Program-made: the position numbers and the translations under genes
Notes under the pieces: generated by a model
The model's input: only the letters and a program-made list of their open reading frames with translations
Database searches by the model: none
What the model was told of the DNA's origin: nothing
Shown here: positions 1-64,000 of the stretch, piece after piece
How positions within the stretch are numbered: position 1 is the stretch's first letter
Layout: each line of letters opens with the position of its first letter
Assembly: GCA_963663165.1 (NCBI GenBank)
Contig: OY760175.1
Coordinates: 5,504,001 to 5,568,000 of the forward strand
Source of the DNA: an uncultured Desulfospira sp.
GTDB taxonomy: Bacteria > Desulfobacterota > Desulfobacteria > Desulfobacterales > Desulfobacteraceae
Direction: 5' to 3'
DNA length: 64,000 nt

Positions 1-2
1 CC

Positions 3-608
3 GAACCCATGGCCGACGGCCCCGTTATTTTAAAGGCTAACCAGTCCGCCCTTGAAGCCGGCGCCACCGTGGCCCAATGTTTCGACTTTGCCCAACGGGT
101 GGCCGGCGAGTTTGACATTCCCTTTCTATTTATGTCTTACGCCAACATTGCCTTTCGGCTCGGCTTTGACACCTTTGCTGAAAAGACTGCGGCCATAAAC
201 CTGAAAGGGGCCATTGTGCCCGACCTTCCCCCGGAAGAGGGACAGGATTATATTGATGCCATGAACCGGCACCACCTGTGCCCCATCCATATTTTTTCTC
301 CTGAAACCAGTGACCGGAGAATGGCCGAAATTGATGCGGTATCTTCCGGATTTATCTACTGCCTGGCCAGAAAAGGGGTCACGGGCAAAGAAACCGCTTT
401 TTCCGACGAGCTTGCCGTCTATCTCCACCGGTGCCGGAACGCCACGCGCCTTCCGTTAGCTGTTGGGTTCGGGGTCAAAGACAGGGATGACATCCAATAC
501 CTCAAGGGCAAAACCGATATTGCCGTGATCGGCTCTCAGACCATCCGGGTTGTGGAAGAGCAGTGCCCCCGGGCCGTGGGGGACTTTATCCGGCATCTGG
601 TGCGGTGA
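3..608 (+). CDS. trpA: Tryptophan synthase alpha chain (5' end outside window)
   Basis: PMADGPVI, IVPDLPPEE, GFIYC-ARKGVTG, PLAVGFG motifs. Confidence 0.95.
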   Translation, partial: EPMADGPVILKANQSALEAGATVAQCFDFAQRVAGEFDIPFLFMSYANIAFRLGFDTFAEKTAAINLKGAIVPDLPPEEGQDYIDAMNRHHLCPIHIFSPETSDRRMAEIDAVSSGFIYCLARKGVTGKETAFSDELAVYLHRCRNATRLPLAVGFGVKDRDDIQYLKGKTDIAVIGSQTIRVVEEQCPRAVGDFIRHLVR

Positions 609-774
609 GGTGTTTCCATATCCCCTGAATATCCTATGGGAACTGGGTTTAAAATAATAAGCTTTATCTCCAATTATGTAGCGTGTTTGATTATGTTGTG
701 AGTTTTATTCATTTTTATTCAAAAAGATTTTTCAAATCTTTCATTTTATTCGTATAATTCCAAATCATATGCAT

Positions 775-850
775 AGAAAAAGCCCGGAGTAGCCCCTCCG
801 GGCTTTGATTGTGAACTCCCGTCGATAGCCGGAGAAGCCCACACACACAG
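775..850 (-). ncRNA. Candidate small RNA divergent from the RIT leader gene
   Basis: Minus-strand TTGCAG...TGATATAGA promoter-like sequence; ends in hairpin AAAGCCCGGAG-GGGCTA-CTCCGGGCTTTTT; similar layout at 53062-53142. Confidence 0.5.
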
Positions 851-901
851 TTATATTTCTATATCATTTTCCGGTTATCTGCAATACCGGAAAAATCTAA
901 A

Positions 902-1288
902 ATGCTTTTAATTCCAAATACATGCCGATGGTGCCATTTCGTATTTTTTGTTTGCAGGTTCTGCTGGAGAGGGCAGGCCTATTGTTGCAGGGACTGCCGT
1001 AAGGCCGGAATCCTCAGAAACAAAAGAGAAGCACAGCGACGATACCGCCAGACCGAGAAGGGGAAAAGACGGCATCGGGAAGCCGAGAACCGGCGTCGGC
1101 ATCGAAAAAAAATTCAAGAGACAAAAAACATGGATGATACAGCTTCCACAGTGCTGCCTGCTTGGTGTAGGACAATAATATTGTGGATTTTGTTTCAGAT
1201 TCAGGGCCTTCCAATCAAACCATATTGTCAGTTCTGCGGCTCTTCAGGTCAAGTCGTCACACAATTTCCCCGGCGGGGATATGGATAA
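902..1288 (+). CDS. Cys-rich putative zinc-binding protein, homolog of 52563-53033
   Basis: CxxC..CxxCWRGQxYCCxxC, YRQTEKGK and C-terminal CxFCG..QFPRRGYG shared with the second copy. Confidence 0.8.
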   Translation: MLLIPNTCRWCHFVFFVCRFCWRGQAYCCRDCRKAGILRNKREAQRRYRQTEKGKRRHREAENRRRHRKKIQETKNMDDTASTVLPAWCRTIILWILFQIQGLPIKPYCQFCGSSGQVVTQFPRRGYG

Positions 1289-1310
1289 ACGTAAAAACTG
1301 GAGGCGCGGC

Positions 1311-1721
1311 ATGGTAAAAAAAGAAATCCTGAACCCTTCAAGGGTGCGTTGTATCAAAGGAGGATTTAGTTTTATCCCCCATCGGTTTCTTACGGGTGGA
1401 TTTTTGCGAGCATTAAGCCGGGACGAGTTGTTATTGTATTTTTTCCTGGTTCTGGCCGGTGACCGCAACGGATTAAGTTTTTACAGTTATGATAAAATAT
1501 GCACCCTGCTAAAAATGCAACTGGACCAGTACATTGAAGCTCGGGATGGATTGATGGAAAATGATCTGATTGCCTTTGACGGCACCATTTACCAGGTGCT
1601 TTCCTTACCGGCCAACCTTATACAATCTGCTGTACAAAAAAAATCTTCCCTGAACAGCCGTCAACCTGAATCAGTTGGAAAAATTTTGAGCAAACTGGTT
1701 ATGGAGGCCGATCATGGTTGA
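1311..1721 (+). CDS. Small wHTH-like accessory protein, homolog of 52178-52600
   Basis: GGAGG RBS before ATG 1311; FSFIPHRF, LLYFFLVLAGDRNGLSFYSYDKIC, DLIAFDG..QVLSLP shared with the second copy; fold is inferred. Confidence 0.8.
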   Translation: MVKKEILNPSRVRCIKGGFSFIPHRFLTGGFLRALSRDELLLYFFLVLAGDRNGLSFYSYDKICTLLKMQLDQYIEARDGLMENDLIAFDGTIYQVLSLPANLIQSAVQKKSSLNSRQPESVGKILSKLVMEADHG

Positions 1722-2631
1722 GCAGACACCCAAAAGTCCGCCCGGTTATGATCTGGATCAGATCCGCCGGGATTATCTGGACCATATGCTTAAAATCAAG
1801 GAAAGCTCTCCTTCTCAAACCTGTTGCAGGACCAAAATTATCAAAGCGTTTGACAGTTATCTGCAAACATCGGGAGTCTCACTGGTCAATATAAACATAG
1901 GGCATGTTGATGATTTTCTGGCAAGGTTCAATGCCCCATATGCAAAGAGTACCCAGGGGGTATACCGTTCCTGTTTTCGAGGCTTTTTGCACTACCTGTA
2001 TAATGAACGGCATTTGATCCAACAGAATTTAGCCCCGCTTGTGACCGGTCCGCCAATGTTTGCTCAAGTCAAGCCTCCTAAATTTTTAAGACCCGGTGAA
2101 GTCCGTCAGTTATTTGATCATTTGCCCTGTGCAACATCCAAAGAGCTTCGTGTCTATGCACAGGTTCACCTGGCTTATTATCTTGGATTGCGCCCCATTG
2201 AAATCAGCCGCCTTACTCTGGACGATATCTGTTTTGCCAAAGGACTGCTAAACCTGGAAAACACAAAAAATGCAAAGCCCCTTCAATTGCCCATTCCCGA
2301 TGAAGTTATCAAAGCAATCACCGCTTATATCGTTGGAGGCAGGCCTAAAAGTCAGTCTCGCTCTCTTTTTTTAACCAGCCATTGCCCACCTTACAGAGCT
2401 GTAAGTGCCTGGCTCACCAGGCACGATTTAACAAAGGCGTTGCGGGCTGCCGGTCTTCCCGGTACAGGATATTGGCTGCGCCACACCTTTGCACAAAACA
2501 TGCTGGAAGCAGGTGCCGGCATTTTTGAAATCAAAGAAATGATGGGGCATTCCATCATTGATTCCACAAAAGTATATCTAAGTATCCACAAGGAATTGAT
2601 GCGCCGGGTGTTGTTCGATGAAACCGTTTAA
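1714..2631 (+). CDS. Tyrosine recombinase, RIT gene 1
   Basis: LGLRPIE, WLRHTFA, MGHSIIDSTKVY. Confidence 0.9.
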   Translation: MVEQTPKSPPGYDLDQIRRDYLDHMLKIKESSPSQTCCRTKIIKAFDSYLQTSGVSLVNINIGHVDDFLARFNAPYAKSTQGVYRSCFRGFLHYLYNERHLIQQNLAPLVTGPPMFAQVKPPKFLRPGEVRQLFDHLPCATSKELRVYAQVHLAYYLGLRPIEISRLTLDDICFAKGLLNLENTKNAKPLQLPIPDEVIKAITAYIVGGRPKSQSRSLFLTSHCPPYRAVSAWLTRHDLTKALRAAGLPGTGYWLRHTFAQNMLEAGAGIFEIKEMMGHSIIDSTKVYLSIHKELMRRVLFDETV

Positions 2632-3592
2632 AAGCTTTTTGGCCACAGAGATGGAAAACTTTATTGTTTACCGGCAAGGACTGGGATACAGTTGCCATAT
2701 GCTCCGGTGGGCCTTGCTTACCTTTGACGATTTTTTAATGAGGCAGCCGGATCTCTCAGACATTTGGATGCCCCATTTTTATATCACCTTTAAAAATGAG
2801 ATTGGCCTTGAGCCCTCCGGCGTAGCCAGCATTCTAAATGTAGTTCGAGGCTTTTTTGATTATCTGAAACGGCAGCGGATAAATCTTGATAACCCTTTGA
2901 AAGATGTGACCGCTCCGGCCCGGCGCACCTTCATCCCCTTTATATTCTCACCGGAGCAGGTAGAAATGTTACTGGGGGTGGTATGCGGACGGATCCGGCA
3001 AACCCCTATGCGGTTCCTTAAAGATTACAGTGAATATCTGGTGATCCTTCTGCTTGCCCGCTGTGGGCTGAGGATGAATGAACCCTTGCGCCTGAGATTG
3101 AAAAATTACCGGCCGGATGAAAAGACGATTTACATAGAGAAAACCAAGTTCAAAAAGGACCGTCTTATCCCTATTCCAAAATCAACTGCCATGCAGATTG
3201 ACAACTATCTTTCAACCAGGGCCGCTTTAATTGAAAACGATATGAATCCCTACCTGTTCATGGGGATAGGGGAAAACGGCTTGAACGATAACCGTATTCG
3301 CTCTGTTTTTCACGATGCTGTGCGTCAAATCGGGATCCGCCGCCCAAGGAAAATTATCGGCGACACGACCTTTGGGAAGCCCACTCCGCACTGTTTACGG
3401 CACTCTTTTGCCATTAACACCTTGAAGGCAGCCATTGCCCGGAAACAATCACCCCGGAATGTGCTGCCGGTGCTTGCCGGCTATATGGGTCATGTTGAGT
3501 ATAAATACACCATGGAATATTTGAAAGCAGTTGATGCTGAAAGCCGCGACAGCCTGTTCAAATTTACCACCGGCAGAAGGGATGAATCATGA
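2618..3592 (+). CDS. Tyrosine recombinase, RIT gene 2
   Basis: CGLRMNE, KTKFKKDR, HCLRHSFA, LAGYMGH..YTMEY. Confidence 0.92.
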   Translation: MKPFKSFLATEMENFIVYRQGLGYSCHMLRWALLTFDDFLMRQPDLSDIWMPHFYITFKNEIGLEPSGVASILNVVRGFFDYLKRQRINLDNPLKDVTAPARRTFIPFIFSPEQVEMLLGVVCGRIRQTPMRFLKDYSEYLVILLLARCGLRMNEPLRLRLKNYRPDEKTIYIEKTKFKKDRLIPIPKSTAMQIDNYLSTRAALIENDMNPYLFMGIGENGLNDNRIRSVFHDAVRQIGIRRPRKIIGDTTFGKPTPHCLRHSFAINTLKAAIARKQSPRNVLPVLAGYMGHVEYKYTMEYLKAVDAESRDSLFKFTTGRRDES

Positions 3593-4608
3593 ACCTGACC
3601 CGTTGCGTTGTTCAATTTTTTGACCAATACCTGCCTTATGTCAAAGGGTGCCGCCCCAATACGATCAAAAGTTACCGGGATACCATGCGCTTTTTTTTAC
3701 CGTTTGCTGCCGAATACCACAGCGTAAAGGTCAGTTCGCTCAATCTGGAACATATCACGGTAGAATTAATTTTGCAGTTTCTCAATGAGCTTGAATCCAA
3801 ACGGTCCAACACGGCTAAAACCCGGAACCAGCGCCTGGCCGTTTTAAAGTCTTTTGCCAAAATGATCCGTTTTATTTATCCCGAGCAACAAAAACTGACC
3901 AATGCGATCCTTGATATTCCCCGGAAACGAAGCCAACACAAGTTGATCGGATTTTTGTATCCCCAGGAGATCAATCAAATCCTTAATGCGGTCCAACTTA
4001 AAAGAAAGGACGGGTTCCGAGATTATACCCTTCTGTATCTATTATATGATACCGGTGCCAGGGCAACGGAAATCGCTACCCTTGAGATGGATTATTTTGA
4101 TTATGAAAATCAAACTCTGGCGATTCTTGGGAAGGGTAACCGATATCGACAAGTTCAGTTGCTTGGGAAAACAGTAGAGCTTATGCATCAGTATATTGAA
4201 GAACATCGCAATACGCCAATCCATCCGTTTAAAAAAAGGCTGTTCATCAACCAAAGAGGAACAAGCTTGACCCGCCACGGTATCAACCGGATCTGTAAAA
4301 ACTACCTTGAACAGGCTTTACCGGCAAAGCGGACAGCGACCATGCACCCCGTCCATAGCTTCCGTCATTCGTGTGCCGTTCGAATGCTCTCAGAGGATCG
4401 GCCTTTATCTGAAATTAAGAATCGCTTGGGGCATTCTAATGTCAAATCCACAATGGTTTACTTAAAGCTTGATCTAGGCCAGAAGCGACATTTACAAGAG
4501 AACTTCATCCAGTTCACCAAACAGCACCTGAAATCTGATCCGAAAATTGAGGAGTTGATCCAGTGGGAAAACAAGCAAAACGTTCTTGAGTGGCTGGATA
4601 GTCTATAG
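3589..4608 (+). CDS. Tyrosine recombinase, RIT gene 3
   Basis: TGARATE, GKGNRYR, HSFRHS, LGHSNVKSTMVY. Confidence 0.93.
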   Translation: MNLTRCVVQFFDQYLPYVKGCRPNTIKSYRDTMRFFLPFAAEYHSVKVSSLNLEHITVELILQFLNELESKRSNTAKTRNQRLAVLKSFAKMIRFIYPEQQKLTNAILDIPRKRSQHKLIGFLYPQEINQILNAVQLKRKDGFRDYTLLYLLYDTGARATEIATLEMDYFDYENQTLAILGKGNRYRQVQLLGKTVELMHQYIEEHRNTPIHPFKKRLFINQRGTSLTRHGINRICKNYLEQALPAKRTATMHPVHSFRHSCAVRMLSEDRPLSEIKNRLGHSNVKSTMVYLKLDLGQKRHLQENFIQFTKQHLKSDPKIEELIQWENKQNVLEWLDSL

Positions 4609-4801
4609 ATCCTTACAGACTTCATCACCAGCACTCCTCAGGGCAAACTGTAGCTGTTTATTATGTTTAGTGATTTGTTGCAAATTTGTCATACCCTTGA
4701 TAACCAACTGTTTATTTGAACGATTTTGACTTACGGCATTACGGCGCCCAAACCACGGTCAATCAAGGCTTCAGGACCGCTCGCAACATAACTCCAAAAA
4801 A

Positions 4802-4886
4802 TTGGACTTGGGACTTGGGATATGGGACTTGGGGATTGCGGCATCCACGGCCTCCCCAAGTCCCATATCCCATATCCCAAGTCTCA
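4802..4886. repeat. Palindrome of heptamer tandem repeats (GGGACTT/GGGATAT)n...(ATATCCC/AAGTCCC)n
   Basis: Read directly; related copy at 10431-10508. Confidence 0.85.
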
Positions 4887-5094
4887 ACAATATACATTAA
4901 AGAATTTACAAACAATGTCCAAATGCCATGCCGGATTCTAAATCCGGTTAGCCCTGGTAAATATCCGTGACAGCCTTGACGGGAACTGGCGGTTCTGATA
5001 TACGCACTTTCCTGCGGCTTCCACTGTTTGAAATGTTTCAGGGGAACGCATCACCGCATATTGGATGTAAAATGCCGTTAAATCAGGGGTAGCC

Positions 5095-6456
5095 ATGGTT
5101 CGTCCTTTCAGCGTTCTTCAAAACAGGCCGGTTGGAATGCTGCTGGCCCTGGCCCTGCCCATCTCTGTGCAATACCTTCTGACCTGTTCCATGGGGGTTG
5201 TTGACCTTCTTATGATCGGGCAGTTAAATGATACGGCCATTGCCGCTGTTGGCATTGCCAATCAAATGATCTTTGTCTTTAATGTGATTCAGTTCGGCAT
5301 TCATTCCGGGGTTGCCATTTTTACCGCCCAATACTGGGGCAAAAAAGACTTAAGCCGGATCAGACACCTGTCCGGCATTGGAATCATGTCCGGTCTTTTT
5401 GTGGCCGCCATTTTCAGTTTCACCTGCGTGGTCTTTCCCCAGGCTATCATTGGCTTGTTTTCAAAAGACCCTGAGGTGGTCCTTCTCGGGGCAGGGTATC
5501 TTCAAATTGTGGGTACGGTGTTTGGTTTCAGTGCGGTGATGTTTTCTTTTGTGTCCAATCTCAGGGCCATCGGTCATGTCAAGGCCCCCATGGTCTGTTC
5601 CATGATCGCTGTTTTATTAAATATTTCCCTGAATTATGTTTTAATTTTCGGGAAACTCGGACTGCCTGCCCTGGGGGTTACGGGTGCCGCCATGGGCACC
5701 ACGGTTTCCAAAGTTGTTGAGGCCGTGATCATGGTGGGGATTGTTTATCGGACGCGCTTACCCCTGGCGGCCGGTCTCAAGGAAATGTTCTGCTTTGACA
5801 CGGTTTTCCTTAAACGGGTCTTTGCCACCTGCTGGCCGGTGTTTCTGAACGAATTGTTCTGGGTAACCGGCGTCAGCCTCTATAAGCTGGTCTATGCCCG
5901 GATCAGTACCGAGGCCATTGCCGCAATGAATATCGTTGCCACCATTGAAGAGTTCATGTTCATTCCGTTTTTCGGCATCTTTCATGGCGGCAGTGTGATG
6001 ATCGGCAACAGCATTGGAAACGGAAAGGAACAGACCGCCTATGTCCTGGGCCGTTTTCTCCTGGTTGCCCAGATGGTCATGGCGGCCGGGGCCGGTGCGG
6101 CCGTGATTTTGTCAAGGCCGGTTGTGCTTTCGTTTTATAACATTTCCCCGGCTACCTATGAAAACGCCTATTTTCTGATGTTGGTCGCCGGTCTGGTATT
6201 CTGGGGGAAGACCACGAATTTCACCATCATCGTGTCCGTACTCAGAGGCGGCGGGGATACCCGTTTCGGCTTTTTTCTAGACCTTGCCGGTGTCTGGTGC
6301 GTCGGACTGCCCATGGCCTTTTTTTGCGCCTTTTATCTTAAACTGCCGGTCTACTGGGTGATGGCGTTTATCGCCACAGAGGAGCTTTTTAAACTGGCCA
6401 TTGGGATTCCCCGGTTTTTGTCAGGAAAGTGGATACGAAACCTGGTCAAAGCGTGA
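5095..6456 (+). CDS. MATE family efflux transporter
   Basis: About 12 hydrophobic segments; DLLMIGQL, NISLNYVLIFGKLGLPALGVTGAA. Confidence 0.92.
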   Translation: MVRPFSVLQNRPVGMLLALALPISVQYLLTCSMGVVDLLMIGQLNDTAIAAVGIANQMIFVFNVIQFGIHSGVAIFTAQYWGKKDLSRIRHLSGIGIMSGLFVAAIFSFTCVVFPQAIIGLFSKDPEVVLLGAGYLQIVGTVFGFSAVMFSFVSNLRAIGHVKAPMVCSMIAVLLNISLNYVLIFGKLGLPALGVTGAAMGTTVSKVVEAVIMVGIVYRTRLPLAAGLKEMFCFDTVFLKRVFATCWPVFLNELFWVTGVSLYKLVYARISTEAIAAMNIVATIEEFMFIPFFGIFHGGSVMIGNSIGNGKEQTAYVLGRFLLVAQMVMAAGAGAAVILSRPVVLSFYNISPATYENAYFLMLVAGLVFWGKTTNFTIIVSVLRGGGDTRFGFFLDLAGVWCVGLPMAFFCAFYLKLPVYWVMAFIATEELFKLAIGIPRFLSGKWIRNLVKA

Positions 6457-6697
6457 AATCCAATAGACGATTTCTCCTGAATTGGGTCAAAATGCCCGGT
6501 ATCTCAAACTATTGGCCCCGGTAGCTCGGCAAAGGGTGAGATGGCGGCACGGTAAAAAAAACATCGCCGACAAAATAATCCTTAAATTACGAAATATCCC
6601 CTTTAAGGCGAAATGTCCTATTGACAAGCACAAACAAGCTACGTTATGATTCAACCATATTTTCTTCCAAACAAAAAACGTCACAAATGGGTTCATC

Positions 6698-7339
6698 ATG
6701 AAAGTTATTACACTTGCAAACCAGAAGGGCGGTTGTGGAAAAAGCACCATTATTTTAAACCTTGCCATCGAATTTGCATTGCAAAATCACCGGGTGATCA
6801 TATTTGATGTAGACCCCCAGGGCAGCTGCTATGAAACCATTGATGCGCGCAGCGACCAGGATGCGGTGAAGGTTACGGTGGCACCCGTATATGAAAATCT
6901 GTACCAGGCCATTGAGACCTGCGAGTCTGATTATGATTTTGCCCTTGTTGATACTCCTCCCCATGACAATGAAGTGGTCACGGTGGCAACCCTTTGTTCT
7001 GACCTTATCCTCATTCCTGTTCAGGACTCTCCTCTGGATATCCGCAGTACAAAGACAACGGTAGATCTGATAAACGAAGCCAGAACACTCAATCCTGATC
7101 TGATGGCTTATTTTCTGCTCAGCCGGATTCAGGTCAATTCCGTCATGGCCCGTGAGCTTGCAGAAATACTAAAGAAAACCTATAATTTTGATATCTGCAA
7201 TACAAAAATCGCAAACCGGATGGCGTACAAGTATTCGCTGATTTATGGCCAGAGTGTGTCGGAGTTTGCCGAAAAGGACAGTGCGGCAAAGGAAATCCAG
7301 GCCCTGGCCGGGGAAGTCCTGTTACTTCTGGGTCAGTAA
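6698..7339 (+). CDS. Short ParA-family ATPase
   Basis: NQKGGCGKST deviant Walker A, DVDPQGS, VDTPP. Confidence 0.9.
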   Translation: MKVITLANQKGGCGKSTIILNLAIEFALQNHRVIIFDVDPQGSCYETIDARSDQDAVKVTVAPVYENLYQAIETCESDYDFALVDTPPHDNEVVTVATLCSDLILIPVQDSPLDIRSTKTTVDLINEARTLNPDLMAYFLLSRIQVNSVMARELAEILKKTYNFDICNTKIANRMAYKYSLIYGQSVSEFAEKDSAAKEIQALAGEVLLLLGQ

Positions 7340-7437
7340 CCGGCAAAAAGGGGATGCCCCCACCGGGTGACCCAATCAATAGATCAACGAATATCAACGT
7401 CCCTGTCCGGGAATGATATGGAAAAGGAGCAAGTGAT

Positions 7438-7998
7438 ATGAAAAAGAAAAGACCTTCATTGCTTGACATTGAAATGTTCGCCAAAGAAAGGGCAGACAGC
7501 CGGCTCGATAAATTAAAGAAAATTGAAGAACAGACCTTCGAAGCAGTTGAGGCAAGCAAACAGCCGTATGAAGAAACGCCCAGGCAGCAGACCGAGGCCG
7601 GTTCGGAAGAATATGTGGATGAGCTTGTTGAATTCGTGACGACCTACAGGACTGAAATCCTCAACATCAAGAATGATCTGTTCAAGGTCAAGGAGCAGCT
7701 GCGCATATACAGTTCAATGGTGAACAGCCAGCAAAAAAAGATTTCCAAGCTTATGGAGGCTTACCAGCAGGAAAGCCAACAACAGGAAGGGCCTGTCTCC
7801 CGAACGGTTCAGGACGATAATTATTACCGGCTGGTATTGCGAAATGTCATTTGGCTCAAAGAAGAAAAGGGATTTACCACCAACGATGTCCTGCGCCTGT
7901 TCCGCGCGGAAGGGTTTGAGGCCCCGGCACCCCATAAAAGCTGGAACGAAGATGTTGTTGAACGGCTCTATGCCGAGGCCAGACGGGTCATCATCTAA
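7438..7998 (+). CDS. Hypothetical coiled-coil protein downstream of ParA
   Basis: AAAGGAG RBS, 186-aa charged helical ORF. Confidence 0.7.
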   Translation: MKKKRPSLLDIEMFAKERADSRLDKLKKIEEQTFEAVEASKQPYEETPRQQTEAGSEEYVDELVEFVTTYRTEILNIKNDLFKVKEQLRIYSSMVNSQQKKISKLMEAYQQESQQQEGPVSRTVQDDNYYRLVLRNVIWLKEEKGFTTNDVLRLFRAEGFEAPAPHKSWNEDVVERLYAEARRVII

Positions 7999-8205
7999 AA
8001 CCGCCCCTTGGGCGGCCCCGGTATCCGCACAACCCATTCAGACGATTTCCTATCTGAGATACCTGGCCGGTGCAAACCAGCCGGGTATCTCAGACCTTTC
8101 CTTTATTCCGTAATTAAAAAATGGTAAAAGCTTGAGTTATGACCACATAGCGGCCGGTATCTTATTTTTATAGCGCTTGATTAACCTTTATGCCCAGGAC
8201 GGACC

Positions 8206-9918
8206 ATGACCGGATTTTCCATATACCGATTTAAAAGCCTGAACACCCGGTTGACGATTTTTTTGCTGATTCCGGTGTTTTTGCTGCTGATGACCGGCGG
8301 CGCCCTGACCTTTGTATTTACCCGTAATCTGCTGCTCGAGCAATGGAGAGAATCCACGGTGTTAAAGCTTTCCCGGGCGGCTCACAGCATTGAGATGCGC
8401 CTGACCGCTCCGTTGAATATTATGGAGGCCCTTTTTACAAATGAATCTGCTTACCGGGGGACGGGTGAAGATATTGCGGCCCTTTTAAAAGGGTTTAACG
8501 GGGTGATGGATGTGGATTTTGCACCGGGCCCGTCGGTGATCCGGCAGGGCGGCGGTGATTCAGCAGAAAGATCTGAAACCGGAAAAGGGTTTCGCAGGTG
8601 CCGGATAAAAAAGATTTCGAATCCCCGGTTTGATACCTCCCTGGAGGGGAAAGTGGTCACCATTGCCATTGAGATTCTGGACCGGCAGGATCGGGCCGCC
8701 GGAACACTGAAAATACAGATGGGTTTTGATTTTCTTATGGCCGAAGTGGCAGGCCAGGAATGGTGGAAAAGTTACAAGGCCTGCCTGGTGACCCGGGACG
8801 GGACTTATCTCGCTGATGCGGATAATTCCACCCCGGGCCGGGCAATGATGGGGGCGTCAGGGGATACCTTTGAAAAAAAAATTATGGCAAGGATCGCCCG
8901 GGAAAGGTCCGGCACGGTGACCAGCGGAGAGTTTCCCCCTAAGGGCGTTGCCGGGTTTTACACCCTGGAGCCGGTCCCCTGGGTCCTGATCCTGTTCGGT
9001 GAAGGAGAAACCGTGCTGGCCCCCCTGATCCTTTACCGGAATTCATTCTTTGGGATCAGTATGGCCATGGTGCTGGTGATTGTCCTGCTGATCCGGAAGC
9101 ATACCCGCCGGGTGGTCGGGGAAATTCAGACCCTTTCCCAGAAAGCCGCTGACGTGGCCAATGGCCGGTACGGAAGCCCGATCCCGGTGGCGGGAAGGGA
9201 CGAAATCAGCCGGCTGGTTCAAAACTATAATAAAATGGTGGACGGGTTAAAGCAGCGGGATTTTATAAGGGATTCCTTTGGCCGGTATGTGGACCCTGAA
9301 TTTGCCAGGCAGCTGATGGAGCGGCCGGAAAAATCCCGGCTGGGGGGCCAGAGGCGGCAGGTGGTGATTTTGATGTCCGATCTTCGGGGGTTTACCCCCA
9401 TGGCCGAATCCCTGGACCCGGAAATCACCATTGATGTGCTGAACCGGTATCTTTCCCGGATGATTCAGATTATTCAGTCCCATCAGGGCATTATTGTTGA
9501 TTTTTTCGGGGACGCCATACTGGTCTTTTTTGATCCCCTGGATACCCCGGTTAACAGGACCGTCCAGAAGGCCCTGGCCTGTGCCTGTGCCATGCAGGAG
9601 AGCATGAATGTGGTGAACCGTGATCTATCCTCAAAGGGGCTGCCACAGCTGGCCATGGGCATCGGAATGCATACCGGGCCGGTGGTGGTGGGCAATATCG
9701 GTTCTGATACCAGGGCCAAATACGGCATCGTGGGATCCGCCGTGAATATCACCAGCCGGATTCAGGCCAGGGCCGGGCAGGGGGAGATCCTGGTCTCTGA
9801 AGACCTGCTGGAACTTCTCCCGGATGTCGGCATCAGCCACAGCTTCACGGCGCAGCTCAAAGGCATCCAGACCCCCATGACCTTGACCGGTGTGGTGCCT
9901 GAGACCCTTGACAGTTAG
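8206..9918 (+). CDS. Membrane adenylate/guanylate cyclase with HAMP domain
   Basis: Two TM helices, HAMP (GRDEISRL..YNKM), class III cyclase motifs SDLRGFT, FFGDAI, GNIGS, VNITSRIQ. Confidence 0.92.
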   Translation: MTGFSIYRFKSLNTRLTIFLLIPVFLLLMTGGALTFVFTRNLLLEQWRESTVLKLSRAAHSIEMRLTAPLNIMEALFTNESAYRGTGEDIAALLKGFNGVMDVDFAPGPSVIRQGGGDSAERSETGKGFRRCRIKKISNPRFDTSLEGKVVTIAIEILDRQDRAAGTLKIQMGFDFLMAEVAGQEWWKSYKACLVTRDGTYLADADNSTPGRAMMGASGDTFEKKIMARIARERSGTVTSGEFPPKGVAGFYTLEPVPWVLILFGEGETVLAPLILYRNSFFGISMAMVLVIVLLIRKHTRRVVGEIQTLSQKAADVANGRYGSPIPVAGRDEISRLVQNYNKMVDGLKQRDFIRDSFGRYVDPEFARQLMERPEKSRLGGQRRQVVILMSDLRGFTPMAESLDPEITIDVLNRYLSRMIQIIQSHQGIIVDFFGDAILVFFDPLDTPVNRTVQKALACACAMQESMNVVNRDLSSKGLPQLAMGIGMHTGPVVVGNIGSDTRAKYGIVGSAVNITSRIQARAGQGEILVSEDLLELLPDVGISHSFTAQLKGIQTPMTLTGVVPETLDS

Positions 9919-10355
9919 GCGGTTTGGCTGTTCCCGGCAACCAGAATCTTTCTGGTTATCTCACAAAGATAGTAAAGTTCGGCGGTAGACAGAAAGTTCA
10001 AACTTACTTTTTTCAGGGTCAAATAGGGGTTGCCGTTTATGGTTGTAATGAACAGGTGAGCGTTGTCTGAATCCGGGATATCCCTGAGCATTTTTTCAGG
10101 ATGGGAAAAATCAGGCCTTAAATTGTTTTTGAAATCCGTGATTATTTTGGCGTTTTCATAGGTTATGGTACTCATTTCATCATTGTTAAGGGCCATGCAG
10201 ACCGAAATGGTCCGGTTGCTGAGCCGGGTCATTCTGTCCCGGTCACTAAAGGACATCATCTCTTTGCCAGCCGCCTGTTTTTCCAGCTTTAACACCATAT
10301 CCCGGCCCTTGTACGGACCGGACGCCACATCCGTTACCAAATTTGCAAAGTTCAT
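9915..10355 (-). CDS. Hypothetical protein
   Basis: 146-aa ORF with GAGGG RBS, convergent with the cyclase. Confidence 0.6.
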   Translation of the reverse strand: MNFANLVTDVASGPYKGRDMVLKLEKQAAGKEMMSFSDRDRMTRLSNRTISVCMALNNDEMSTITYENAKIITDFKNNLRPDFSHPEKMLRDIPDSDNAHLFITTINGNPYLTLKKVSLNFLSTAELYYLCEITRKILVAGNSQTA

Positions 10356-10430
10356 TATTATCCCTCTTGCCGCTAATCTAAACGCTTAAATTTATAAAAA
10401 TTATCTTGGAAAACAGTAGGGTTAATAAAA

Positions 10431-10508
10431 TGGACTTGGGATATGGGATATGGGACCTGGGGATTACAGTATCTGTGGCCTCCCCAAGTCTCATATCCCA
10501 AGTCCCAA
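10431..10508. repeat. Heptamer-repeat palindrome (same family as 4802-4886)
   Basis: GGACTTGGGATATGGGATATGGGACCTGGGG...CCCCAAGTCTCATATCCCAAGTCCC. Confidence 0.85.
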
Positions 10509-10517
10509 TTTTATACA

Positions 10518-11762
10518 CTATTCAAAAATCTTCTCGTCCAATGCCCCGGCCTCATGGGCAATATCCTCCATGTCCCGGATTGCCCCGTCTTTTTTCCTTG
10601 CCCAGTACTCCTTGTACCATTCATTGGCAATGATCATGGACATGACCTCGTTGGTGCCGGTCCAGATGGAGGCCAGGCGAAGGTCCCTGAAAATCCGTTC
10701 CACCGGGTAAATATTGGTGTAGCCGATGCCGCCCATGACCTGCATGGCGTTGTGGGCCGCCTTCTGGCAGGATTCGGTGACAAATTTTTTGGATTCAGAC
10801 ACCATGCGGCGGATCTTTTTTTCATGGATCCTTTCGTCCACTGCCCGGGCCGTGCTGTAAATCATGGCCCGGGCCGCATCCAGCAGGGTAAGGGCTTCAG
10901 CCACCTGAAAGGATACGCCTTGAAATGCGGCCACAGGACGGCCAAAGGCCTTTCGTTTTGAGGTATACCCGGTGGCAATGTCCAGGGCGGGAACCGCCGC
11001 GCCAATGGTCATGGCCGCCGTGCCCAGGCGTTCGGGGATCATCATGGTGTTAAACACCTTGACCCCCTGGTTGAGCCCGCCCACAAGATTCTCCCTGGGC
11101 ACCTTGACCTCCTTGAACACCATCCGGGCCGCGCCCCCGCCCCGGCAGCCCATAAGCCCGTAAAGGTATTCGGTCTTAACCCCTTCTGTCCGGTCCACAA
11201 TAAAACAGGAAATCCCCTCCCGGGGCTGGGCATCGGGATCAGTCCGGGCATAGACCAGAAAATAATCGGCACCCTCACCGCCCACGATGAACCGTTTCTG
11301 GCCGTTAAGGATAAAGTGGTCTCCCTTGTCCTGGGCTGTGGTGGCGGTTCCGAAAAAATCTGACCCGCCCCGGGGTTCGGTCAGGCATTCTGCCGCAAAC
11401 AGTTCCCCTTTGAGCAGCGGTTTGACATATTTTTCTTTTTGTTCGTCACTGCCGTGCAGGATAATGGCGTCACAGACCAGTTCTGCGCCCACCCCAAAGG
11501 TGCAGGCAAAAATATATCCCAATACCCCGATCTCTTCCATGACCATACAGGTGGAGACCCAGTCCATACCCCTGCCGCCCCATTTTTCAGGGTAACGGCA
11601 CCCCATGAGGTTGCGCCGGCCCGCTTCCTGTAAAAATTGCCTGGGAAACTGAATGTTGTCCGCATCCATATCCAGAATCATCTGTCTGGGAATTGATTTT
11701 ACAAAATCCCGGGCTTCCTGTTTCAATTTTTTTTGTTCATCGGTCAGTAGGTAGTCAAACAT
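10518..11762 (-). CDS. Acyl-CoA dehydrogenase
   Basis: LTEPRGGSD, LNGQKRFI, RKAFGRP, QVMGGIGY, IWTGTNE. Confidence 0.95.
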   Translation of the reverse strand: MFDYLLTDEQKKLKQEARDFVKSIPRQMILDMDADNIQFPRQFLQEAGRRNLMGCRYPEKWGGRGMDWVSTCMVMEEIGVLGYIFACTFGVGAELVCDAIILHGSDEQKEKYVKPLLKGELFAAECLTEPRGGSDFFGTATTAQDKGDHFILNGQKRFIVGGEGADYFLVYARTDPDAQPREGISCFIVDRTEGVKTEYLYGLMGCRGGGAARMVFKEVKVPRENLVGGLNQGVKVFNTMMIPERLGTAAMTIGAAVPALDIATGYTSKRKAFGRPVAAFQGVSFQVAEALTLLDAARAMIYSTARAVDERIHEKKIRRMVSESKKFVTESCQKAAHNAMQVMGGIGYTNIYPVERIFRDLRLASIWTGTNEVMSMIIANEWYKEYWARKKDGAIRDMEDIAHEAGALDEKIFE

Positions 11763-11807
11763 GGGTGCTCCTGTGGTTGTTTGTTTAAAAAGCCATTAGC
11801 CATTAGC

Positions 11808-13650
11808 CCCAAAACAAGCGTGAGATAAGTAATAAAAATGAGATAAAATCCTCGAAACGCCTATCAATAAAAGGTATAATAAGTTTACCACAACGAAATA
11901 TACCAAATTGAAAGGACGTTTCGAGTGAATAAAAATATCAACAAAAATTTGGCAAAACGCAAGAAAAAAATAAGCAAAAAGCTCAACAAAAGAGATTGGG
12001 ATGAACAGCCAGCCCCTATGTTTAAAGCATCCAACATTCAATACGAGATTGACGGTCGCCTCCAAGGGGTTGCTCCCGGCGGCATAGGGTTAATTCATAT
12101 GCTTGCCAAAAAGACCGGCCTTCTGAAAGAAATTGATAAGGAGCTCGAACTGCTTAAACGCCATTTGCCCTATCATGAATCAGATCATGTCGCCAACATG
12201 GCATATAATATTCTTGCCGGTGGCACCTGCCTTCAGGATATTGAGCTGCTCAGAAACAATGAAGCCTGGTTGAATGCTCTGGATGCAGAAATTATCCCCG
12301 ATCCCACTACAGCCGGAGACTTTTTGCGCCGGTTTTCCAAGGAAGATATCATAACTCTGCAGGACGTCAAAAATACCATCCGGAAAAAGGTATGGGAAAA
12401 GCAGCCGCAAAACTTCAAGAAAGAAGCCATCATCAATATCGACGGCACTATCAGTGAAACAACCGGCGAGTGCAAACAGGGTATGGACATCTCTTATAAT
12501 GGTAAGTGGGGATATGCCCCTCTGATAGTCTCTCTGGAAAAAACAAGGGAGCCTCTTTATATAATCAATCGATCCGGCAATGCTCCGTCCCACCTCAACT
12601 CTGCGGGTTGGGTGGATAAGTCCCTTGATCTGCTGGAAGGCACTTTTAAAAAATTATACGTTCGGGGTGATACTGATTTCAGCCTTACTTCCAATTTTGA
12701 CAAATGGGATCAACGCTGTACCTTTGTCTTTGGCATGGATGCCAGATCAAACCTGATAAAACTGGCCGGTGGTCTTTCAGATTCCGAATGGGAGATATTT
12801 GAAAAACAGCCGCAAGCCATCAAAACAATCCCCAGAAAACGTCCCGAAAATATCAAACTTCAAGTGGTCAAAAAACGCAATTTCAAACGTCTTGAGACCG
12901 CCTGTGAACATATAGCCGAATTTGAATATAAACCTGGTAAATGTCGGCAACCCTACCGGATGATCGTGCTGCGCAAAACAATAAATGAGTATAAAGGCGA
13001 ACGTCTATTGTTTGACGATATCCGTTACTTTTTTTACATCACAAACGATTGGAAAAAATCAGCCAGGCACCTGGTGGATTTTTACCGGAAACGGGCGGAT
13101 CACGAAAATGACATTGATCAGTTGAAACATGGCGTGCATGCAATGGCTAATCCTTCTGATTCCCTAAATGCCAACTGGGCCTATATGGTTGTTGCATCTT
13201 TGGCATGGGATCTGAAAGCCTGGTATGGAATGATGATGCCGTATCGAGCTTTAGGTCTCTCCATCGTCCGTATGGAATTCAAACGCTTTATCCAGACATT
13301 TATAAATATCCCTTGCTTGATCATACGTTCCAGCAGGGCCATTAAATATCGAATCATTGGTTATAACAACAGGCTCACAAGCGTGTTCAAGTTTTTTAAC
13401 TCTTTGAAGACTGCCTGGGTTACATGATGCCTTTGCTCCGGACAGTTATTGCAAACGGGCTGCAATGGCGAGTCTAAAACCTGTAGATTTCAAAAGGGAA
13501 TTTAAGCAATGAACCACAACACAATCGGCAGTATTCCAAAAAACATCAGGACTCGTGCGTCTGTTTGATGGAAATTGGAGACACAAAATAATAGCTCGGG
13601 TCGACAATTGCTTATGAGAAATTCATTTTTTATAACACGCTTGTTTTGGG
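11808..13650 (+). mobile_element. IS1380-family insertion sequence
   Basis: Perfect 15-bp IR CCCAAAACAAGCGTG / CACGCTTGTTTTGGG; flanked by ATTAGC (or TTAG if the ends are 1 bp wider). Confidence 0.9.
11925..13427 (+). CDS. IS1380-family transposase
   Basis: IPDPTTAGDFLRRF, NIDGT, RGDTDF, YRKRADHENDIDQLK. Confidence 0.9.
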   Translation: MNKNINKNLAKRKKKISKKLNKRDWDEQPAPMFKASNIQYEIDGRLQGVAPGGIGLIHMLAKKTGLLKEIDKELELLKRHLPYHESDHVANMAYNILAGGTCLQDIELLRNNEAWLNALDAEIIPDPTTAGDFLRRFSKEDIITLQDVKNTIRKKVWEKQPQNFKKEAIINIDGTISETTGECKQGMDISYNGKWGYAPLIVSLEKTREPLYIINRSGNAPSHLNSAGWVDKSLDLLEGTFKKLYVRGDTDFSLTSNFDKWDQRCTFVFGMDARSNLIKLAGGLSDSEWEIFEKQPQAIKTIPRKRPENIKLQVVKKRNFKRLETACEHIAEFEYKPGKCRQPYRMIVLRKTINEYKGERLLFDDIRYFFYITNDWKKSARHLVDFYRKRADHENDIDQLKHGVHAMANPSDSLNANWAYMVVASLAWDLKAWYGMMMPYRALGLSIVRMEFKRFIQTFINIPCLIIRSSRAIKYRIIGYNNRLTSVFKFFNSLKTAWVT

Positions 13651-13848
13651 ATTAGCCGTTAGCGGTTAGCGGTTAGCTAAGAGGGAACGCTGTTTGCTTA
13701 CATATAAAAAAGATTATCAAAATCTGCAAGTTTTGCTATAACCGTTCCGGGCGGCCTGGGGTTTAAACCTGTAACCAGGAAAAGGCCACAACCATTAATC
13801 GTTAACAGTTAACAGCTAAAAGCCAACAGCTAATTCGGAGATCTGCCT

Positions 13849-14958
13849 GTGAAAGTGGACGGAAAAGATATGAGGCCCATATGGTTTGACCGGGAAAGTA
13901 AAACAGTCCAGGTCATTGATCAGCGGTTCCTGCCCCATGAACTGAGGATTAAAGACCTCAACACCGTGGATGATGCGATTTACGCCATCAAAGAAATGGT
14001 GGTCCGGGGCGCGCCCCTTATCGGTGCCACCGGTGCCATGGGGGTTTATGTCAGCCTGGTCCAGGAGGGCGCTATGCCTGAAGACGACGGATATGTTGAA
14101 GCCGAGTGCGCCCGCCTGAAAGATGCCCGGCCCACGGCCATGAACCTGTTCTGGGGCGTGGACCGGATCAAATATCTTGTGTTGCGGCATGAGTCGGCCC
14201 GGGACCGGATCAAGGCCGCCTTGAACGGCGGCCTTGAGGTGATTGAAGAAGAAGCGGTCAACTGCCGGAAGATTGGTGAGTACGGATCTGTGGTCATTGA
14301 AGATATATATTCCAGAAAAAAAGGGGCACCTGTTAACATTCTTACCCACTGCAATGCCGGCTGGCTGGCCTGTATTGAGTACGGCACGGCCACGGCCCCC
14401 ATTTATACGGCCTTTGACAAGGGGATTCCCGTCCATGTCTGGGTGGATGAAACCAGGCCCTTAAACCAGGGATCACGGCTTACCGCCTGGGAGCTTGGCA
14501 AACACGGGGTCCCCCACACCATCATCACGGACAATGCCGGCGGCCATATCATGCAGCACGGCATGGTGGACCTGGTCATCGTGGGGACCGACCGGACCAC
14601 CAGGACAGGGGATGTGGCCAACAAGATCGGGACCTACTTAAAGGCCCTGGCTGCCCGGGACAACGACATTCCCTTTTATGTGGCCCTGCCGTCTTCCACC
14701 TTTGACTGGTCCATTACAGACGGGGTAGAGGATATTCCCATTGAAGAACGGAACCCGGACGAGATCCGGTATATCCAGGGCCTTTGCGACGGGAAAATCA
14801 AAGAAGTGCTGGTTCCCCCGGCAGACAGCCCGGCCGCCAACCACGCCTTTGATGTCACCCCGGCCCGCCTGGTCACAGGGTTCATCACCGAACGGGGAAT
14901 CTGCAAGGCGGATGAAGAAGGGATCATGGAATTGTTCCCGGAAAAGAAAATGCCATGA
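13849..14958 (+). CDS. mtnA: S-methyl-5-thioribose-1-phosphate isomerase
   Basis: MVVRGAPLIG, ARPTAMNL, THCNAGWLA, DETRP, NKIGTY, AFDVTP. Confidence 0.95.
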   Translation: MKVDGKDMRPIWFDRESKTVQVIDQRFLPHELRIKDLNTVDDAIYAIKEMVVRGAPLIGATGAMGVYVSLVQEGAMPEDDGYVEAECARLKDARPTAMNLFWGVDRIKYLVLRHESARDRIKAALNGGLEVIEEEAVNCRKIGEYGSVVIEDIYSRKKGAPVNILTHCNAGWLACIEYGTATAPIYTAFDKGIPVHVWVDETRPLNQGSRLTAWELGKHGVPHTIITDNAGGHIMQHGMVDLVIVGTDRTTRTGDVANKIGTYLKALAARDNDIPFYVALPSSTFDWSITDGVEDIPIEERNPDEIRYIQGLCDGKIKEVLVPPADSPAANHAFDVTPARLVTGFITERGICKADEEGIMELFPEKKMP

Positions 14959-14980
14959 ACAACAGGATTTAAAATAAATT

Positions 14981-15472
14981 ATGACAGAAACCAACCCCCC
15001 TGAGCTTTCCCTTACGGAAAAGAAAATCATTGCCCTGTTGCAGACCGATATCCCGGTCAGCAAGAGGCCTTACCGGGATATGGCCGAGAAAATCGGCATT
15101 TCAGAAGACCGGTTTATTATGATCCTTGCAAGCCTCAATGACCGGGGCATCATCCGGCGGTTCGGGGCCACCCTCAAACATCAGAAGTCAGGCTTTACAG
15201 CCAATGCCATGGTGGCCTGGCAGGTGGATGAGGACCGGGTGGAAGCCACGGGCTCCATTATGGCCGGATTTGACGAGATCACCCATTGCTACAGAAGAAA
15301 CCCGGCCCCCCACTGGCCGTACAACCTGTATACCATGGTCCATGCGGCAAGCGAGGAGGCGTGTCAGGCCATTGTTCAAAAAATCTCCGATGCTGTTGGG
15401 GAAAAGACCTATACCATGCTCTTTTCCCGCCAGGAGTTGAAAAAAACCTCAATGAAGTATTTTGAAGACTGA
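14981..15472 (+). CDS. ahbB: Siroheme decarboxylase subunit (AhbB/NirH-like, Lrp/AsnC fold)
   Basis: IIRRFGATLKH, ANAMVAW, THCYRR, WPYNLYTMVH, ELKKTSMKYF. Confidence 0.8.
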   Translation: MTETNPPELSLTEKKIIALLQTDIPVSKRPYRDMAEKIGISEDRFIMILASLNDRGIIRRFGATLKHQKSGFTANAMVAWQVDEDRVEATGSIMAGFDEITHCYRRNPAPHWPYNLYTMVHAASEEACQAIVQKISDAVGEKTYTMLFSRQELKKTSMKYFED

Positions 15473-16835
15473 TCCGCCCCATATCCTTTGCGTCAACCCC
15501 TGGATCCACGACTTTGCCGCCTTCGATTTCTGGGCCGCCCCTTTGGGGTTGCTGTCCATTGCCGCCATTTTAAGAAAGGCGGGTGTCCGGGTATCTTATT
15601 TGAACTGTCTGGACCGGTTTCACCCCAATGAACCCCGGCCCGTCAAAACCCTCTGGGACGGCCGGGGCCCCTACCGGAAAACCCCCCTTGATTTTGATTC
15701 GGTCCTGGCCCCATTTGTAGGGGATACCAGCCGACTGCCCCGGGTCAGGCAGGCCTTTTCCCGTTACGGGGTCCTGCCCCAATGGTTTATCCGGGATCTT
15801 GAAACCATGGACCGGCCGGACCTGATATTTGTCACCTCCATCATGGCTTACTGGGCATCGGGGGCGGCGGAAACCATTCAGGCCATCAAATCCGTATACC
15901 CCAATGTCCCGGTTGTTTTAGGCGGCATCTATGCGTCCCTTTGCCATGAGCATGCCCTGGCCCATTCCGGGGCAGACCGGGTTATGGCAGGCCCTGTGGA
16001 AAACGATCTGTCCCACATGATTGAAACCTTTACCGGCTTTAAAATAGACCTGCCCGTTGACCCCGGCTGTCTGGACACCTATCCCTTTGCTGCCCTGGAC
16101 TTACAGTCCCAAATCCCCTTTGCCCCCATTCTCACCTCAAGGGGATGTCCGTTTTCCTGTGAATACTGCGCATCTTCATTCCTTGAGCCTAAAATGAGGC
16201 GAAGATCGCCGGACCATGTTTTCAAAGAGATCATCTACTGGCACCAGACCCGGGGGGTGAAAAATTTTGCCTTTTACGATGATGCCCTGCTGATCAACAG
16301 CAAGGCCTATGCTTATCCCCTGCTGGAAAAAATCATTGATTCCGGGGTTGATCTGATGTTTCACACCCCCAATGCCCTCCACATCCGGGAAATCACCCCC
16401 AAGGCGGCCCGGCTCATGTTTCAGGCCGGGTTTAAAACCATCCGGTTAGGACTGGAAACCACGGATTTCAGTGAAAACCGGACCCATGACGCCAAGGTGA
16501 AAAAAGACGAATTTGCAAGGGCCGTCAAGGCCCTCAGGGAGGCGGGGTTTGAAACCAAACAGATCGGGGCCTATCTGTTATGCGGGCTGCCCGGCCAGCG
16601 GATTTGTGAAATTAAATCCGCTATGGACCTGGTCCGGCAGTCCGGGATCACCCCGGTCCAGGCCTTTTACACCCCCATTCCCCACACCCCCATGTGGGAG
16701 GAAGCGGTGGCCCATGCCCGGTTTGACATCCGGCTTCACCCGGCATTGACCAATAACACCCTGTTCCCCTGTGTGGCATCGGAAGACGATATCAAACGGA
16801 TTTACCAGTTGAAAAATATGAGAAAGCGGTTATGA
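15462..16835 (+). CDS. B12-binding-domain radical SAM protein
   Basis: PLGLLSIAA, SRGCPFSCEYC. Confidence 0.9.
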   Translation: MKTDPPHILCVNPWIHDFAAFDFWAAPLGLLSIAAILRKAGVRVSYLNCLDRFHPNEPRPVKTLWDGRGPYRKTPLDFDSVLAPFVGDTSRLPRVRQAFSRYGVLPQWFIRDLETMDRPDLIFVTSIMAYWASGAAETIQAIKSVYPNVPVVLGGIYASLCHEHALAHSGADRVMAGPVENDLSHMIETFTGFKIDLPVDPGCLDTYPFAALDLQSQIPFAPILTSRGCPFSCEYCASSFLEPKMRRRSPDHVFKEIIYWHQTRGVKNFAFYDDALLINSKAYAYPLLEKIIDSGVDLMFHTPNALHIREITPKAARLMFQAGFKTIRLGLETTDFSENRTHDAKVKKDEFARAVKALREAGFETKQIGAYLLCGLPGQRICEIKSAMDLVRQSGITPVQAFYTPIPHTPMWEEAVAHARFDIRLHPALTNNTLFPCVASEDDIKRIYQLKNMRKRL

Positions 16836-16884
16836 TGAGCTATGAAACAGATGCTTAAACTTGAAATTGCCAGGATAGCCCCCC

Positions 16885-17343
16885 ATGATCGTATTTGATC
16901 TTGAATGCCTTAACGGCCATACCTTTGAAGGCTGGTTTGAGGACAAAAAAGATCTTGAAAACCAGATAGAACAGGGCATGATCCAGTGCCCGGTCTGTGA
17001 AAATACCTCGGTAGTCCAAAAGCTTCACCCCATTGCCATCAGAAAATCGTCTTCTGCCCGGTCTTTTGACCGCAACTGCCCTGGCGAAACCGAACAGGCC
17101 TTGAGGGCCGGCCAGGAAGCCATGGCCGAATTAACGGAAAAAGTGGCCGAGTATGTGGAAAAAAATTTTGAAGATGTGGGATCGTCGTTTACCAAAGAGG
17201 CCCTGAAAATGCATTACGGCACCACGGAACATAAAAATATCCGGGGCACCACCACCAAAGAAGAGGAAAAGCTTCTGTCCAAAGAAGGGGTTCCGGTGTT
17301 TAAGGTGCCGGTTTTAAAAAAAGACAGCGAGGACTTAAATTAA
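16885..17343 (+). CDS. DUF1178-family protein
   Basis: MIVFDLECLNGHTFEGWF, CPVC, EALKMHYG..IRG. Confidence 0.85.
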   Translation: MIVFDLECLNGHTFEGWFEDKKDLENQIEQGMIQCPVCENTSVVQKLHPIAIRKSSSARSFDRNCPGETEQALRAGQEAMAELTEKVAEYVEKNFEDVGSSFTKEALKMHYGTTEHKNIRGTTTKEEEKLLSKEGVPVFKVPVLKKDSEDLN

Positions 17344-18026
17344 TGAGATCAACCCGAAGCCTGCTGCCCTGGTGCCTTTTACCGGCGGCCTGCCTGTTAA
17401 CCCTTATGGCCTGCGCGTCTTCCCACTCTTTTTCCATTCAGTTTTCACAGGTCAACGGCCTGAAAGCCGACGCACCTGTAATCTACAATGACCGAACCAT
17501 CGGCAAAGTCAACGACGTCACCTATACCAGAAATGCCGATTTCCTGGTGCAGGTTGAGCTTGAGCCTGACGTTGCTCATCTGGCCACCCGGAACGCCAGG
17601 TTTTCCATTGTTGATTCCCCGGGGCAGGCGGGAGAAAAAGCCATCCTGGTGGAACAGCCTGAGCCTGGCGGCAGCCCCATTGAATCGGGAGCCGTGGTCA
17701 AAGGATATGAAGGCAAGGGCGATACCCCCTTTGAACAGGACATGGAATCCCTGGCAACAGCCGTGGAAAACACGGTGGCCGCGTTCATTGCCACCTTTCA
17801 GAATATTCAGAAATCTGAAGAGTACCAAAGCTTTAAGGACAAACTGGCCGAGCTTGAAACCCAGCTAAAGAATTCAAGCAAAGAAATGGAACAGACCATT
17901 AAAAAAGATCTTTTGCCCAAGCTTGAGGAAAAACTTCAGGACATCATCAAAAGCCTGGAGGAGCAGGGGCAAAAGGACGAAGCCCGGGAACTGGAAAAAG
18001 AATTCGGAAAGCTCCAGGATATTTAG
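17343..18026 (+). CDS. MlaD/MCE-domain lipoprotein
   Basis: Lipobox LMAC, GLKADAPVIYNDRTIGKV. Confidence 0.75.
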   Translation: MRSTRSLLPWCLLPAACLLTLMACASSHSFSIQFSQVNGLKADAPVIYNDRTIGKVNDVTYTRNADFLVQVELEPDVAHLATRNARFSIVDSPGQAGEKAILVEQPEPGGSPIESGAVVKGYEGKGDTPFEQDMESLATAVENTVAAFIATFQNIQKSEEYQSFKDKLAELETQLKNSSKEMEQTIKKDLLPKLEEKLQDIIKSLEEQGQKDEARELEKEFGKLQDI

Positions 18027-18086
18027 TGTTTGAGCGAGAAGTCACCCATTGTTTACATGGCCTCCCCCCGGACTTTGTTATGAAAA

Positions 18087-18737
18087 TCAATTGCGCCGCC
18101 GGTTCATTCCGGCCAGACTGAGCAGCCCAAACCCCACCATTAATATCGTTCCCGGTTCCGGGATGGTGGACGCTGCCACTGTCCAGACGGCGTAGACGTA
18201 ATTGCTCTCACTCGCCATATTGGTATTCGAGGATGTGTTAGTCGATTGGGTTTCATCATCCCCACTAGCATTATTAATTGCGCTGTAGGTGCTAAGAAGT
18301 GTACCTGTTTCACTAGAAGAATAAACACCGAATGCTGTAAGAACAATCGCATAAGTAGAACCCATACCAATACCGTAGGTTAAATTCGGAGAGCTATCGT
18401 ACTGATCCGTGACACCGGTTTCGCTCAAATCAAGAAAAACTTGATTTAACAAAGCTATAGATGCTGCTGCTGCCATCTCCCCATTTACAATAGAACCAAA
18501 ATCCCATGTATCATTAATCCAAAAAAGACTGTCTCCGCTATTATCAACAAATACAACGTCAAACAGGTATGTTTTTTCGCCTACCACAACCTCAACATCA
18601 TATGCCCCTGTAAGGACACGTCGATTGGTGCTGTCGTAATCAATTTTAAGCGTTACAGCGAACACAGAAGAACAAAATAATCCAACACAGAACAAAGAAA
18701 TGAAGATTAGGCTCGTAAAATATTTAAACCGTAACAT
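18087..18737 (-). CDS. PEP-CTERM sorting domain protein
   Basis: Signal peptide; C-terminal IPEPGT + hydrophobic helix + RRRN. Confidence 0.9.
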   Translation of the reverse strand: MLRFKYFTSLIFISLFCVGLFCSSVFAVTLKIDYDSTNRRVLTGAYDVEVVVGEKTYLFDVVFVDNSGDSLFWINDTWDFGSIVNGEMAAAASIALLNQVFLDLSETGVTDQYDSSPNLTYGIGMGSTYAIVLTAFGVYSSSETGTLLSTYSAINNASGDDETQSTNTSSNTNMASESNYVYAVWTVAASTIPEPGTILMVGFGLLSLAGMNRRRN

Positions 18738-18957
18738 AAAAAAATCTCCTTGCTAAACGGATGAACAGTAATAGAAAAAGGTTAGGCCCTATTTGGTTGC
18801 TTTACATAACACTTCATCTTCTTTTATACCAGAAAAAAATTAGCATATGATTGTCTGTTGGTTATAATCGGGTTAACCGGAAGGGCCTTTGGGAGGAGGG
18901 CAACCACGGGTAAAAATGAATTAACCCTCCGATTAAAGGGCCTTTGGCTGTGGGGGG

Positions 18958-20919
18958 TCAGAACCACTGCACGGTTATGCTGTCAGGCTCATCCAGCACT
19001 TTCCGAACCATTCGGGCCATGTCGGCCAGGGGAACCGGTTTCATGAAAAAACCGTTGACCTTCAGGGTCTCCAGCTTTTCTTTGGACACCAGATCGCTGA
19101 AGCCGGTACACAGGATAATGGGAATGGCCGGACGGATTCTTCGCAGTTCAATCACCAGCCGGTCGCCGGTCATCCCCGGCATGGTCATGTCTGTAATAAC
19201 CAGGTCAAACTGACGGGCGTGTCCGGCAAACAACTCTAATGCCTCTGTTGCGTTGCCTGCCGCCTGGACGCGGTAACCGAGTTCTGTGAGCATCTGTTTG
19301 CCCACCGCTAAAATGGCAGGTTCATCATCGACCAGCAGGATGGATTCACTGCCCCCCTGTAACGGAATCCGGGTCAACGGCTGCTCCACGGGTTTTTCCC
19401 GGGTTAACGGCAGGTACACCTCAAAAGTGGTTCCTTTGCCCATCCGGCTGTCAAACAGAATGGCCCCGTTGTGGCTTTTTATAATCCCGTGGACTGCGGC
19501 CAGGCCTAATCCGGTCCCCTTTCCCGTTTCCTTGGTTGTAAAGTAAGGTTCAAATATATGATCCATATGTTCGGGCGCAATACCGGTCCCCGTATCGGAA
19601 ACGGTCAGCTTCCCGTAATCGCCCGGCAAAAGGCCCATGCCAGCGGCTTTTGTAGCTCCTAAAGATTCATTTGACAGGATGATTTTCAATGTCCCGCCGG
19701 TTTCCATCATGGCCTGATAGGCATTGGTGCATAAGTTCATGATGATCTGATGGATCCGTGAGTAATCGCCAATGATCCGGCAAGCAGCCGCCAATTGGGT
19801 GGTGATGTCGATGGTCATGGGAATCGCAGGCCTCAGCAGCCTGAGGGCATCTTCAACAATCTGATTCAGTTCAATGGGCGATCTGGCCTGTTCGTCTTTG
19901 CGGCTGAAGGCCAGAATATGGGAAACAAGGTCCCGGGCCCTCATGCCCGAACTGTGGATGGCCTCCACCTTAGGACGGATGTACGGATCCATCGGCAGTT
20001 CCTCAAGCAGTAATTCCGAATACCCCAGAATGGCCGATAAAATATTATTAAAATCGTGGGCGATCCCTCCGGCCAGTGTTCCAATGGCTTCAAGCTTCTG
20101 GGCCTGCTGGAGCTGGGCTTTGAGTTTATCTCTCTCAATTTCGGCCCGTTTCCGGTCCGTGATATCCATCAAAGACGCCACCCGGGTGGTTTCAATTAAA
20201 CTGACCGTAACCATCACCGTTCTGATCTCACCTGATTTACGCTTAATCCTGAATTCGTATTGAAACGGCGCTGTGGTGTCCTTTCTGGTCCGCAGGGAAT
20301 GATAATTCTGCATCCTTTCCAGGTCTTCTTTGACCACTAAATCCGACCATTTTATTTTATCAATGATGTCGGCTTTGGGATATCCGGTAAGTTCTGGAAA
20401 AACCGTGTTGCATTCCCGGATGAGACCGTCTTGTTTAAAAATGCATATGGCGGTTCCCTTATGGTTAAAGATGCTTTTAAATTTGACTTCACTTTCCTTC
20501 AGCGCTATTTCCGCAAGCTTGCGGTCCGTTATATCCTCACATGTAAAGATGGTATCAAACTTTTTTATGCTGTCCGGTACCCGGGCGCACCGGATAATGA
20601 TATACCGTTTAATCCCCCCTCTTTTTAATCCGGCTGTTTCAATGGTCCCTTCGCCTGTTTCATTTATCTGGCGGTACAGGTCTGCACCTGCCGTTTCATA
20701 GGTGTCCTTATTAAGATAAAGGAATTGCGTCGTTTTCCCCACTATTTCATCAAGGCGGTAGTCGACCAGTTTGCAAAAAGCGTCATTGCACCAGACAATT
20801 TTCCGGTTTTTAATTGTGCAAATTGAGGCCGGCGATGCCTGGATAATGGTGCATAAAAGCCTTTCTCGTTCTTGTAACGCCTGTACAGAATCAGCATTCC
20901 CGAAAATGGATGGCAGCAT
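18958..20919 (-). CDS. PAS-PAS hybrid sensor histidine kinase with receiver
   Basis: AGGIAHDFNN H-box, GKGTGLGL, LLVDDE..TDMTMP. Confidence 0.93.
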   Translation of the reverse strand: MLPSIFGNADSVQALQERERLLCTIIQASPASICTIKNRKIVWCNDAFCKLVDYRLDEIVGKTTQFLYLNKDTYETAGADLYRQINETGEGTIETAGLKRGGIKRYIIIRCARVPDSIKKFDTIFTCEDITDRKLAEIALKESEVKFKSIFNHKGTAICIFKQDGLIRECNTVFPELTGYPKADIIDKIKWSDLVVKEDLERMQNYHSLRTRKDTTAPFQYEFRIKRKSGEIRTVMVTVSLIETTRVASLMDITDRKRAEIERDKLKAQLQQAQKLEAIGTLAGGIAHDFNNILSAILGYSELLLEELPMDPYIRPKVEAIHSSGMRARDLVSHILAFSRKDEQARSPIELNQIVEDALRLLRPAIPMTIDITTQLAAACRIIGDYSRIHQIIMNLCTNAYQAMMETGGTLKIILSNESLGATKAAGMGLLPGDYGKLTVSDTGTGIAPEHMDHIFEPYFTTKETGKGTGLGLAAVHGIIKSHNGAILFDSRMGKGTTFEVYLPLTREKPVEQPLTRIPLQGGSESILLVDDEPAILAVGKQMLTELGYRVQAAGNATEALELFAGHARQFDLVITDMTMPGMTGDRLVIELRRIRPAIPIILCTGFSDLVSKEKLETLKVNGFFMKPVPLADMARMVRKVLDEPDSITVQWF

Positions 20920-21060
20920 AGGGTCACTTTTCTTTAATGTTCAAAGGGGCTCCGCAGTCTGTTTTTTCTATACCAAATACGGCTGGTGTGTAAAGGCCTT
21001 ATTCGTTTGGGGCCCGGGTATCCGCATTTGAAATAATATGGCGGACGAACGAAAAAAAAG

Positions 21061-21149
21061 GGAGGCCGGAGAAAAGGAGACGGGAGACCGGAATGTGAAA
21101 CCCCTCAGAATGTGTGATCCGGTCTCCCTTTTTCCGGTCTTCGGTCTCC
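21061..21149. repeat. Palindrome of GGAGAC(C/G)-type short repeats
   Basis: GGAGGCCGGAGAAAAGGAGACGGGAGACCGGA...TCCGGTCTCCCTTTTTCCGGTCTTCGGTCTCC. Confidence 0.75.
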
Positions 21150-21241
21150 TTTTATTTGACATCACTGGGGGATTGCCGTAAATAGTTAGATATACAGATT
21201 AAACCATAAGTAAGAATTGAATCCCGGCCCGTTGAGGAAAA

Positions 21242-21835
21242 ATGATGAAACATCAATTGATCACATTTTTCTTAATCGCCCTGTTCGCTATACTTTGCCC
21301 GTCAAAGACAGCGGTTTTTGCCGGTGACGGCAAATGGTTTGCCAGTATCTATGTCGGGCAGGCAACGGACAATCATCTTACCGCTATGGTTACTGAAGGT
21401 ACGGGGTTCATGGATTATTATCTGGTGTCCATTGGTTTGGGAAGAGAAATCTGGCGATACCGGGATTGTATTTCTTTTGAATGGGAGATTCAAATCGCCG
21501 AGCATTATGGCCACCAGAGTTATGAAGAATACAACGCAATGCTGGTGGCCAGGTGGCTTAAATTCCCCTGGGACCGTTATCTGGACACCAGCTTCGGGTT
21601 CGGTGAAGGCCTTTCCTATGCCAGCGAAACACCGGAAGTCGAAATCAAAAACTATGATGACAAGGTGTCCCGGTTTTTAAATTTTTTAAAATTCGAGATT
21701 GCGGTTAATCTTCCGTCAACGCCGGAATGGGTCGGGTTTGTTCAGATTTACCACCGTTCCGGTGTGTTCGGCACTTTCAACGGGGTTACCGGGGCCAGCA
21801 ATTTCATCGGCCTGGGGCTTCGATACCGGTTTTAA
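21242..21835 (+). CDS. Outer-membrane beta-barrel protein (PagL/acyloxyacyl hydrolase-like)
   Basis: Signal peptide, GEGLSYA, HRSG motif, terminal GLRYRF. Confidence 0.6.
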   Translation: MMKHQLITFFLIALFAILCPSKTAVFAGDGKWFASIYVGQATDNHLTAMVTEGTGFMDYYLVSIGLGREIWRYRDCISFEWEIQIAEHYGHQSYEEYNAMLVARWLKFPWDRYLDTSFGFGEGLSYASETPEVEIKNYDDKVSRFLNFLKFEIAVNLPSTPEWVGFVQIYHRSGVFGTFNGVTGASNFIGLGLRYRF

Positions 21836-21843
21836 CTTGCTGC

Positions 21844-22836
21844 CTAACCATTTATCAGTGCCTGAGGGTTAACCACATGGGGAACGGTGCCGGTTTTATA
21901 AAACTCAATGATGTTTTCTGCGGCCAGAAGGGACATACCGTTTCTGGCTTCCTTTGTGGCCGAACCAATATGGGGCAGCACACAGACATTTTCCATGGAC
22001 AGCAGCGGATGGTCTTTGGCCATGGGTTCCGGGTCTGTGACATCCAGGCCGGCCCCCCAGATATCCCTGTCTTTTAGGGCGTTCAAAAGATCACTCTGGT
22101 GGTGGACCGCCCCCCGGGCTGTGTTAATAAAAATAGCCGAGGGCTTCATTCGTTTGAATGCGGCCTTGTCAAACACCCCTTTGGTTTCCGGGGTCAGGGG
22201 ACAATGGGCCGATACCACATCACTTTGGGCCAGCAGGTCTTTAAAGTCCACCCGGCGGGCATCAAGTTCTTTTTCGGCAGCAGGGTAAGGGTTCCGGTTG
22301 CAATAAAGGATATCCATGCCATAGGCCCCTTTGCACCGCCGGGCCATGGCCATCCCGATCCGGCCCATGCCGAAGATGCCAAGGGTTTTGCCGGAAGGCT
22401 CCATCCCCAGGTGGGCCCGGGGCCTGAAAAAGTCCCAGCCTCCGTCCAGGATCAGCTTGTGGTTAAAAAACATTTTACGGGCCGTGGCAATCATCAGGCC
22501 AAAGGCGATATCGGCCGTGGCCTCGGTCATGACATCCGGGGTGTAGCCCACGGGAATTGAACGTGCCGTGGCATAGGCCACATCAATATTGTCATATCCG
22601 ACGGCAAACTGGGAAATGATCTCGAGGCGGGGGCATTGATCTAGAAATTTTTGGTTGACGGCGTCGCTTAAGGTACACATCAGGGCCTGGTGGCCCTGGG
22701 CGTTTTGAGAAAGCTCATCCGGTGTCATGGGCCGCTCCTGATGCCACAGGGTCAGCTCAAATCCGTTTTTTTCCAGCAGTTCCAGGCCGATTACCGGGAA
22801 TTTCCTGGTTACCAGTACTTTTTTTAGCGGATCCAT
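21844..22836 (-). CDS. D-isomer 2-hydroxyacid dehydrogenase (glyoxylate reductase-like)
   Basis: AVGYDNID, GMGRIG, INTARG, GLDV..PEP, PHIGSAT. Confidence 0.93.
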   Translation of the reverse strand: MDPLKKVLVTRKFPVIGLELLEKNGFELTLWHQERPMTPDELSQNAQGHQALMCTLSDAVNQKFLDQCPRLEIISQFAVGYDNIDVAYATARSIPVGYTPDVMTEATADIAFGLMIATARKMFFNHKLILDGGWDFFRPRAHLGMEPSGKTLGIFGMGRIGMAMARRCKGAYGMDILYCNRNPYPAAEKELDARRVDFKDLLAQSDVVSAHCPLTPETKGVFDKAAFKRMKPSAIFINTARGAVHHQSDLLNALKDRDIWGAGLDVTDPEPMAKDHPLLSMENVCVLPHIGSATKEARNGMSLLAAENIIEFYKTGTVPHVVNPQALING

Positions 22837-22843
22837 TATTTTT

Positions 22844-23287
22844 TTAAAATTTCCTAATCAGTATCACCCCGGCCATCACCAATGCAATCCCGGCCACCCG
22901 CAGCCAGTTCACCGGGTGGGCCGGAATATCGAACAGCCCCAGGTGATCAATGAACAAGGCCATGATCATCTGTCCGGCCACCAGCAGGCTGAAGGTTAGG
23001 GCCGCCCCAAGTTTCGGGGTGAGCATAATGGTGGAGGCCACAAAAAAAGCCCCGAGGCAGCCGGCCCCCCAGTAAACCCAGTGAAGGGAAGATGCCTGGC
23101 GGGCGGCTGAAAAGTCCACCCGGACCACCAGGGAATAGAGAAACAGGGTCAGGGTTCCCACACAAAAGGAAATCAGGGCCGCATAAACCGGATCACCCAG
23201 GCTCTTTCCCATTTTCGTGTTCAGCCCGGCCTGGAGGGTACCCAGCATGCCGGCCACCAGGGCCGTCAAAAGCAAAATGGTTTTCAT
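22844..23287 (-). CDS. DMT family transporter (YdcZ/DUF606-like)
   Basis: QAGLN..G, GQM..ALFIDHLGLF. Confidence 0.85.
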   Translation of the reverse strand: MKTILLLTALVAGMLGTLQAGLNTKMGKSLGDPVYAALISFCVGTLTLFLYSLVVRVDFSAARQASSLHWVYWGAGCLGAFFVASTIMLTPKLGAALTFSLLVAGQMIMALFIDHLGLFDIPAHPVNWLRVAGIALVMAGVILIRKF

Positions 23288-23299
23288 GGACTGCCCTTT

Positions 23300-23692
23300 T
23301 TACCCTGCTAAAATTTTAACATTGACCTTCCGGTTCCGGGGGCCGTCAAACTCGCAGAAAAAAATACCCTGCCAGGTCCCCAGGACCATGCTGCCGTTTT
23401 CAAGGGGGATCAGTTCCGACGGCCCAAACAGGCTGACCTTGATGTGGGCCGCGGAATTGCCTTCCATGTGTTTGAAATGGTCATCCCAGGGAATGACCTT
23501 ATTTATGGTTTTGAGAATATCCGCCTCCACTGCAGGGTCAGCGTTTTCGTTGATGGTGACGGCCGCTGTGGTGTGCATGGAATACACATGGACCAGGCCG
23601 TCCCTGATACCGGATGCCTGGACCACCTCCCTGACTTTGGCGGTGATGTCGATCATCTGGGTCCTGGCCGCAGTTTTGACGGAAATCATCAT
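23300..23692 (-). CDS. yjbQ: YjbQ/UPF0047 family protein
   Basis: HTTAAVTINENADP, HMEGNSAAHIK, LGTWQGIFFCEFDGPR. Confidence 0.92.
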   Translation of the reverse strand: MMISVKTAARTQMIDITAKVREVVQASGIRDGLVHVYSMHTTAAVTINENADPAVEADILKTINKVIPWDDHFKHMEGNSAAHIKVSLFGPSELIPLENGSMVLGTWQGIFFCEFDGPRNRKVNVKILAG

Positions 23693-25698
23693 GGCTTTAC
23701 CATTTCAAGGGCTTTCTTAACAATATTATCTGCTGAAAAACCAAATTCTTTTAATACCCTGCCGCCGGGGGCGGATGCGCCGAACCGGTCAATGCCGATG
23801 ATCTGTCCCTCATCTTTGACATATTTTTCCCAGCCCATGGAGATTCCGGCTTCAACGGCCAGCCGTTTTTTTACGGTATCCGGCAGCATTCTTTTTTTAT
23901 ACGCTTTGGGGGCCGCCTCAAACCATTCCCAGGACGGCATGGAAAGCACGGTGGCCTTGACCTTGTGTTCTTTTTCCAGAATATTTGCCGCTTCAAGGCT
24001 GACATGGACTTCAGCCCCGGTGGCAATGATGATCATGTCGGCATCCGTGCCGGCATCTTTGACCGGGTATGCCCCGAAGTTAAAATCAATATTATCTTTT
24101 GAAGCTTCCAGGACCGGCAGTTTCTGGCGGCTTAGGATCAGGGCCGTGGGAGAACTCATGTGGCTTAAGGCCTGTTTCCAGGCCAGGGCCGTCTCGTTGG
24201 CATCGGCCGGCCGGACCACTTTTAAGCCGGGGATGGCCCGAAGGGAGGCGATATGCTCCACGGGCTGATGGGTGGGGCCGTCTTCGCCCACGGCCACGCT
24301 GTCGTGGGTGAACACGTAAATCAGGGGCAGGTTCATGAGGCTGGCCACCCGGATGGCCGGTCTTAAGTAATCGGCAAATACCAGAAAGGTGCCGCCATAG
24401 GGCCGGACCCCTGAATGCAGGTACATGCCGGTCATGATGGCGCCCATGGCATGTTCCCGGACCCCGAACCGGATGTTTCTGTTCTCCCGGGCGGCGGCCT
24501 GAAATTCGGCGGAACAGTCCATATAGGTTTTATTGGACGGGGCCAGATCGGCGGAGCCGCCCATGAGGGTGGGCAGGTTCGGGGCAATGGCATTGAGCAC
24601 CTTGCCGGATGCGGCCCGGGTGGCAATGGGGCCGTCTTCTGGATTCAGCCACTTGATATCCTTGTCCCATCCCAGGGTCAGAAATCCACTGACGGCATCG
24701 GCAAACAGGGCCGTATCTTCCGGGTAATCCACCCGGTATACATCAAATACGGCCTGCCAGGTGGCCTCAAATCCCTGGCCGTAAGCAACGGCTTTCCGGG
24801 TATTTTCCAGAACCTCCTGGGGCACGTAAAAATCTTTGTCCGCCGGAACCTGGTAGAATTCCTTGACCTTTTTGATTTCTTCTTCACCCAAAGGAGAACC
24901 ATGGGCGTCGGGGCTGTCCTGCTTGGCCGGGCTGCCATAGGCAATGTGGGTGGACAGCTTGATCAGGGTCGGCCTTCCCACAGCGTCCTGTCCGGCCTGG
25001 ATGGCTTTCTGGATACCGTTAAGGTCGTTGCCGTCGCCCACTTCAACCACATGCCAGTTCATGCTTTCAAATTTGGCTTTGACGTTTTCCGTAAAGGTGA
25101 TATCGGTTTTGCCTTCAATGGTGATGGCATTGTCGTCATAAATCATGATCAGCTTGCCAAGACCTAAGTGGCCGGCCAGGGAAACCGCTTCCATGGCCAC
25201 CCCTTCCATAAGGTCCCCGTCGCCGCAGATCACATAAGTATAGTGGTTGATCAGTTCTTTATCATCTTTGTTAAACCGGGCGGCCAGATGGGTTTCGGCA
25301 ATGGCCATGCCCACGGCATTGGCCACGCCCTGGCCCAAGGGACCGGTGGTGGTCTCAACCCCGGGGGTATGCCCGTACTCCGGATGGCCCGGGGTTTTAG
25401 AGCCCCACTGCCTGAAATCCTTAAGGTCATCCAGTTCCAGCCCGTATCCAAAAAGGTAAAGCAGACTGTAAAGCAGGGAAGAACAATGGCCCCCGGACAG
25501 GACAAACCGGTCCCGGTTAATCCAGGCCGGATTCTTGGGGTTGTGCTTTAAAAACCGTTTGAACAGCACATATGCGGCCGGCGCAAGTCCCATAGGCGCA
25601 CCGGGATGGCCTGAGTTTGCCTTCTGGACGGCGTCAATGCAAAGGGTACGGATGGTGTTAATGGTCAGTTGGTCTAGTGTTTCAGCGGCATCAGCCAT
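23689..25698 (-). CDS. tkt: Transketolase
   Basis: NSGHPGAPMG, TTGPLGQG, GDGDLMEG, FGVREHAM, GEDGPTHQP; ATG at 25698 after GGGAGA. Confidence 0.97.
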   Translation of the reverse strand: MADAAETLDQLTINTIRTLCIDAVQKANSGHPGAPMGLAPAAYVLFKRFLKHNPKNPAWINRDRFVLSGGHCSSLLYSLLYLFGYGLELDDLKDFRQWGSKTPGHPEYGHTPGVETTTGPLGQGVANAVGMAIAETHLAARFNKDDKELINHYTYVICGDGDLMEGVAMEAVSLAGHLGLGKLIMIYDDNAITIEGKTDITFTENVKAKFESMNWHVVEVGDGNDLNGIQKAIQAGQDAVGRPTLIKLSTHIAYGSPAKQDSPDAHGSPLGEEEIKKVKEFYQVPADKDFYVPQEVLENTRKAVAYGQGFEATWQAVFDVYRVDYPEDTALFADAVSGFLTLGWDKDIKWLNPEDGPIATRAASGKVLNAIAPNLPTLMGGSADLAPSNKTYMDCSAEFQAAARENRNIRFGVREHAMGAIMTGMYLHSGVRPYGGTFLVFADYLRPAIRVASLMNLPLIYVFTHDSVAVGEDGPTHQPVEHIASLRAIPGLKVVRPADANETALAWKQALSHMSSPTALILSRQKLPVLEASKDNIDFNFGAYPVKDAGTDADMIIIATGAEVHVSLEAANILEKEHKVKATVLSMPSWEWFEAAPKAYKKRMLPDTVKKRLAVEAGISMGWEKYVKDEGQIIGIDRFGASAPGGRVLKEFGFSADNIVKKALEMVKP

Positions 25699-25801
25699 GG
25701 TAGTTCTCCCTTCAAGAAACTGGAAATTCGATACAGGAAACAAGGCCTTGAACGCGCCTTGGCCGGTGTATCCTGCCTGCTTATGGTTAGTTTTTTATGA
25801 A

Positions 25802-25882
25802 AGCGGTTAGCTATAAGCAGTTAGCGGTTAGCGGACTGGGGTAATCTAAAAGCTAACGGCTAATTGCTAAAAGCTAATGGCT
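25802..25882. repeat. Heptamer-repeat palindrome (GCGGTTA)n...(TAACGGC/TAAAAGC)n
   Basis: Read directly; same family surrounds the IS1380 site (11791-11807, 13651-13680, 13800-13833). Confidence 0.75.
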
Positions 25883-26096
25883 TTCAGCCTTTATTTCGGA
25901 CAACACTGGCTCCAACACCCAGGCCGCCCATGACAGTTCTCTTAACGGCCTCTTGCGGCCATCCCCAATTATGAATCCTTAAAATGGTTTTCTGAAGGCC
26001 CTAAAAAACCGTGTAGTCCATGTCCGGCCCTCAAAAAGTAAACCCTTATTTTTATCAGGTATAATTTTAAAACTCAACAAGTTGTTTGGGTTCTGA

Positions 26097-26354
26097 CAGG
26101 GTGATCGCATGTAACTTGCCGGCTGGGTAGTCGAAATCGAAATCGTTATCGAAATCGAGCGAATCTTGAAACCAATTTCAATTTTTGGGTTGGAGCGGGC
26201 CATGCCCGCGATTCGATCGCGGGCATGGCCCGCTCCAACCTTGCATTGACCCAAAATGTAACGATAGCTGCAGGACGCCGGGTTTCCTTGGAGGAGCGCA
26301 TTCCGGTCTCCATTTAATTATTATGGATTGCTTTTTTTACATGCGATTGCCCTG
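26097..26354. repeat. MITE-like unit with 18-bp terminal IRs enclosing (TCGAAA)n repeats and a REP doublet
   Basis: CAGGGTGATCGCATGTAA versus TTACATGCGATTGCCCTG (16/18). Confidence 0.6.
26192..26311. repeat. REP-like doublet GGAGCGGGCCATGCCCGCGA plus tail; left arm of a ~120-bp inverted repeat
   Basis: Inverted copy at 27785-27901. Confidence 0.85.
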
Positions 26355-26446
26355 CCGGTTTTGAACATCCGCTTGACAGTGGCCTGCGGGTCCTTTAAAA
26401 AGGAAGATATCCATAATTTAAAGTCATCTTGGGGTCTGATAATAGC

Positions 26447-27757
26447 ATGATCAAATCAATCATTAAGCTTTTTGTTTTTTTGGTTTTTGTTCTGGTGGTG
26501 GTCTGCCCGATTGCGCTTTTGGTCACCGCCATTGAAAAGACGCCTGCGGTAGGGGAAAGCCCTGAATTGTCATTCGACAATGTCAAACGGGTGGAGCAGC
26601 TTATCCGCCAGTACAAACCCAGGTATATGCGGTTTAAGCAGGTCCGGCGGATCAGTGTCCTTGAAGATGACTTAAATCTGATGGTCAATTACGGGGTCTC
26701 TCAGCTCACCAGCAGGAATTTTATTTATCCTCAGATCTTTTTGTCCGACCCCATGGTCTATGTCCGTGCCACCGTAAAGATTCCCCCAACCCCTTTAGGG
26801 GAATATGTTAACCCGGAACTGGCGCTGAAGTTTACCCATGACAGACCCGATATCGCTTACCTGGGCCTGGGAAAAGTTAACATCCCCGGCTGGATTATCA
26901 AGCCCCTGGCCTCATTTTTAGGGACCCGTTTTTTGAGCCCGGAAATTTATGACCAGCTCATCAAAAATCTGGATGCCATACGCTCTGTTTCAATCCGGCA
27001 AAAGCGCTTGAGTCTGATCTACGAGTGGGACCCGGAATCTTTGGCCAAACTTCATGAAAGCGGCAAGACCCTTCTGGTCTCACCGGAACACCAGGCCGGG
27101 CTGATCCTGTACACTAACGAACTGAGCAGCATTGCCGCCATCGTAAAGGAACATCAGGTTAAGCCCATTTCCCTTTCCCGGGTGATCCGGTCCCTGTTTC
27201 AGCTGGCTGCCGACCAAAGCCGGATTTCAGCGGACCCGGTCATGGAAAACCGGGCACTGCTCCAGGCCCTGACCATTTATTGCCTGGGTGAATCCCTTGA
27301 GCATCTGGTCAATGAAGACCGGCTCAAAGAGGTTAAGCCCCGTGTGGACATGACCTTGAGCCTTAACGGCAGAGATGACCTGGCCAAACATTTTCTGGTT
27401 TCCGCAGGCCTGGCGGTTTCAGCCGGCAGCAAGCTCAGCCAGTTTGTGGGACTTGCCAAGGAGGTGGATGATTCAGCCGGGGGAAGCGGATTCAGCTTTG
27501 CTGACCTGGCCGCAGACAGGGCCGGGGTGAGGCTGGGAGAACTGGCCGTTGATTCCCCGGAACAGGCATCCCGGATCCAGCAGAAAATGGCTGCCGTAAA
27601 AAAGGAAAGCGAATTCATGCCTAAAATCGACCACCTGCCCGAAGGCATCATGGAATTGCAGTTCAAAAAACAGTATACCGATCTGGACTCTGCCGCCTAT
27701 CTCCTGATTGAGGATGAAATCAGCCGCCGTATTGAAAACTGCACGGCTTACCAGTGA
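26447..27757 (+). CDS. Membrane-anchored hypothetical protein
   Basis: N-terminal TM helix; C-terminal DLAKHFLVSA..KEVDDS.GGSGFSFADLAADRAG. Confidence 0.75.
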   Translation: MIKSIIKLFVFLVFVLVVVCPIALLVTAIEKTPAVGESPELSFDNVKRVEQLIRQYKPRYMRFKQVRRISVLEDDLNLMVNYGVSQLTSRNFIYPQIFLSDPMVYVRATVKIPPTPLGEYVNPELALKFTHDRPDIAYLGLGKVNIPGWIIKPLASFLGTRFLSPEIYDQLIKNLDAIRSVSIRQKRLSLIYEWDPESLAKLHESGKTLLVSPEHQAGLILYTNELSSIAAIVKEHQVKPISLSRVIRSLFQLAADQSRISADPVMENRALLQALTIYCLGESLEHLVNEDRLKEVKPRVDMTLSLNGRDDLAKHFLVSAGLAVSAGSKLSQFVGLAKEVDDSAGGSGFSFADLAADRAGVRLGELAVDSPEQASRIQQKMAAVKKESEFMPKIDHLPEGIMELQFKKQYTDLDSAAYLLIEDEISRRIENCTAYQ

Positions 27758-27784
27758 TAAGAAGGAATCCGGGAACCGGAGGCG

Positions 27785-27901
27785 GGAGACCGGATGCGTT
27801 CCTCTAAGGGAACCCCGCATCCGGCGTCTATCGTTACATTTTGGGTCAATGCAAGGGAGGAGCGGGCCATGCCCGCGATCGAATCGCGGGCATGGCCCGC
27901 T
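27785..27901. repeat. Right arm of the ~120-bp inverted repeat with REP-like doublet
   Basis: CTATCGTTACATTTTGGGTCAATGCAAGG is the reverse complement of 26239-26267. Confidence 0.85.
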
Positions 27902-27926
27902 ACCCTAATGAATCACAGGAGGGCTT

Positions 27927-30900
27927 ATGTGTGTGCGGTTTTTGTCCCGGGGTCTGGCCGCCCCCTTATGGGTGAAGACGGCCCTGCCCATCGTTGTTTC
28001 CATCTTACTTTTTTCAATCGCCATTTTCGGCGTACACCTGCCCAATGTTTACAATACCCCGCTTGAAGAGAGGAAACACGCCCTTAAAAACATGACCCAG
28101 ATTGTCCTGGACATGGTTCAGCACTACCATTCTTTAGCATCCAAAGGCGGCATGACACAGGAAAAAGCCCGGGCGCTGGCCCTGGATGCCATTTCTTCCC
28201 TTCGTTATGGAGCACATAAAAAGGATTATTTCTGGGTGAATGATTTATATCCCCGAATGGTGATGCATTCGGCCATACCGGCATTGAACGGCCAGGATTT
28301 GAGCAGTTATCATGACCCTGACGGCAAGCAGATGTTCAAAGAAATGCTCCTGAAAAGCGAAAAGACCGGGGAGGCCTTTGTTTCTTACCGCTGGCAGTTA
28401 GAAGGCCCGGGCAGCCCCATTGTCCCCAAGATTTCCTATGTTAAGCGCTTTGAACCATGGGGCTGGATGATCGGCACCGGGGTCTATCTTCAAGATATTA
28501 AGGCTGCGGCACAAAAGGAGGCCAGGGACTTTTTACTGATCAGCATGGCGGTCCTCCTGGTGGCGGGGTTTCTCACCTTTGTCTCCATCCGGCAGGGGAT
28601 TCTGGCGTCCCGGGATATTCGCCGCCGGGACGCCACACTTCAAGGCATTTTTGATCAGTCCCGGGAGCTTATGGGGGTTCTCGAGCTGGACGGCCGGGTG
28701 AGCCGGATCAACCGAACGGCCATGGAATTCGCGGGTATCTCCTCGGAGGATGTCGTGGGGAGGCCCTTCTGGGATACGGTCTGGTGGCAGGGGCAACCCG
28801 AAGCCCAGGAAGCGGTTCGCAAAGCTGTGGACAGGGCGCGAAACGGGAAGCCCACCGTGTTCGACGCAAGGCATGTTTCCCGGGAGGGCAGGCCGCTTGA
28901 TGTTGAAGTTGCCATCCAGCCCATCCTGGATGAAAAGGGCGCTCCCATGTTTCTTCTGGCCGACGGTATGGACGTTACCCAACGCAAAGAGTCCGAACAG
29001 CGGCTGACCCGGGAAAAGGCAAGGCTGAACGGTATTTTCAAGACGTCCCCTGTGGGGATCGGTATCGTGAAAGACGGGGTGTTAACCCATACCAACGATG
29101 AATTTGAAAAAATTATCGGCTACACCGGAGAGGAGCTTTCAGGCAAGAGCCCCCGGGACCTTTATCACAGTGACGAAATCTTCAATGCGGTGGGCAAAGA
29201 ATATCTTATGCAGGTTAAAGAAAAGGGGAAAGCATCCATTGAGACGGTTTTCCAGGATAAGGACGGGGTCAACAAAGACATCCTTTTTAACGCTGCCCCG
29301 CTGGTTCCGGAAGATTTTTCCCAGGGCTTTTCCTTTACCATCATGGATATTACGGAACGCAAACAATACCAGCAGTCCCTGGAAGAGCTGGTGGAAGAAC
29401 GGACCAAGCAGCTCAAGACCGCCATGAAGGAAGCCGAGGCGGCCAACAAAGCCAAGAGCGGTTTTCTGGCCAACATGAGCCATGAAATCCGGACGCCCAT
29501 GAACGCCGTTCTCGGCATGACCCATCTGGTTCTCAAAACCGACCTCAACGCCAAACAGGCGGATTATATATACAAGATCGACAGTTCAGCCAAAGCCCTT
29601 TTGGGGCTGATCAATGATATTTTAGATTTTTCCAAAATCGAAGCCGGACAGCTGGATATTGAAAATATTAATTTCACAATGGGCCAGGTCTTTGACAACC
29701 TCTCGGTTGTGATTTACCAGAAAGCCCAGGAAAAAGAGCTGGAATTCATCATCGACCAGGATATGGATATCCCCGAAGAACTGGTGGGCGACCCCTTCCG
29801 GTTAGGTCAGATCCTGTTGAATTTTGCAAGCAATGCCGTCAAGTTTACCGACCAGGGGGAAATTATTGTCAAATCAACCATACTGGAGCGGTCTGACAAT
29901 GATCTGCTGGTCAAGTTCAGTGTCAAGGACTCGGGGATCGGCCTGACCAAAGAGCAGCGTGACAAGCTTTTCGCGCCCTTTACCCAGGCCGACACATCCA
30001 CAACCCGAAAGTACGGGGGCACGGGGCTTGGGCTGTCCATCTGCAAAAGGCTTGTGGAGCTTATGGGCGGTGAGATCGGCCTGGAAAGCGAGTATGGGCA
30101 GGGAAGTACCTTCTGGTTTACCTGCCGTTTCAAGATTCCGGAGGCCAGCATCACCACACCAAGGCAGGATTATGGCGTTCTGGCAGGGGACCTGAAAGGG
30201 CAGCCCGTGCTGGTGGTAGACGACAGTGAATCCTCCCAGCTTATTTTAAAATCATTGCTGGAAACCCTTGAAATGAAGCCTGTAACCGCAAGTTCCGGAG
30301 CCCGGGCCTTGAGCATTCTTGAGAATACCCCTGATGACGAGCTGTTTTCTCTGGTCCTCATGGACTACAAAATGCCGGGGATGAGCGGGGCGGATGCAAC
30401 CCGGAAAATCAAGGACGATCCAAGGCTCAAGGACACTGTCTCAGTGATCATTGTTTCGGCCTTTGGCCGGGAGGATGTGATGAAGCATTCCATAGAAGCC
30501 GGCGCTGATGCCTTTCTGGTAAAGCCGGTCAATATCTCCACGCTTCTGGATACGATTCTTGATGTCAGGGGGGTCAAACCGGGCACGCTCCCCAAAAGAG
30601 AAGTGGTGGAGGATGAATCAGTGGCGGGTATCGAGGCATTGAAGGGGCGGCGGGTGCTGCTGGCAGAAGACAACGAAATAAACCAGCAGATCGCTGTGGA
30701 ACTGCTGGAAGGTGTCGGGCTGGTGGTGGATGTGGCGGATAACGGCCTTCAGGCGGTGGCGGCGCTGTCCCATGGCAAGGACAAGGATTACGATCTGGTT
30801 CTCATGGATATCCAGATGCCGGAAATGGACGGGCTCACCGCAGCAAAGGCCATCCGGGACCAGGGCATATCAAGCCTGCCCATTGTGGCCATGACGGCCC

Positions 30901-31061
30901 ACGCCATGAGCAGTGACCGGGACAAAAGCCTGGATGCCGGCATGAATGACCATATTACAAAGCCCATTGACCCGGCCCAGCTGGACAGGACCCTGGTCAA
31001 ATGGATCAAGCCCGGCCGGTGCCATGTCCCTGATGACCGGGGGATGCCGGCAAAGCCATAA
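27927..31061 (+). CDS. Cache/PAS hybrid sensor histidine kinase with two receiver domains
   Basis: DYFWVND..MVMH Cache, FLANMSHEIRTPMN, YGGTGLGLSI, two REC domains. Confidence 0.93.
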   Translation: MCVRFLSRGLAAPLWVKTALPIVVSILLFSIAIFGVHLPNVYNTPLEERKHALKNMTQIVLDMVQHYHSLASKGGMTQEKARALALDAISSLRYGAHKKDYFWVNDLYPRMVMHSAIPALNGQDLSSYHDPDGKQMFKEMLLKSEKTGEAFVSYRWQLEGPGSPIVPKISYVKRFEPWGWMIGTGVYLQDIKAAAQKEARDFLLISMAVLLVAGFLTFVSIRQGILASRDIRRRDATLQGIFDQSRELMGVLELDGRVSRINRTAMEFAGISSEDVVGRPFWDTVWWQGQPEAQEAVRKAVDRARNGKPTVFDARHVSREGRPLDVEVAIQPILDEKGAPMFLLADGMDVTQRKESEQRLTREKARLNGIFKTSPVGIGIVKDGVLTHTNDEFEKIIGYTGEELSGKSPRDLYHSDEIFNAVGKEYLMQVKEKGKASIETVFQDKDGVNKDILFNAAPLVPEDFSQGFSFTIMDITERKQYQQSLEELVEERTKQLKTAMKEAEAANKAKSGFLANMSHEIRTPMNAVLGMTHLVLKTDLNAKQADYIYKIDSSAKALLGLINDILDFSKIEAGQLDIENINFTMGQVFDNLSVVIYQKAQEKELEFIIDQDMDIPEELVGDPFRLGQILLNFASNAVKFTDQGEIIVKSTILERSDNDLLVKFSVKDSGIGLTKEQRDKLFAPFTQADTSTTRKYGGTGLGLSICKRLVELMGGEIGLESEYGQGSTFWFTCRFKIPEASITTPRQDYGVLAGDLKGQPVLVVDDSESSQLILKSLLETLEMKPVTASSGARALSILENTPDDELFSLVLMDYKMPGMSGADATRKIKDDPRLKDTVSVIIVSAFGREDVMKHSIEAGADAFLVKPVNISTLLDTILDVRGVKPGTLPKREVVEDESVAGIEALKGRRVLLAEDNEINQQIAVELLEGVGLVVDVADNGLQAVAALSHGKDKDYDLVLMDIQMPEMDGLTAAKAIRDQGISSLPIVAMTAHAMSSDRDKSLDAGMNDHITKPIDPAQLDRTLVKWIKPGRCHVPDDRGMPAKP

Positions 31062-31356
31062 AACAGGTTAAAACGCGCCCGGCGGCTGATGAGTGCCCAT
31101 ATGGTCCGCTGGCGAGGAACATCCGGCCACAGGCCGGTGACACAATATGTGAAGGATGTAGAAGGGTGTGCACTTATCAAAGGGGTATCGTGCGGCCTTT
31201 GTAAAACAAGTCTTTTTCAGGTCCGATCCGGGCTGTATGAAAAATTATCAAATCGAAAATTTTCCTGACACCGATCCCTGATCTTCTGTTGGGTGAGCGT
31301 GTATTTAAATCAAATTATTTTAATGTGTTGTGCATTTTTTGGGGGTGCTGTCGCAA

Positions 31357-31372
31357 CGGCATACAAGTTGCT
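31357..31372 (+). promoter_or_regulatory. Sigma54 (-24/-12) promoter
   Basis: CGGCATACAAGTTGCT, GG-N10-GC spacing, upstream of the regulator-transporter operon. Confidence 0.65.
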
Positions 31373-31583
31373 TCGATTCCATCATCCCGAATCTTTGCAG
31401 CCTGAAGATGGCGGGGGTATCCGGCAATCTAACAACGGAGGAGACACACCCCAAAGAAAGTGAACACCCAAGAGCATAAACAAATCCGACAACGCCATAC
31501 CCTGAAAGGCAGAAACCGGGCCGATACGATATTTATTCGTGGCCGGTCCACAACGATTGAACATGTTTTGAGGAGAATTAAAC

Positions 31584-32498
31584 ATGATCCAAAAAATAAA
31601 AGTGATGGTGGTTGACGATGAAGATCGATTTCGAAAAACCACATCAATGCTCTTAACCAAAAAAGGATTTGACACTACCATTGCGGGGTCCGGGGAGGAG
31701 GCCATCCAAATCCTTGGGACAACACCCCATGACGTGGTCGTACTGGATGTCCAGATGGGGGGCATGGATGGACAGACGGCCCTTTCGGAAATCAAGAGGA
31801 TTTCCCCCCAAACCCAGGTCATCATGCTCACCGGGTACGGGTCCCCGGATTCGGCCGAAAGCTCCCGAAAGCTGGCCGCGTTTGATTATCTGACCAAGCC
31901 CTGCGACATTGACATCATTGCTGCAAAAATCAATGAGGCTTATGCGGTCGTGCATACCGATGCGGCCCGGACGGAAAAAAAGGTCAAGGATATCATGACC
32001 AAAGTGGACAACTACACCACAGTCACCGTTGATACGACCATCCGGGAAGCAGTGGGAAAGCTCATGGATTCCCTGGCCCAGCTGGCAAGCGGCAACTTGA
32101 TCCGGGAGGCGGGCCACCGCGCTCTCATTGTGTTTGACAGTGACAACAATTATGCCGGGCTGCTGCGCATGAAAGACCTGATCCGGGAGGTAAGACCCGC
32201 GTATCTGTCTGTTCCCGAATCCTCCAAGGCAGACAGTGTGCGGTTTTCCCACGTATTCACCGGGGGGTGGGACGGCCTTTTTTCCATCCAGATGAAGGCC
32301 CTGGCCGATAAAAAAATCGGTGAGCTCACCCTGGATTCCCCACCCATGATCGATGAAAACGCGAACCTCATGGAGGTGGCGGACCTGCTGTTCAAAACCC
32401 AGAGAACCCGCCTGATCGTTACATCGGGCAAAAAAATCGTGGGTATTCTCAGGGAGCAGGACCTTTTCTTTGAAATCGTAAGCATCGTCACCAGATGA
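31584..32498 (+). CDS. Response regulator with CBS pair
   Basis: VVDDE..VLDVQM..LTKP receiver; C-terminal CBS-like repeats. Confidence 0.85.
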   Translation: MIQKIKVMVVDDEDRFRKTTSMLLTKKGFDTTIAGSGEEAIQILGTTPHDVVVLDVQMGGMDGQTALSEIKRISPQTQVIMLTGYGSPDSAESSRKLAAFDYLTKPCDIDIIAAKINEAYAVVHTDAARTEKKVKDIMTKVDNYTTVTVDTTIREAVGKLMDSLAQLASGNLIREAGHRALIVFDSDNNYAGLLRMKDLIREVRPAYLSVPESSKADSVRFSHVFTGGWDGLFSIQMKALADKKIGELTLDSPPMIDENANLMEVADLLFKTQRTRLIVTSGKKIVGILREQDLFFEIVSIVTR

Positions 32499-34009
32499 CC
32501 GGATTGGAGGAACTCATGAATCACGAACTGCATATTGCAAGCGCGGAAGAAGAAGCGGTAGCGGGAAAAGGCCAGAAATTTACCCTTAAATGGATTGCCA
32601 TTGCCATTGCCGCAGGTGTTCTGGTCTGGCTGCTCCCCACCCCGGCAGACCTGGGGGCGCGGGGCCACGCCTTTCTGGCCCTTTTAACGACGGTTGTTCT
32701 GTTGTGGACGTCCGAGGCCATTCCCATCGGCGTCACCTCAATCGGGGTGGGCTGCGGGCTGATCATTTTTAAGATTCAGTCCTCTAAAGCCGCGTGGGAA
32801 CCTTATGCCAACAGAACCGTTGTCTTTGTTTTCTTTATCATCATGCTCGGGGTCATGCTCGGGCAGACCACCATCCCCAACCGGTTGATGGCATATATTC
32901 TCAAAGTCGGCGGCAGAAATGTCAAACGCCTCAGTTTTACGCTGTGCATGGGAGCCACCTTTCTTGCAGCGTGGACCCATGATGCCACCATCACCATTAT
33001 CCTGCTCTATGCCATGATGCCCATGTTCCTGAAAATGGGGCTGACCCCTGAGAAGAGCAACAGCTTTACCAAGCATTTCATGTTTATGATCCCCCTGGGT
33101 GCGGCCTGTGGCGGCGGTGCAACCTTCCTGGGCTCGGGCCGTTCCCCGGCCTCGGCGGAACTGCTCTTCAAGATTACCGGTTACAACATCGGCTTCATGG
33201 AATACATGTTATACCAGTTTGTACCATCCCTGTTCCTGGGGCTGGCCACCTGGCTTGCGGTCTGGATCATCTATCCGCCGAAGGTCAAGGAGCTGCCCAT
33301 GGAGCTGGCCATTGAAAAAATGCCGCCCATGGGAAAAAAAGAAAAACAGCTCGCCTGGATTCTTGCCGGCACCTTTGTCCTCTGGTTTTTGACAGACATT
33401 ACAAAAATCCACGTCTCAGCCATTGGCGGCCTGTTTATTGTCGTATGCATGGTCTTTAACGTCGTGGACTGGAAGCGTTGTCTGGAGGAGTATCCCTGGA
33501 ACCCCATCATGGTGTTCGGCGCGGGATTCTCCCTGGGCGTGGCCATGCTCGACACCGGTGCCGGAAAATGGATTGCGACCCAGATTTTCCCGATCTTCAC
33601 GGGCTCTCCCTGGCCTGTGGTGGCGGCCGGTGCTTCCGCACTGAGTGCCCTGATTACCAGCTTCATGGCCAATGCGGCAGCCACGGCATTATTGGTGCCG
33701 GTGGTGGTGCCCATGGCAGACCTGGCCGGAACGCCTGCGGCGCCCATTGCCATGTCTGTTCCGCTGGCCACGACCTTTGTACTGCTGGTCATTGGCTGTC
33801 CTCCCACCCTGATTGCCTACGGCTTCGGGTATTTTTCCCAGTGGGAGGCGTTCAAGGTCCTGGTTTTCCGGTCCATCCTGGGCATTCTTGTCCTTTGCCT
33901 GTGCATGTCCCTGTGGTATCCGCTGGTCGGCATGCCGGGCAATATTGACAGTATGAAGACCCCGGCAAAACTGACCGTGTCGGGATATGAACTCATCCAA
34001 AGCAAGTAG
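32495..34009 (+). CDS. SLC13/DASS family anion transporter
   Basis: LWTSEAIPIGVT, GGGATFLGS, TSFMANAAAT, GCPPTLIAYG. Confidence 0.88.
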   Translation: MTGLEELMNHELHIASAEEEAVAGKGQKFTLKWIAIAIAAGVLVWLLPTPADLGARGHAFLALLTTVVLLWTSEAIPIGVTSIGVGCGLIIFKIQSSKAAWEPYANRTVVFVFFIIMLGVMLGQTTIPNRLMAYILKVGGRNVKRLSFTLCMGATFLAAWTHDATITIILLYAMMPMFLKMGLTPEKSNSFTKHFMFMIPLGAACGGGATFLGSGRSPASAELLFKITGYNIGFMEYMLYQFVPSLFLGLATWLAVWIIYPPKVKELPMELAIEKMPPMGKKEKQLAWILAGTFVLWFLTDITKIHVSAIGGLFIVVCMVFNVVDWKRCLEEYPWNPIMVFGAGFSLGVAMLDTGAGKWIATQIFPIFTGSPWPVVAAGASALSALITSFMANAAATALLVPVVVPMADLAGTPAAPIAMSVPLATTFVLLVIGCPPTLIAYGFGYFSQWEAFKVLVFRSILGILVLCLCMSLWYPLVGMPGNIDSMKTPAKLTVSGYELIQSK

Positions 34010-34066
34010 CGTATGAATAACGGCCCCGGCCCGTACAGGCATTTGTCCGGGCAGGGCCTTAACCAG

Positions 34067-34114
34067 GCCTGGAACCGTTATTGCGTGCGGCAACGGTTCC
34101 AGGCTTATTTTTTT
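34067..34114 (+). terminator. Intrinsic terminator
   Basis: GCCTGGAACCGTT...AACGGTTCCAGGC followed by a T-tract. Confidence 0.7.
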
Positions 34115-34241
34115 GTCCCCATTTATCTTTTCAGCTGGCTGCCCCCCCCCCATGTCCCAACCGTGTCGATTCAGGTTTTAATTGAAATTTACAAGGGCGG
34201 TGATTTCCCGATCAAACATGAATTAAGGTTGCTTTAATTAA

Positions 34242-34268
34242 TTAGGTGGCATATAGCTAGCCAGCTAA
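34242..34268. promoter_or_regulatory. Probable MarR operator (inverted repeat)
   Basis: TTAGGTGGC-N9-GCCAGCTAA just upstream of the marR start. Confidence 0.45.
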
Positions 34269-34285
34269 CCAAATACAGAGGGGCT

Positions 34286-34795
34286 ATGTTTTATTTGCTT
34301 GATCAACCAACGGAAAAAGAATTCCAGGACCTGGCCGGACGGTACACCCAGATGGCACCGCAGCCGGTTAAGACCATGCTCAACCTTTTGAAAACCGGCA
34401 GCGATCTGCTCACGGGGTTTGAAAAATTGCTAAGCGGCTATAATTTGTCCCAAGGCCGGTTTCTGGTGTTGATGGTCATGAACCGGAAACCCAGAGAACG
34501 GACAACCCCGTCTATATTATCACAGAAGATCGGGGTAACCCGCGCTACCATGACCCGCCTCATTGACGGGCTGGAGCGGGATGGTTTCCTGATGCGGCAC
34601 GCCCATTTGACCGACCGCCGCAAACAGCATTTGTCCCTCACCCTAAAGGGACAGCGGGTTCTGGAAAAATTGCTGCCCGACTACTGGTCCAGAATTGACC
34701 GGCTGATGAAAGGATTAGATGAGGCTGAACAGCAGACCCTGATAACCCTTCTGGATAAAGTAACCCAAGGTATTCCTGCCTTAACCAAAAAATAA
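34286..34795 (+). CDS. MarR family regulator
   Basis: VTRATMTRLIDGLERDG..DRR..LTLKG. Confidence 0.92.
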   Translation: MFYLLDQPTEKEFQDLAGRYTQMAPQPVKTMLNLLKTGSDLLTGFEKLLSGYNLSQGRFLVLMVMNRKPRERTTPSILSQKIGVTRATMTRLIDGLERDGFLMRHAHLTDRRKQHLSLTLKGQRVLEKLLPDYWSRIDRLMKGLDEAEQQTLITLLDKVTQGIPALTKK

Positions 34796-34853
34796 ATCAT
34801 AACACGTTTAAGCGAAAACCGATCAAACCAAAACCGTTCATGAGGAGTTCCAC

Positions 34854-35951
34854 TTGCCCATACAAAAAATTATAATGATGGTAATGGCCGTTTTTTTTGC
34901 CATTGGCGCCATAGACCACCTGCTGGACAATCGCCTGGGATTTGGAAAAGAATTTGAGCGGGCCTTTTCGTTAATGGGAACAATTGCCCTTAATATTCTG
35001 GGCCTGATATCCATCTCTCCGGTCATAGCCCGCATGTTAAAACCGGTTGTTGTTCCTTTATACCAGTCTTTCGGCGCTGACGCGGCCATGTTTGCACCGA
35101 CGTTTTTGTCCGTGGATTCCGGCGGGTACTCAATCGCCACACAACTTGCCGCGGATCCCCAGGTCGGTCTGTTTGCCGGTGCCGTCATTGCCGCTTTGTT
35201 TGGGGCAAACATGTCTTTTACCATTCCCGTGGCCATCAGTATCATTGAAAAAGAGGATCATAAATTTTTCAGTGTGGGCGTCATGTCCGGTTTTATTGTC
35301 ATTCCCTTTGGCGGGTTCATCGGCGGTCTTGCCTGCGGCCTTCCCGCCGGCGTGATTTTGATTAATCTGATGCCCGTGACGGTTGTGGCCGTTGCGGTGA
35401 TTATCGGGCTTATTTTTTTCCCTGAAAAAATGATAAAAATGTTCACCATCTTTGCCAAATTTATCCATATCATCATCATTTTCGGCCTGACGGCTGCGGT
35501 GATTGAGCAGATGACCGGTTTTGCCGTCATCAAGGGAATGAACCCGTTAGCGGCATCCATGAAAATTTTAGGGAACATAACGATCATCCTGGCCGGCACC
35601 ATGTCGTTTATTTATGGATTCATGAAAGTTTTTAAAACGCCTTTGGATAAAATCGCTGAATTGACCGGGATAACGGATTTATCTGTTTTGTCCATGCTGT
35701 TGTCCTTGGCCACCCTGATTCCGGGATTTGTCTATTTGAAAGATATGAACGACAAAGGCAAAATAATTTTTGGCGCCTTTGCGGCCACCACAGCCAATAT
35801 TTTCGGGGCTCACCTTGGGTTTATTTCAGCGGTAAGCCCTGAAATGGTCGCCCCCATGATTACCGCCAAAGTTGCTGCAGGCGTCGTCGCCCTGCCCATT
35901 GCCGCATTGCTTTACAAACGGATATTCCTCTCTAAAAAGGAAGGGCTGTAA
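34854..35951 (+). CDS. eutH: EutH-family ethanolamine transporter
   Basis: GAIDH..NRLGFGKEF, DSGGY, FTIPVA, GAHLGF. Confidence 0.8.
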   Translation: MPIQKIIMMVMAVFFAIGAIDHLLDNRLGFGKEFERAFSLMGTIALNILGLISISPVIARMLKPVVVPLYQSFGADAAMFAPTFLSVDSGGYSIATQLAADPQVGLFAGAVIAALFGANMSFTIPVAISIIEKEDHKFFSVGVMSGFIVIPFGGFIGGLACGLPAGVILINLMPVTVVAVAVIIGLIFFPEKMIKMFTIFAKFIHIIIIFGLTAAVIEQMTGFAVIKGMNPLAASMKILGNITIILAGTMSFIYGFMKVFKTPLDKIAELTGITDLSVLSMLLSLATLIPGFVYLKDMNDKGKIIFGAFAATTANIFGAHLGFISAVSPEMVAPMITAKVAAGVVALPIAALLYKRIFLSKKEGL

Positions 35952-36075
35952 GTGGGGGGTTAAACTCAGCCGGGGAAAGGTCCTGTTTTCTTTACAAAAA
36001 TGGGGCCGCTAAGAGCGGTTTTTGTATACTATAGAAAATTTTAACATATTAAAAATAAGTGGTTGTAATGATCTG

Positions 36076-36105
36076 CCTGGTTCGACCTGCAGCGGATTGT
36101 TGAAC
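36076..36105 (-). other. Truncated attC (R'' and L'' half only), distal end of the array
   Basis: Minus strand GTTCAAC-AATCCGCTGCAGGTCGAACCAGG resembles the left arm of attC 62520-62648. Confidence 0.55.
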
Positions 36106-36209
36106 GAAGCCGCTACCGCGGCGGAAAAAGTCAAAGTTGTGTATACTCCGTTGGGGTTTTCCTGTGCAGGGCATCCCGAATATCAATTTAATTTAAGGAG
36201 GAGTATACC

Positions 36210-37113
36210 ATGAACGAATCCGAAGTAAACCGTTTTAACAAGCTCTATGAACGCCATTTGAAAACCCTGAAACTTCAGGGAAAGTCTGAAAAAACCATTG
36301 ATGCCTACTCCCGGGCCATTCGCCGGGTAAGAGACTATTTTGACTGTTGCCCTGACAAACTTAAACCAGAACAACTCGAAAATTATTTTGCTGACCTGGT
36401 CGAGTCCCATTCGTGGAGCACGGTTAAAATTGATCGTCTGGGACTTCAGCATTTCTGGAAATTCGTTTTAAAAAAGGAATGGAATTGGTTGAATATTGTC
36501 AAGCCGCCCAAAGTTAAAACCATCCCGGATATTTTGACTCCCGGCGAGGTGGAACATCTGATCGGCGCAACGCGTAAACTGCGCTACCGGGTTTTCCTGC
36601 TGACAAACTATTCAATGGGCCTGCGTCTGGCAGAGACACTGTCCTTGCAAGTGGGGGATATTGATTCGGTACGAAAACTTGTCCATATCCGGAGGGGAAA
36701 AGGCCATAAAGACCGGTTGGTCCCATTACCGGACCGTACCCTGATCGGACTGCGGGAACTATGGAAAAGACATCAACACCCCAGCCTTCTTTTCCCCAAT
36801 GCTAAAGGCTCACTGGAAACCATTCAAAAGGCCAAATCCCATATGGACCGGGGTGGTGTCCAAAATGCCATGAAGGCTGTGGTGGCCGATTGCGGCATAA
36901 AAAAAAGTCTCCATACACTCTTTGCGCCACAGCTTTGCAACTCACCTGCTTGAAAACGGCTTAAGCCTTCGCCACATCCAGGCCCTTCTCGGCCATGCCC
37001 GGCCTGAAACAACCGCCCGTTACGCCCATCTCACTGAGATCACGGAAAAGGACTGCAGGACAACCATTAACGAACTGGTCAACACCATTCATGTAGATTT
37101 TTGGAAGGTGTAA
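36210..37113 (+). CDS. Tyrosine recombinase, frameshifted at the A8 tract 36899-36906
   Basis: MGLRLAE and GKGHKDR in 36210-36953; [18 protein letters not shown] in another frame ending at 37113. Confidence 0.85.
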
Positions 37114-37115
37114 TT

Positions 37116-38159
37116 ATGCGACTTTCTCATATCATTGAAGAGTATTATGATGCATTCCAGACCCGTTACGGGGACAAGGCGTTGCCGGGGCAGATTAATG
37201 CCTTAAACGCCATGCTCAGTTGCCGCACACCAGATGCCGGACAGATTTATACGGCCTGCCCGGACTGCAATCATCTACAACAGCACCCTCTCTCCTGCGG
37301 TAACCGGCATTGCCCCCATTGCCAGAACCATGAAACAAGTCAATGGATCGACCGGCAACAAAATAAACTGCTGCCGGTCCAGTATTTCATGGTGACTTTT
37401 ACCTTGCCCTGTCAGTTCAGAGATGTGGCATATCTGAATCAACGGGCAGTTTATTCTCTGATGTTTTCATGTGTATCCGGCACTTTGAAAGATTTTGGGC
37501 TCAACCCCCGGCACCTTGGTGCTCAGATCGGTATGACCATGGTCCTTCACACCAATAGCAGAAAATTGGATTTTCATCCGCATATTCACGTAATTGTTCC
37601 AGGTGGCGGTGTTGATCCATCCAGACGGCAATGGAAAAAGAAAAAAGGCAAGTATTTGTTTAACCAGAAAGCCCTGGCCAAGGTTTTCCGGGCACGTTTC
37701 CTGGATGGATTGAACAAAAAAAATTTGCCGATTCCCAAAGGTGCTCGTCCCAAATGGGTTGTTGATTGTGAGAGGGTTGGAGCAGGTCTCTCTGCCCTGA
37801 AGTATCTGTCCAGGTATTTATACAGGGGAGTGATCAGCGAGCGTAATATTATTGCCAACCAGAACGGTCAGGTTACCTTCAGGTATATTGACGGCAAAAC
37901 CAAAAAAGTATGTACGCGAACCCTTAACGGCGAAGATTTCCTGCGCCTGATCCTGCTTCATGTATTGCCCCGGGGATTTCGCAGGGCAAGGGATTACGGT
38001 TTTCTTCATGGGAATGCCAAAAAACTGCTCTTTCTGGTACAGATGATTCTCCACGTACGGATTACGGCAATAGTGCGTCGGCCAAGGCCTGTGTTTAAAT
38101 GCCCCCATTGCGGGCAGCCTATGAAAATCCTGGGAATAAAACCTGCCGGTGCGGGATAG
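37116..38159 (+). CDS. IS91-family rolling-circle transposase
   Basis: SCGNRHCPHCQ zinc finger, TFTLP, HPHIH HUH motif, YLSRY. Confidence 0.95.
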   Translation: MRLSHIIEEYYDAFQTRYGDKALPGQINALNAMLSCRTPDAGQIYTACPDCNHLQQHPLSCGNRHCPHCQNHETSQWIDRQQNKLLPVQYFMVTFTLPCQFRDVAYLNQRAVYSLMFSCVSGTLKDFGLNPRHLGAQIGMTMVLHTNSRKLDFHPHIHVIVPGGGVDPSRRQWKKKKGKYLFNQKALAKVFRARFLDGLNKKNLPIPKGARPKWVVDCERVGAGLSALKYLSRYLYRGVISERNIIANQNGQVTFRYIDGKTKKVCTRTLNGEDFLRLILLHVLPRGFRRARDYGFLHGNAKKLLFLVQMILHVRITAIVRRPRPVFKCPHCGQPMKILGIKPAGAG

Positions 38160-38369
38160 GAAAAACAAAAGGTAGAAACCAAATCTCAATTTAACTGGAG
38201 GAGAGCAACGCTATGAAATAATCCGGCTTTTTTTAGAAAGCCCTGAAAAGGGCTATGCTACAGGTGCGCCTTATCTCCGATGGCCGAAAACCAAACTACT
38301 TCCAGCCGCTTAATCTCCAAAAAGATATTTTCATATATAGGGAAAGCCCGGTTCATTTTGGCCGGGCTT

Positions 38370-38430
38370 GTTCAACAATCGGATAAGATCGTGGTTTGTT
38401 CCTCACACGATCTATCCTTATTCGTTCTGC
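38370..38430 (-). other. Short attC-like site after brnA
   Basis: Minus strand GCAGAAC-GAATAAGGATAGATCGTG..CACGATCTTATCCGATT-GTTGAAC, starting 3 bp after the stop codon. Confidence 0.6.
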
Positions 38431-38433
38431 TCA

Positions 38434-38700
38434 TTAGTACCGCATTTCCGAGTCGATACGTTCAGAAAGAAAAACCTTTAAAAGAGACTGATACGGAACA
38501 TCCTTTTTGTTTGCCAATACTTTCAAATCCTCAATCATGGATTCAGGCAACCGGATAGAAATTTTCCGAGTTGAAGGTTTTAGTTTCGAAAACACAACAT
38601 TCTCTGCATCAGACCAATCCATATAATCAGAAGAATCATTTTCTTGCCAAAATTTGCGTTCTTCGGCTTCACTGCTAAATTCAGGTATTTTCTTTTTCAT
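38434..38700 (-). CDS. brnA: BrnA/CopG-like antitoxin
   Basis: IPEFSSEAEERKFW, ISIRLP, VPYQSLLK. Confidence 0.85.
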   Translation of the reverse strand: MKKKIPEFSSEAEERKFWQENDSSDYMDWSDAENVVFSKLKPSTRKISIRLPESMIEDLKVLANKKDVPYQSLLKVFLSERIDSEMRY

Positions 38701-38905
38701 CTTAGATACCTTTCCATTTCCGCATCGGTCATATCCCGAGCGGATATGATTCTTATTTTATCGTTTCGAATGGTGAAAACAGCAAAAAATAAACGATTCA
38801 TCTCAGTTCGACCAAGCACGTAATAGCGGTCTTCAATAATAGAATGGTGCTTATCATATTTGATTATAAGCGGTCTGTTGAAGAAAATTTGTTCACATTC
38901 CAATA
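38697..38905 (-). pseudogene. brnT: BrnT toxin lacking its 5' part (fused to intron fragment)
   Basis: ECEQIFFN..HS..EDRY..LG.T..VFTIR..IRIISAR; sequence upstream of 38905 is intron. Confidence 0.8.
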
Positions 38906-39362
38906 CGGTTTCACCTGCCGAATGATCCCGGCGAAGATACGGGGTTTCCACGTTCCACACTATTGCCAATTAGTGGATGACTTAGGCCTGCCCTCTGCAC
39001 CGGCGGCGCAACATCTCACGCGGCAGTTAGGAAACCTGCATCCTGACCGCTCACCTTTTGGTCCAAGCTTACCAGCCTCTTTAGCTTGTTCTCCCTGACG
39101 GTACTTACGGAACATTCAACTACTTTGACCATATCATCCAAACCCTTGCCCTCACCCGGATTGAGGCTTCCAGGAGGGTATCTGCCTCACGGCTTCCACC
39201 CCTTCCACAGTTGCGGAATTCGGTACGTTGTCGGTTGGGCTTCACACCGTTGCCGGATGCACCGACCACCGCATGCCACCTAGGGTACCGGCAGGAGAAT
39301 GCCGGGTTTGGTCAGGACCGACTGGCCCGCCAAACAGCCAATAATGCGACTTCGTGTCGCAC
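38906..39362 (-). mobile_element. Group II intron 5' fragment (copy A, 457 bp)
   Basis: Starts GTGCGACACGAAGTCGC on minus strand; near-identical to 62063-62519. Confidence 0.8.
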
Positions 39363-39488
39363 CCCGAACGATAAGCTCAGCCGACCGGGGGCAAGTCGCC
39401 GAGCGCGTTGTAAAAGCCAAATCCTTTCATAAACCAAGGTCTTTGAAAAGTCGATAGACCCCGGGGTCGGCTGGAGCGGTTGTTAGCC
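39363..39488 (-). other. attC site
   Basis: Minus strand GGCTAAC-AACCGCTCCAGCCGACCCCGGGG...CCCCGGTCGGCTGAGCTTATC-GTTCGGG; extra C in the left arm. Confidence 0.85.
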
Positions 39489-39892
39489 ATTTGTTGTGTT
39501 CAATTATTCTTCGTATTCTATTTTTTTGGCGTTATATCTTTTAGATCCTGTTCTTTTTTATCATCCAAAACGACATGCACTATCTCACCATCAAGTTCAC
39601 CAAAATTTATAGCTTTCATATCGACTTGCCTTATACGTCGATTGTGCTGTGTGTGGTAATTCAATGTCAAGTCTTTAAGGTTCCAGGCAGTGCTGACGCA
39701 TGAATAAAAAAAGGTTGGCTTTAGTCGATCTAACCACTCCCTTTGGGGGGAGATCCAGCCTTTTTTAATTCAAAAAGGCAGTCCTTCAGACACTGACTAT
39801 GGCCGAAACGAAAGACGGTCCTTCGGTCCGAACATAGCGTTCCCACCTCTCTGCTTGGGAGAGTGTTTTCGATTACCCGTCCGTCGTTGCCG

Positions 39893-41419
39893 TCATACTA
39901 ATCGGAGTTGAAAGGGAGTGGACAGACGATCTTCCAGCCACATGTAATCCAGCCACGGGCCGGACATGGTATCCCGGACTAAACGAATCAGGCCCCGTGC
40001 GCCGGTATCTTCAATAATCCTGGCAAGCCGCTGCGAGTATCTGGCCAAAACGTTAAACATATGGCCCAGGCGCATCAAGGCATGATACCCCTTCATGACG
40101 TTCCAATCATACGAAAAACAGTGCTCGTACTCATATCCATGATGTTTCTCAACGAGAATACCGGTTTCAATACACCAACGGGAACGGGCGGCTATGTTGC
40201 ATCGTTCGTGAAGATTAAATCTGTCCAAAGGTTCGCTGGACAACCACACATGACGACTATTTTTCTTTTCCGGTTGACCGCTTTCCCGGCTAACCTCTTT
40301 CCAGCTCTCTTTGCATTCAACAACGTGCAGGATTTGACTTTTCTTGCCGTTCGGACCAAACCGGTAGTCAATGGCGTTGATCCACCGAAAAACCTGTTTC
40401 CTATTGCCCCATGTGTGTTGGTGGCAGTTTTCTGTATCGAGTGCGGCAAGCGTTTCAAATTCATTCATTACGCTGGGTAGAGCGTCATCTTTCAGTACAA
40501 TCATGAACTGCCATTTGTTTGTTCGGCAAATTTCTGCCACGGGGCCCTTGGCATAAAGCCCATCCAAAAGCACCATAATTTTTAGGGCGGGAAATGCCGC
40601 CTTCAGGCAAGAGGCTAACCGGTAAAACGCCTTGAGTTCGCAGTCCTGCTTATCATTAGCGGTATCTCCTTCGGTGTAGCTCAGGATTTCGCTTATCAGC
40701 GGAATGCTCATGCCATCGGAAAACGCAAGATTAGCTTCCAGAACATAGACATGATACTGTTTCCTGGTGCCATCCTCTTTCTTGATGTTACGTTCCAGGC
40801 ACTCTTCATCCCAAAGCCAGTCGCGTTTGAATTTACCGGTACCATCTATGGCAATCGGATAACAGCCATTGACCAGGTACCGTCGAAATTTCTTTTTCCG
40901 GATCAGATCTCTGACCAGATCGAGATGAAGCTTCTTGATTTGATTGATATCAATCTTAGACAATAGGCGTTTTAACGTATCATGATGGGGAAGCGTTTCA
41001 AGCTCCGGGAAAAAATATTGAAGATTCTTCCAGAACATCGGCCGGCTCATTTCTTTGTTGGCCTCACGGCAAGAAGCCATCTGAAACACAAAGGTCAGTA
41101 TCCCATAGATCATGAGTGTGGATATTTGGTGTTTTATCTTCTTAGGGTTTCGAGGGTCTTCAATCTTGGCCATACGTTTGAGCAGAATTGGCAGCTTAGC
41201 GCGAAAAATACTCATTTTCTCAGCCACGGCCTCATTGCGGATGCGCCCCTCCTGTTCTACACTTTCATATCGGCATTTGCAGTTAGAAATTGTGCCATGA
41301 GAGGGCGGCTGAAATCCCCTGGCCTCTTCATCCCGACGTAATTTTCTCTGCTCCTTTTTAAACTGCTTTCTTTTGGCCTTTATCTCCTCACGATTGGGGC
41401 GTCGGCTAGGCTTGCTCAT
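39893..41419 (-). CDS. DDE transposase (ISAs1/IS4-superfamily-like)
   Basis: EDPRNPKKIKH, AIDGT, LDGLY, RSRWCIE. Confidence 0.85.
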   Translation of the reverse strand: MSKPSRRPNREEIKAKRKQFKKEQRKLRRDEEARGFQPPSHGTISNCKCRYESVEQEGRIRNEAVAEKMSIFRAKLPILLKRMAKIEDPRNPKKIKHQISTLMIYGILTFVFQMASCREANKEMSRPMFWKNLQYFFPELETLPHHDTLKRLLSKIDINQIKKLHLDLVRDLIRKKKFRRYLVNGCYPIAIDGTGKFKRDWLWDEECLERNIKKEDGTRKQYHVYVLEANLAFSDGMSIPLISEILSYTEGDTANDKQDCELKAFYRLASCLKAAFPALKIMVLLDGLYAKGPVAEICRTNKWQFMIVLKDDALPSVMNEFETLAALDTENCHQHTWGNRKQVFRWINAIDYRFGPNGKKSQILHVVECKESWKEVSRESGQPEKKNSRHVWLSSEPLDRFNLHERCNIAARSRWCIETGILVEKHHGYEYEHCFSYDWNVMKGYHALMRLGHMFNVLARYSQRLARIIEDTGARGLIRLVRDTMSGPWLDYMWLEDRLSTPFQLRLV

Positions 41420-42291
41420 CCGATCTGCCTCAAAACCTGACGGAAATTATTCACCAGCGGATAAACGAAGATTTTTTTGGGACTGGTCCTGTAACTTCTA
41501 CCCTGCCGGACAAGCCCCTTTCCGCTGGTCATGCCAAGGTGTCTAAAATTGGCCGCCCGATAGCACGTCCCATCGAAGTGTTGTGGGTCGACAAAGGTCT
41601 CCAGCAAAGCCGGCCGATACCCCCAGCTCCGCTCCCAGTCTTGCACCAGATCTCTGACAATTTTACCCAATACGTGACTTGCCAGATACCGGACCTTGAC
41701 CCACGGAAAAATCAGGAAGCGTCCATTGTTTACAACAAATCCCAAGTTTCTTAAGCGTTCGTTGGTGCTCCAGCCGATCCATCGATCCCTCGGGGTCAGC
41801 GCCTTGGCCGCCCCTGAGAACAGCATACATCCCAATATGCGCTCTTGAGCTTGTATCAAATAACGCAGATGACATCCGAACGGCCGCTTGTAGCCAAGAT
41901 AATGGTAACGGTGCAGGTATTCATTAACCAGTGAGCGTTCTTCCGTGTCTTGTGCGACCCTGACAACGATCGGCCCGATATCCGAAAGCGTGCCCGCTAC
42001 CTTATCTTGGGGCTGGGTCCTGTCGTCCGCTACCGGCAGTTTCTGTTGAGAGCCCTTTATGGGACCGAGTTTCTCTTTTTCAGGCAACCGTATGAGACCT
42101 TGGGACTCCAGTCGCAGAAGCAATTTCCGGCAGGCATCCACCTTGTTCCTACCAGAAGCGGTATACCAGCCCAAATGTTCGCATATTGTATGAGCCAGTT
42201 CAGTCTGACTCAAATTCGAAAAGGTCTCTACTGTCTCGCAAATCTGTATAAGCTCTTCGTCTTTAATTTTCCGGCCACATTGGACAATCAC
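41416..42291 (-). CDS. DUF4338/DruA-like protein
   Basis: YHYLGY, RDRWIGW, NNGRFLIFPWV..LASHVL, ETFVD..GTCYRAAN. Confidence 0.85.
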   Translation of the reverse strand: MIVQCGRKIKDEELIQICETVETFSNLSQTELAHTICEHLGWYTASGRNKVDACRKLLLRLESQGLIRLPEKEKLGPIKGSQQKLPVADDRTQPQDKVAGTLSDIGPIVVRVAQDTEERSLVNEYLHRYHYLGYKRPFGCHLRYLIQAQERILGCMLFSGAAKALTPRDRWIGWSTNERLRNLGFVVNNGRFLIFPWVKVRYLASHVLGKIVRDLVQDWERSWGYRPALLETFVDPQHFDGTCYRAANFRHLGMTSGKGLVRQGRSYRTSPKKIFVYPLVNNFRQVLRQIG

Positions 42292-43631
42292 GACATCCTC
42301 CTCTTCAAATGTAGTGTCTCGATTGGGGGGGCGCTCATTCGTACCCTATGCTACATTATCAAAAGGCCGAAATTTTGTCTATTTAAATTTTGCGACAAAA
42401 TAATTTTGGATATCGAGCTGCGTCATTGATATCATTGACTATAAATTTTCATGCGTCAGCACTGGGTTCCAGGCGCTGGTCCAGATAGTTGATGAACGCA
42501 TCAAGTCAGTGTCGCCAGCGTGGCCCGCGCCTTCTGCTCCATCGGGGCCCAGTGGGAGATTAAAATTATCCAATATCCTGAAAGCCTCATAAAGAGTTTC
42601 ATCGGCTGTTTCGGTTTTTCTTGCTGTTTGTGTCCAGGCAACAGCTCTGACAAAACGCGAAGGTGGCGTGTTGTCACCTGGCAAGCCTATCATACCCGAA
42701 CCTGCTCCGGTTGGTGAAAACTTGACTCCTTCTAATTCCTTAGGTTCTACGGAAAACATAGATATGTTTACATAATTGCTTAAATTGGTCATGTGCCAAT
42801 CGTAGTTTGGGGCATTTGTAATAACTCCAAGAGGGGCATCATGAATCTTTAATTTTCCTTCAGTATATTCAATGACAATCGATTCTCCGGTTTTGTCAGT
42901 AACCATCCAATGGCCTTGAACAATTATACCAATAGCTTTTTCAACAACGCCTACTACAGTTACATTGGGCAAGCCATCACGCACTTCCTGCACGCTTGCA
43001 AATTCACCTAAAATATAGTTTGCAAGCTCCTGGCTTGAAATACTGTTTTGGGCATTCTCTTTTTTGTATTCGGGGTACACGGCATATCCGGGGTGGTAAA
43101 ACATACCCAGCGCCAAACCTTTTTCATTCATTCCATCCGAGATGAAATCTTTTCCAACCATGTCGAGCGCAACAATACCATAATTTGTGGTATAAGTTTT
43201 TCCATTGTTTCCATCCGGCGTTAAGCCGACATACTTGTACCCTCTCGGAATGATGGCGACTCTTGTATGTAGGTCGAAAGCTCCCCATTCCATAGTTCTG
43301 CCATAAACAACACCTCCGTCTTTAGCGGTTAATCGAATGCCTGTACAGGCAGTAGCAGGGAGTGAGAAAGCGTTAATCAACAGCGCTGATACCAACAGCA
43401 CCTGCCAGAATGTTAAATTGATCCGATTCATCTTCATATTGTCTCCTTATTAAATGAAATTTACAGTTATTTCATAGCATATGTCCTTGAGCATTTGTCC
43501 GGAAATACTGTTCTTTTTTCCGGGGTCAAAAGAATATTCATCCTTCTGAAATATGCCTTCGGATGTGTATGCTGTGTTGCATGTTCACAACCTTTGCGAT
43601 ACGCATCTACAGTCTTTTAACAGCGTAAAGC

Positions 43632-43700
43632 TGCTGATGGGCGCACCAGCTATTGCCGTCATTTGCTTTCCCATCCTCAAAGATTCTCCAAACTCTCTCA
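43632..43700 (-). other. Continuation of group II intron copy B beyond the IS21, with stub of the intron-encoded ORF
   Basis: GGAAAGCAAATGACGGCAATAGCTGGTGCGCCC (MTAIAGAP, ATG at 43662); no RT or domain V follows. Confidence 0.55.
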
Positions 43701-43825
43701 CCCGGATGGCCACCCAAAATCCCCCACTTATGGCCACCTCAAAATCCCCCACCTGAGCGTTTAAAAAATCAGGCGTAATCGCTGATAATCAGGAAATTCA
43801 GGAAAAACGGCGACAGAACGTTTAA

Positions 43826-45205
43826 GGGCCTCAGAAAAATTAATATCCACAATTCCATAGTCTGAATTCTGATTTCTATAGACAACATGGAATCGATAGT
43901 TTATGGTCAACATGGAAGATTACATAAAAAATACAGGAGGACCATGTTTGATCATTCTAAGCACAATTTACCCAAAACTATATCGGAATTAACGCCACCA
44001 CTAAAGGATTTTCTGAATACCACTCGAAGCAAATTAAAAGGCCATGAACGGCGCCAATTCATGGCACGCGTTGTCTCCCTTATGGGGCACGGCGGACAAC
44101 TAAAGGCTGAAAGAGAACTGGGTTGGGATCGGAAAACAATAATCAAAGGGCGACGGGAAATAGAAAGCGGAGTTACCTGTGTTGATAATTTTTCCGGACG
44201 AGGCCGGAAATCGTGTTTAGAACATTTTCCGAATTTAAAAGAGGACATAACTCGTATTGTAAACCCTATATGTCAGACTGATCCTACATTCCGTACCCAG
44301 AATTTATATTCCCCAATATCTGCGAATGAAGTATTCCGTCGATTAGTTGACGACATGGGATATGACCCTGAGAATATGCCAACAGTACGGACTCTATCCA
44401 CCATAATGAATAAATTGGGTTTTAAACTGAAGAAGGTCGCCAAAGCCAAGGTAAAAAAAAATTCCTGAAACAGACATCATTTTTGAATATGTGCATAGGA
44501 CAAACCAACTAGCCGATGAAACAGATGGCGTTTTACGTATCTCAATGGACGCAAAAGCCACTATTAAAATAGGGCCTTATTCCCGAGGCGGATATAGTCG
44601 TTGCAATCTTAAAGCGGCGGACCATGATTTTAAACCCGATTCCCTTTTGAAACTTTTCGGTATCAACATACCTGCTCTGGATGAAAATTATATGTACTTC
44701 ACTGAAAGCAACATCACCTCTGATTTCATGATTGATGCGCTGGAATCACTCTGGCCTTCTTTGAACGCAAGATTCGCCCCACATACACTGGTGATCAATC
44801 TTGATAATGGGCCGGAAAATAGTAGCCGAAGGAGCCAATTCATTAGTCGCCTCGTGGACTTTGCCAAATCAGCATTTGTAAATATTAGTTTGGTGTACTA
44901 TCCCCCGTACCACAGTAAATACAACCCAATAGAGCGAGTTTGGGGTGTTTTGGAAAATCATTGGAAAGGCGAATTGCTGAACAAAATTGAAAAGGTTCTC
45001 GGTCTATGTCGAACAATGACATGGAAAGGAGAAAATCCTGTCGTCAAATTAATCAAAGGTGTTTACCCGACAGGGGTACGTTTGGTCAAGTCCGCCGTGA
45101 ATAATATAGAAAACAAAATTATTCGGATTCCAGGGATTGAAAAATGGGCTGTTGATATTCCATGCTATGAGGAATGAATTGTGGGTTTTAATTTTACCAC
45201 ATCCC
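43826..45205 (+). mobile_element. ISAzo13-family IS
   Basis: Imperfect IR GGG..AAAATTAATATCCACAATTC / GAATTGTGGGTTTTAATTTT..CCC; TAA duplication. Confidence 0.88.
43945..45177 (+). CDS. ISAzo13 transposase in two frames joined at A9 (44453-44461)
   Basis: RGRK, QTDPTF, ISMDAKA..G.YSRGG, DNGPEN, YYPPYHSKYNPIER; -1 shift gives KKIPETD. Confidence 0.88.
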
Positions 45206-45254
45206 TAAATTCCCATGTATTACCCGATCAATCTAATCATGGGAGTTGGAAAGG

Positions 45255-47897
45255 ATGAACGTTTTGAAACCAGAAAAACAGGCAGCAATCAGCACATTAC
45301 TCAACAAGAATGTAAGCCAGCGAGAAATCAGCAGGAAAACTGGTATTGACCGGAAGACAGTACGCCGATACATACGTCAAAACGCTCCCGGATCAATCCA
45401 AATTCCCCCACCGGAGGCCACATCAAAATCCCCCACCCCGGCCACCGATCAGATTGGAAAGCCCCCACCCCGGCCACCGGCTGATTCAGTGGATTCAGGC
45501 CCCATACCGTTTCACGCAAGATCCGCCTGTGAGCCTCACCGGAAATGGATTGAAGACCAGGTTCGACTGGGCAGAAACGCCATGGCTATCTATCAGGATC
45601 TGGTGGAGCAGTTCAGTTTTGAACATAAGTACAACAGCGTTAAACGCTTTGTCCGCAAGTTAAAGCGCAAAGACCCCAAGCAGTTTGACCGACTGGAGTT
45701 TAGGCCTGGAGAAGAAGCCCAGGTGGATTATGGCCAAGGCGCCTTAACCAAGGGGCCAAATGGCAAATACAAACGTCCCCGGTTATTTGTGATGACTTTG
45801 AAATATTCAGGGCGCTCCTTTCGCAAGGTAGTTTGGAAATCCAGTCAAGAAACCTGGGCCAAGCTTCATGAAGAGGCGTTCCGCTATTTCGGTGGTTGCC
45901 CTGAATACGTGGTTTTAGACAATTTAAAAGAGGGTGTTATCAAGCCGGATATCTATGAGCCTGAGTTGAACCCGGTTTATGCAGCTGTACTGGCTCACTA
46001 CGGTGTAGTAGCAGACCCGGCCAGGGTACGAGATCCCGACCGCAAGGGCACGGTGGAGAATGCCGTTCAGCATACCCAGAATACAGCCCTGAAAGGAAAG
46101 CAGTTTGACACCATTGAAGCCCAGAATGAATGGTTGATGCACTGGGAAGAAAGATGGGCATCAACCCGGATACACGGCCGGAAGAAACGGCAGGTGGAGG
46201 AGATGTTCCAGGAGGAAAAGCCCCATTTGTCCCTCCCGCCGTTGAAAGGGTTTGAATATTTTCGCCAGGAGACCCGCACAGTGTATGATGACGGAACTAT
46301 CCAGGTAGACTCATGCTATTATTCCGCCTTGCCGGCGCCGTTGCACCAGGAGGTCATTGTCCGGATTTATGAAACACAGATTGACATCATCAATCCCCGG
46401 ACCATGGAAAAAATCCGCACCCATATCAAAGGCGACCGGCCCGGAGCGGTTAAGATGGAGGAGGAAGACCGGATCTTCAATCCATCCCGGCAAACAACCA
46501 GCCTTTTGAATAAAGCCGAAAGTATCGGTCCTGCGACGAGACAGCTATGCGAACTGATTTTCAAGGAAAAGGGCCGCCCCGGACAGCGCCGGATGCAGGG
46601 CATTGTCAATCTTGCCCGGAAACATGAGGCCGGCAGTATTGAGGCGGCGGCCAAAACAGCCATAGAGAAGGGATTGCGCAGTTACAAATCCTTTTGCCGG
46701 CTGGTTGAACACCAGAAATCATTTACAGATACCAGGCCACAAGAGGGTATCAGCCAGGAGCATGAACTGATCCGGCCGTCAAATGATTACGGTCAGTTTT
46801 TCGACACGTATGCTGCCGGTAACCAACCCGTTATCTCAAAACAGGACCTGCCAAATGTATGGCAAAGTGCCGACTGGTTGAAGGTGATGGCCGTTTTCGG
46901 CCTTGAGCCCCAAAAGAACAAAAAAGACGAAATCTGGATTCAATCCCCTTTTACCGGAGAACAGAACGCCTCTTTGCATGTGCATCTGGGGCAGAATGTC
47001 TACAAGGACTTCAGCAGCGGCAAAGGCGGTGGAATCCTCAATTTCTGCCAGGATCTGCTGGCCCGCAAAGGGCGGGTGATGAACTGCTACCAAGTGGCGG
47101 AATGGATGATCAGCGAAGGCATTTCAAGCCTGAACAAACCCGTGGCCGTTGAGCCCAAACCAACTCCAGAAAAGAATCAGGCCAACCCGCCGGTGAGTAT
47201 TGATCTGCAACCGTTTCTGGAAATCGTTCATCCGGAACTTGAAAACCGGGGGATTTCCAATAAGGCCTGCCGATACCTGGGATGCGGATATCTGCCCAAG
47301 AGAGCCACAGGCAAAAGTTCTCCATTAAACGGAAGAGTGGTCTTTCAGGTGCGAGGGATCAGTCCGGAACTAACCCCTGTCATTCTAAGCCATGTCGGCC
47401 GTGCATTGACAGACCATCAGGCTGACCTGGATGGCAGATACTGGGGCTTTCCTTTCTCCAAAAAGCTGGAAATCTACAACCAGGACAAACTGCTGCTGGA
47501 CCCAAACGCCAGGGATCAGGTGGAACGATATGGCTTGACCCTTGTGGAGGGCTTTTTTGATGTGGCAGCCCTGGTGTCCGCTGACTGCTTGAATGCAGGT
47601 GCTCTCATGGGCGCACATATGGCAGTGGAACAGGTTCTCCAACTCAGGTTTCTGGCATCACATATGGATATAAACAAGGTCAACCTTTTCCTGGACCGGG
47701 ATGAGGCTGGAAGTAAAGGGACCCGGGCTGCGGCATCACTACTTACGCACCATGGGTTTACTGTAAATGTGTTTGACTGGAACCACCGGTTCATCCGGCC
47801 CGGATGTCCACCTGCAGGGATCAAGCCCGATATAAAAGATCCGGCCGACATGTCTGAAACCCAGCTCAAATACTTAAGAAAACAAGGGATGATTTAA
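45255..47897 (+). CDS. istA: IS21 transposase IstA fused to a C-terminal DnaG-like primase region
   Basis: PGEEAQVDYG, LDNLKEGV, KGTVE; then SPF..E..SL..YKDFSSGKGG, LVEGFFD, FLDRDEAG, KDPAD. Confidence 0.9.
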   Translation: MNVLKPEKQAAISTLLNKNVSQREISRKTGIDRKTVRRYIRQNAPGSIQIPPPEATSKSPTPATDQIGKPPPRPPADSVDSGPIPFHARSACEPHRKWIEDQVRLGRNAMAIYQDLVEQFSFEHKYNSVKRFVRKLKRKDPKQFDRLEFRPGEEAQVDYGQGALTKGPNGKYKRPRLFVMTLKYSGRSFRKVVWKSSQETWAKLHEEAFRYFGGCPEYVVLDNLKEGVIKPDIYEPELNPVYAAVLAHYGVVADPARVRDPDRKGTVENAVQHTQNTALKGKQFDTIEAQNEWLMHWEERWASTRIHGRKKRQVEEMFQEEKPHLSLPPLKGFEYFRQETRTVYDDGTIQVDSCYYSALPAPLHQEVIVRIYETQIDIINPRTMEKIRTHIKGDRPGAVKMEEEDRIFNPSRQTTSLLNKAESIGPATRQLCELIFKEKGRPGQRRMQGIVNLARKHEAGSIEAAAKTAIEKGLRSYKSFCRLVEHQKSFTDTRPQEGISQEHELIRPSNDYGQFFDTYAAGNQPVISKQDLPNVWQSADWLKVMAVFGLEPQKNKKDEIWIQSPFTGEQNASLHVHLGQNVYKDFSSGKGGGILNFCQDLLARKGRVMNCYQVAEWMISEGISSLNKPVAVEPKPTPEKNQANPPVSIDLQPFLEIVHPELENRGISNKACRYLGCGYLPKRATGKSSPLNGRVVFQVRGISPELTPVILSHVGRALTDHQADLDGRYWGFPFSKKLEIYNQDKLLLDPNARDQVERYGLTLVEGFFDVAALVSADCLNAGALMGAHMAVEQVLQLRFLASHMDINKVNLFLDRDEAGSKGTRAAASLLTHHGFTVNVFDWNHRFIRPGCPPAGIKPDIKDPADMSETQLKYLRKQGMI

Positions 47898-48098
47898 GGG
47901 ATGGCCAGCTTTTAAAAGTGTAACGCCTATCCCCTATATTCATAACGAAATAATGTAACGACCAGATACCCCGCTGCCACACCCTGCTAAAAAATTATAA
48001 AAATCATACCCCGCATGCCGACCCCGCCGGTAGACCCCGCCGCTGACTTATTCAAAATTTGCTACATATAATCTCCGTGATTCGAATCTTGGAGAAAA

Positions 48099-48449
48099 AT
48101 GATGGCAAAGAATTCTCGTGGAAAACGCCCTTGCTCTATTTGCCGAAAATGGTTTGCTCCTGATGTAAGACAAAAAGGCCGACAGAGAACATGCAGTCCG
48201 GTTTGCCAAAATGAGCTTCATCGAAGGCAATGTGAAAACTGGAACAGGAAAAACAAAGCGGTCTCCATAAATAATTACCTGGCAAAGAAAATTGAAAAGG
48301 CTCAAAACCTTCAAACATCCGGGAAATTGCCTGTTTTGCCGCTGGAAGTTATTGAAACAGAATACGGTATCAAGCCGGCAATTATCGTCGAATATCTGGT
48401 TGCCCAGGTTATCTGTCATACCAAAGAAAAAATTCGAGAATTCCCATAA
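48099..48449 (+). CDS. Small Cys-rich putative zinc-finger protein
   Basis: GGAG RBS; CSICRKWF..QRTCSPVC + basic helix. Confidence 0.7.
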   Translation: MMAKNSRGKRPCSICRKWFAPDVRQKGRQRTCSPVCQNELHRRQCENWNRKNKAVSINNYLAKKIEKAQNLQTSGKLPVLPLEVIETEYGIKPAIIVEYLVAQVICHTKEKIREFP

Positions 48450-49090
48450 ACACCTCTGACTAATCGAATATTGATTTCAAGAGACAAGGTTATGTTAACC
48501 TCTTGTAATATTAAGATATACAAACAGAGTAATCGAATTTTGATTCTAAGAGACATCATGCGCATAAGTTGTTGATAATATATATAGATACAAACAGAGT
48601 AATCAGTATTCCAGTTCAAGAGGCAACTGACAGCCGACCCTGGCCGGTGATATAAAAAGGCATCTGAAATTCTAAAAATAAGGAGATGTCTCATGGCAAA
48701 CAGGTTTTCATCCCGGGAATTATTTGAACTGAGGAACAATATCCCTGTGGATATGCTGATCAGGGATCATTTTGTTATCGCCGGTGATCAAGGTCACCAC
48801 CTTTGCCGGCAACGAACCGTCCCCACCTGTGATATATTGACTTGTCAGGGCTTTTCGCAGGTGTAATATTTGAGGGAAGATACCATTCTCATTTGTATCG
48901 ATAATTTGCAACACAATCAGCTAAAACAAGATATATTAATGGAATAGCGCCATAGCAATCAATTTGGTTGCAGTAAAGCACCTGCGGTTGGAAGAACACG
49001 CTCACCAACAGGCGTCAATCCCGATTTTGGAAGTAAAAAAGCCGGGTTTTATACGAGGACGTATAAAACCCGGCAGATGTGAAGAGATGG

Positions 49091-49879
49091 TTATTGGGGT
49101 ATGGACTGGGGATTAGTAGTGTTCGTTGTGTTGGGACCTTCCGTTCGATAACTGAGTCCGTCCCGGATATTAATGATGTGAACATTGTGCATCAATCGAT
49201 CGATAATGGCATGAGTTACAACCGGATCTCCCAGAGTCGTCCCCCAATCCTCAAGACTGATTGAAGATGTGGCAATAAAGGCGGTATCGTCCTGGCAGAC
49301 GCTGATCAAATCCAGCAGCAGGCTGGGATATTCCGGCTTTGTGCGGATACCGCCCACATTATCTATGATCAGAAGATCAAAACGGCTTAAGCCGGCGACC
49401 ACCTCATCGGTGGATTCGTCAGCCAATGACGTATACAGCATGGCCAGAAGTTTTTGCAGGGAAAAAAATCGAACCTTATAACCCGCACGGCAGGCCTGGT
49501 CGCCAAGGGCTGAGGCAATATGAGTTTTGCCCGTGCCGGTTTTCCCAAAAATAAGCAGCGGCTGCTTTCGATCCACAAAGGATAGCTCCATCAGATCTTT
49601 GAGGTGCTCTACATTCAGGCTTGGCTGGAAGTTAAAATCAAAGTTATCAAAGGTCATGTTTCTGGGGAAATCCGCTGTTTTTAGCCGCTTTTCAAGGGAT
49701 CGGTGCTTTCTTGCCTTCATCTGTACGTCCACGATGTCGGCCAGGAACGCCAAATGACCGGATTGATTTTTCTGCGCCTTGGCAAGGGCCTGCTCCAGAT
49801 ATTGGGCCATATCCTTGAGATAAAGCTTGCGCAGTTTCTTTTTAACCTGGTCGCTTAAGTTTTCATTCATCCTTGCCAT
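49091..49879 (-). CDS. istB: IS21 helper ATPase IstB
   Basis: TFDNFDFNFQP, GKTGTGKTH, LLIIDN, AIIDRLMH, G.SYR. Confidence 0.92.
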   Translation of the reverse strand: MARMNENLSDQVKKKLRKLYLKDMAQYLEQALAKAQKNQSGHLAFLADIVDVQMKARKHRSLEKRLKTADFPRNMTFDNFDFNFQPSLNVEHLKDLMELSFVDRKQPLLIFGKTGTGKTHIASALGDQACRAGYKVRFFSLQKLLAMLYTSLADESTDEVVAGLSRFDLLIIDNVGGIRTKPEYPSLLLDLISVCQDDTAFIATSSISLEDWGTTLGDPVVTHAIIDRLMHNVHIINIRDGLSYRTEGPNTTNTTNPQSIPQ

Positions 49880-51365
49880 CCATTGTTTTTCTGTTAATCA
49901 GGTGGTCATACCTTTGTGGGTTATCCTGCTCCACTGAACAGGATTTCAAATAGCTCCGGGTGTTGTTGGGCAGACCTTTTCCGGCTTTTGTTTTGTTTGA
50001 AGCTTTAATGTTTTTCCCCTGGATGATACGCAGGACGGCATCAGCACTAAATGAGTCAAACCGCGTGGCATGAGCTAATGCCCCTGAGACCACATCCGCA
50101 CCATAGCGGTCGGCATATTTGAGGATACGGCCCATATGGTACCCGGCAGCGCTTTTCCGGGTTTCTTTCAATCCGTTATAATAGACCTGCGCCACCTCAC
50201 CCAATCTCAAAAAGGCATCTTTGAGCAATTGACTCTGGCCTGTCATCTTCCTGTACAGGGCTTCATGTTCAGGCAACACCTGCCTGTCTTCTTGAGTGTA
50301 AACATGCCGGCAATCCATCGTTTCATCACACCATATTTCAATGTGATCACGGAACAAACGGACCTGGACATAACGGCCTATCAGTTCAGGATTGGCAGAG
50401 TATCGTTTTTTGTCGATGGTGACACAAAAATCAACGTTAACAAGTCGACGTACTTCCTTAAAAAATTGATCCGTTTTATTCCATGGCACAGGCTTTAACA
50501 GACTTTTTTCCCTTGCCAGGCGATCCACAGGCCTTTCCCGGGTGGTACCGTGGATACGGACATTGGCTGTGTTCGCCCGCCAGGCATCGGCCTTGTTATT
50601 GAGATCCTCAAGATCAATAAATTCTTTGCCTCTAAGGAAATTGTCTTCAATATACCGGAACGGCCGCTCTACCTTGCCGTGTCGTTCCTTTTTGCCGGGT
50701 AGAAGGATGACGATCTCAAAGTCATACTCCTGGGCAAACCGTTTAAATACCGGATTGATCCAAACGGTTCCGGGGCCCGTGTGCCTGCCCACCGTGGTCA
50801 TATTGTCATAGGTGATTTTGTGGGGAACCGCCCCGATCTCGTCAAACGCCTCTTCATGCAACCGGATCACTGATTCTATAGTTTCATCAAAAAAGTGACG
50901 TATAAATATCCAACGACTGAAGCACAATACAAAAGATCCGGTATGCACCACCACGCGTTGTCCACCCATGTACACACTATGAGGACTCCAGTCCATCTGC
51001 CCCTCATCTCCAGGGGCATGATCAATTGGAGGCCTGGGCACCTTCAAGCCTTTGGGCCGGATTATTCTGATATACTCCTTGAGGATGGAGTATCCGCCCG
51101 TGTACCCCAACAACGTGATCTCTTCCAACACCCGAACCCCGCTGAGATGTTTTTCTTTTACAAGGTAACCGATTTTGGCCTTGTAAGGATCAAGTTTGCT
51201 TTTGCGGGGACTGGTTTGAGGCGCATTAATAACATTGTTGCAGCCCAATGCCCTGCGCACTGCCTTGCGGCTGTGCCCGGTCTGTTTTGCTGTCTGACGG
51301 ATGGATGCTGTGCGCCCAAAGACTTTACGAATACGTTCCTGTTCCTTTTCACTCAACCGGCTCAT
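49863..51365 (-). CDS. istA: IS21 transposase IstA
   Basis: SKLDPYK, GYTGGYSILK, PGDEGQMDW, YDNM, GKVER, HGTTRERP. Confidence 0.93.
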   Translation of the reverse strand: MSRLSEKEQERIRKVFGRTASIRQTAKQTGHSRKAVRRALGCNNVINAPQTSPRKSKLDPYKAKIGYLVKEKHLSGVRVLEEITLLGYTGGYSILKEYIRIIRPKGLKVPRPPIDHAPGDEGQMDWSPHSVYMGGQRVVVHTGSFVLCFSRWIFIRHFFDETIESVIRLHEEAFDEIGAVPHKITYDNMTTVGRHTGPGTVWINPVFKRFAQEYDFEIVILLPGKKERHGKVERPFRYIEDNFLRGKEFIDLEDLNNKADAWRANTANVRIHGTTRERPVDRLAREKSLLKPVPWNKTDQFFKEVRRLVNVDFCVTIDKKRYSANPELIGRYVQVRLFRDHIEIWCDETMDCRHVYTQEDRQVLPEHEALYRKMTGQSQLLKDAFLRLGEVAQVYYNGLKETRKSAAGYHMGRILKYADRYGADVVSGALAHATRFDSFSADAVLRIIQGKNIKASNKTKAGKGLPNNTRSYLKSCSVEQDNPQRYDHLINRKTMDGKDE

Positions 51366-52185
51366 GGTGCCCTCCTATCAACTCATTGAGCCGTTTCATC
51401 CGGGCACCGGCCCGCCCTATAAAGTCTTTAAGGGCGCAGACCTTGGAACCATTGATCGTGCCGCTGCCAATGCAGTTGTTCAGCTTGGACATTTTTGAAA
51501 GAATGGCATCAATAATCAAATAATAATTTTCCTTGTCCCGGCTTACGGACTCCAGCGCTTGCCTGGGAGATTCAAGCAGGTGGCGCCTGGCTCCGGGATC
51601 ACTGGTCTTGCACCACAGGTCCACCAGACGGTTCACCTCCCGGGTTTTAAGGTTGTGTTTTTGAATACAAAGAGAAAAATCGGCCTGGGTTGCAGGCTGC
51701 AACCGCGCCAGTGACGGACCGACCCCGGCAGGGAGCAGCCCAAGTTTGATATCGTGGACAATTTCCGGGGTCAGGCTGCGGATCATGGAAAGCCGTCGGC
51801 AAACCCAGCTTTTATGCCGCTCAAGGAGTATCGCCGCTTCAACCTGATTGAGCCCTTCTATTTCTACAAGTTCCCAGACCACCAGGGCCTCCATGATCGT
51901 GGAAAACCCATCCGGGCGGTTCAGAAGGTAGAGCAATGCCTTGGCTTCTGCAGCACTTTTTTTCAACACAGCCACTTTAAGCGTCTTCATGCCAAGAAGG
52001 CCTGCACAGCGATGCCGCTTGAAACCGTCTATTAAAATATGGCAACCTCCTTGCTCAACCGCAACAACAGCCGTTAATTGGCCATGCTTGACTAATGAAG
52101 CCGCCATCTTTTCCTGGGCACCGGCGTGGACCGGCCGCAGGAATCCCAGACGTAAATCCAATTGGTCCGGACGCAGGTTAATCAT
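51349..52185 (-). CDS. ParB N-terminal domain + HTH protein
   Basis: SLVKHGQLTAV..LIDGFKR, Q.EAA.LLERHKSWVCRRL. Confidence 0.85.
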   Translation of the reverse strand: MINLRPDQLDLRLGFLRPVHAGAQEKMAASLVKHGQLTAVVAVEQGGCHILIDGFKRHRCAGLLGMKTLKVAVLKKSAAEAKALLYLLNRPDGFSTIMEALVVWELVEIEGLNQVEAAILLERHKSWVCRRLSMIRSLTPEIVHDIKLGLLPAGVGPSLARLQPATQADFSLCIQKHNLKTREVNRLVDLWCKTSDPGARRHLLESPRQALESVSRDKENYYLIIDAILSKMSKLNNCIGSGTINGSKVCALKDFIGRAGARMKRLNELIGGHHEPVE

Positions 52186-52600
52186 TTGGACCTCCGGCTA
52201 TATTGAGGCTTTTTTGAAAAATCTCCCCGATTGAGATAAGGCCACTGCCGCCGGTGGGTTGCTTAGGCGCCTTGGACGTCGGTGCTGCAACATTTTTTTT
52301 GGGAAGGGAAAGCACTTGAAACAGTCGGCCGTCAAAGGCTATGAGATCTTTATCAATGAGCCCGTTCCTGGCCTGGATATATTCGTCCAGGCGGATGGCC
52401 GTCAATGAACAGATTTTATCATAGCCGTAATAAGACATTCCCTGACGATCTGCCACCATCACCAGAAAAAGGTACAGCACAAGCTCCTGGTGGTTCAGGC
52501 TGCCCCAATACCCCTGGCGGATAAACCGGTGGCTTATCCATGCGAAACTGCCGTTAATTTTTCTAATTCGATGGTCCTTCAACGGTTCCTTGGTAATCAT
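52178..52600 (-). CDS. Small wHTH-like accessory protein, homolog of 1311-1721
   Basis: GGAGGG RBS; FAWISHRF, LYLFLVMVADRQGMSYYGYDKIC, DLIAFDG..QVLSLP. Confidence 0.82.
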   Translation of the reverse strand: MITKEPLKDHRIRKINGSFAWISHRFIRQGYWGSLNHQELVLYLFLVMVADRQGMSYYGYDKICSLTAIRLDEYIQARNGLIDKDLIAFDGRLFQVLSLPKKNVAAPTSKAPKQPTGGSGLISIGEIFQKSLNIAGGPND

Positions 52601-53033
52601 TTTTACCCTCCTTGGAAATATAATGATGAAAATTGTCGCCTGAATACCGTCTGCCATATCCCCGCCGGGGGAATTGATCTACAATCAGACCTTTTCTTCC
52701 GCAAAAACAGCAGCATGGATGGGAAGACGGAGGCGTTACCCGAAGACTATCATTGGATTTGGAGGGTGTTGAAGTGTCATCATCCACGGTTTTTTGAGAA
52801 TTTCTTAATCTCCGCTCTTTTTCCTGCCGACGATGGGCTAACTTACCTTTTTCAGTTTGTCGATATTTCTTCTGGGCGTTACGGTGAGCTTCTCTTTGAG
52901 CAGTTTCCCGACAGGATTCACAGCAATAAATCTGTCCACGCCAGCAACTGTGGCAGATATAAAAAATGCTGCCGCATCGTTTACACTGGATTTCTTTTAA
53001 TAAAACGATCTCCACATTTTCCGTTCTTGCCAT
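52563..53033 (-). CDS. Cys-rich putative zinc-binding protein, homolog of 902-1288
   Basis: CKRC..CHSCWRGQIYCCESC, YRQTEKGK, CCFCG..DQFPRRGYG. Confidence 0.82.
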   Translation of the reverse strand: MARTENVEIVLLKEIQCKRCGSIFYICHSCWRGQIYCCESCRETAQREAHRNAQKKYRQTEKGKLAHRRQEKERRLRNSQKTVDDDTSTPSKSNDSLRVTPPSSHPCCCFCGRKGLIVDQFPRRGYGRRYSGDNFHHYISKEGKNDYQGTVEGPSN

Positions 53034-53061
53034 AAAACGGAAGCCGTGATTATATGAAGAT

Positions 53062-53142
53062 GTTGGGTAGCTTCCGTATTTTATATGGATGTCTGCTTTT
53101 TGAAGGCTCGAAGCGGCCTACTTCGAGCCTTCCTTATTTTTC
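53062..53142 (+). ncRNA. Candidate small RNA divergent from the IS21-ParB leader gene
   Basis: TTGCCA (53027)-N17-TTATAT promoter-like; hairpin GAAGGCTCGAAG-CGGCCTA-CTTCGAGCCTTC then T-rich tail. Confidence 0.5.
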
Positions 53143-53592
53143 AAATCCATCCAAGAAACAAAACCAAATTCAAAGAAAAAAAGGAAGAAAATATATTTTT
53201 AAAATATGGGATGAAGAAGAGACAAAGTAAAAAGGATGGAGGCTTTGTTACCGGCTAAAGGGGTGGCCTGCTTCATCGCCATAGGTGGGGACGGTTACGA
53301 CCGGCGGTAACAATCATTTACAGATTCCATCCAAGATCAGGGATGGCTACTTTCGTTTTCTATGCCCTTTGTGCAATGAATTTCAAACCGCTGTAAATCC
53401 AGCCACGAACCTGGCCAGGTGCTTCAGATGCGAAAAGAATTTTAATACCATCGACCTTGTCATGAAAATCAAGGGTTATGGCTTCCGGGATAGTGTTTTG
53501 TTTTTGAAACAAATAAATACGGCCCCCCAGGTTCAGACCGCAAAATTGACGGCTCTTGCTGCTATGGTCGGCAGACCCATGCCGGCAGGGCA

Positions 53593-54156
53593 GTGAATAT
53601 GGAACGGTTGCTTGAGCTTGAAACCCTGATTGGTCGCAACCAGGAATGTTTTTACAAAATCGGCCGGGCCTTGAAGGAAATTCGAGATAACCGTTTGTAC
53701 AAACAGGCTTTGTTTGAGTCATTTGAAACATATACCAGGCAGCGATGGGATATGGGCAAGGCTTATGCCTACCGCCTGATCAGAGCCTATGAAGTGATCT
53801 ACAATTTGTCGCCAATTGGCGACAAGCTACCTGCCAACGAATCCCAGGTCCGTCCCCTGACTCAAATGGACTCCATAGAACAACGCCGTATCTGGAGGGA
53901 GATTATAAACAGCGGCATGGAACTGACCGCACAAAATATCAAAAAATTTATTGAGGCCCGGAAAACGGCTCCGGCAAGTAGACCGGATCTGACAAATAAA
54001 ATTTCAAATGAATACATGGCTGTTGTAAAGGCAATGCTTGAGCAGGTCCGTGTGGCACAACATGATCATTGGCAGCAGACCTCCCGCCAAGCCGCATTGT
54101 TGTGGCACCGGGTCATATACGAAAAGATCATATCAAAGGGGGCAGATAATGGATGA
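53593..54156 (+). CDS. Helical accessory protein of element X
   Basis: IGRALKEIRD.RLY..FE.Y...W......YRLI, LPANESQVRPL; overlaps neighbours. Confidence 0.75.
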   Translation: MNMERLLELETLIGRNQECFYKIGRALKEIRDNRLYKQALFESFETYTRQRWDMGKAYAYRLIRAYEVIYNLSPIGDKLPANESQVRPLTQMDSIEQRRIWREIINSGMELTAQNIKKFIEARKTAPASRPDLTNKISNEYMAVVKAMLEQVRVAQHDHWQQTSRQAALLWHRVIYEKIISKGADNG

Positions 54157-55813
54157 CCTAAGCATTGACGACCGCTTCCACTTACTGCTGCACAAAAAAA
54201 TCATGAACAAAACTGGATCTGCCAAGAGAAGATCCAAAAAATATTACAAGGACCAGTACAAAAAAAACGGGATTATCCCGCCTCCCCTTTTACTGGTTGA
54301 AAAAGGAATTATGGATGGCCGCAAGTGCAGCGGGCGGCCCAGAGTCATAGACGAACAAACCCAAAGGCGGTTTATTGAAATGGTCAAGGCGTCATGCGAC
54401 CCCTCATCCCAGGGGTTCATTTTTATCACCCGGAGAGCCAGGACCATTAAAAATTACCACTGCTGGCTTGAGGAAGAGCTGGGGAAAAAAATCAGTCTCC
54501 CTGCACTTTGGCGATGCGCCAAAAGGGAGAATCTCAAATTTTACCTGGAAAAAGAGGACGATCAGGAGCCGTCACCGGCACGTTATACCTTCAAATCGGT
54601 TACGGTGTTTACCTTGATCCAGGTTGACGGTTGCAAGTTCCAATATTTAAGAATCAGAGATGAACATGGCAACTGGCAGAAACCACGGGTAATTGAAATA
54701 TTCGATACCGGCTCCAGGAAACTGTTTATTATGGAATTCTATTTTACCGAAAGCAATCTGAATTCTGTGGATCTTTTTACCCGTTTTTTGTTGTGCACAC
54801 CTTTTCCTTTGATAACAATCGGTATCAGGCCTGATCGGGCAAAGGGATTTTTAAATCTCAAGCGTCCCATTAATGCGATTAACCTTGCGCATTCTACGCC
54901 GGGCGGTTTTTATTTGGCACCGGATTTTTCAAGGGCGCATTCCCCCAAAGATAAGGCGCATCTGGAATCTTCACACCGAAGCCTGCATAATTTTGAAATA
55001 CGAATTATCAAAGCGTTTGAGAGCAGGATTGTGAAAACCGTTACCGAATATGACTTCAAGCGGGGAAGAAAGGAAAAAGTTACTGTAACCCTTCTTGATA
55101 TCACCCTTGATGAATTGAGGAACAGCACTGTGCTCAGCCAATACCGCAACGAACACAATCATACACAACATTATTTTACCGAAGACGGCGTAGTCAGTGC
55201 CTGGGTGCCGGCACAAAAGTTTGATGATTTTTTATCAAATCAGACAGACACCCTGAATTTTACCCCGGAGCAGGTTCAGGAATATATGAAATACGGTTAC
55301 AGGAAAATCAAAGCCACGGTATCCAAAAATAGAACCATCCGCCATGACAAAAGGGATTATTATGTGACCAGTGGTGCAGACCGGTTCAGCAGGCATAAAA
55401 GTACACCGGTAAAAATATCCAGATACAGGGACAAACTTTTTATCTTTGAGCCCAGTGAAGACGGCATCCTGATAGGCGAAGCCATTGCAAAAAAGCCGTT
55501 TGACAGCCCGCCGTCTCCAGCGACCGCTCCTGTACCCGACGAACTCGACACCATTATCGCTCTTTTGGAAAAGCACAATATGGCCGTTGACCGGCCTATT
55601 TTAATCGAAGTTTACCATAAAGGCCTCACCTTGTCCCTGGCGGAGCAAGTGCTTCACCATAATCAATCAAGGTACGCAGATTACATGAAAAAAATGAACC
55701 AGCCTGAGGAACGTAAAAATCAAGCCTTATTTAATGCTTTTATGCTTGATTGCCAAAAATCGTTAAATACGAATCAGGTGGCCACTTATGCATCCCACGG
55801 AGATATGCCATGA
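54149..55813 (+). CDS. Divergent DDE integrase/transposase of element X
   Basis: SGRPR, IQVDGC, EIFDTGSR, IRPD, PKDKAHLESSH. Confidence 0.75.
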   Translation: MDDLSIDDRFHLLLHKKIMNKTGSAKRRSKKYYKDQYKKNGIIPPPLLLVEKGIMDGRKCSGRPRVIDEQTQRRFIEMVKASCDPSSQGFIFITRRARTIKNYHCWLEEELGKKISLPALWRCAKRENLKFYLEKEDDQEPSPARYTFKSVTVFTLIQVDGCKFQYLRIRDEHGNWQKPRVIEIFDTGSRKLFIMEFYFTESNLNSVDLFTRFLLCTPFPLITIGIRPDRAKGFLNLKRPINAINLAHSTPGGFYLAPDFSRAHSPKDKAHLESSHRSLHNFEIRIIKAFESRIVKTVTEYDFKRGRKEKVTVTLLDITLDELRNSTVLSQYRNEHNHTQHYFTEDGVVSAWVPAQKFDDFLSNQTDTLNFTPEQVQEYMKYGYRKIKATVSKNRTIRHDKRDYYVTSGADRFSRHKSTPVKISRYRDKLFIFEPSEDGILIGEAIAKKPFDSPPSPATAPVPDELDTIIALLEKHNMAVDRPILIEVYHKGLTLSLAEQVLHHNQSRYADYMKKMNQPEERKNQALFNAFMLDCQKSLNTNQVATYASHGDMP

Positions 55814-56457
55814 AAGAGGATTTTATCAGTGATAAACGAAGGGTCTCATACCTGTCTGCTACTTATAACAGGATATACAGGGGTCAAAGCGTACTCATTG
55901 AAGGGGATTTTGGCGCAGGCAAAACTCGTTTTTTAAGACTGCTGCGGCCTAAAAAGCTCCATGCCGTATGGGTCGAGTCTCTGTTCAACATCCATGAAAC
56001 CCTGGCATCCATACTTAAAGAACTGAATTATGAGACCTCCGCCACTTACCGCCGGACTCCCCAGTACCTGAAAACGATCTGCAACCTATCCAATTGTTTT
56101 ATCATCATAGATGAAGCCAACGACCTGGACTCCCGGGTTTGGCCATATCTCAAACGAATTATTGATGCCGGTGTCCCCATCGTATTTGCAGGGCTCCCCA
56201 AGGTCAGAACCTATTTGAGCCGGAATCATCCCGATATACTCAGCCGGCTCAAAACTCTGATTTTATATCCCATAGAGGTCGAGGACTTCATTGAAAAATA
56301 CAAAGATATCCAGCATGAAGCAGTTGAACAGATATATATGGCCGTCAAAGGCGACATGAGAAAATTTAAAGAAATCTGTACAGACTGTCAGGACAGGGCA
56401 AAGGAGTTGAACCACAACTTTGTTGATATCAATCTTGCCCTGGAATTTATATCCTGA
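55810..56457 (+). CDS. AAA ATPase (TnsC/MuB-like); last 5 codons displaced to 60667-60684
   Basis: GDFGAGKT, IIIDEA, IVFAG, ILSR; original end ..EFISDLPPQ* reconstructs across the insertion. Confidence 0.85.
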   Translation: MKEDFISDKRRVSYLSATYNRIYRGQSVLIEGDFGAGKTRFLRLLRPKKLHAVWVESLFNIHETLASILKELNYETSATYRRTPQYLKTICNLSNCFIIIDEANDLDSRVWPYLKRIIDAGVPIVFAGLPKVRTYLSRNHPDILSRLKTLILYPIEVEDFIEKYKDIQHEAVEQIYMAVKGDMRKFKEICTDCQDRAKELNHNFVDINLALEFIS

Positions 56458-56592
56458 GAATGGTCACAAAAAATCATGGAAAAATTGAAGATAATTTGCA
56501 AGATATGTCAGGTTTGAGGCAGAAGTTCCCCTGTTTATCTCGCAAATAATCGTGAAACTCCTGCCTCCCCACCCAATAACAGGGCAGGAGAT

Positions 56593-57180
56593 ATGCTATC
56601 AGAAGTTCTGAAAAACGAAAGTTTTTTTTGGGATCTATACAAAATAGATCTGGCAACAGCCGAACGTTATAGACAGATGAAGTGCCCCCACTGCCAGGGA
56701 CCGTTGTATTATGCCAATTATCCGCGCAAACCCAGGGGGGAGCCTGAAGGGTTGTCTGAAGAATGTTTTTTACAATTCAGTTTATGTTGCGGAAGGGAAG
56801 GCTGTCGACGTCGTTTGATCCCGCCAACCTGCCGTTTCCTTGGTAAAAACATTTACTGGTATGCGGCCATTCTGACGATTGTGTCCGACTGGCAGAACCA
56901 ATCTGTAGGTATCACGATGTCCAGGTTTGCTGAAACAATCGGTATCTCCCGCAACACCCTTAGCCGCTGGGTCAGCTTATTCAAAGAAATATTTCCAACA
57001 AGCTCTCAATGGAAGAAAATCCGGGGCCGAGTACCTGCAAGCGTAAAAAATGATCGTCTTCCAGCAAGTTTGGTCAACTTCTATCTGCATCAACAGGCGT
57101 CCATCAAAAAAACGTTGATCTCCTGTTTGTCATTCTTGTCTCAAGGCAGTGAAATATCACAAAAAATAAGGGCCGGGTAA
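56593..57180 (+). CDS. Cys-rich zinc-ribbon + HTH protein
   Basis: CPHCQGPL..ANYPRKPRG, FSLCCG..GCRRR..P, GISRNTLSRW. Confidence 0.75.
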   Translation: MLSEVLKNESFFWDLYKIDLATAERYRQMKCPHCQGPLYYANYPRKPRGEPEGLSEECFLQFSLCCGREGCRRRLIPPTCRFLGKNIYWYAAILTIVSDWQNQSVGITMSRFAETIGISRNTLSRWVSLFKEIFPTSSQWKKIRGRVPASVKNDRLPASLVNFYLHQQASIKKTLISCLSFLSQGSEISQKIRAG

Positions 57181-57295
57181 TCTCACGCAGAAGATGGGCG
57201 TGGCCTTGGGCGCTCAACTGTTCTATCAAAGGGGCCGGGATTTTTATCAGCATTTCGCTGAAAATTTTAACTCAAAATTGAAAGGACCCCGGCCT

Positions 57296-58741
57296 ATGAA
57301 CAGTAAAAACCAAAGTCCGGTTGATAACTGGGCTTTGTTTCGCTTCTCAGTCGTTGGCGGTTTGCTGGCAAATCCGCCGGCCAAAGGTGAGCTGCGCAAG
57401 GAACTGGAAAAGCTTTCCTATCAGATTTACACCCATCCCATCACGAACGAATCAACGGTATTTCATTTTTCAACTATTGAAAGCTGGTATTACAAGGCAA
57501 AAAATGCCCAGGACCCCATTATTGCTTTAGGGCGGAAAGTTCGTTCTGACTATGGCGGTTCAATTGTATTCACACCTGAACTGATCCGGATGCTGGGCAG
57601 ACAATACCGGACTTATCCGAACTGGAGCTACAAACTGCACGCAGATAATTTCGCAGCAGAACTCCAGGAAAAGGAGGCTTCAGTATCGGTACCATCCTAT
57701 GCCAGTGTCCGGCGGCGGATGATCGAAAGGGGGTGGACCAGGAAGCCCTCAGCAAAGAAAAAACAGACAGCGGGTATGAAAATTGCCGCAAAGCGGTTCG
57801 AAAGCCATGAAATCCGAGGATACGAAGCAGAATATGTTCACAGCCTGTGGCATCTGGATTTTCATGAAGGCAGTCTGCGGGTGGTGGATAACAACGGTAA
57901 CTGGTATACGCCCAAAGCCTTATGTATTCTTGACGACCATTCCCGCCTGTGCTGCCACATCCAATGGTATTCAGGAGAAACCACCCAGGATTTGATTCAT
58001 GGATTGACCCAGGCATTTTTCAAAAGGGGGCTTCCCAGGGCACTGATGACGGACAACGGATCTGCCATGACCTCCCATGAGTTTTGCAACGGTCTTAAAA
58101 AAACAGGGATACTTCATGAAACGACACTGCCCTACAGCCCTTATCAAAACGGTAAGCAGGAAGCCTTTTGGGGAACCCTTGAAGGCAGATTGATGGCCAT
58201 GCTGACCCGGGTGGACCCTCTGACACTGGAATATCTCAATCACAGCAGTCAGGCCTGGGTCGAGATGGAATATAACAAAACCAGGCATAGTGACATCGGC
58301 ACATCTCCTGTTCAACGCATGCTTGAAGGCAAAGATGTTTCCCGGCCGGCACCGGATGAAGAGCAACTGAGGTTCGCCTTTACAGTCTGCGAATCCAGAA
58401 ATCAGCGAAAATCTGACGGTACCGTGTCCATCAACGGGGTAAGATTTGAGATCCCTTCCCGGTTTCACCATATCCCTCGGTTACATGTCTGCTTTGCCAA
58501 TTGGGATAAATCCATGGCCTGGCTCATGGACCAGAGAACCGGCAAACAGATTGCGCAGATCTACCCCCAGGACAAAATCAAAAATGCTTCAGGAAAACGA
58601 AAGATCAAGTCGAGACCTGAGCATACCATTCTACCGGATGAAACATTGAAAGAATCCGAGCCTGCATTATTAAGAAAACTGATGGCCGAGTATGCCCAAA
58701 GCGGCATGCCTCCAGCCTATCTTCCCAAAGGAGAATCATGA
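57296..58741 (+). CDS. DDE (rve) transposase
   Basis: RKVRSD, LWHLDF, LDDHSR, MTDNGS, QNGKQE; ATG 57296 after GAAAGGA. Confidence 0.9.
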   Translation: MNSKNQSPVDNWALFRFSVVGGLLANPPAKGELRKELEKLSYQIYTHPITNESTVFHFSTIESWYYKAKNAQDPIIALGRKVRSDYGGSIVFTPELIRMLGRQYRTYPNWSYKLHADNFAAELQEKEASVSVPSYASVRRRMIERGWTRKPSAKKKQTAGMKIAAKRFESHEIRGYEAEYVHSLWHLDFHEGSLRVVDNNGNWYTPKALCILDDHSRLCCHIQWYSGETTQDLIHGLTQAFFKRGLPRALMTDNGSAMTSHEFCNGLKKTGILHETTLPYSPYQNGKQEAFWGTLEGRLMAMLTRVDPLTLEYLNHSSQAWVEMEYNKTRHSDIGTSPVQRMLEGKDVSRPAPDEEQLRFAFTVCESRNQRKSDGTVSINGVRFEIPSRFHHIPRLHVCFANWDKSMAWLMDQRTGKQIAQIYPQDKIKNASGKRKIKSRPEHTILPDETLKESEPALLRKLMAEYAQSGMPPAYLPKGES

Positions 58742-59565
58742 ACAACAAACAGCTTCTGGCTTATTACGGCCTTAAATGGAACCCTTTTTTTCCTAATATC
58801 CCCGTGGAAGCCTTATGGCATCCGCCATTGATGAACAGTTTTATTTTTCGTCTTGAGAATATGACCCTGAACGGGGGCTTTGCTTTGATCAGCGGGGACC
58901 CCGGCCTTGGCAAATCCAAGGCGTTGCAGATGATTGCCCAAAAGTTCGGTAAACTTGACGAGGTAGTTGTCGGGGTAATGGAACGTCCCCAAAGCAGTGT
59001 CGGAGACTTTTACCGGGAAATGGGAGTTTTGTTTGGTGTCAATTTGAGCCCTGCCAACCGGTACGGCGGGTTCAAGGATCTTCGGGAGCGCTGGAAAAGT
59101 CATGTAAAAACCACCTTGTTCCGGCCCATCCTGCTCATAGATGAGGCCCAGGAGATGCTGACCGGATGCTTAAATGAACTGCGTTTGTTGAACAGCGCGG
59201 ACTTTGACTCCCAAAACCTGTTGACCACCGTGATTTGCGGCGATGACCGGCTCCCGGAACGGTTCAGATCAAGATCCCTGGTATCGCTGGGAAGCCGGAT
59301 GCAGTTCCGGCTGACGCTGCTTCCCTATGTCCGGGATGACCTGCTGGATTACATGGATCACAGCCTGAACCAGGCCGGCGCCCCGCACTTAATGACGAAA
59401 ACTCTGATCAGGACCCTTGCAGACCATTGCGCCGGCAACCTGCGGGTTCTTAACAATATGGCCGCAGACCTGCTGACTGCGGGGATTGAAAAAGAACTCA
59501 ATCAATTGGACGAAAAGCTTTTTATGGAAGTCTATTCCAGACAGCCGCCCAATAAAAAATCATAG
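58738..59565 (+). CDS. ExeA-family AAA ATPase
   Basis: YGLKWNPF, GDPGLGKS, LLIDEAQ, GNLRVLNN. Confidence 0.9.
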   Translation: MNNKQLLAYYGLKWNPFFPNIPVEALWHPPLMNSFIFRLENMTLNGGFALISGDPGLGKSKALQMIAQKFGKLDEVVVGVMERPQSSVGDFYREMGVLFGVNLSPANRYGGFKDLRERWKSHVKTTLFRPILLIDEAQEMLTGCLNELRLLNSADFDSQNLLTTVICGDDRLPERFRSRSLVSLGSRMQFRLTLLPYVRDDLLDYMDHSLNQAGAPHLMTKTLIRTLADHCAGNLRVLNNMAADLLTAGIEKELNQLDEKLFMEVYSRQPPNKKS

Positions 59566-59574
59566 GAGAACAAT

Positions 59575-59757
59575 ATGGGTATTTATGATGATCCGGACAT
59601 GAAACTGGAAGAAATCACACAGGAATTGGAACATTTTATCCTGGATATGGTCCTTGCCGGACTTGAAAGCTTGAATATGGAATATCGGGCCTTCAGGCGA
59701 TTCCAGAAACAAAGGCTCACGGAAAAGAACCGTCATAAAGAACACGAGCCGTTTTGA
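59575..59757 (+). CDS. Small hypothetical protein
   Basis: AGGAG RBS, 60 aa, operonic position. Confidence 0.5.
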   Translation: MGIYDDPDMKLEEITQELEHFILDMVLAGLESLNMEYRAFRRFQKQRLTEKNRHKEHEPF

Positions 59758-59794
59758 ACGTACGCCCGGACTCCAAAGGTCCGGGCCTGCCTCA

Positions 59795-60583
59795 ATGGAA
59801 AAAATACTTTGGAAAATCGGCAATTATTTTAAGCACCGCTTCAGCCTGGCAGTTCTTGATGAAATTAAGGGCCGGTGGCCCGTTCTCCCCTCTTGTAAAA
59901 ACATCCCTTATCTTAAAGCTGAAAATGCCGGAGGAAGGCACATCCTGATCAGACCTGATCCTGTTATTCAGCCTTATTATTTTCTTGCCGACGATTTAAA
60001 CATTGACCTGCTTATCCGGCATCATCAATCCATATCAAACCGCTTTAAACCAGGCAGGATGGTTATAGAAACATCTCCCGGCAATTATCAAATTTGGATT
60101 CACAGTGACCGTCCGTTAAGCCTTCCCGAAAAAAAGTATTGGTTGGAAAACATGCACAGTGATCCCGGCGCCGACCCGAAAAACAGGTGGGGCAGATGCC
60201 CCGGGTTCAGGAACAGAAAAGCAAAACACAGAACGCCTTCAGGACAATACCCTTTGGCAAAGCTATTATGGGTGGACTGGAAATGCCAGGCTATTGTCCC
60301 TGAAATAGAATTATCCTCCCAACCTCAAGAAGTCTTTTCCCATCAACCCCGGGGGGGAGTGTGCCATAACGGTAATATTTCCCGCTCCCTCTATGATAAG
60401 GGTGACGAATCTGCCACTGATTTTGCATATGCTCTGGCCCTCTATAGAAGAGGTTTCTCACGAATGGAAATTTACAATCGCATTATCAATGAAAGGCAGG
60501 ATTGGATTAATCATGCGGGTGAACGAAAAAAAACACAGTATCTGATCAGGACATTACAGAAAGCTGAAAAAATTATCAGTTAA
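59795..60583 (+). CDS. RepB-type DNA primase domain protein
   Basis: LADD, IETSPGNYQIW, DPGA..RWGRCPGFRNRK, C-terminal DESATDFAYA. Confidence 0.8.
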   Translation: MEKILWKIGNYFKHRFSLAVLDEIKGRWPVLPSCKNIPYLKAENAGGRHILIRPDPVIQPYYFLADDLNIDLLIRHHQSISNRFKPGRMVIETSPGNYQIWIHSDRPLSLPEKKYWLENMHSDPGADPKNRWGRCPGFRNRKAKHRTPSGQYPLAKLLWVDWKCQAIVPEIELSSQPQEVFSHQPRGGVCHNGNISRSLYDKGDESATDFAYALALYRRGFSRMEIYNRIINERQDWINHAGERKKTQYLIRTLQKAEKIIS

Positions 60584-60995
60584 AATCGGGCTCTCTTGGC
60601 CTCCGGGAAAGCCCTTATTTACCATGAAACGTTGTCCATGAATTATCGTGATTGCTCTCAATATCCGACCTTCCTCCCCAGTAATCCTTATCACAATTTA
60701 TCTGCACTAACAGGCCACCTTGTGTTAGCACCAAGGGCGGCCTTGTTGTATCTGTTCATTATATAATGGTGCCGATGCCTGCTTGATCTATTGTTAATGT
60801 CTTGAAACCACAGACCATTTTTGAGTTCTTTTTGGACCGTTACATTATTTTGCAATTATTCTTTTGATGACGATTTCACTCAACACTTTTAAATCACAAT
60901 AAAAACATTGATTTTTATCGGTAGCATCAAGCCTCAACACCGTTACAGTATTTGAAGCTCGTCAAAGGGATGAAAAAAGAAAAAAAGGAGGCATC

Positions 60996-61775
60996 ATGAG
61001 TATGACGACCACGGAACTTGAAAAGCACTTAAAAGAACTCAGGCTGGGCGGTATGCAGGCTACCCTGGAAAGCCGGGCATTACAGGCCAATCAGTCCAAT
61101 GCAAGCCTTGTCGAAGGGCTGTCATGGCTGGTTCAGGATGAACTGGATCATCGTTCTTCAAATCTTAAACAACGCAGATTCAAGGCATCCGGCCTGGATG
61201 AACTCCAGACGCTGACGGATTTTGACTGGGGGTTCAATCCAAAACTTCCTAAAAAGGAAATTTATGAACTGGTGACCGCCAAGTTCATAAAAAATGGAGA
61301 GCATGCCCTTTTAATCGGTGCGCCGGGTACTGGAAAGAGCCGGATTGCCAAAACTATTGCCCATGCATCTGTTCAATTGTTCCAGAAAACCTTGTACCGG
61401 GAGGCCCATGTGTTTTTTGAAGACATGTTCGAAGCAGAACAAACCCATAATCAGAAAAAGATCTTCAAACTGTTTACACAGGCGGATCTTTTGGTTATTG
61501 ATGATTTGTTCCTTCGTAAAAGAATGCCCAACGATGCGGCCGATTACCTGCTGGATATCATCATCAACCGATATTCAAAAAGGAAGAGTACGGTAATAAC
61601 GTCAAACAGACCCCTTGAAGACTGGGGCTTGCTGCTCAAAGACAATGCCGCATCATCGGCCATATTGGATCGGCTGCTCCACCATGGTCACCTGCTGAAG
61701 TTCGAAGGGAAAAGCTACCGTCTCAAGGAAGCCGCTAAACGGCTCTCTGCGCCACAAAATAAGAACGAGGGATGA
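60996..61775 (+). CDS. istB: IS21 helper ATPase IstB of the outer element
   Basis: LKELRLGGM, TLTDFDW.FNP, GAPGTGKS, LLVIDD, TSNRP..W, AILDRLLHH, GKSYR. Confidence 0.95.
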   Translation: MSMTTTELEKHLKELRLGGMQATLESRALQANQSNASLVEGLSWLVQDELDHRSSNLKQRRFKASGLDELQTLTDFDWGFNPKLPKKEIYELVTAKFIKNGEHALLIGAPGTGKSRIAKTIAHASVQLFQKTLYREAHVFFEDMFEAEQTHNQKKIFKLFTQADLLVIDDLFLRKRMPNDAADYLLDIIINRYSKRKSTVITSNRPLEDWGLLLKDNAASSAILDRLLHHGHLLKFEGKSYRLKEAAKRLSAPQNKNEG

Positions 61776-61884
61776 AAAAAGGAAAAAATCGCAGATTTTA
61801 AGAGCATAACTTAGATCTCAATATTCTGTCGCTGGGGGATTTTGACCCGGCCACAGGTGGGGGATTTTAAAGTGGCCATCCGGG

Positions 61885-62519
61885 CTCACAAAGAAACACC
61901 TGCCCGGGTGTGTCTGTAGTCACACCCGCCGGACGTCAGCTCCCTTTCGGGCCGGGTAATGTCGATAGTCAATAGATCCATCTCAATCCGTATCCACTTC
62001 GTTACAAAATGGCATTTGCTTCTTCCTGCATCTTACTCCCGCACCTCCATCAATGTGCCTTGCGGTTTCACCTGCCGAATGATCCCGGCGAAGATACGGG
62101 GTTTCCACGTTCCACACTATTGCCGATTAGTGGATGACTTAGGCCTGCCCTCTGCACCGGCGGCGCAACATCTCACGCGGCAGTTAGGAAACCTGCAGCC
62201 TGACCGCTCACCTTTTGGTCCAAGCTTACCAGCCTCTTTAGCTTGTTCTCCCTGACGGTACTTACGGAACATTCAATTAATTTGACCATATCATCCAAAC
62301 CCTTGCCCTCACCCGGATTGAGGCTTCCAGGAGGGTATCCGCCTCACGGCTTCCACCCCTTCCGCAGCTGCGGAATTCGGTACGTTGTCGGTTGGGCTTC
62401 ACACCGTTGCCGGATGCACCGGTAACTGCATGCCACCTAGGGTACCGGCAGGAGAATGCCGGGTTTGGTCAGGACCGACTGGCCCGCCAAACAGCCAATA
62501 ATGCGACCTCGTGTCGCAC
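61885..62519 (-). mobile_element. Group II intron 5' region (copy B), interrupted by the outer IS21
   Basis: Starts GTGCGACACGAGGTCGC at 62519; duplicate of copy A plus further structured sequence. Confidence 0.82.
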
Positions 62520-62648
62520 GCCAACAGGGAGCTCAGCCGCCCGGAGATTAGAACCGAGGACTTCCCAAAAATTAAATCCTTTTCGAAAACCAAGGGCTTT
62601 CAAAAAAGCCGATAGCTCTCCGGGTCGGCCTGCAGCGTTTTGTTCGGC
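62520..62648 (-). other. attC site after vapC
   Basis: Minus strand GCCGAAC-AAAACGCTGCAGGCCGACCCGGAG...CTCCGGGCGGCTGAGCTCCCT-GTTGGC; central loop similar to attC 39363-39488. Confidence 0.85.
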
Positions 62649-62653
62649 AAAAT

Positions 62654-63003
62654 TTACTCTCCATTCTTTATTATTGGGACGTTACTCCGTTCTGCAGCCT
62701 CCAATAAGGCTTTGTCAAGTGTGGCAATAGGTAAACCCTTTCTCATAGCAAGGTCCAAATATGATGCATCGTAGCTCGAAAGTTGGTGTTTTCGGGCTAA
62801 TGCGAATATTTCTTTAAGCATCCTTTCAGGAGACTCTTGGTCAACGATAATTGGAAGTTCAGCAAGTAAGGCCATAAAACGTGTGCTGCCTGCTTCATTA
62901 ATTCGTTTTTTCCTCTCGCCCACCAACAACACATTAGTTACCTCTAATGCCCAAATTGAAGGAACAAACGCAGTGTTATACTCAAGTTTATCTAATATTA
63001 TCC
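62654..63003 (-). pseudogene. vapC: VapC/PIN toxin, 5' end cut off by IS701
   Basis: VPSIWALEVTNVL, LSSYDASYLDLA, IATLD; N-terminal VLDAS-type motif absent. Confidence 0.8.
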
Positions 63004-63091
63004 CTACAACGTGACTTATATTTAATATTATTGTTTTAGGTAACATAATCTGCTACACTCCGCAATATAACTTTTATATAGGAGGTAGAGT

Positions 63092-64000
63092 ATGTTGCCT
63101 GAAATCCGAAAAGATGAGTACCTTTATCCTATCCCCAAATTTGATATCTGTGAAGGGGATGTAAAAAATTTTTTCAATGAACTTAAAGGGTTTCATGAAA
63201 TTTTCCACGACTGTTTTCATCGTTCTGAGTCAAGGGAACATTTTTTCAGGTATATGGCTGGGCAATTTAGTGACCTGGAAAGAAAATCAATTGAACCCAT
63301 TGCTCTGGCCGTTGAAGATGGCAATGTTAGGGCAATGCAGCGTTTTATTAGCGATGCTGAATGGAATGACGCCAATATTATGGCCAAGTATCGTAATCTC
63401 ATAAATGAAGATATGGGGACACCTGATGGCGTTCTTATTTTTGATGAAAGCGGTTTTGTTAAAAAAGGCAATGAATCCATCGGTGTTGCCAGACAATATT
63501 GCGGGAATGTCGGCAAGGTTGAAAACAGCCAAGTGGGTGTTTTTGCAGCCTATGCTTCCCCAAAGGGCTACGGATTGATTGATAAACGACTGTTTATACC
63601 TGAACTATGGTTTAAAGACGATCACAAACAGGGAAGAAAAAAGTGCAAACTGCCTGAGTCTGTTTCGTTTAAGACAAAACCGCAATTGGCTTCCGAAATG
63701 TTGAACGAACTCGCAGAAGAAGCCATCGTGCCGTTTAAGTATGTTACCGCGGATTCATTGTATGGCAACAGTGATGATTTTATTGAAGCTGTTGAGCAAC
63801 ATCCGGATTTGACCTATTTTGTAGAAGTTCCTTGTAATACTCAATGCTGGTTTAACAGACCTATTACCGTTGAAAAAACTTACAAATACAAAGGAGAGCA
63901 GCGTACAAAAATAGTTGTTGAAAAATCCTCCAAAAAGCCGGTCGATGTCAAAACTATCGCAAAAAATATAAATGATTTTTTCTGGTACCGCCGGAAAGTA
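63092..64000 (+). CDS. IS701-family transposase (runs off window; element left end near 63004)
   Basis: GGAGG RBS, ATG 63092; ERKSIEPIA, MQRFIS..W, FDESGFVKKG..S.GVARQYCG..GKVENSQVGVF. Confidence 0.92.
   Translation, partial: MLPEIRKDEYLYPIPKFDICEGDVKNFFNELKGFHEIFHDCFHRSESREHFFRYMAGQFSDLERKSIEPIALAVEDGNVRAMQRFISDAEWNDANIMAKYRNLINEDMGTPDGVLIFDESGFVKKGNESIGVARQYCGNVGKVENSQVGVFAAYASPKGYGLIDKRLFIPELWFKDDHKQGRKKCKLPESVSFKTKPQLASEMLNELAEEAIVPFKYVTADSLYGNSDDFIEAVEQHPDLTYFVEVPCNTQCWFNRPITVEKTYKYKGEQRTKIVVEKSSKKPVDVKTIAKNINDFFWYRRKV

What the first reader, a model, noticed from the sequence alone, without database searches (positions are those of the whole stretch)
674..1721. The same two-gene leader module heads a RIT element and an unrelated IS21 element
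Seen: 902-1288 and 1311-1721 are clear homologs of 52563-53033 and 52178-52600 (shared CWRGQxYCC, YRQTEKGK, QFPRRGYG; HRF, YDKIC, DLIAFDG..QVLSLP), in the same order and inside each element's mapped ends. One copy leads a tyrosine-recombinase trio, the other leads parB-istA-istB (DDE). Established: RIT elements are usually described as three recombinases only and IS21 as istA-istB. Inference: a portable control, targeting or replication-aid cassette that works across recombination chemistries.
Basis: partly seen in the sequence, partly recalled or inferred. Interest (0 to 1): 0.88.

Follow-up and report, generated by a model that had tools for sequence, protein, structure and literature searches.

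The report
Shared control head on unrelated transposons
The same small front section, made of a structured leader, a zinc-ribbon gene and a winged-helix gene, sits at the head of several unrelated kinds of jumping DNA, so it looks like an exchangeable unit that probably controls or assists whichever mobility genes follow it.

Summary
A1/A2 share 42% identity (E 1e-30) and B1/B2 share 46% (E 1e-42). Both pairs lie inside units that move as a whole: a 4.1-kb RIT element in 8 copies and a 4540-bp IS21-family element in 5 copies, each of the 5 with a 7-bp target duplication.

The pattern is wider and more modular than reported. In 80 related loci, B sits directly upstream of a RIT trio (25), IstA/IstB with or without a ParB-like gene (48), or a third transposon layout (1). 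Five contigs end too early to tell and one locus is interrupted.

- **Position 1** holds a zinc-ribbon protein of type A, Z, Zn116 or T.
- **Position 2** holds B, or a DnaG-type CHC2 zinc finger.
- **A's 150-nt leader** (a hairpin, an inverted repeat and a third arm copy at the ribosome site) travels with A across all three element classes.
- **Leader direct repeats** change with the gene in position 2.

No named family, paper or annotation describes these proteins.

My best reading (about 0.45) is an exchangeable left-end control head whose proteins bind their own leader and set expression of the downstream mobility genes. A role as a transposition cofactor, or in recruiting replication, is not excluded. 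The function itself is untested.

The parts
668..673 (.). CTCCAA flank on the left of the RIT element. It repeats at 4792-4797 and is a possible crossover or target core.
   Evidence: Most of the 8 copies carry it on both flanks; copy 5 lacks it on the left.
674..4791 (+). RIT element (RIT1), made of leader, A1, B1 and RitA/B/C. It is one of 8 copies in the genome.
   Evidence: 99.5-99.9% identity over at least 4128 bp; junctions; end-repeat motif at both ends.
674..901 (+). RIT1 leader. It holds the end repeats (674-685, 691-702), a promoter-like site (729-758), a GC hairpin (782-803), CCGGA arm copies at about 827-839, 867-874 (inverted) and 886-896, and then the ATG at 902.
902..1288 (+). 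A1, a 128-aa zinc-ribbon protein with a basic helical hairpin (position 1).
   Evidence: There are 8 invariant Cys. The fold was modelled on A2, where pLDDT exceeds 90 for residues 10-80. No Pfam or NCBIfam family matches.
1311..1721 (+). B1, a 136-aa winged-helix protein (position 2). Its stop codon overlaps the RitA start at 1714.
1714..4608 (+). RitA (1714-2631), RitB (2618-3592) and RitC (3589-4608), three overlapping tyrosine recombinase genes.
   Evidence: Phage_integrase, E 1e-17 to 7.5e-30.
4780..4791 (.). Right terminal repeat of RIT1, CTCGCAACATAA.
48773..53312 (-). IS21-family element of 4540 bp: leader, A2, B2, ParB-like gene, IstA and IstB. It has TG..CA ends and 7-bp duplications AAATGAT at 48766-48772 and 53313-53319. 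It is one of 5 copies.
53016..53312 (-). IS21 leader. It holds the terminal repeats, TTCTTC repeats, a 12-bp-stem GC hairpin (53102-53132), the inverted repeat ACGGAAGC..N..GCTTCCGT around a -10-like TCATATAAT, and a third arm copy ACGGAAA at the ribosome site.
52563..53033 (-). A2, the zinc-ribbon protein. The ORF runs from 53033, but the likely true start is the GTG at 53015.
52178..52600 (-). B2, a 140-aa winged-helix protein. Its stop codon overlaps the start of the ParB-like gene at 52185.
51349..52185 (-). ParB-like gene (278 aa). All family matches are below threshold.
   Evidence: TIGR04285 E 4e-7 at 29.6 bits, cut-off 315; PHROG ParB-like, E 6e-5.
49091..51365 (-). IstA (49863-51365) and IstB (49091-49879).
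47902..48772 (+). Left part of the host transposon that the IS21 copy split. It holds a leader with CCCGCC/CCCCGC repeats, Zn116 (48099-48449, position 1), and the 5' end of a CHC2 zinc-finger gene (from 48693).
53313..56457 (+). Right part of that host transposon: the rest of the CHC2 gene (to 53596), a 187-aa gene, a 591-aa gene with no family match, and an AAA_22 ATPase.

Best explanation
An exchangeable left-end control head. The unit consists of three parts:
- a structured leader;
- a small basic zinc-ribbon gene in position 1 (type A here; Z, Zn116 or T elsewhere);
- a small DNA-binding gene in position 2 (the winged-helix protein B here; a CHC2 zinc finger elsewhere).

It sits just inside the left end of a transposon, and the mobility genes follow in the same operon with overlapping stop and start codons. 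The proposed mechanism runs as follows. The position-2 protein binds the direct repeats of its own leader. The position-1 protein acts on the hairpin and inverted-repeat region just upstream of its own start codon. Together with an RNA or DNA structure that covers the ribosome site, they set how much of the downstream operon is made, so the element limits its own activity.

Because the head carries both its target sites and its binding proteins, it can be placed in front of any mobility module. That would explain why it occurs on tyrosine-recombinase trios, on IS21 and on a third transposon type.

**Shown:** the anatomy, the co-mobility, the modular exchange, leader conservation with compensatory changes, and the match between leader repeat type and the position-2 gene.

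**Inferred:** that the proteins bind the leader, and that the result is control of expression.
For: **Inside the mobile units.**

**One operon.** The B1 stop overlaps the RitA start. The B2 stop overlaps the start of the ParB-like gene. B and IstA overlap in Z-type elements.

**The leader is homologous across element classes.** Fifteen leaders (9 IS21-borne, 4 RIT-borne, 2 then unclassified) align with 61% mean column identity. One of the two, L027, proved to be the third class, and the same leader stands in the genome's own third-class element.
- The GC hairpin has 9 pairs, 96.7% of cells paired, and 4 pairs with changes on both sides.
- The inverted repeat has 7 pairs and 90.5% paired.
- Sliding the 3' partners by 1-3 columns drops pairing to 29-54%.
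- A third arm copy overlaps the ribosome site and could pair with the second arm instead.
- Z-type leaders have a short hairpin that pairs the ribosome-binding site with a complementary stretch just before the ATG.

**The leader motifs are one-sided.** The CGGAAG arm motifs cluster in the leader at the left end and do not recur at the right terminus, with only scattered internal copies. This argues against a site needed at both ends.

**Leader repeats follow the position-2 gene.**
- In 25 unique B-bearing leaders, TTCTTC on the coding strand occurs at 8.3 per kb; 23 of 25 leaders have at least one. Downstream DNA has 0.42 per kb.
- CCCGCC/CCCCGC occurs at 0.32 per kb in those same 25 leaders.
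- The 3 CHC2-bearing leaders have no TTCTTC and 5-7 CCCGCC/CCCCGC each.

**The folds suit nucleic-acid binding.** B's core is a winged helix. A is a zinc ribbon with two long basic helices.
Against: - No binding, transcript start or expression data exist. No RNA run was listed for this organism.
- The promoter position is unresolved. The consensus scan places one upstream of the hairpin in RIT1 and finds none on the coding strand in the IS21 leader.
- B is far more conserved than is usual for a repressor: 36 invariant columns in 17 sequences of 45-81% identity.
- One natural in-frame fusion of B to IstA exists (L134). That fits a physical partnership with the transposase at least as well as it fits pure regulation.
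- The link between repeats and the position-2 gene rests, on the CHC2 side, on only 3 element families, all from one genome.
- The window's own RIT1 leader has no exact TTCTTC. It has three copies of TTT[AC]TTC.
- The compensatory changes fit either an RNA helix or a palindromic protein-binding site. They do not distinguish the two.
Confidence: 0.45

Rival explanations
1. A transposition cofactor that does not depend on the recombination chemistry. The position-2 protein, bound to the left-end repeats, and the position-1 protein form a nucleoprotein complex. Each mobility machinery needs that complex in order to assemble at, or to distinguish, the left end, or to choose targets. This is comparable to an enhancer or accessory site, or to a small fourth protein of multi-recombinase elements.
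For: - B always sits directly before the first mobility gene, with overlapping codons.
- There is a natural B::IstA fusion in L134.
- B is very strongly conserved.
- Passages of PMC5385486 and PMC10214605 report that the small proteins GinD, Srap and TnpC are needed for recombination in other multi-recombinase elements.
- Leader repeats change with the position-2 gene.
Against: - One protein family would have to serve three unrelated machineries.
- The leader motifs occur only at the left end.
- RIT and IS21 ends share no sequence.
- The 5 IS21 target duplications share no obvious sequence.
- The fusion is a single case, and it lies in a decayed element.
Confidence: 0.27
2. A helper that recruits replication. 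The position-2 proteins resemble DNA-binding parts of replication-start proteins: B resembles the winged helix of initiator or DnaD-like proteins, and CHC2 is the zinc finger of DnaG primase. Bound to iteron-like repeats at the left end, they would recruit host priming or replication to copy the element out of its donor site. Any copy-out transposon could use that step.
For: - The CHC2 protein passes the Pfam cut-off for Zn_ribbon_DnaG (27.1 bits against 24.9).
- B has weak matches to HTH_36 and to PHROG families named for DnaD-like helicase loaders and replication initiators (E 0.006-0.07). Foldseek rows include plasmid initiators (4pt7, 5kbj; E about 0.1-0.2).
- The leaders carry direct repeats.
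- An IstA fused to a CHC2 and Toprim primase part lies in the same window at 45246-47897.
- Passages of PMC10214605 propose a copy-out route for a related class of multi-recombinase elements.
Against: - All of B's matches to replication proteins are below threshold.
- The winged helix is a generic fold, and the best Foldseek rows are CRP and MarR regulators.
- Neither B nor the small CHC2 protein has a catalytic domain.
- It is not known whether RITs replicate during movement.
Confidence: 0.15
3. Cargo unrelated to mobility, for example an anti-defence or host-manipulating gene pair. It would simply ride at the front of several transposons and benefit them indirectly.
For: - Neither protein has a known function: sources call both 'hypothetical', and so do the protein-atlas clusters.
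- Transposons do carry passenger genes.
Against: - The position is fixed at the operon head, with codons overlapping the first mobility gene, in 74 of 75 loci that have enough sequence. The 75th, L042, is interrupted.
- There is no context outside these three mobile-element types.
- PADLOC gives no hit for A, Z, T or B2. B1 has only a weak winged-helix hit (E 0.0027).
- The leader is conserved together with gene 1.
Confidence: 0.08

Closest known systems
IS1 InsA and IS3-family OrfA, small upstream DNA-binding regulators of insertion sequences
   Same: They are small proteins encoded ahead of the transposase. They carry zinc-finger and/or helix-turn-helix parts, and are thought to bind the element's own left end or promoter and hold transposition down. 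They can also occur fused to the transposase, as B is in L134.
   Different: Here there are two separate genes. Neither shows sequence similarity to a named family. They are shared among elements with unrelated mobility enzymes, which is not known for InsA or OrfA.
GinD (GInt), Srap (SE) and TnpC (Tn554), small fourth proteins of elements with several tyrosine recombinases
   Same: They are small proteins of unknown fold, encoded in the same operon as a recombinase set. Passages of PMC5385486 and PMC10214605 report that they are required for recombination.
   Different: Those genes lie after the recombinases, not before. They are described as having a C-terminal coiled coil or helix-loop-helix. 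They are not reported on DDE elements.
TnpB of IS200/IS605 and IS607 (recalled)
   Same: It is an accessory gene shared by insertion sequences whose transposases use different chemistries. This sets a precedent for a function that does not depend on the transposase.
   Different: TnpB is a large RNA-guided nuclease encoded after the transposase gene. The head described here is two small DNA-binding-type proteins plus a leader at the front of the operon.
TniQ/TnsD target selectors of Tn7-like and Tn5053-like transposons (recalled)
   Same: They combine zinc-binding and helix-turn-helix parts, and they work with an AAA+ ATPase partner.
   Different: No TniQ family hit appeared in the Pfam scan of A or B. 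The proteins here are much smaller. They also occur on RITs, which have no ATPase.
Canonical RIT and IS21 elements
   Same: The mobility genes and ends of both window elements fit these families.
   Different: Passages of PMC10214605 list only RitA/B/C and inverted repeats for RITs. PMC3281130 mentions extra ORFs of unknown role in IS21 and IS66 elements only in general terms. No text I found describes this leader-gene head.

Membership tests
RIT (recombinase in trio) element | Three adjacent tyrosine recombinase genes in the same orientation | tested here: met
   PF00589 hits at E 1.4e-23, 1e-17 and 7.5e-30 for 1714-2631, 2618-3592 and 3589-4608, which overlap each other.
RIT (recombinase in trio) element | Terminal inverted repeats, and evidence of movement as a unit | tested here: met
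   The motif TTATGT[AT]G[CT]G(AG) is at both ends, and 8 near-identical copies exist. The repeat core of about 12 bp is shorter than the 34 bp quoted for the archetype in PMC10214605.
IS21 family | IstA transposase and IstB helper ATPase in tandem | tested here: met
   NF033546 scores 216.8 bits against a cut-off of 160. PF01695 scores 196.4 bits against a cut-off of 24.1.
IS21 family | TG..CA termini with short target duplications | tested here: met
   The ends read TGTTACC...GATAACA, and 5 of 5 copies carry 7-bp duplications. The family's usual range is recalled, not checked.
Pfam HTH_36 (PF13730), for B | Score at or above the gathering cut-off of 25 bits | tested here: inconclusive
   B1 scores 16.6 bits and B2 scores 19.2 bits, both below the cut-off. 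Precomputed PF13730 is listed for part of the relatives and for 20-29% of members of two atlas clusters.
ParB/Spo0J/Noc, for the 278-aa gene | Score at or above the curated cut-off | tested here: not met
   TIGR04285 scores 29.6 bits against 315, and TIGR00180 scores 17.6 against 58.45. There is no Pfam hit. Only the N-terminal region looks ParB-like.
TniQ/TnsD target selector, for A or B | Match to the TniQ family model | tested here: not met
   No such hit at E <= 0.01 in the Pfam scans of A1, A2, B1 or B2.
GinD / Srap / TnpC auxiliary proteins | Sequence similarity, and a position after the recombinase genes | not tested
The position differs: B and A lie before the recombinases.
Known anti-phage defence proteins (PADLOC) | Match to a PADLOC model | tested here: not met
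   No hit for A1, A2, B2, Zn116, T or Z. B1 has only a weak winged-helix hit (E 0.0027, 16.4 bits).
Rfam RNA families, for the leader | Match to any of 4227 covariance models | tested here: not met
   No match at E <= 1 in 52900-53350. There is no gathering-level match in either leader.

The most novel reading that the evidence does not exclude
The head is a left-end nucleoprotein module that mobility itself requires, whatever the recombination chemistry, rather than only a regulator. A cognate pair of iteron-like repeats and a small DNA-binding protein (B with TTCTTC repeats, or CHC2 with CCCCGC repeats), together with the zinc-ribbon protein, would do one of two things. It would either license assembly of the transposition complex or recruit host priming and replication so that the element is copied out of its donor site. 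Tyrosine-recombinase trios, IS21 and a third, unclassified transposon would then all depend on the same exchangeable helper.
Probability: 0.3. Interest if true: 0.88.

Novelty: new variant of a known kind. Interest (0 to 1): 0.72.

Why it matters
Insertion sequences and RITs are usually defined by their recombinase genes alone. Here, a large unnamed family of small proteins always sits, in every context seen here, at the head of one of three unrelated mobility modules. That family is B, with 1741 clusters at 50% identity. It comes with interchangeable partners and a leader that moves with them.

- **Annotation.** If the head controls expression, it is a ready-made, transferable self-restraint unit for transposons. 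It also gives a new rule for annotating thousands of 'hypothetical' genes.
- **An open question.** If mobility needs the head, it points to a step common to tyrosine-recombinase and IS21 transposition. It would also make the untested mechanism of RIT elements open to experiment, because RIT1 and the IS21 element are both recently active in one genome.
- **A lead.** The survey uncovered a third, multi-copy transposon whose large protein matches no known family.

Tried and rejected
- **Complex of A with B** (complex prediction): no verdict. The score was below the mark in two runs, so this counts neither way.
- **RNA evidence**: no RNA holder was listed, only 6 contig-kept runs from 2 studies. 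I therefore laid no reads, and transcript starts stay unknown.
- **Structure searches for A:** Foldseek against the PDB gave no match with E <= 0.001. VIA-align wide gave a best Z of 2.9. A profile search against PDB sequences gave only weak basic-region matches to ribosomal protein L35 (E 0.06).
- **Structure searches for B:** only generic winged-helix rows, E about 0.05 and weaker, and no PDB sequence relative.
- **Remote homology of A and Z:** hhalign gives probability 43% and E 2.5e-4 over the zinc ribbon only. This is suggestive but not established.
- **187-aa gene against the ParB-like gene:** no similarity.
- **Shared end sequences between the RIT and IS21 elements:** none seen.
- **Nested-insertion artefact,** meaning that A and B belong to a separate element that the RIT or IS21 landed in: rejected. 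The copies share exact outer boundaries, and the IS21 target duplications enclose the pair.
- **Fused long forms of B:** the 'longer' search found only proteins of 246-284 aa. At least three of these (P0026, P0095, P0117) carry N-terminal extensions that I read as out-of-frame overlap with the upstream gene.
- **Motif TCTTTG[GA]AT:** it sits at a fixed distance upstream in 16 of 55 unique loci. It belongs mostly to A-type leaders and does not single out B.
- **CHC2 relatives in two other genomes** (L147, L148): my motif search did not locate the gene, so their leaders stay unchecked.
- **Literature:** three full-text searches and passages of three papers gave no description of this head.
- **Earlier findings of this scan:** two look-ups returned nothing.
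Full report
**1.

A1 (902-1288) and A2 (52563-53033, minus strand) are 42% identical over 128 aa, E 1e-30. B1 and B2 are 46% identical over 137 aa, E 1e-42.

Pair 1 is followed by three overlapping Phage_integrase genes. Pair 2 is followed by three genes:
- a 278-aa gene that is only ParB-like (TIGR04285 29.6 bits, cut-off 315);
- IstA (NF033546 216.8 bits, cut-off 160);
- IstB (PF01695 196 bits).

The family alignment of B supports the starts at 1311 and 52600. The leader alignment suggests that A2 starts at the GTG at 53015.

**2. Both pairs are inside units that move**

The window's genome holds 17 B genes. Comparing copies gives three units.

| Unit | Copies | Identity | Size and position |
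|---|---|---|---|
| RIT1 | 8 | 99.5-99.9% | at least 4128 bp; window 674-4791 |
| IS21-family element | 5 | about 100% | 4540 bp; window 48773-53312 |
| Second RIT family (T3) | 4 | 99.9% | 4721 bp; elsewhere in the genome |

- RIT1 ends in TTATGT[AT]G[CT]G(AG) repeats and is flanked by CTCCAA on both sides in most copies.
- The IS21 element has TGTTACC...GATAACA ends and a 7-bp target duplication in 5 of 5 copies.
- An uninterrupted sister copy elsewhere in the genome shows that the window's IS21 copy landed inside another transposon, in its CHC2 zinc-finger gene.

**3. What the two proteins are**

*B.* Its confident core, residues 43-116, is a winged helix. The whole-model mean pLDDT is 63. 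Foldseek returns only generic winged-helix proteins at E of about 0.05 and weaker: CRP, MarR and plasmid initiators. Pfam HTH_36 stays below its cut-off. The family is large and unnamed.
- The word-indexed search found 1974 clusters.
- The exhaustive profile search found 1741 clusters at 50% identity with E <= 1e-3, and 969 with E <= 1e-10. Nearly all of the best 150 listed are 80-260 aa long.

*A.* It has eight invariant cysteines. The model is a zinc-ribbon hairpin, two long basic helices and a C-terminal CxxC, with pLDDT above 90 for residues 10-80. It has no structural or sequence relative with a name. Its family has 149 clusters, all unnamed.

RefSeq annotates the equivalent genes on Caballeronia plasmids as 'hypothetical protein' ahead of istA and istB.

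**4. Neighbourhoods**

A scan of one genome per species found 328 relatives of B, and the best 80 loci were kept. I classified their ORFs with the window's own proteins.

| What lies directly downstream of B | Loci (of 80) |
|---|---|
| ParB-like gene, IstA, IstB | 37 (24 are identical copies in one genome) |
| IstA, IstB | 11 |
| RitA, RitB, RitC | 25 |
| Third layout (L027): 191-aa gene, 585-aa gene, AAA_22 ATPase | 1 |
| Contig ends within 500 nt | 5 |
| Interrupted | 1 |

No locus showed any other context.

In an even sample of 401 genomes of the phylum, 27 carry B. I fetched 14 regions, including the weakest matches. Wherever anything recognisable follows B it is again IstA/IstB, nearly always with a Z gene upstream, and some copies are decayed or carry nested RITs. 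Two regions show no mobility gene after B: L139 is a decayed B with in-frame stops, and in L135 nothing recognisable follows B.

**5. The head is modular, not a fixed pair**

Position 1 can hold four types of gene:
- A;
- Z, a zinc-ribbon family of 150-195 aa with LAKMDA repeats. Its link to A is weak: hhalign probability 43%;
- Zn116, at window 48099-48449;
- T, a cysteine-rich 202-aa protein found in T3.

Position 2 can hold B or a small DnaG-type CHC2 zinc finger (PF01807, 27.1 bits, cut-off 24.9).

Within this one genome I found these combinations.

| Combination | Copies |
|---|---|
| A + B + RIT | 8 |
| T + B + RIT | 4 |
| Z + CHC2 + RIT | 4 |
| A + B + ParB-like + IS21 | 5 |
| A + CHC2 + third layout | 6 (TG..CA ends, 5-bp duplications) |
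| Zn116 + CHC2 + third layout | the window copy and sister copies |

Elsewhere there are further combinations:
- Z + B + RIT: L031, L085, L086;
- Z + B + IS21: 8 of the 80 loci (7 of them listed), plus most of the regions fetched;
- A + B + third layout: L027.

The tree of B (57 rows) interleaves RIT and IS21 hosts. Well-supported branches force at least two changes of host type, but the base of the tree is unresolved. IS21-borne A2 is 57% identical to RIT-borne L037 A, yet only 42% identical to IS21-borne L041 A. The closest pair from different classes is about 57% identical, so the exchanges are old and repeated rather than one recent capture.

**6. The leader travels with gene 1**

The 150 nt upstream of A align across 15 elements with 61% mean column identity: 9 IS21-borne, 4 RIT-borne and 2 that were then unclassified. 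One of those two, L027, turned out to be the third class. The same leader stands in the genome's own third-class element.

Its features, in order:
- pyrimidine repeats;
- a GC hairpin of 9 pairs, with 96.7% of cells paired and 4 pairs changed on both sides;
- an inverted repeat of 7-8 bp around a -10-like box, 90.5% paired;
- a third copy of the repeat arm at the ribosome site, which could pair with the second arm instead.

Sliding the 3' partners by 1-3 columns lowers pairing to 29-54%. The RNA of the IS21 leader folds with z = -5.8 against shuffles, and three others fold with z of -2.3 to -2.6. Z-type leaders have a short hairpin that pairs the ribosome-binding site with a complementary stretch just before the ATG. 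Rfam has nothing here.

The arm motifs cluster at the left end and do not recur at the right terminus.

**7. Leader repeats follow gene 2**

| Leaders | TTCTTC on the coding strand | CCCGCC/CCCCGC |
|---|---|---|
| 25 unique B-bearing leaders (250 nt each) | 8.3 per kb; 23 of 25 have at least one | 0.32 per kb |
| 3 CHC2-bearing leaders (143-311 nt) | 0 | 5-7 each |

For comparison, the same 25 leaders have 0.48 TTCTTC per kb on the other strand, and downstream DNA has 0.42 per kb.

The CHC2-bearing leaders have these repeats whether gene 1 is A, Z or Zn116, and whether the mobility module is a RIT or the third layout.

Two cautions apply. The CHC2 side has only three families, all from one genome. 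RIT1's own leader has the variant TTT[AC]TTC three times and no exact TTCTTC.

**8. How it most likely works**

The mobility genes have no spacing from the head that could hold a promoter of their own. The B stop overlaps the next start codon.

I therefore read the unit as a transferable control head:
- the leader provides insulation, a start signal and a structure over the ribosome site;
- the position-2 protein binds the leader repeats;
- the position-1 protein acts on the hairpin and inverted-repeat region;
- together they set the output of whatever mobility operon follows.

This is inference, and I give it 0.45.

Three facts keep a cofactor role open (0.27). B is unusually conserved. One in-frame B::IstA fusion exists. 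Small fourth proteins are known to be essential in other multi-recombinase elements (passages).

A replication-recruiting role (0.15) is suggested by three things: the DnaG-type finger as the alternative to B, B's weak resemblance to initiator winged helices, and an IstA-primase fusion nearby. Unrelated cargo (0.08) fits the fixed position poorly, and there is no defence-family match.

**9. Known or new**

Passages of PMC10214605 give RITs only RitA/B/C and inverted repeats. PMC3281130 mentions unexplained extra ORFs in IS21 and IS66 elements only in general terms. Three full-text searches found no description of this head. The library lacks most subscription journals, including the 2013 RIT survey in Plasmid, which I could not read. 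ISfinder was not available either. A prior description there cannot be excluded.

Accessory genes of transposons are a known kind. A leader-plus-genes head shared and reshuffled among three unrelated mobility systems is, as far as I could check, a new variant of that kind.

**10. Verdict**

Portability is shown, the 'pair' is really a modular head, and the function is untested.
- Interest is 0.72.

Noticed in passing
window 47902-48772 plus 53313-56457; intact relatives L143 (G000:C1:1874151-1878428) and L027: A multi-copy transposon of about 4.2-4.3 kb with TG..CA ends and 5-bp target duplications. It has 6 copies of one variant, plus a related Zn116 variant. Its 582-591-aa protein matches no Pfam, NCBIfam or PDB family, and it is paired with an AAA_22 ATPase and a 184-191-aa protein. 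This may be an unclassified transposase family with a Tn7/Mu-like layout; that comparison is recalled, not tested.
   Followed up: partly
window 45246-47897 (+): An 883-aa ORF fuses an IstA-like transposase (rve, Mu-transpos_C_2) to a CHC2 zinc finger and a Toprim domain, which together make a primase-like C-terminal half. The genome has two copies. No IstB gene lies next to it in the window.
   Followed up: partly
L134 6039-6980 (G384:C16): B is fused in frame to the N-terminal part of IstA. The ORF is then cut off by a RIT inserted in reverse orientation. RITs also sit inside IS21 elements in L022 and L141, so RITs may often land in these IS21 elements.
   Followed up: partly
L144 (G000:C1:2333441-2337516) and 3 sister copies: A fourth RIT family is headed by a Z-type zinc-ribbon gene and a CHC2 zinc-finger gene instead of B. 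Its leader holds four ACCCCGC(C) repeats.
   Followed up: partly
window 4798-4890, and flanks of 6 of 8 RIT1 copies: About 100 bp of palindromic GGGACTTGGGA-type repeat, plus further shared flanks, lie next to the right end of RIT1 in 6 of 8 copies. Either RIT1 prefers a repeated target, or that stretch belongs to a longer form of the element.
   Followed up: no
T3 element (L010 339-761, minus strand): A SEC-C motif and TPR protein (141 aa; PF02810, E 8.6e-10) is encoded divergently at the left end of the second RIT family. It is conserved in the T-type loci of other genomes.
   Followed up: no
window 39148-39306 and 62305-62463 (minus strand): Two group II intron D1-D4-7 matches (RF02012; 93.5 and 91.8 bits).
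   Followed up: no
window 43887-45177 (+): Two consecutive ORFs (193 and 228 aa) that look like a split transposase of another insertion sequence lie just upstream of the IstA-primase gene. I did not scan them against the family libraries.
   Followed up: no
L142 (NZ_CP049160.1 170833-181162): On a Caballeronia plasmid, the four-gene IS21 element (two hypothetical genes, istA, istB) lies right after a set of integrase, 546-aa hypothetical, tyrosine recombinase and small hypothetical genes. That set recalls GInt/SE-type elements. A TniQ-family gene follows.
   Followed up: no

What the first reader, a model, noticed from the sequence alone, without database searches (positions are those of the whole stretch)
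775..901. Conserved divergent sRNA/leader switch upstream of that module in both elements
Seen: both leaders have, on the opposite strand, TTGC..TAA..CGGAA..TGAT.TA promoter-like sequence, then TGGG..GCTT..CG, then a terminator-like hairpin whose stems differ completely but whose loops match (GGGGCTAC at ~788-795 vs GCGGCCTAC at ~53113-53121). A segment of each RNA (TTCTCCGGCTAT; GCTTCCGTATTTT) is complementary to sequence at the leader gene start (ATACCGGAAAAA 884-895; AGAACGGAAAAT in early codons), and alternative pairings exist within the mRNA leader. Inference: an ~80-nt antisense or protein-bound RNA that belongs to the module.
Basis: partly seen in the sequence, partly recalled or inferred. 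Interest (0 to 1): 0.8.

Follow-up and report, generated by a model that had tools for sequence, protein, structure and literature searches.

The report
Antisense RNA switch on mobile elements
Several unrelated kinds of jumping genes in sulfate-reducing bacteria begin with the same uncatalogued control unit, a predicted 75-base RNA made from the opposite strand that probably flips the message of the first gene into a shape ribosomes cannot enter, which would give these elements a plasmid-like brake on their own spread, although no transcript has yet been seen.

Summary
The feature is real and conserved. Both leaders lie inside active mobile elements: a three-recombinase RIT element (8 copies) and an IS21 element (5 copies); a third, unrelated element (6 copies) has it too. 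147 of 148 distinct leaders of the Cys-rich first gene carry it. Opposite strand: a promoter of the host's own sigma70 type (T at -12, 17 bp from the -35 box, in 77 of 79), a looser 5' hairpin and a terminator hairpin whose wobbles (17 vs 2), U-tract and tree-controlled co-changes point to that strand; predicted RNA about 74 nt. Sense strand: segment b pairs either with upstream a or with the ribosome-site segment c. Best reading: the RNA binds its own leader, removes a, and b closes the ribosome site, limiting the transposition operon in trans. No Rfam family; works like repABC ctRNA in mechanism and IS10 RNA-OUT in purpose. Proteobacterial IS21 elements with a distant homolog show the same layout in different sequence. 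No RNA data exist here. The scan noted the gene cassette before on another copy; its listing does not mention the RNA.

The parts
674..4899 (+). Element A: RIT-type element (Cys-rich gene, wHTH gene, three tyrosine recombinases); ends approximate
   Evidence: 8 copies with shared ends in G000; Pfam phage integrase x3
731..758 (+). Candidate sense promoter of A (TTCAAA-16-TATAAT), tentative
   Evidence: 10 of 12 consensus match; position not conserved across homologs
773..850 (-). Predicted antisense RNA of A (about 75-78 nt): 5' hairpin, then terminator hairpin and U-tract; start inferred from the promoter
   Evidence: model R1 67 bits at 773-850 (by construction)
779..806 (-). Terminator hairpin H1 of A (core pairs 782-789 with 796-803, loop 790-795)
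824..836 (+). Segment a (anti-anti-ribosome-site) of the A leader; covered by the antisense RNA
856..884 (-). Antisense sigma70-type promoter of A: -35 TTGCAG 884-879, 17 bp, -10 TAGAAA 861-856
867..879 (+). Segment b (anti-ribosome-site), pairs with a or c; overlaps the antisense promoter spacer
886..895 (+). Segment c, ribosome-binding region (GGAGG in most homologs; weaker here)
902..1288 (+). Cys-rich, Arg-rich first gene of A (no Pfam or NCBIfam family at cut-off)
1281..1721 (+). wHTH-like gene of A
   Evidence: weak HTH_36
48773..53312 (-). Element B: IS21-family element (Cys-rich, wHTH, ParB-like, IstA, IstB), 7-bp target duplication
   Evidence: 5 copies; NCBIfam IstA/IstB above cut-off; ends
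52563..53033 (-). Cys-rich first gene of B; true start probably downstream of c (about 53015-53009)
53016..53025 (-). Segment c of B
53027..53056 (+). Antisense promoter of B: -35 TTGCCA 53027-53032, TGn, -10 TTATAT 53050-53055 (17 bp) or TATATG (18 bp)
53032..53044 (-). Segment b of B
53061..53139 (+). Predicted antisense RNA of B (about 78 nt)
53070..53082 (-). Segment a of B
53102..53132 (+). Terminator hairpin H1 of B
   Evidence: terminator scan on this strand

Best explanation
A cis-encoded antisense RNA controls a two-state mRNA leader at the head of the element's operon. Shown from sequence: a promoter-shaped site and a terminator-shaped hairpin delimit about 74 nt on the opposite strand; on the sense strand b can pair with a or with c. 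Inferred: while the mRNA is being made, a:b forms first and leaves the ribosome site c open; the antisense RNA, fully complementary to the leader from H1 to a, captures a and lets b close c (the state the full leader also drifts to unaided). Translation of the Cys-rich gene, and probably of the overlapping downstream transposition genes, is shut. Because every copy makes the RNA and it can act in trans on identical copies, repression would rise with copy number; variable loops would keep co-resident elements largely independent.
For: Promoter: T at -12 in 77 of 79 at 17 bp (5-45 of 79 at spacers 14-16 and 18-20), C at -36 in 76 of 79; when A-11 is lost (19 rows) TGn appears in 18 and T-7 in 16. 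Host tRNA upstream regions have TTG[AC]nn-17-TA in 31 of 41 (3.2 in shuffles), T-7 in only 8 of 28, matching; Desulfovibrio sigma70 sites have a short -10 and strong -35 (PMC4045070, passages). H1: 6 of 9 pairs with double changes, 17 G-U on the antisense strand against 2 A-C; at least 5 U after the stem in 65 of 79 antisense, 19 of 79 sense; tree-controlled co-changes 7 vs 1.0. b:c: 43 sense G-U vs 2 antisense in five core columns. a:b: outer columns 470 WC pairs vs 370 +/- 9.5 in partner shuffles, co-changes 54 vs 38.4. Folding: a:b in 67 of 79 nascent leaders; b:c in 49 of 79 full leaders, 75 of 79 with the antisense-covered part masked; median energy gap 1.8 kcal/mol. Two homologs outside the model (L226, L227) keep the geometry with changed a, b and c sequences. 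R1 finds 19 full matches in G000, all at Cys-rich genes, next best other hit 22.5 bits.
Against: No RNA holder was listed, so nothing is shown transcribed. The -35 TTG was my anchor, so its invariance and part of the matrix score are circular. a:b shows no strand preference in wobbles. b:c co-change is weak overall (25 vs 18.8, z 1.6; one pair significant) and H1 has only two informative pairs. The 5' hairpin is loose (81-84% paired) and RNAalifold did not find it. Full leaders favour b:c even without the RNA, so the ON state must be kinetic; for B masking changes little (P(b:c) 0.52 to 0.54). No positionally conserved sense promoter upstream of a. A canonical start 3-12 nt behind c exists in only 45 of 79. 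Loci were the best-scoring 80 of 226 and 80 of 469 matches, so biased to close kin.
Confidence: 0.62

Rival explanations
1. The antisense RNA exists but represses by another route: transcription interference from convergent promoters, duplex-triggered decay or attenuation at H1; b:c is a constitutive brake as in IS200.
For: b:c already dominates 49 of 79 full leaders; IS200 uses antisense RNA and leader structure independently (PMC4513863, abstract and passages); H1 has at least 5 U on the sense side in 19 of 79.
Against: Does not explain selection on the long a:b helix or its retention in L226, L227. b:c is followed by no U-tract in the alignment.
Confidence: 0.17
2. No antisense RNA: a purely cis leader, with H1 as an insulating terminator and a:b/b:c switched by the Cys-rich, Arg-rich protein or by transcription speed; or a:b is a DNA dyad bound by an element protein.
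For: No transcript; a:b wobbles show no strand bias; the protein has long basic helices.
Against: H1 wobbles and U-tract favour the opposite strand; the fixed T at -12 with compensating TGn has no role in a sense fold; the same promoter-hairpin layout recurs in proteobacterial relatives.
Confidence: 0.1
3. The RNA is a protein-bound partner (guide or antitoxin-like ligand of the Cys-rich protein), or masks c directly in trans.
For: RNA and Cys-rich gene always travel together; the RNA holds a b-like stretch able to pair with c.
Against: a and c do not co-change (z 0.3); the c duplex is weaker than the cognate one; loops are only partly conserved; no fold match assigns RNA binding.
Confidence: 0.08
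4. Generic terminators and chance complementarity.
For: The H1 stem type is common: 4 of 5 weak R1 hits at 32-37 bits were ordinary terminators.
Against: Conserved position, promoter spacing, three-way pairing and covariation in 79 leaders of 56.5% mean identity.
Confidence: 0.03

Closest known systems
repABC ctRNA (RepE/incA) with the repB-repC leader (PMC6090056 and PMC10194956, passages read)
   Same: Short counter-transcript with terminator stem, encoded upstream of the controlled gene; its binding refolds the mRNA between an open and a closed state of the ribosome site; acts in trans as an incompatibility factor.
   Different: Here on transposable elements, upstream of a Cys-rich gene, no RepA/RepB/RepC; about 74 nt with two hairpins rather than 50-59 nt; closed state is an anti-SD helix, not a terminator; no Rfam ctRNA match.
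IS10 RNA-OUT and IS200 art200 (PMC4513863, abstract and passages read)
   Same: Element-encoded antisense RNA to the 5' region of the element's mRNA; copy-number-dependent repression in trans is the likely purpose.
   Different: RNA-OUT pairs over the ribosome site of the transposase mRNA; this RNA stops about 35 nt short of c and would act through b; the target is an accessory gene heading an operon; the unit is shared by unrelated element families.
Phage P22 sar RNA (Rfam RF00262)
   Same: Two-hairpin antisense RNA of similar size; best antisense-strand antisense-family hit (842-775).
   Different: 23.3 bits against a gathering score of 43; no hit at B; shape resemblance only.
P1 c4 / P4 CI leader RNAs (recalled; also named in earlier notes)
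   Same: A leader segment complementary both upstream and to the ribosome-site region.
   Different: Those RNAs come from the sense strand by processing; here promoter and terminator signals are on the opposite strand; no Rfam C4 hit.

Membership tests
repABC ctRNA | Lies between repB and repC of a repABC replicon | tested here: not met
   Neighbours are element end and Cys-rich gene in RIT, IS21 and D-type elements
repABC ctRNA | Own promoter and terminator stem on the opposite strand | tested here: met
   By sequence only
repABC ctRNA | Target mRNA has two alternative folds, one hiding or removing the ribosome site | tested here: met
   By prediction and covariation
repABC ctRNA | Sequence match to an Rfam ctRNA family | tested here: not met
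IS-encoded antisense regulators (RNA-OUT, art200) | Encoded inside the element, antisense to the 5' region of its mRNA | tested here: met
   Inside the ends of A, B and D
IS-encoded antisense regulators (RNA-OUT, art200) | Pairs at or next to the transposase ribosome site | tested here: not met
   Predicted RNA ends about 35 nt upstream of c, and the first gene is not the transposase
IS-encoded antisense regulators (RNA-OUT, art200) | Represses expression in trans, rising with copy number | not testable with these tools
   Needs reporters
Cis-antisense RNAs with U-turn (YUNR) recognition loops | YUNR in an exposed loop | tested here: inconclusive
   H1 loop 8 of 79 antisense, 3 sense; 5' loop 55 of 79 against 42.5 +/- 4.1 in shuffles
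Rfam sar RNA | Reaches the gathering score | tested here: not met
   23.3 of 43 bits
P1 c4 / P4 CI | Regulator processed from the sense leader; Rfam C4 match | tested here: not met
   No C4 hit; signals on the opposite strand. Processing itself not testable.
Any small RNA gene | Transcript detected | not testable with these tools
   No RNA holder listed

The most novel reading that the evidence does not exclude
The antisense RNA, the switch and the Cys-rich gene form one portable copy-control cassette, old enough to be shared between Desulfobacterota and Proteobacteria, that has been plugged in front of at least three unrelated transposition machines (tyrosine-recombinase trio, IS21 DDE, a further DDE/AAA element) and gives them plasmid-style, loop-specific incompatibility groups; the Cys-rich protein is the rate-limiting activator and may feed back on the leader.
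Probability: 0.3. Interest if true: 0.86.

Novelty: new variant of a known kind. Interest (0 to 1): 0.7.

Why it matters
It would be an uncatalogued RNA family and a testable control mechanism for RIT elements and for large IS21 elements, for which my searches found no described antisense control. Plasmid-style indirect refolding has here moved onto transposons, and one regulatory unit is swapped between unrelated recombination chemistries. It also points to an often unannotated Cys-rich gene as the controlled step of transposition, and offers natural sets of orthogonal RNA switches for anaerobes.

Tried and rejected
Rfam at gathering score: nothing at the leaders in the window or in 19 related loci (one group II intron elsewhere); E-value mode gave only sub-threshold hits. 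Generic promoter scans missed the antisense promoter because they need T-7. RNAalifold recovered only H1. Cys-rich protein: no family at cut-off, no solved relative, Atlas clusters unnamed, fold searches insignificant (best Z 3.1 to YacG). wHTH as a replication initiator under ctRNA control was dropped because RNA and wHTH do not co-occur strictly. Viral contigs gave one short doubtful match. R1 does not match the proteobacterial leaders (4 loci given). Literature: no paper describing this RNA (open-access library only; ISfinder and subscription journals not searched; no supplements read, and motif-survey supplements could list it). Earlier-findings look-ups by sequence were blank.

Full report
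Context. The window is part of genome G000. The gene at 902-1288 and its neighbour at 1281-1721 head an element with three tyrosine recombinases that occurs 8 times with shared ends; this is the RIT layout (family name recalled; RIT papers seen as search listing only). The second leader heads an IS21 element of 4540 bp, 5 copies. A search with the B protein found a third element, D, 6 copies, 4.28 kb, with the Cys-rich gene followed by a CHC2-like gene, an unknown gene, a large transposase-like gene and an ATPase (names from the related window genes). A fourth element, C, has the wHTH gene and recombinases but another first gene. Both leaders lie 100-300 bp inside the left end.

Collection. 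Loci came from 151 genomes of the family (30 loci), the best 80 of 226 genome matches and the best 80 of 469 metagenome matches. Of 193 sequences, 191 had the Cys anchor, 182 had enough upstream DNA and 148 were distinct. One (L024, a weak hit) lacks the leader. Three more failed my parsing but match the model at 39-84 bits, so 147 of 148 carry it. The remaining 144 were reduced to 79 at 88% identity (mean 56.5%, A vs B 48%); 78 went into alignments A2 and A3. Contexts: RIT 38, IS21 19, D-type 7, truncated or unknown 15.

Antisense promoter. Anchoring on the -35 TTG makes that part circular. Not forced: C at -36 in 76 of 79 and T at -12 in 77 of 79 at 17 bp, between columns of low information; the two exceptions have TA at 18 bp. 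58 rows have TA (T-7 in 12); 19 have TT, of which 18 have TGn and 16 T-7, though these are mostly one clade. In the host, 31 of 41 tRNA upstream regions show TTG[AC]nn-17-TA against 3.2 in shuffles, and T-7 in 8 of 28. With a matrix from those sites all 79 antisense sites exceed the 99th background percentile and 65 the 99.9th (partly circular). Desulfovibrio sigma70 sites are reported to have a short -10 and strong -35 (PMC4045070, passages).

Predicted RNA. Length 67-86 nt, median 74. H1 is 99% paired, with double changes in 6 of 10 pairs; whole-structure covariation exceeded all 500 shuffles and the slid controls, which does not correct for kinship. In the nine core pairs the antisense strand has 17 G-U, 2 A-C and 1 G-G. 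The U-tract is stronger antisense. On a tree from the coding region, H1 co-changes were 7 against 1.0 expected, from two informative pairs. The 5' hairpin is looser, more stable than shuffles on both strands, and absent from the RNAalifold consensus.

Leader switch. b pairs with c on the sense strand (43 sense G-U against 2 in five core columns) and with a (outer columns 470 vs 370 +/- 9.5). Tree-controlled co-change: a:b 54 vs 38.4 (z 2.9), b:c 25 vs 18.8 (z 1.6), a with c 17 vs 15.9. c is GGAGG in 41 of 79; a canonical start follows at 3-12 nt in 45 of 79, mostly TTG, and many others have ATT or ATC near 7 nt, so the start codon is uncertain. Nascent leaders fold a:b in 67 of 79; full leaders fold b:c in 49 and a:b in 25; masking the antisense-covered part gives b:c in 75. 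For A the two states are -42.1 and -42.2 kcal/mol; for B masking changes little.

Specificity and reach. Model R1 gives 19 full matches in G000, exactly A, B and D, none at C. In 151 genomes of the class, the 7 outside hits above 45 bits all precede the Cys-rich gene; of 5 hits at 32-37 bits, one looks like a homolog cut by a contig end and four are ordinary terminators. In 301 genomes of the phylum, 7 had the protein; 5 of the 6 new loci tested have the RNA, the sixth gene lacks its N-terminal part. L226 and L227 were not in the model: a, b and c are rewritten yet still pair both ways, and the promoter keeps 17 bp and TA and gains TGn where the -35 box weakens. Cognate RNA-leader duplexes are -152 to -169 kcal/mol against -50 to -93 across A, B, D, a crude measure.

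Distant clade. Homologs at about 31% identity sit, mostly unannotated, directly before istA on proteobacterial plasmids. R1 does not match the four loci given. In 14 leaders aligned (some near-duplicates) there is a long hairpin with a conserved loop and, in 8 of 14 by pattern, an antisense site TCGAC[AG]-17-TGC-nATA[CA]T, delimiting two-hairpin RNAs mostly of 79-100 nt. The antisense loop often reads UUGGCG, a motif named in the title of a ColIb-P9 paper (reference lists of PMC10724649 and PMC4374534 only), where it is on the target RNA. Homology of these RNAs to ours is not shown, and their switch was only inspected by eye.

Comparison. The mechanism resembles repABC ctRNA control, where the RNA refolds the leader of repC (PMC6090056, PMC10194956, passages); the purpose resembles IS10 RNA-OUT, whose effect grows with copy number (PMC4513863, passages). 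It is a member of neither. No Rfam family and no paper describing it were found (23, 49, 69, 71, 101), within an open-access library and without supplements. What the Cys-rich protein does is open; 843 clusters match its profile at E 1e-10.

Verdict. Real, conserved and uncatalogued; RNA gene likely (about 0.85), indirect switch the best mechanism (about 0.6); all function is inferred, no transcript seen.

Noticed in passing
window 48690-48772 and 53313-56457: Element B has inserted, with a 7-bp duplication, into the CHC2-like gene of a D-related element (77% identical to D over 3.1 kb).
   Followed up: partly
window about 48100-48640; G000 3984935-3985646: D-related elements lacking this cassette carry a different Cys-rich, basic first gene followed by about three imperfect direct repeats, possibly a protein-operated alternative to the RNA switch.
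   Followed up: partly
G000 element C, e.g. 2717909 +: RIT element with the same wHTH gene but another Cys-containing first gene and a divergent gene upstream; no R1 match.
   Followed up: partly
L241-L255, about 250-330 nt upstream of the Cys-rich gene: A second conserved hairpin (loop region GCCCGTAGGGC) and a TGn-TAGAAA sense promoter-like site precede the antisense unit in proteobacterial IS21 elements; no Rfam match.
   Followed up: no
window 39148-39306 and 62305-62463: Two group II intron D1-D4 fragments (Rfam RF02012).
   Followed up: no
window 45246-47897: One long ORF joining IS21-like transposase domains to CHC2 zinc finger and Toprim primase domains.
   Followed up: no
G000 tRNA upstream regions: Host sigma70 promoters mostly lack T at -7 (8 of 28), so standard scans miss them.
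   Followed up: partly
G000 copies of A near 2833835, 4198136, 6121029: Several A copies share flanking sequence beyond the element ends, suggesting a preferred repeated target.
   Followed up: no

Follow-up and report, generated by a model that had tools for sequence, protein, structure and literature searches.

Layout of the locus

The window analysed here is the whole 64,000-nt stretch at positions 5,504,001-5,568,000 of contig OY760175.1, from assembly GCA_963663165.1 of an uncultured Desulfospira sp. It holds two copies of a group II intron, A and B, each directly 3' of an attC site, in the following arrangement (window positions):

38434..38905, minus strand: brnT, 5'-truncated (Pfam positions 18-77 only), and a CopG-type antitoxin gene; the toxin-antitoxin cassette headed by copy A
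38906..39362, minus strand: copy A, a 457-nt 5' fragment of a group II intron with domain I and the start of DII
38965-38957, minus strand: 3' strand of helix I(ii) in copy A (nt 398-406), pairing with nt 16-24 (39347-39339)
38970-38963, minus strand: loop singled out in the preliminary description of copy A (feature span 38957..38970); not a guide
38995, minus strand: EBS3 of copy A (G368), its coordinate carried over from a gap-free match to the reference copy
39026..39031, minus strand: EBS1 of copy A, CCUAAC; 6/7 pairs to GTTCGGG when the U before it is counted
39091..39095, minus strand: EBS2 of copy A, GGGAG; 4/5 pairs to CTTAT
39363..39488, minus strand: attC 5' of copy A, with R'' GGCTAAC (39488-39482), IBS2 CTTAT (39375-39371) and R'/IBS1 GTTCGGG (39369-39363)
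39518..43437, minus strand: cassette between the two attC sites, with a choloylglycine-hydrolase-family gene (43437-42439) whose probable C-terminus ends at 39518
about 39688-42464: insertion sequence dividing the hydrolase cassette, with a DDE_Tnp_1-associated transposase and a DruA-domain ORF; 8-bp duplication read by eye
43453..43699, minus strand: continuation of copy B, of the ORF-less type, equivalent to nt 628-870 of the ORF-less reference; domains V-VI missing
43700..61884: nest of insertion sequences of about 18 kb dividing copy B, including IS21-type IstB and rve genes
61885..62519, minus strand: 5' part of copy B, 635 nt
62188-62183, minus strand: EBS1 of copy B, CCUAAC; 5/6 pairs
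62252-62248, minus strand: EBS2 of copy B, GGGAG; 5/5 pairs
62520..62648, minus strand: attC 5' of copy B, with R'' GCCGAAC (62648-62642), IBS2 CTCCC (62531-62527) and R'/IBS1 GTTGGC (62525-62520)

The preliminary description had both copies beginning 3-4 nt past the R' GTT of an attC and running in the direction of the cassettes, and both points hold. GTTCGGG precedes the first base of copy A, at 39362, and GTTGGC that of copy B, at 62519; both introns are on the minus strand, which is the strand of the cassette ORFs. The attC-type palindromes at whose ends they sit are 126-129 bp long, have R'' boxes of GGCTAAC or GCCGAAC and form bottom-strand hairpins of -20 and -23 kcal/mol. Over the length of copy A the two introns are identical at 445 of 457 positions, and both match Rfam RF02012 (group-II-D1D4-7) with 92-94 bits.

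Both copies are non-functional, broken fragments, a point that had been missed before. The remainder of copy A is deleted along with the start of brnT, leaving the intron fragment fused to a start-less brnT, and copy B is divided by the nest of insertion sequences, in which terminal inverted repeats and a 4-bp duplication were read by eye. The reconstructed ancestral order is attC, intron B, hydrolase cassette, attC, intron A and brnT-antitoxin cassette, the insertions having come later. A promoter scan of 38300-39800 gave four hits versus 2.1 expected.

At 35900-38430, an IS91-family transposase gene and an upstream, split tyrosine-recombinase gene abut the brnT-antitoxin cassette. The junction of the IS91-family element with the cassette is GAAC, resembling the cassette's R'', and its far end holds an attC-like start. 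A second, partial copy of this element (C1:4180216-4181315) abuts and truncates another intron copy, and an end of the insertion sequence at 39688-42464 also breaks an intron copy at C1:1879647.

Intron class and reverse transcriptase

A full copy of the intron is 2311 nt long with GTGCG...AT ends, its domains V and VI (DV and DVI) having been read by eye. The GUGYG...AY ends, domain I, DV with its AGC triad, DVI with its bulged A and the RF02012 matches are those of a group II retroelement; the window copies are without DV and DVI. An intact 522-aa ORF with a YADD motif is present in one of five long copies, at C1:5575411, some 7 kb outside the window. The reverse transcriptase (RT) gene has a 373-nt deletion (L001:7311-7685) that is common to long copies, seen at C1:1888829, at C1:4185668 and in run X1; because they share it, the spread of defective copies seems to have followed the deletion.

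A Pfam search of the RT protein found RVT_N, RVT_1 and GIIM domains and no HNH hit. The protein scores 554 bits against PDB 6ME0, which we take to be the RT of the T. elongatus IIB intron, compared with 129 bits against LtrA and 101-121 bits against class C RTs. The scores, the domains and the missing HNH hit therefore indicate an endonuclease-less RT of CL/IIB1 type, not of class C. EBS1-IBS1, EBS2-IBS2 and EBS3-IBS3 pairings, as expected of CL/IIB1 introns, are all present. Classification of the RT, which had been proposed as a check, thus gave a CL-type enzyme (554 bits to 6ME0 versus at most 121 to class C RTs) and confirmed the earlier view of the intron as IIB/CL-like and not class C; the assignment is at the level of CL.

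Insertion junctions across the genome

Intron 5' ends were collected from the 6.74-Mb genome by BLAST, and this tabulation of insertion sites bore out the attC placement: all 15 intact 5' ends lie at the R' of an attC, following GT(T/C) by 3 nt in ten cases and by 4 nt in five, which is far beyond chance. All are on the top strand where an attC-like palindrome ends, and wherever the downstream ORFs were read the introns run in their direction. The intron-bearing attC retains GTT and the 3-4 following bases of R', and the 3' exon opens with C or T at 13 of 13 readable 3' junctions. Two of the copies occupy short, divergent attC sites, one of which offers just 3/5 EBS2 pairs. The genome also has one nested copy with its first three bases interrupted, two 3'-only remnants and one further copy in which an IS91-like element takes the place of the 5' end.

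In the nest (C1:4191082 and 4188780, L002), a long copy lies three bases inside an ORF-less copy; the sequence reads GTC-GTG, long copy, CGACAC, an insertion again at GT(C)+3. At C1:388063 (L011), a 91-nt 5' fragment of the intron follows an attC and has a CRISPR-like repeat array a few hundred bases away.

The sites qualify as attC by their R''-L''-L'-R' palindromes, seen on folding, by the cassette array and by the presence of an integron integrase. A single IntI is encoded in the genome (TIGR02249, 456 bits, over the cut-off); it adjoins one array, and the array in the window is without an adjacent intI. This IntI (C1:4194199-4195608, L005) is long, 469 aa in all, of which about 150 aa form an N-terminal extension. 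Counting sites with a complete 3' end, the attC family comprises 49 members, 13 occupied and 36 empty; the profile was built from the 13 occupied sites, so that the 36 empty ones, mostly in three arrays, are its independent part. The reconstituted R' is clearly complementary to the R'' of the downstream cassette in one (C1:1888829) of five usable copies with an adjacent next attC.

Since the junctions differ between copies, the copies are considered independent insertions. Integrase shuffling or duplication of one intron-bearing cassette would also multiply the intron, and it would suit an intron that lies inside the downstream cassette of a genome with an IntI and in which some pairs of copies have the same 5' exon tail. 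Against such passive spread, the downstream cassettes and the 3' exons differ and there are four variants of EBS1, and we regard it as very improbable.

A role for the lagging-strand template in top-strand preference is an idea drawn from PMC5371416. The GC-skew extremes of the genome are at about 4.0 and 0.76 Mb and dnaA is at 2.12 Mb (C1:2116872), with arrays on both sides. By GC skew, dnaA thus lies mid-replichore, suggesting a rearrangement or an origin away from dnaA.

Location and pairing of the exon-binding guides

For covariation analysis, 182 loci were gathered (79 from genomes, 79 from metagenomes and 24 from the host's order), 147 of them with a 5'-end call. The alignment held 144 sequences, that is 143 loci and the reference copy, and the 132 distinct ones with at least 20 nt of exon were used; a few wrong start calls were kept among them, which makes the counts conservative. 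The guides were located by covariation, EBS1 blind, a single-sequence MFE fold of domain I having given no usable answer.

EBS1 is the loop at intron nt 326-341, which is fully paired (6/6) to the final six bases of the exon in 71 of the 132 sequences, compared with 6.3 (maximum 13) when shuffled. EBS2 lies at nt 264-276 (5/5 pairs in 29/132 versus 8.5 shuffled), and EBS3 is G368, with Watson-Crick pairing in 79% of cases versus 27% expected (n=70). Pair counts for the Id3 stem were 43-64%, blurred by differences in loop length, and were set aside.

In this genome EBS1 is CCUAAC, the complement of GTTAGG, with the variants CUCAAC, CGGAAC and CCGAAC, all four of which keep AAC opposite GTT. EBS2 GGGAG pairs with CTCCC, the L'-R' spacer of the genome's attC family, at 5/5 positions in 11 of 13 copies. 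Across the 13 copies with readable guides, EBS1 makes 68 of 83 possible pairs and is perfect in none; copy B, for example, has a C-C mismatch at -1. Within the genome, EBS1 variants are only weakly matched to the sites that they themselves occupy (permutation p=0.034).

The preliminary description had drawn attention to another loop, which differs between the copies and, in copy B, matches R''. The difference, AUUGGCAA in one copy and AUCGGCAA in the other, is real, and the R'' match is due to chance. A 7/8 match of the AU(U/C)GGCAA loop, to TTGCCGAA, does exist upstream of copy B, as expected if pairing with R'' directed insertion; it is found in that one copy of 13 only. The best that the other 12 offer is 5-6/8, and an R'' of this kind is lacking in three further copies that also carry the AUCGGCAA loop. 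Taken as EBS1, the loop pairs perfectly in 5/132 sequences versus 3.6 shuffled, and the lack of covariation with the exons in the 132 relatives refutes the idea. The stem proposed for it is paired at chance level. Its 3' half belongs instead to helix I(ii), in which 82-97% of sequences pair nt 398-406 with nt 16-24, using several pair types and showing compensatory changes. A guide function of this loop can be virtually discounted.

Relatives of the intron

A FastTree phylogeny of 167 RTs placed the intron within a clade of 27 with a local support of 1.0. Exon calls were available for 20 members, and after L153 and L067 had been dropped as wrong starts, 18 were usable. Fifteen of these 18 are of attC type, partly judged by eye, and the automatic attC detector applied to relatives is loose (z from +0.1 to -5.8, one locus without a call). 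Of the other three, L014 is in tandem behind another copy, L060 is at a GTT inside an ORF, and L131 (partial RT, support 0.82) combines an altered EBS1 with a non-attC exon that matches it. In the relative L137, EBS1 pairs perfectly although no clear hairpin is present. Relatives evidently leave attC where the sequence allows it (L137, L060, L131).

Pairing was further assessed in 22 relatives chosen for GTT-type exons, whose loci are akin and not phylogenetically independent, so that p-values overstate. The three variable EBS1 bases make 39 of 48 pairs in 16 of these attC-type loci versus 28.5 when permuted, and EBS2 makes 94 of 110 pairs in the 22 versus 82. The cut position tracks EBS1: loops that end in AAC-U cut at GTT+3 (15/15) and those that end in AACG at GTT+2 (6/7).

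Eight of 109 other loci end in GTT+1 to +4, and five of the eight are copies in one Bacteroidales genome. These five (L037-L040, L042) belong to a separate RT clade and sit at GTT+1 of attC-like sites with an EBS1 of (C/U)AACGU, an apparent case of convergent attC targeting. Several other genomes of the host's order carry ORF-less versions of 805-849 nt in attC-type sites (L126, L127, L128, L133, L140).

Target selection

The preliminary description had proposed structure-directed attC targeting by another intron lineage. An attC-specialised, sense-oriented lineage outside class C is indeed present. Since EBS1 pairs with the R' box, EBS2 with the spacer and EBS3 with the following base, there is no need to invoke structure as the chief mechanism. 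That description had set its proposal against class C membership or EBS-IBS pairing unrelated to attC, and the outcome lies half way: the pairing is ordinary, yet it is aimed at attC, and the intron is not class C. Ordinary EBS-IBS retrohoming directed to the 3' end of attC on the top strand, rather than hairpin recognition in the manner of class C, is probably the mechanism. By sequence comparison, EBS1 (NNNAAC) pairs with the GTT core of R' and the next 3-4 bases, EBS2 (GGGAG) with the spacer CTCCC between L' and R', and EBS3 (G) with the C or T that follows.

Pairing by these rules fits more sites than are used. Outside attC, 11 sites in the genome match by strict Watson-Crick pairing with at most one mismatch, 493 when wobble is admitted and 3,223 with any EBS1 variant; none of these 11, 493 or 3,223 sites in the genome is occupied. 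Among the empty attC sites, 27 of 36 are acceptable targets, so EBS fit does not predict occupancy. Given that no copy in the genome pairs perfectly and that many non-attC sites of equal match stand empty, exclusivity for attC should require one more determinant. Group II RTs contact the distal 5' exon, and contacts of the RT with this region, here the L' box, would be the simplest candidate. Adding a distal five-base motif, CT[GC]AG at -17..-13, leaves 1-18 sites outside attC; the motif was chosen post hoc from the L' box and thus cannot separate a reading of sequence by the protein from a reading of the hairpin; a need for a hairpin or for single-stranded DNA would give an identical picture.

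The ribonucleoprotein could alternatively need a folded or extruded attC top-strand hairpin, or exposed single-stranded DNA, with relaxed EBS pairing setting the register only, so that a IIB intron would have converged on class C behaviour. The 15 of 15 intact 5' ends at attC despite perfect pairing in 0 of 13 copies, with hundreds to thousands of equally matched non-attC sites empty, would agree with this, as would the use of short, divergent attC sites and relatives that pair at only 3-4 of 6 positions (L135, L213). A hairpin was already speculated upon for the intron UHB.I2 by Sonbol and Siam (PMC7923331). However, EBS2 is present and covaries, whereas class C introns exchange IBS2 for a hairpin; the cut position follows EBS1; perfect EBS1 pairing is no rarer in attC-type relatives (13/22) than in all relatives (71/132); the distal 5-nt motif reproduces the specificity without structure; and non-attC insertions occur (L137, L060). 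A requirement for the hairpin is thus held to be unlikely.

Selection after insertion offers a different account of exclusivity, namely that the intron enters many EBS-matching sites and persists only at cassette junctions, especially before self-promoted toxin-antitoxin cassettes. In this genome such cassettes make up 11 of 16 that are headed by an intron, compared with 7 (strict, p=0.001) or 9 (loose, p=0.005) of 36 following an empty attC. Toxin-antitoxin cassettes carry promoters and kill on excision (PMC13108822, PMC8876359), and the bias fits retention in promoter-bearing cassettes that cannot be lost (PMC13108822). A survival filter leaves the complementarity of EBS1 and EBS2 to attC across genomes and the fixed register unexplained, and the first ORF downstream of relatives is toxin-antitoxin-like in just 2 of 18, a count that stands without a control set; the association is thus unsupported outside this genome. 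As a replacement for targeting such a filter is improbable, and it is best viewed as a second layer over it.

Returning to retrohoming by guide pairing, the attC crossover falls at G|TT, and insertion just 3' of it would leave the attC largely intact. The intron would become the head of the next cassette, travel with it and possibly splice out of cassette transcripts. A more far-reaching proposal, conceivable though doubtful, is that a IIB lineage independently turned integron specialist by joining an EBS1 that is degenerate, its AAC fixed and its variable bases loose, to a recognition of the attC top strand in folded form. It would land behind the crossover, leave a site that still works and ride on cassettes, preferably toxin-antitoxin ones that cannot be lost, and a second CL lineage, in Bacteroidales, would have converged on the same core in another register.

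Comparison with known systems

Reviews treat attC targeting as a trait of class C introns acting on the bottom strand (PMC4424553, PMC8876359). These IIC-attC introns, such as S.ma.I2, are class C elements inserted in the bottom strand and antisense to the cassettes (PMC3001079, PMC4424553, PMC7923331). The present intron resembles them as an endonuclease-less group II intron specialised on the attC sites of cassette arrays (PMC3001079, PMC7923331). In IIC-attC introns, a TTGT|T site at R'' is used, a hairpin replaces IBS2 and the gene is parted from its attC (PMC3001079, PMC7923331). The intron described here, in contrast, is CL/IIB1, enters the top strand at R' and uses EBS2; neither a class C IEP or RNA, nor a bottom-strand TTGT|T in R'', nor a stem-loop in place of IBS2 was found. 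An Enterobacter cloacae IIC intron that inserts in the top strand shares strand and orientation at attC but belongs to class C (as cited in PMC7923331).

Among solved structures the closest RT is 6ME0, at 554 bits. EcI5 is the nearest relative to the introns of T. elongatus and likewise CL/IIB1 (PMC2882425, Mohr et al. 2010). Multi-copy spread, EBS variants, ORF-less copies, driven in trans in that system, and nested copies are shared with TeI3/TeI4 and EcI5, whose targets, unlike those here, are not described as attC; the 562-aa TeI4 protein also has an En domain that is missing from the present RT (PMC2882425).

The nearest counterpart is UHB.I2, a single CL1/IIB1, En-minus intron that follows an attC directly and has the sense orientation (Sonbol and Siam 2021, PMC7923331). 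The two have in common a IIB1 RNA, an endonuclease-less CL-type IEP, the orientation of the cassettes, a position immediately after attC and an array with toxin-antitoxin systems and, by eye on the printed sequence, a comparable N-terminus of the IEP and, where EBS1 lies, a loop of the same design that ends in AAC(G) (PMC7923331). In the available text on UHB.I2, EBS1 is not tied to R', no EBS3 bulge is given and a hairpin is speculated upon, and the published exon logo may already mark IBS1 in R' (PMC7923331). A literature search, mainly of journals outside subscription, returned no description of this intron lineage beyond PMC7923331. As far as its sequence tells, the intron accordingly adds a member to a group reported once and uncharacterised, that of CL/IIB1 introns in the sense strand which would be programmed by pairing to the R' core of attC.

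The genome presents a second solution to attC targeting, at the mirror position and with ordinary programmable guides, and its 15 natural junctions and 36 empty sites define the target rule. Whether a IIB intron at attC needs a hairpin, mere speculation for UHB.I2, becomes directly testable. From the sense orientation and the insertion point behind the crossover one would predict, in contrast to IIC-attC introns, little cost to the expression and recombination of cassettes, and such introns could therefore hitch-hike on cassettes between hosts. UHB.I2 is a single metagenomic case (PMC7923331), whereas the present lineage offers 15 junctions in one genome, ORF-less derivatives, a clade of relatives and covariation of EBS1, EBS2 and EBS3 with the exons.

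Follow-up and report, generated by a model that had tools for sequence, protein, structure and literature searches.

A Tn6049-family transposon with a RepB'-type primase gene and a predicted priming site in a nest of mobile elements

Nested elements in the window

The window, a 64-kb stretch of the genome of an uncultured Desulfospira sp., holds a nest of mobile elements, which a first-pass annotation had proposed and which was borne out. Element Y lies within element X, X lies within an outer IS21 element (A), and a second IS21 element (B) splits the finger gene of X (Table 1). Y (56455-60660) has imperfect 29-bp terminal inverted repeats and is present in 11 genomic copies with target duplications of 3-6 bp. 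Its genes run from orf1 through an rve DDE transposase, an AAA_22/ExeA-like ATPase and a 60-aa ORF to a RepB_primase gene, which ends 77 bp inside the right element end. The annotation had placed a RepB-type primase within the inverted repeats of a DDE-plus-ExeA element, and this was upheld by the RepB_primase domain matches (N, E = 1.5e-15; C, E = 1.7e-8), the 29-bp ends and the 6-bp duplication. No domain match to a relaxase or RepC-like initiator was obtained in Y, nor was a resolvase found there. As in the Tn6049 family, a DDE transposase with orf1 upstream is followed by an ExeA/gspA-like ATPase between short TG...CA inverted repeats flanked by a short target duplication, and Y falls inside the family tree (computed with FastTree only). 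Nearly all of the 78 family loci that reach far enough have orf1 5' of the transposase, and many primase-less relatives of Y have short acidic ORFs at the orf4 position. Y is a recently mobile Tn6049-family transposon, and it bears a conserved primase of the RepB' type together with a predicted ssiA-like site.

Table 1 Features of the nested elements, in window coordinates
Feature	Position	Strand	Remarks
Outer element A (IS21)	43701-61884		4-bp target duplication
A left end	43701..43755	+	
ISAzo13-type insertion, within left part of A	43823..45206	+	
A IstA fused to zinc-free finger-like domain and DnaG-type TOPRIM primase core	45246..47897	+	E768, D817, D819
A IstB ATPase	60996..61775	+	
A right end	61830..61884	-	
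Element X	47902-60964		intact 4.3-kb copy elsewhere in genome
X left part	47902..48772	+	left end, 116-aa Cys-rich ORF (48099-48449), first 27 CHC2 codons (from 48693)
X CHC2 finger gene, remainder after split by B	53313..53596	+	catalytic primase domain not found
X 187-aa ORF, 553-aa predicted DDE transposase, AAA_22 ATPase	53593..56454	+	187-aa ORF: weak partition-protein likeness
Element B: IS21 (IstA, IstB), ParB-like, winged-HTH-like and Cys-rich ORFs	48773..53312	-	
Y left terminal inverted repeat	56455..56483	+	6-bp target duplication around Y at this site
Y orf1, 195 aa, Cys-rich	56593..57180	+	family core gene; weak HTH (below cut-off)
Y DDE transposase (rve)	57194..58741	+	47% identical to Tn6049 transposase
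Y ExeA-like AAA_22 ATPase	58738..59565	+	
Y orf4, 60 aa, acidic	59575..59757	+	no Pfam match
Hairpin directly 5' of Y primase start codon	59764..59786	+	
Y RepB'-type (AEP) DNA primase	59795..60583	+	RepB_primase N and C domains
ssiA-like predicted priming site in primase linker-coding region	60334..60365	+	GTG at 60359-60361
Y right terminal inverted repeat	60632..60660	-	
X right end	60661..60964	+	

The IstA proteins of A and B pass the NCBIfam cut-off (NF033546 for A), as does IstB of B, whereas IstB of A scores 199.9 against 200. In A, IstA and IstB lie in tandem between terminal repeats, as in IS21, and an uninterrupted 3732-bp copy of A lies elsewhere in the genome. Its 883-aa IstA carries Toprim domains, in agreement with the DnaG-like fusion that had been proposed for the outer IS21, with a finger-like part devoid of zinc cysteines: the TOPRIM Glu and DxD are kept in 119 of 120 fusion homologues (the other has a gap), and the cysteines that would serve as CHC2 zinc ligands are replaced across the 120. 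The dN/dS of the primase part of A is 0.14, versus 0.10, in the same three-pair analysis that gave the values for Y. The fusion is rare, occurring in about 5 of 81 IS21-bearing genomes among the matches listed. B is present in five copies and has three extra ORFs and no primase; it was not called a replication element, given that the single-sequence fold of its 159-aa ORF was unusable (pLDDT 44) and the only atlas lead was a weak HTH_36.

The DDE transposase of X was called from a motif reading and a weak match to the Y transposase; it has no Pfam DDE match. The CHC2 domain that the annotation had read as primase-type was recovered as a finger (E = 3.7e-6), and a catalytic TOPRIM core was found neither in the window copy, where B splits the gene, nor in the intact copies. 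The same genome has a tyrosine-recombinase trio element with a related finger, so the finger is found beyond DDE+AAA pairs; X, B and such trio elements have finger, Cys-rich and winged-HTH ORFs in common, and the ParB-like ORFs of X and B share no pairwise similarity. On its sequence the lone finger of X is not a primase. Three nested primase elements had been proposed; Y and A stand as such, and X, with a finger but no catalytic core, was rejected as the third.

Exchangeable genes behind the ATPase

Among 86 non-redundant Y-family elements, which span many phyla, the slot behind the ATPase is occupied by a RepA-like helicase in 43, RepB' in 12, a DnaG-like primase in 7, a finger alone in 1 and a short ORF in 23. 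Replication genes fill the slot in 63 of the 86, or in 27 of 48 when the count is limited to elements whose right end was detected. Slot content is swapped between sister branches with support of 97-100 (L032/L035, L217/L224, and L228 beside the RepB' clade), the slot gene of L053 is a helicase, and ten changes on the tree lead to the empty state, so losses are frequent. Helicase and RepB' never occur together in any of the 86, and apart from an inserted IS91-type transposase no other passenger family appeared among the leftover ORFs scanned (33 of 129). These comparisons support the replacement of one another, in one slot, by three unrelated predicted folds: AEP RepB', TOPRIM DnaG-like and RepA-like helicase. 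The best PDB match of the slot helicase is RSF1010 RepA (E = 9.9e-9). The commonest slot gene, the helicase, is not a primase. Mobility does not need a slot gene, because 23 of the 86 elements lack one, including the multi-copy Tn6049, for which 12 copies are reported in CH34 (PMC2864759), and a relative of which one genome yielded 12 fetched copies.

The annotation's idea that unrelated primase folds were recruited is thus supported in part. It applies within the Y-family slot and is weaker as a general trait: X has only a finger, B has no primase, and the notion that all DDE+AAA pairs recruit primases was rejected because most IS21 elements sampled lack the fusion, the form of primase association covered here. 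Repeated recruitment of unrelated replication-initiation proteins is, as far as sequence comparison goes, better supported inside the Y family than across the three nested elements.

A DDE transposase with an AAA ATPase is the layout of Mu and Tn7, whose target duplications are fixed at 5 bp. That Y shares this layout, that helicase is the commonest slot gene (43/86), with a conserved inverted repeat behind it, and that no circle junction was seen would all suit Mu-like replicative strand transfer, in which slot proteins set up forks or fill gaps and no free circle forms. We regard such a route as rather improbable, however, since Y has no resolvase and its insertions are simple, with duplications that vary from 3 to 6 bp.

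The primase of Y appears intact. Its residues D66, D67, D123 and R134 are the equivalents of the catalytic D77, D78, D134 and R145 of RSF1010, it shares the helix-bundle domain of RSF1010-type AEPs, and the catalytic Asp and Arg are invariant in 120 of 120 RepB' homologues. Based on three pairs, with the out-of-frame transposase of a 97% variant left out, dN/dS is 0.10-0.12 for the primase versus 0.08-0.09 for the ATPase and transposase; by this estimate, purifying selection on the primase is as strong as on the core genes. A search that started from RepB' gave matches in 14 other genomes; in 9 of these the gene comes immediately after one for rve or AAA_22, and two families only 23-31% alike are represented. 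Comparable primase-plus-site units also occur next to a tyrosine integrase and within a helicase element. This occurrence outside DDE elements, the accessory ORFs common to X, B and the trio elements, and the frequent slot losses would be expected of passengers from plasmids, satellites or integrative elements that are of no use to the transposon and persist because they benefit themselves or the host. We consider this rather improbable, because the only gene families detected in the slot are of replication initiation and have three unrelated folds, selection on the primase equals that on core genes, none of the 14 other multi-copy, ATPase-less transposase elements of the genome has a primase match, and a gene-less mini element retains the site in three genomes.

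A predicted priming site and its possible use

The ssiA-like site in Y comprises a pyrimidine 5' part, a C-run/G-run stem and a GTG. Synonymous positions across it are nearly frozen (0.92-0.97, versus 0.43-0.75 elsewhere), and it was found in 11 of 12 RepB' elements and in 0 of 74 others; the profile gave no match in a shuffled genome. A profile made solely from transposon genes marks one place in an IncQ1 plasmid other than RSF1010, and the layout there fits the ssiA numbering published in PMC8567376. The score of this plasmid site is 25.2 for the first profile and 17.4 for the second, the latter below the cut-off of 22 applied elsewhere. Most of the positive elements were in the training set of the profile. 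The predicted hairpin of the site is weak in Y (-3.1 kcal/mol versus -8.7 for the plasmid site), and its spacing differs from that of ssiA. In L213 the good site falls 3' of the stop codon. For four site matches no primase lies in the vicinity. The transposons have a single site, whereas one non-DDE element with a helicase has a site on each strand. The hairpin upstream of the Y primase, which occupies this position in 15 of the 20 RepB' genes examined within elements, some of them nearly identical, varies in stem sequence with pairing kept. It was dropped as a priming site because no conserved GTG follows 3' of it on either strand; translation control or a second cis site is possible.

A gene-less 373-bp element, with Y-type ends, 5-bp duplications and three copies, keeps the ssiA-like site in the same orientation as in Y. 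It occurs with the site in three genomes, and full-length relatives are present in 2 of 150 family genomes. As in L213, about 70 bp separate its site from the right end, and closeness to the end could explain why the site survived.

Y and A carry unrelated, intact-looking primases, and Y has a plasmid-type site that is also kept in a mini copy, so these transposons likely begin some of their own DNA copying during movement. We lean towards a reading in which the primase and site of Y self-prime the second strand on a single-stranded transposition intermediate. The transposase would join the ends on one strand (copy-out), the top strand would be released or exposed as single-stranded DNA, RepB' would prime once at the site, present on the top strand only, a host polymerase would complete the double-stranded circle, and the ATPase would aid its insertion. 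Relatives would have the priming done by a DnaG-like primase, by a RepA-like helicase with a hairpin, or by the host, so the slot would boost the process without being essential. Transposase and primase would be supplied in trans to the 373-bp element, and the IstA-DnaG fusion of A would be an independent solution to the same step. More tentatively, and with somewhat less than even confidence, we suggest a widespread, self-priming class of compact bacterial DDE-plus-ATPase transposons with an exchangeable replication-start cassette: an AEP primase whose gene hides its priming site, a DnaG-like primase, or a helicase with a hairpin origin. Non-autonomous miniatures would keep the site and borrow the enzyme, and IS21 would have arrived at the same solution by fusion of a primase to its transposase.

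No end-to-end junction was found in the assembled contigs of eight runs (contigs drop rare forms), in the fetched loci or in the genome; in this circle search at most five samples hold most or parts of the window. Skip joints match uninterrupted genome copies and therefore do not demonstrate excision. The depth of Y contigs follows the chromosomal copy count with no excess, a weak indicator given that depth is not copy number, and 35 pattern matches in viral contigs included 0 transposase relatives. X1 and X7 represent relatives' pieces only and have no bearing on habitat. A single site on one strand would also fit a transferred strand, the nearest non-transposon homologues sit in conjugative regions, B and X carry ParB-like ORFs, the family is spread over many phyla, and mobilised relaxase-less DDE elements and DDE ICEs replicating as circles are described (PMC5704250 and PMC3942029). 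The primase and site might then serve horizontal spread, an excised circle being mobilised by a helper conjugative element or briefly replicating, with the site used, as in mobilisable elements, to prime the complementary strand once transfer has taken place. Y has neither relaxase nor RepC-like initiator, however, and its contig depth follows chromosomal copy count (again weak); we judge this explanation unlikely.

Relation to known systems

Self-priming, if true, would account for the spread of one small family across many phyla. Where an element brings its own primase along with a defined site of 32 bases, replication of the intermediate into a circle becomes testable by point mutations, and a site-specific primase, a matching short signal and a natural 373-bp mini element form a compact experimental system. 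Our literature search found no description of such primase-carrying DDE-plus-ATPase transposons. Casposons also link a polymerase, of family B, to a transposon, and rely on Cas1. Replication from figure-eight to circle in copy-out transposition is usually ascribed to host machinery (PMC7780238). The IS-excision enhancer (IEE) PrimPol is an AEP primase-polymerase linked to copy-out elements (preprint); it promotes excision and, unlike the primase of Y, is not described as part of the IS itself. TnGBS ICEs, MTnSag1 and tISCpe8 pair a DDE transposase with circular forms, and TnGBS adds plasmid-like replication (PMC3942029 and PMC5704250). Their transposase families are different from that of Y. 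Y differs from these ICEs and mobilisable elements in its 4.2-kb size, its lack of conjugation genes, and a primase with priming site in place of a replicase.

A and B resemble IS21 family members in IstA and IstB and in the presence of terminal repeats and duplications; the fused DnaG-type core of A is a minority form, and B has its three extra ORFs. The RSF1010 IncQ module (RepB', ssiA/ssiB, RepA) matches Y RepB' in catalytic residues and helix-bundle domain, but has two sites in an origin, whereas Y has one inside the primase gene and, unlike RSF1010, is integrated and flanked by target duplications. The full IncQ set of RepA, RepB' and RepC, two opposed ssi sites and iterons is absent from Y, where RepC and iterons were not found. 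Closest to Y is Tn6049 of Cupriavidus metallidurans CH34 and Pseudomonas aeruginosa plasmid pHS87a, whose transposase is 47% identical over 90% of the length and which shares the order orf1, transposase, gspA/ExeA-like ATPase and short ORF, TG-starting short inverted repeats and a multi-copy state, with a reported 4-bp duplication. Tn6049 is 3.5 kb long and has only the short ORF in its slot; Y adds a RepB' primase, a hairpin and an ssiA-like site.

Nest anatomy and the primases of Y and A

By searching the genome against itself, we worked out a nest of four elements (A, X, B and Y; see table), each of which has uninterrupted copies elsewhere in the genome: two of A, five of B, 11 of Y (target duplications of 3-6 bp) and, for X, three near-identical copies plus eight more at 77-85%. 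The first-pass annotation had claimed that primase parts recur in three of these transposons (Y, A and X), and self-search and domain searches bore out the nesting and domain content with two corrections. The CHC2 finger of X is present, but at this locus B interrupts its gene, and a primase core is missing from X; the IstA-DnaG-type fusion of A retains a DnaG-type TOPRIM core but has lost the cysteines of its finger-like domain. A is inserted into a many-copy non-coding repeat, whose minus strand and clustering with cassette-like repeats are reminiscent of group II intron remnants. In two further multi-copy element families (window 39688-42464; L337, L338), a DruA-like (PF14236) gene is accompanied by one that resembles a transposase.

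Coordinates of elements and sites (window positions unless a contig or locus is named; C1, contig of the source genome)
Feature	Position	Type	Remark
A	43701-61884	IS21	broken by ISAzo13-type element and by X
X	47902-60964		broken by B and by Y
B	48773-53312	IS21	within X
Y	56455-60660		within X
ssiA-like site	60334-60365		in primase linker-coding region of Y
Non-coding repeat	38906-39490, 43453-43699, 61885-62645		A has inserted into it
DruA-like pair	39688-42464
Trio element	902-4608	tyrosine recombinase
373-bp element	C1 2726987-2727359		L329
373-bp element	C1 5266572-5266944		L319
373-bp element	C1 4409221-4409593		L324
rve-RepB' fusion	L196:3421-5688
Second ExeA-type ATPase	L074:9553-11448
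ssiA-like sites	L189:4101 and 4956		opposite strands
Inverted hexamer repeats	L040:8300-8330

Judged from sequence, the primases of Y and A look functional. The Y primase matches RSF1010 RepB' (E 3.5e-12), and the three aspartates and one arginine described as catalytic in PMC8567376 show no variation among the 120 homologues listed (578 found). Most of the 120 listed homologues of the A fusion (58-100% identity) span its whole length, and 119 of the 120 keep the TOPRIM Glu and DxD. Simple counting over three pairs gave dN/dS of 0.10-0.12 for the Y primase and 0.14 for the primase part of A, near the values of the transposase and ATPase genes.

Replication genes in the Tn6049 family and beyond

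Comparison with Tn6049, as described in PMC2864759 and PMC4739549, places Y in that family. We fetched 161 transposase loci (78 genome, 80 metagenome, 3 plasmid), left out 17 with the ATPase missing or cut and 22 with either too short a transposase segment or neither a detected right end nor a slot match, and grouped the remaining 122 into 86 clusters at 90%. The slot, the gene position after the ATPase, held an AAA_25 helicase in 43/86 clusters (best PDB match RSF1010 RepA; a CHC2 gene behind it in 8). Twelve clusters had RepB' there and seven a CHC2+TOPRIM protein (Glu kept in 7/7, DxD matched in 6/7); one had a lone finger, and the other 23 had no more than a short ORF. These counts are uneven, as a detected end was demanded mostly of slot-negative elements. 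When it was demanded of all, 27/48 carried replication genes. Multi-copy cases show that the slot gene lies within the element ends. Slot states required 16 changes on a FastTree phylogeny, counted without direction, and well-supported sister pairs differ in state. A scan of 33 of the 129 leftover ORFs for other passengers turned up nothing beyond a transposase of the IS91 type, itself an insertion, and weak coiled-coil matches. In three loci counted as empty (L242, L262, L278), a conserved 119-121-aa ORF without a Pfam match fills the slot. In L074 this helicase type lies, on the opposite strand, after a second ExeA-type ATPase that is a distant relation of the first, and the helicase cassette may thus also be common to different families.

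The primase domain PF16793 was matched in 15/251 genomes of the class. Leaving the source genome aside, 9 of 14 have the gene directly after an rve or AAA_22 gene; four show different contexts (helicase plus HNH, SSB, T4SS, tyrosine integrase), and one has it at a contig edge. Because some of these genomes recur across searches and are kin, these counts are not independent. The Y primase clade also occurs in a second DDE+ExeA family, 23-31% alike to Y. IS21 frames of ≥750 aa occur in at least 5/81 IS21-bearing genomes among the matches listed (27 more unlisted; up to 11 scored per genome). A 756-aa ORF in L196, an rve fragment fused in frame to RepB', probably arose from a Y-like element by internal deletion.

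Members with an empty slot are plainly mobile. That the primase units are passengers is unlikely: the 14 ATPase-less multi-copy transposase elements scanned in the source genome gave no primase match (0/14). The finger of X is present in one of three tyrosine-recombinase trio elements of this genome. Accessory ORFs of trio elements (one in the window; L339, L346, L347) are of the kinds seen in X and B (Cys-rich, winged-HTH-like, CHC2 finger), which suggests an accessory gene pool common to unrelated mobile elements.

A putative priming site in the RepB' elements

Codons at primase residues 176-190 are nearly frozen (0.92-0.97 versus 0.43-0.75 elsewhere; 16 genes). A profile built from transposon genes alone found one place in an IncQ1 plasmid, with a hairpin at 7-27 and GTG at 31-33, in agreement with the ssiA numbering in PMC8567376; with a second profile the plasmid site scored low, and the hairpin is weak in Y. 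The site occurred in 11/12 RepB' elements, most of which were in the training set, in 0/74 other elements and nowhere in a shuffled genome; a strict pattern matched 13/301 genomes (reversed control, 0). It is independently supported because L213 carries the good site 3' of the stop codon and because a non-DDE element (L189) with a DUF5906 helicase-like gene, HNH and RepB', which looks like a true small replicon, has two opposed sites. Four loci (L290, L295, L303, L304) have ssiA-like matches without a primase gene nearby.

Three further matches in the genome lie within 373-bp elements that are identical to one another, have Y-type ends and 5-bp target duplications, and contain no long ORF. Of 150 family genomes, two (G615, G648) hold relatives of full length in which the site is preserved, and a third holds a partial relative. 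Retention of the site in a gene-less element is what a cis requirement predicts, but since both here and in L213 ~70 bp separate the site from the right end, a single internal deletion could have spared it by chance. Helicase-type elements have another conserved inverted repeat directly 3' of the helicase gene (14/16 examined), which may resemble satellite origins. In L040 and other helicase-type loci, conserved inverted hexamer repeats right after the RepA-like helicase gene form a candidate origin.

Proposed priming during transposition

The first-pass annotation had proposed convergent recruitment of primases beside DDE+AAA pairs for replication-linked transposition. Unrelated slot proteins, purifying-level dN/dS and the site support this in part, but X contributes a finger only. 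The replicating circles it called for did not appear: end-to-end junctions were absent from contigs of eight runs, the fetched loci and the genome, and Y contig depth, a weak test, showed no excess above copy count.

Our literature search, outside subscription journals and ISfinder entries, gave no description of Tn6049-type elements with a primase or helicase cassette, nor of an IstA-TOPRIM fusion. An AEP survey (PMC5862659) gives RepB' with relaxases and, in the portion available to us, does not mention transposons for it. Priming that follows helper-driven transfer seems unlikely, and the set-up of a Mu-like replication fork the least likely reading of all. A single site on one strand with a matching primase is what converting a single-stranded copy to double-stranded DNA would require. 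IS911 circles may depend on DnaG. We therefore lean towards self-priming during transposition, its steps beyond the sequence facts being conjectural, because the one-strand site and primase fit such conversion, because replication turns the figure-eight of copy-out elements into a circle (PMC7780238) and because the IEE preprint counts IS21 among circle-forming families.
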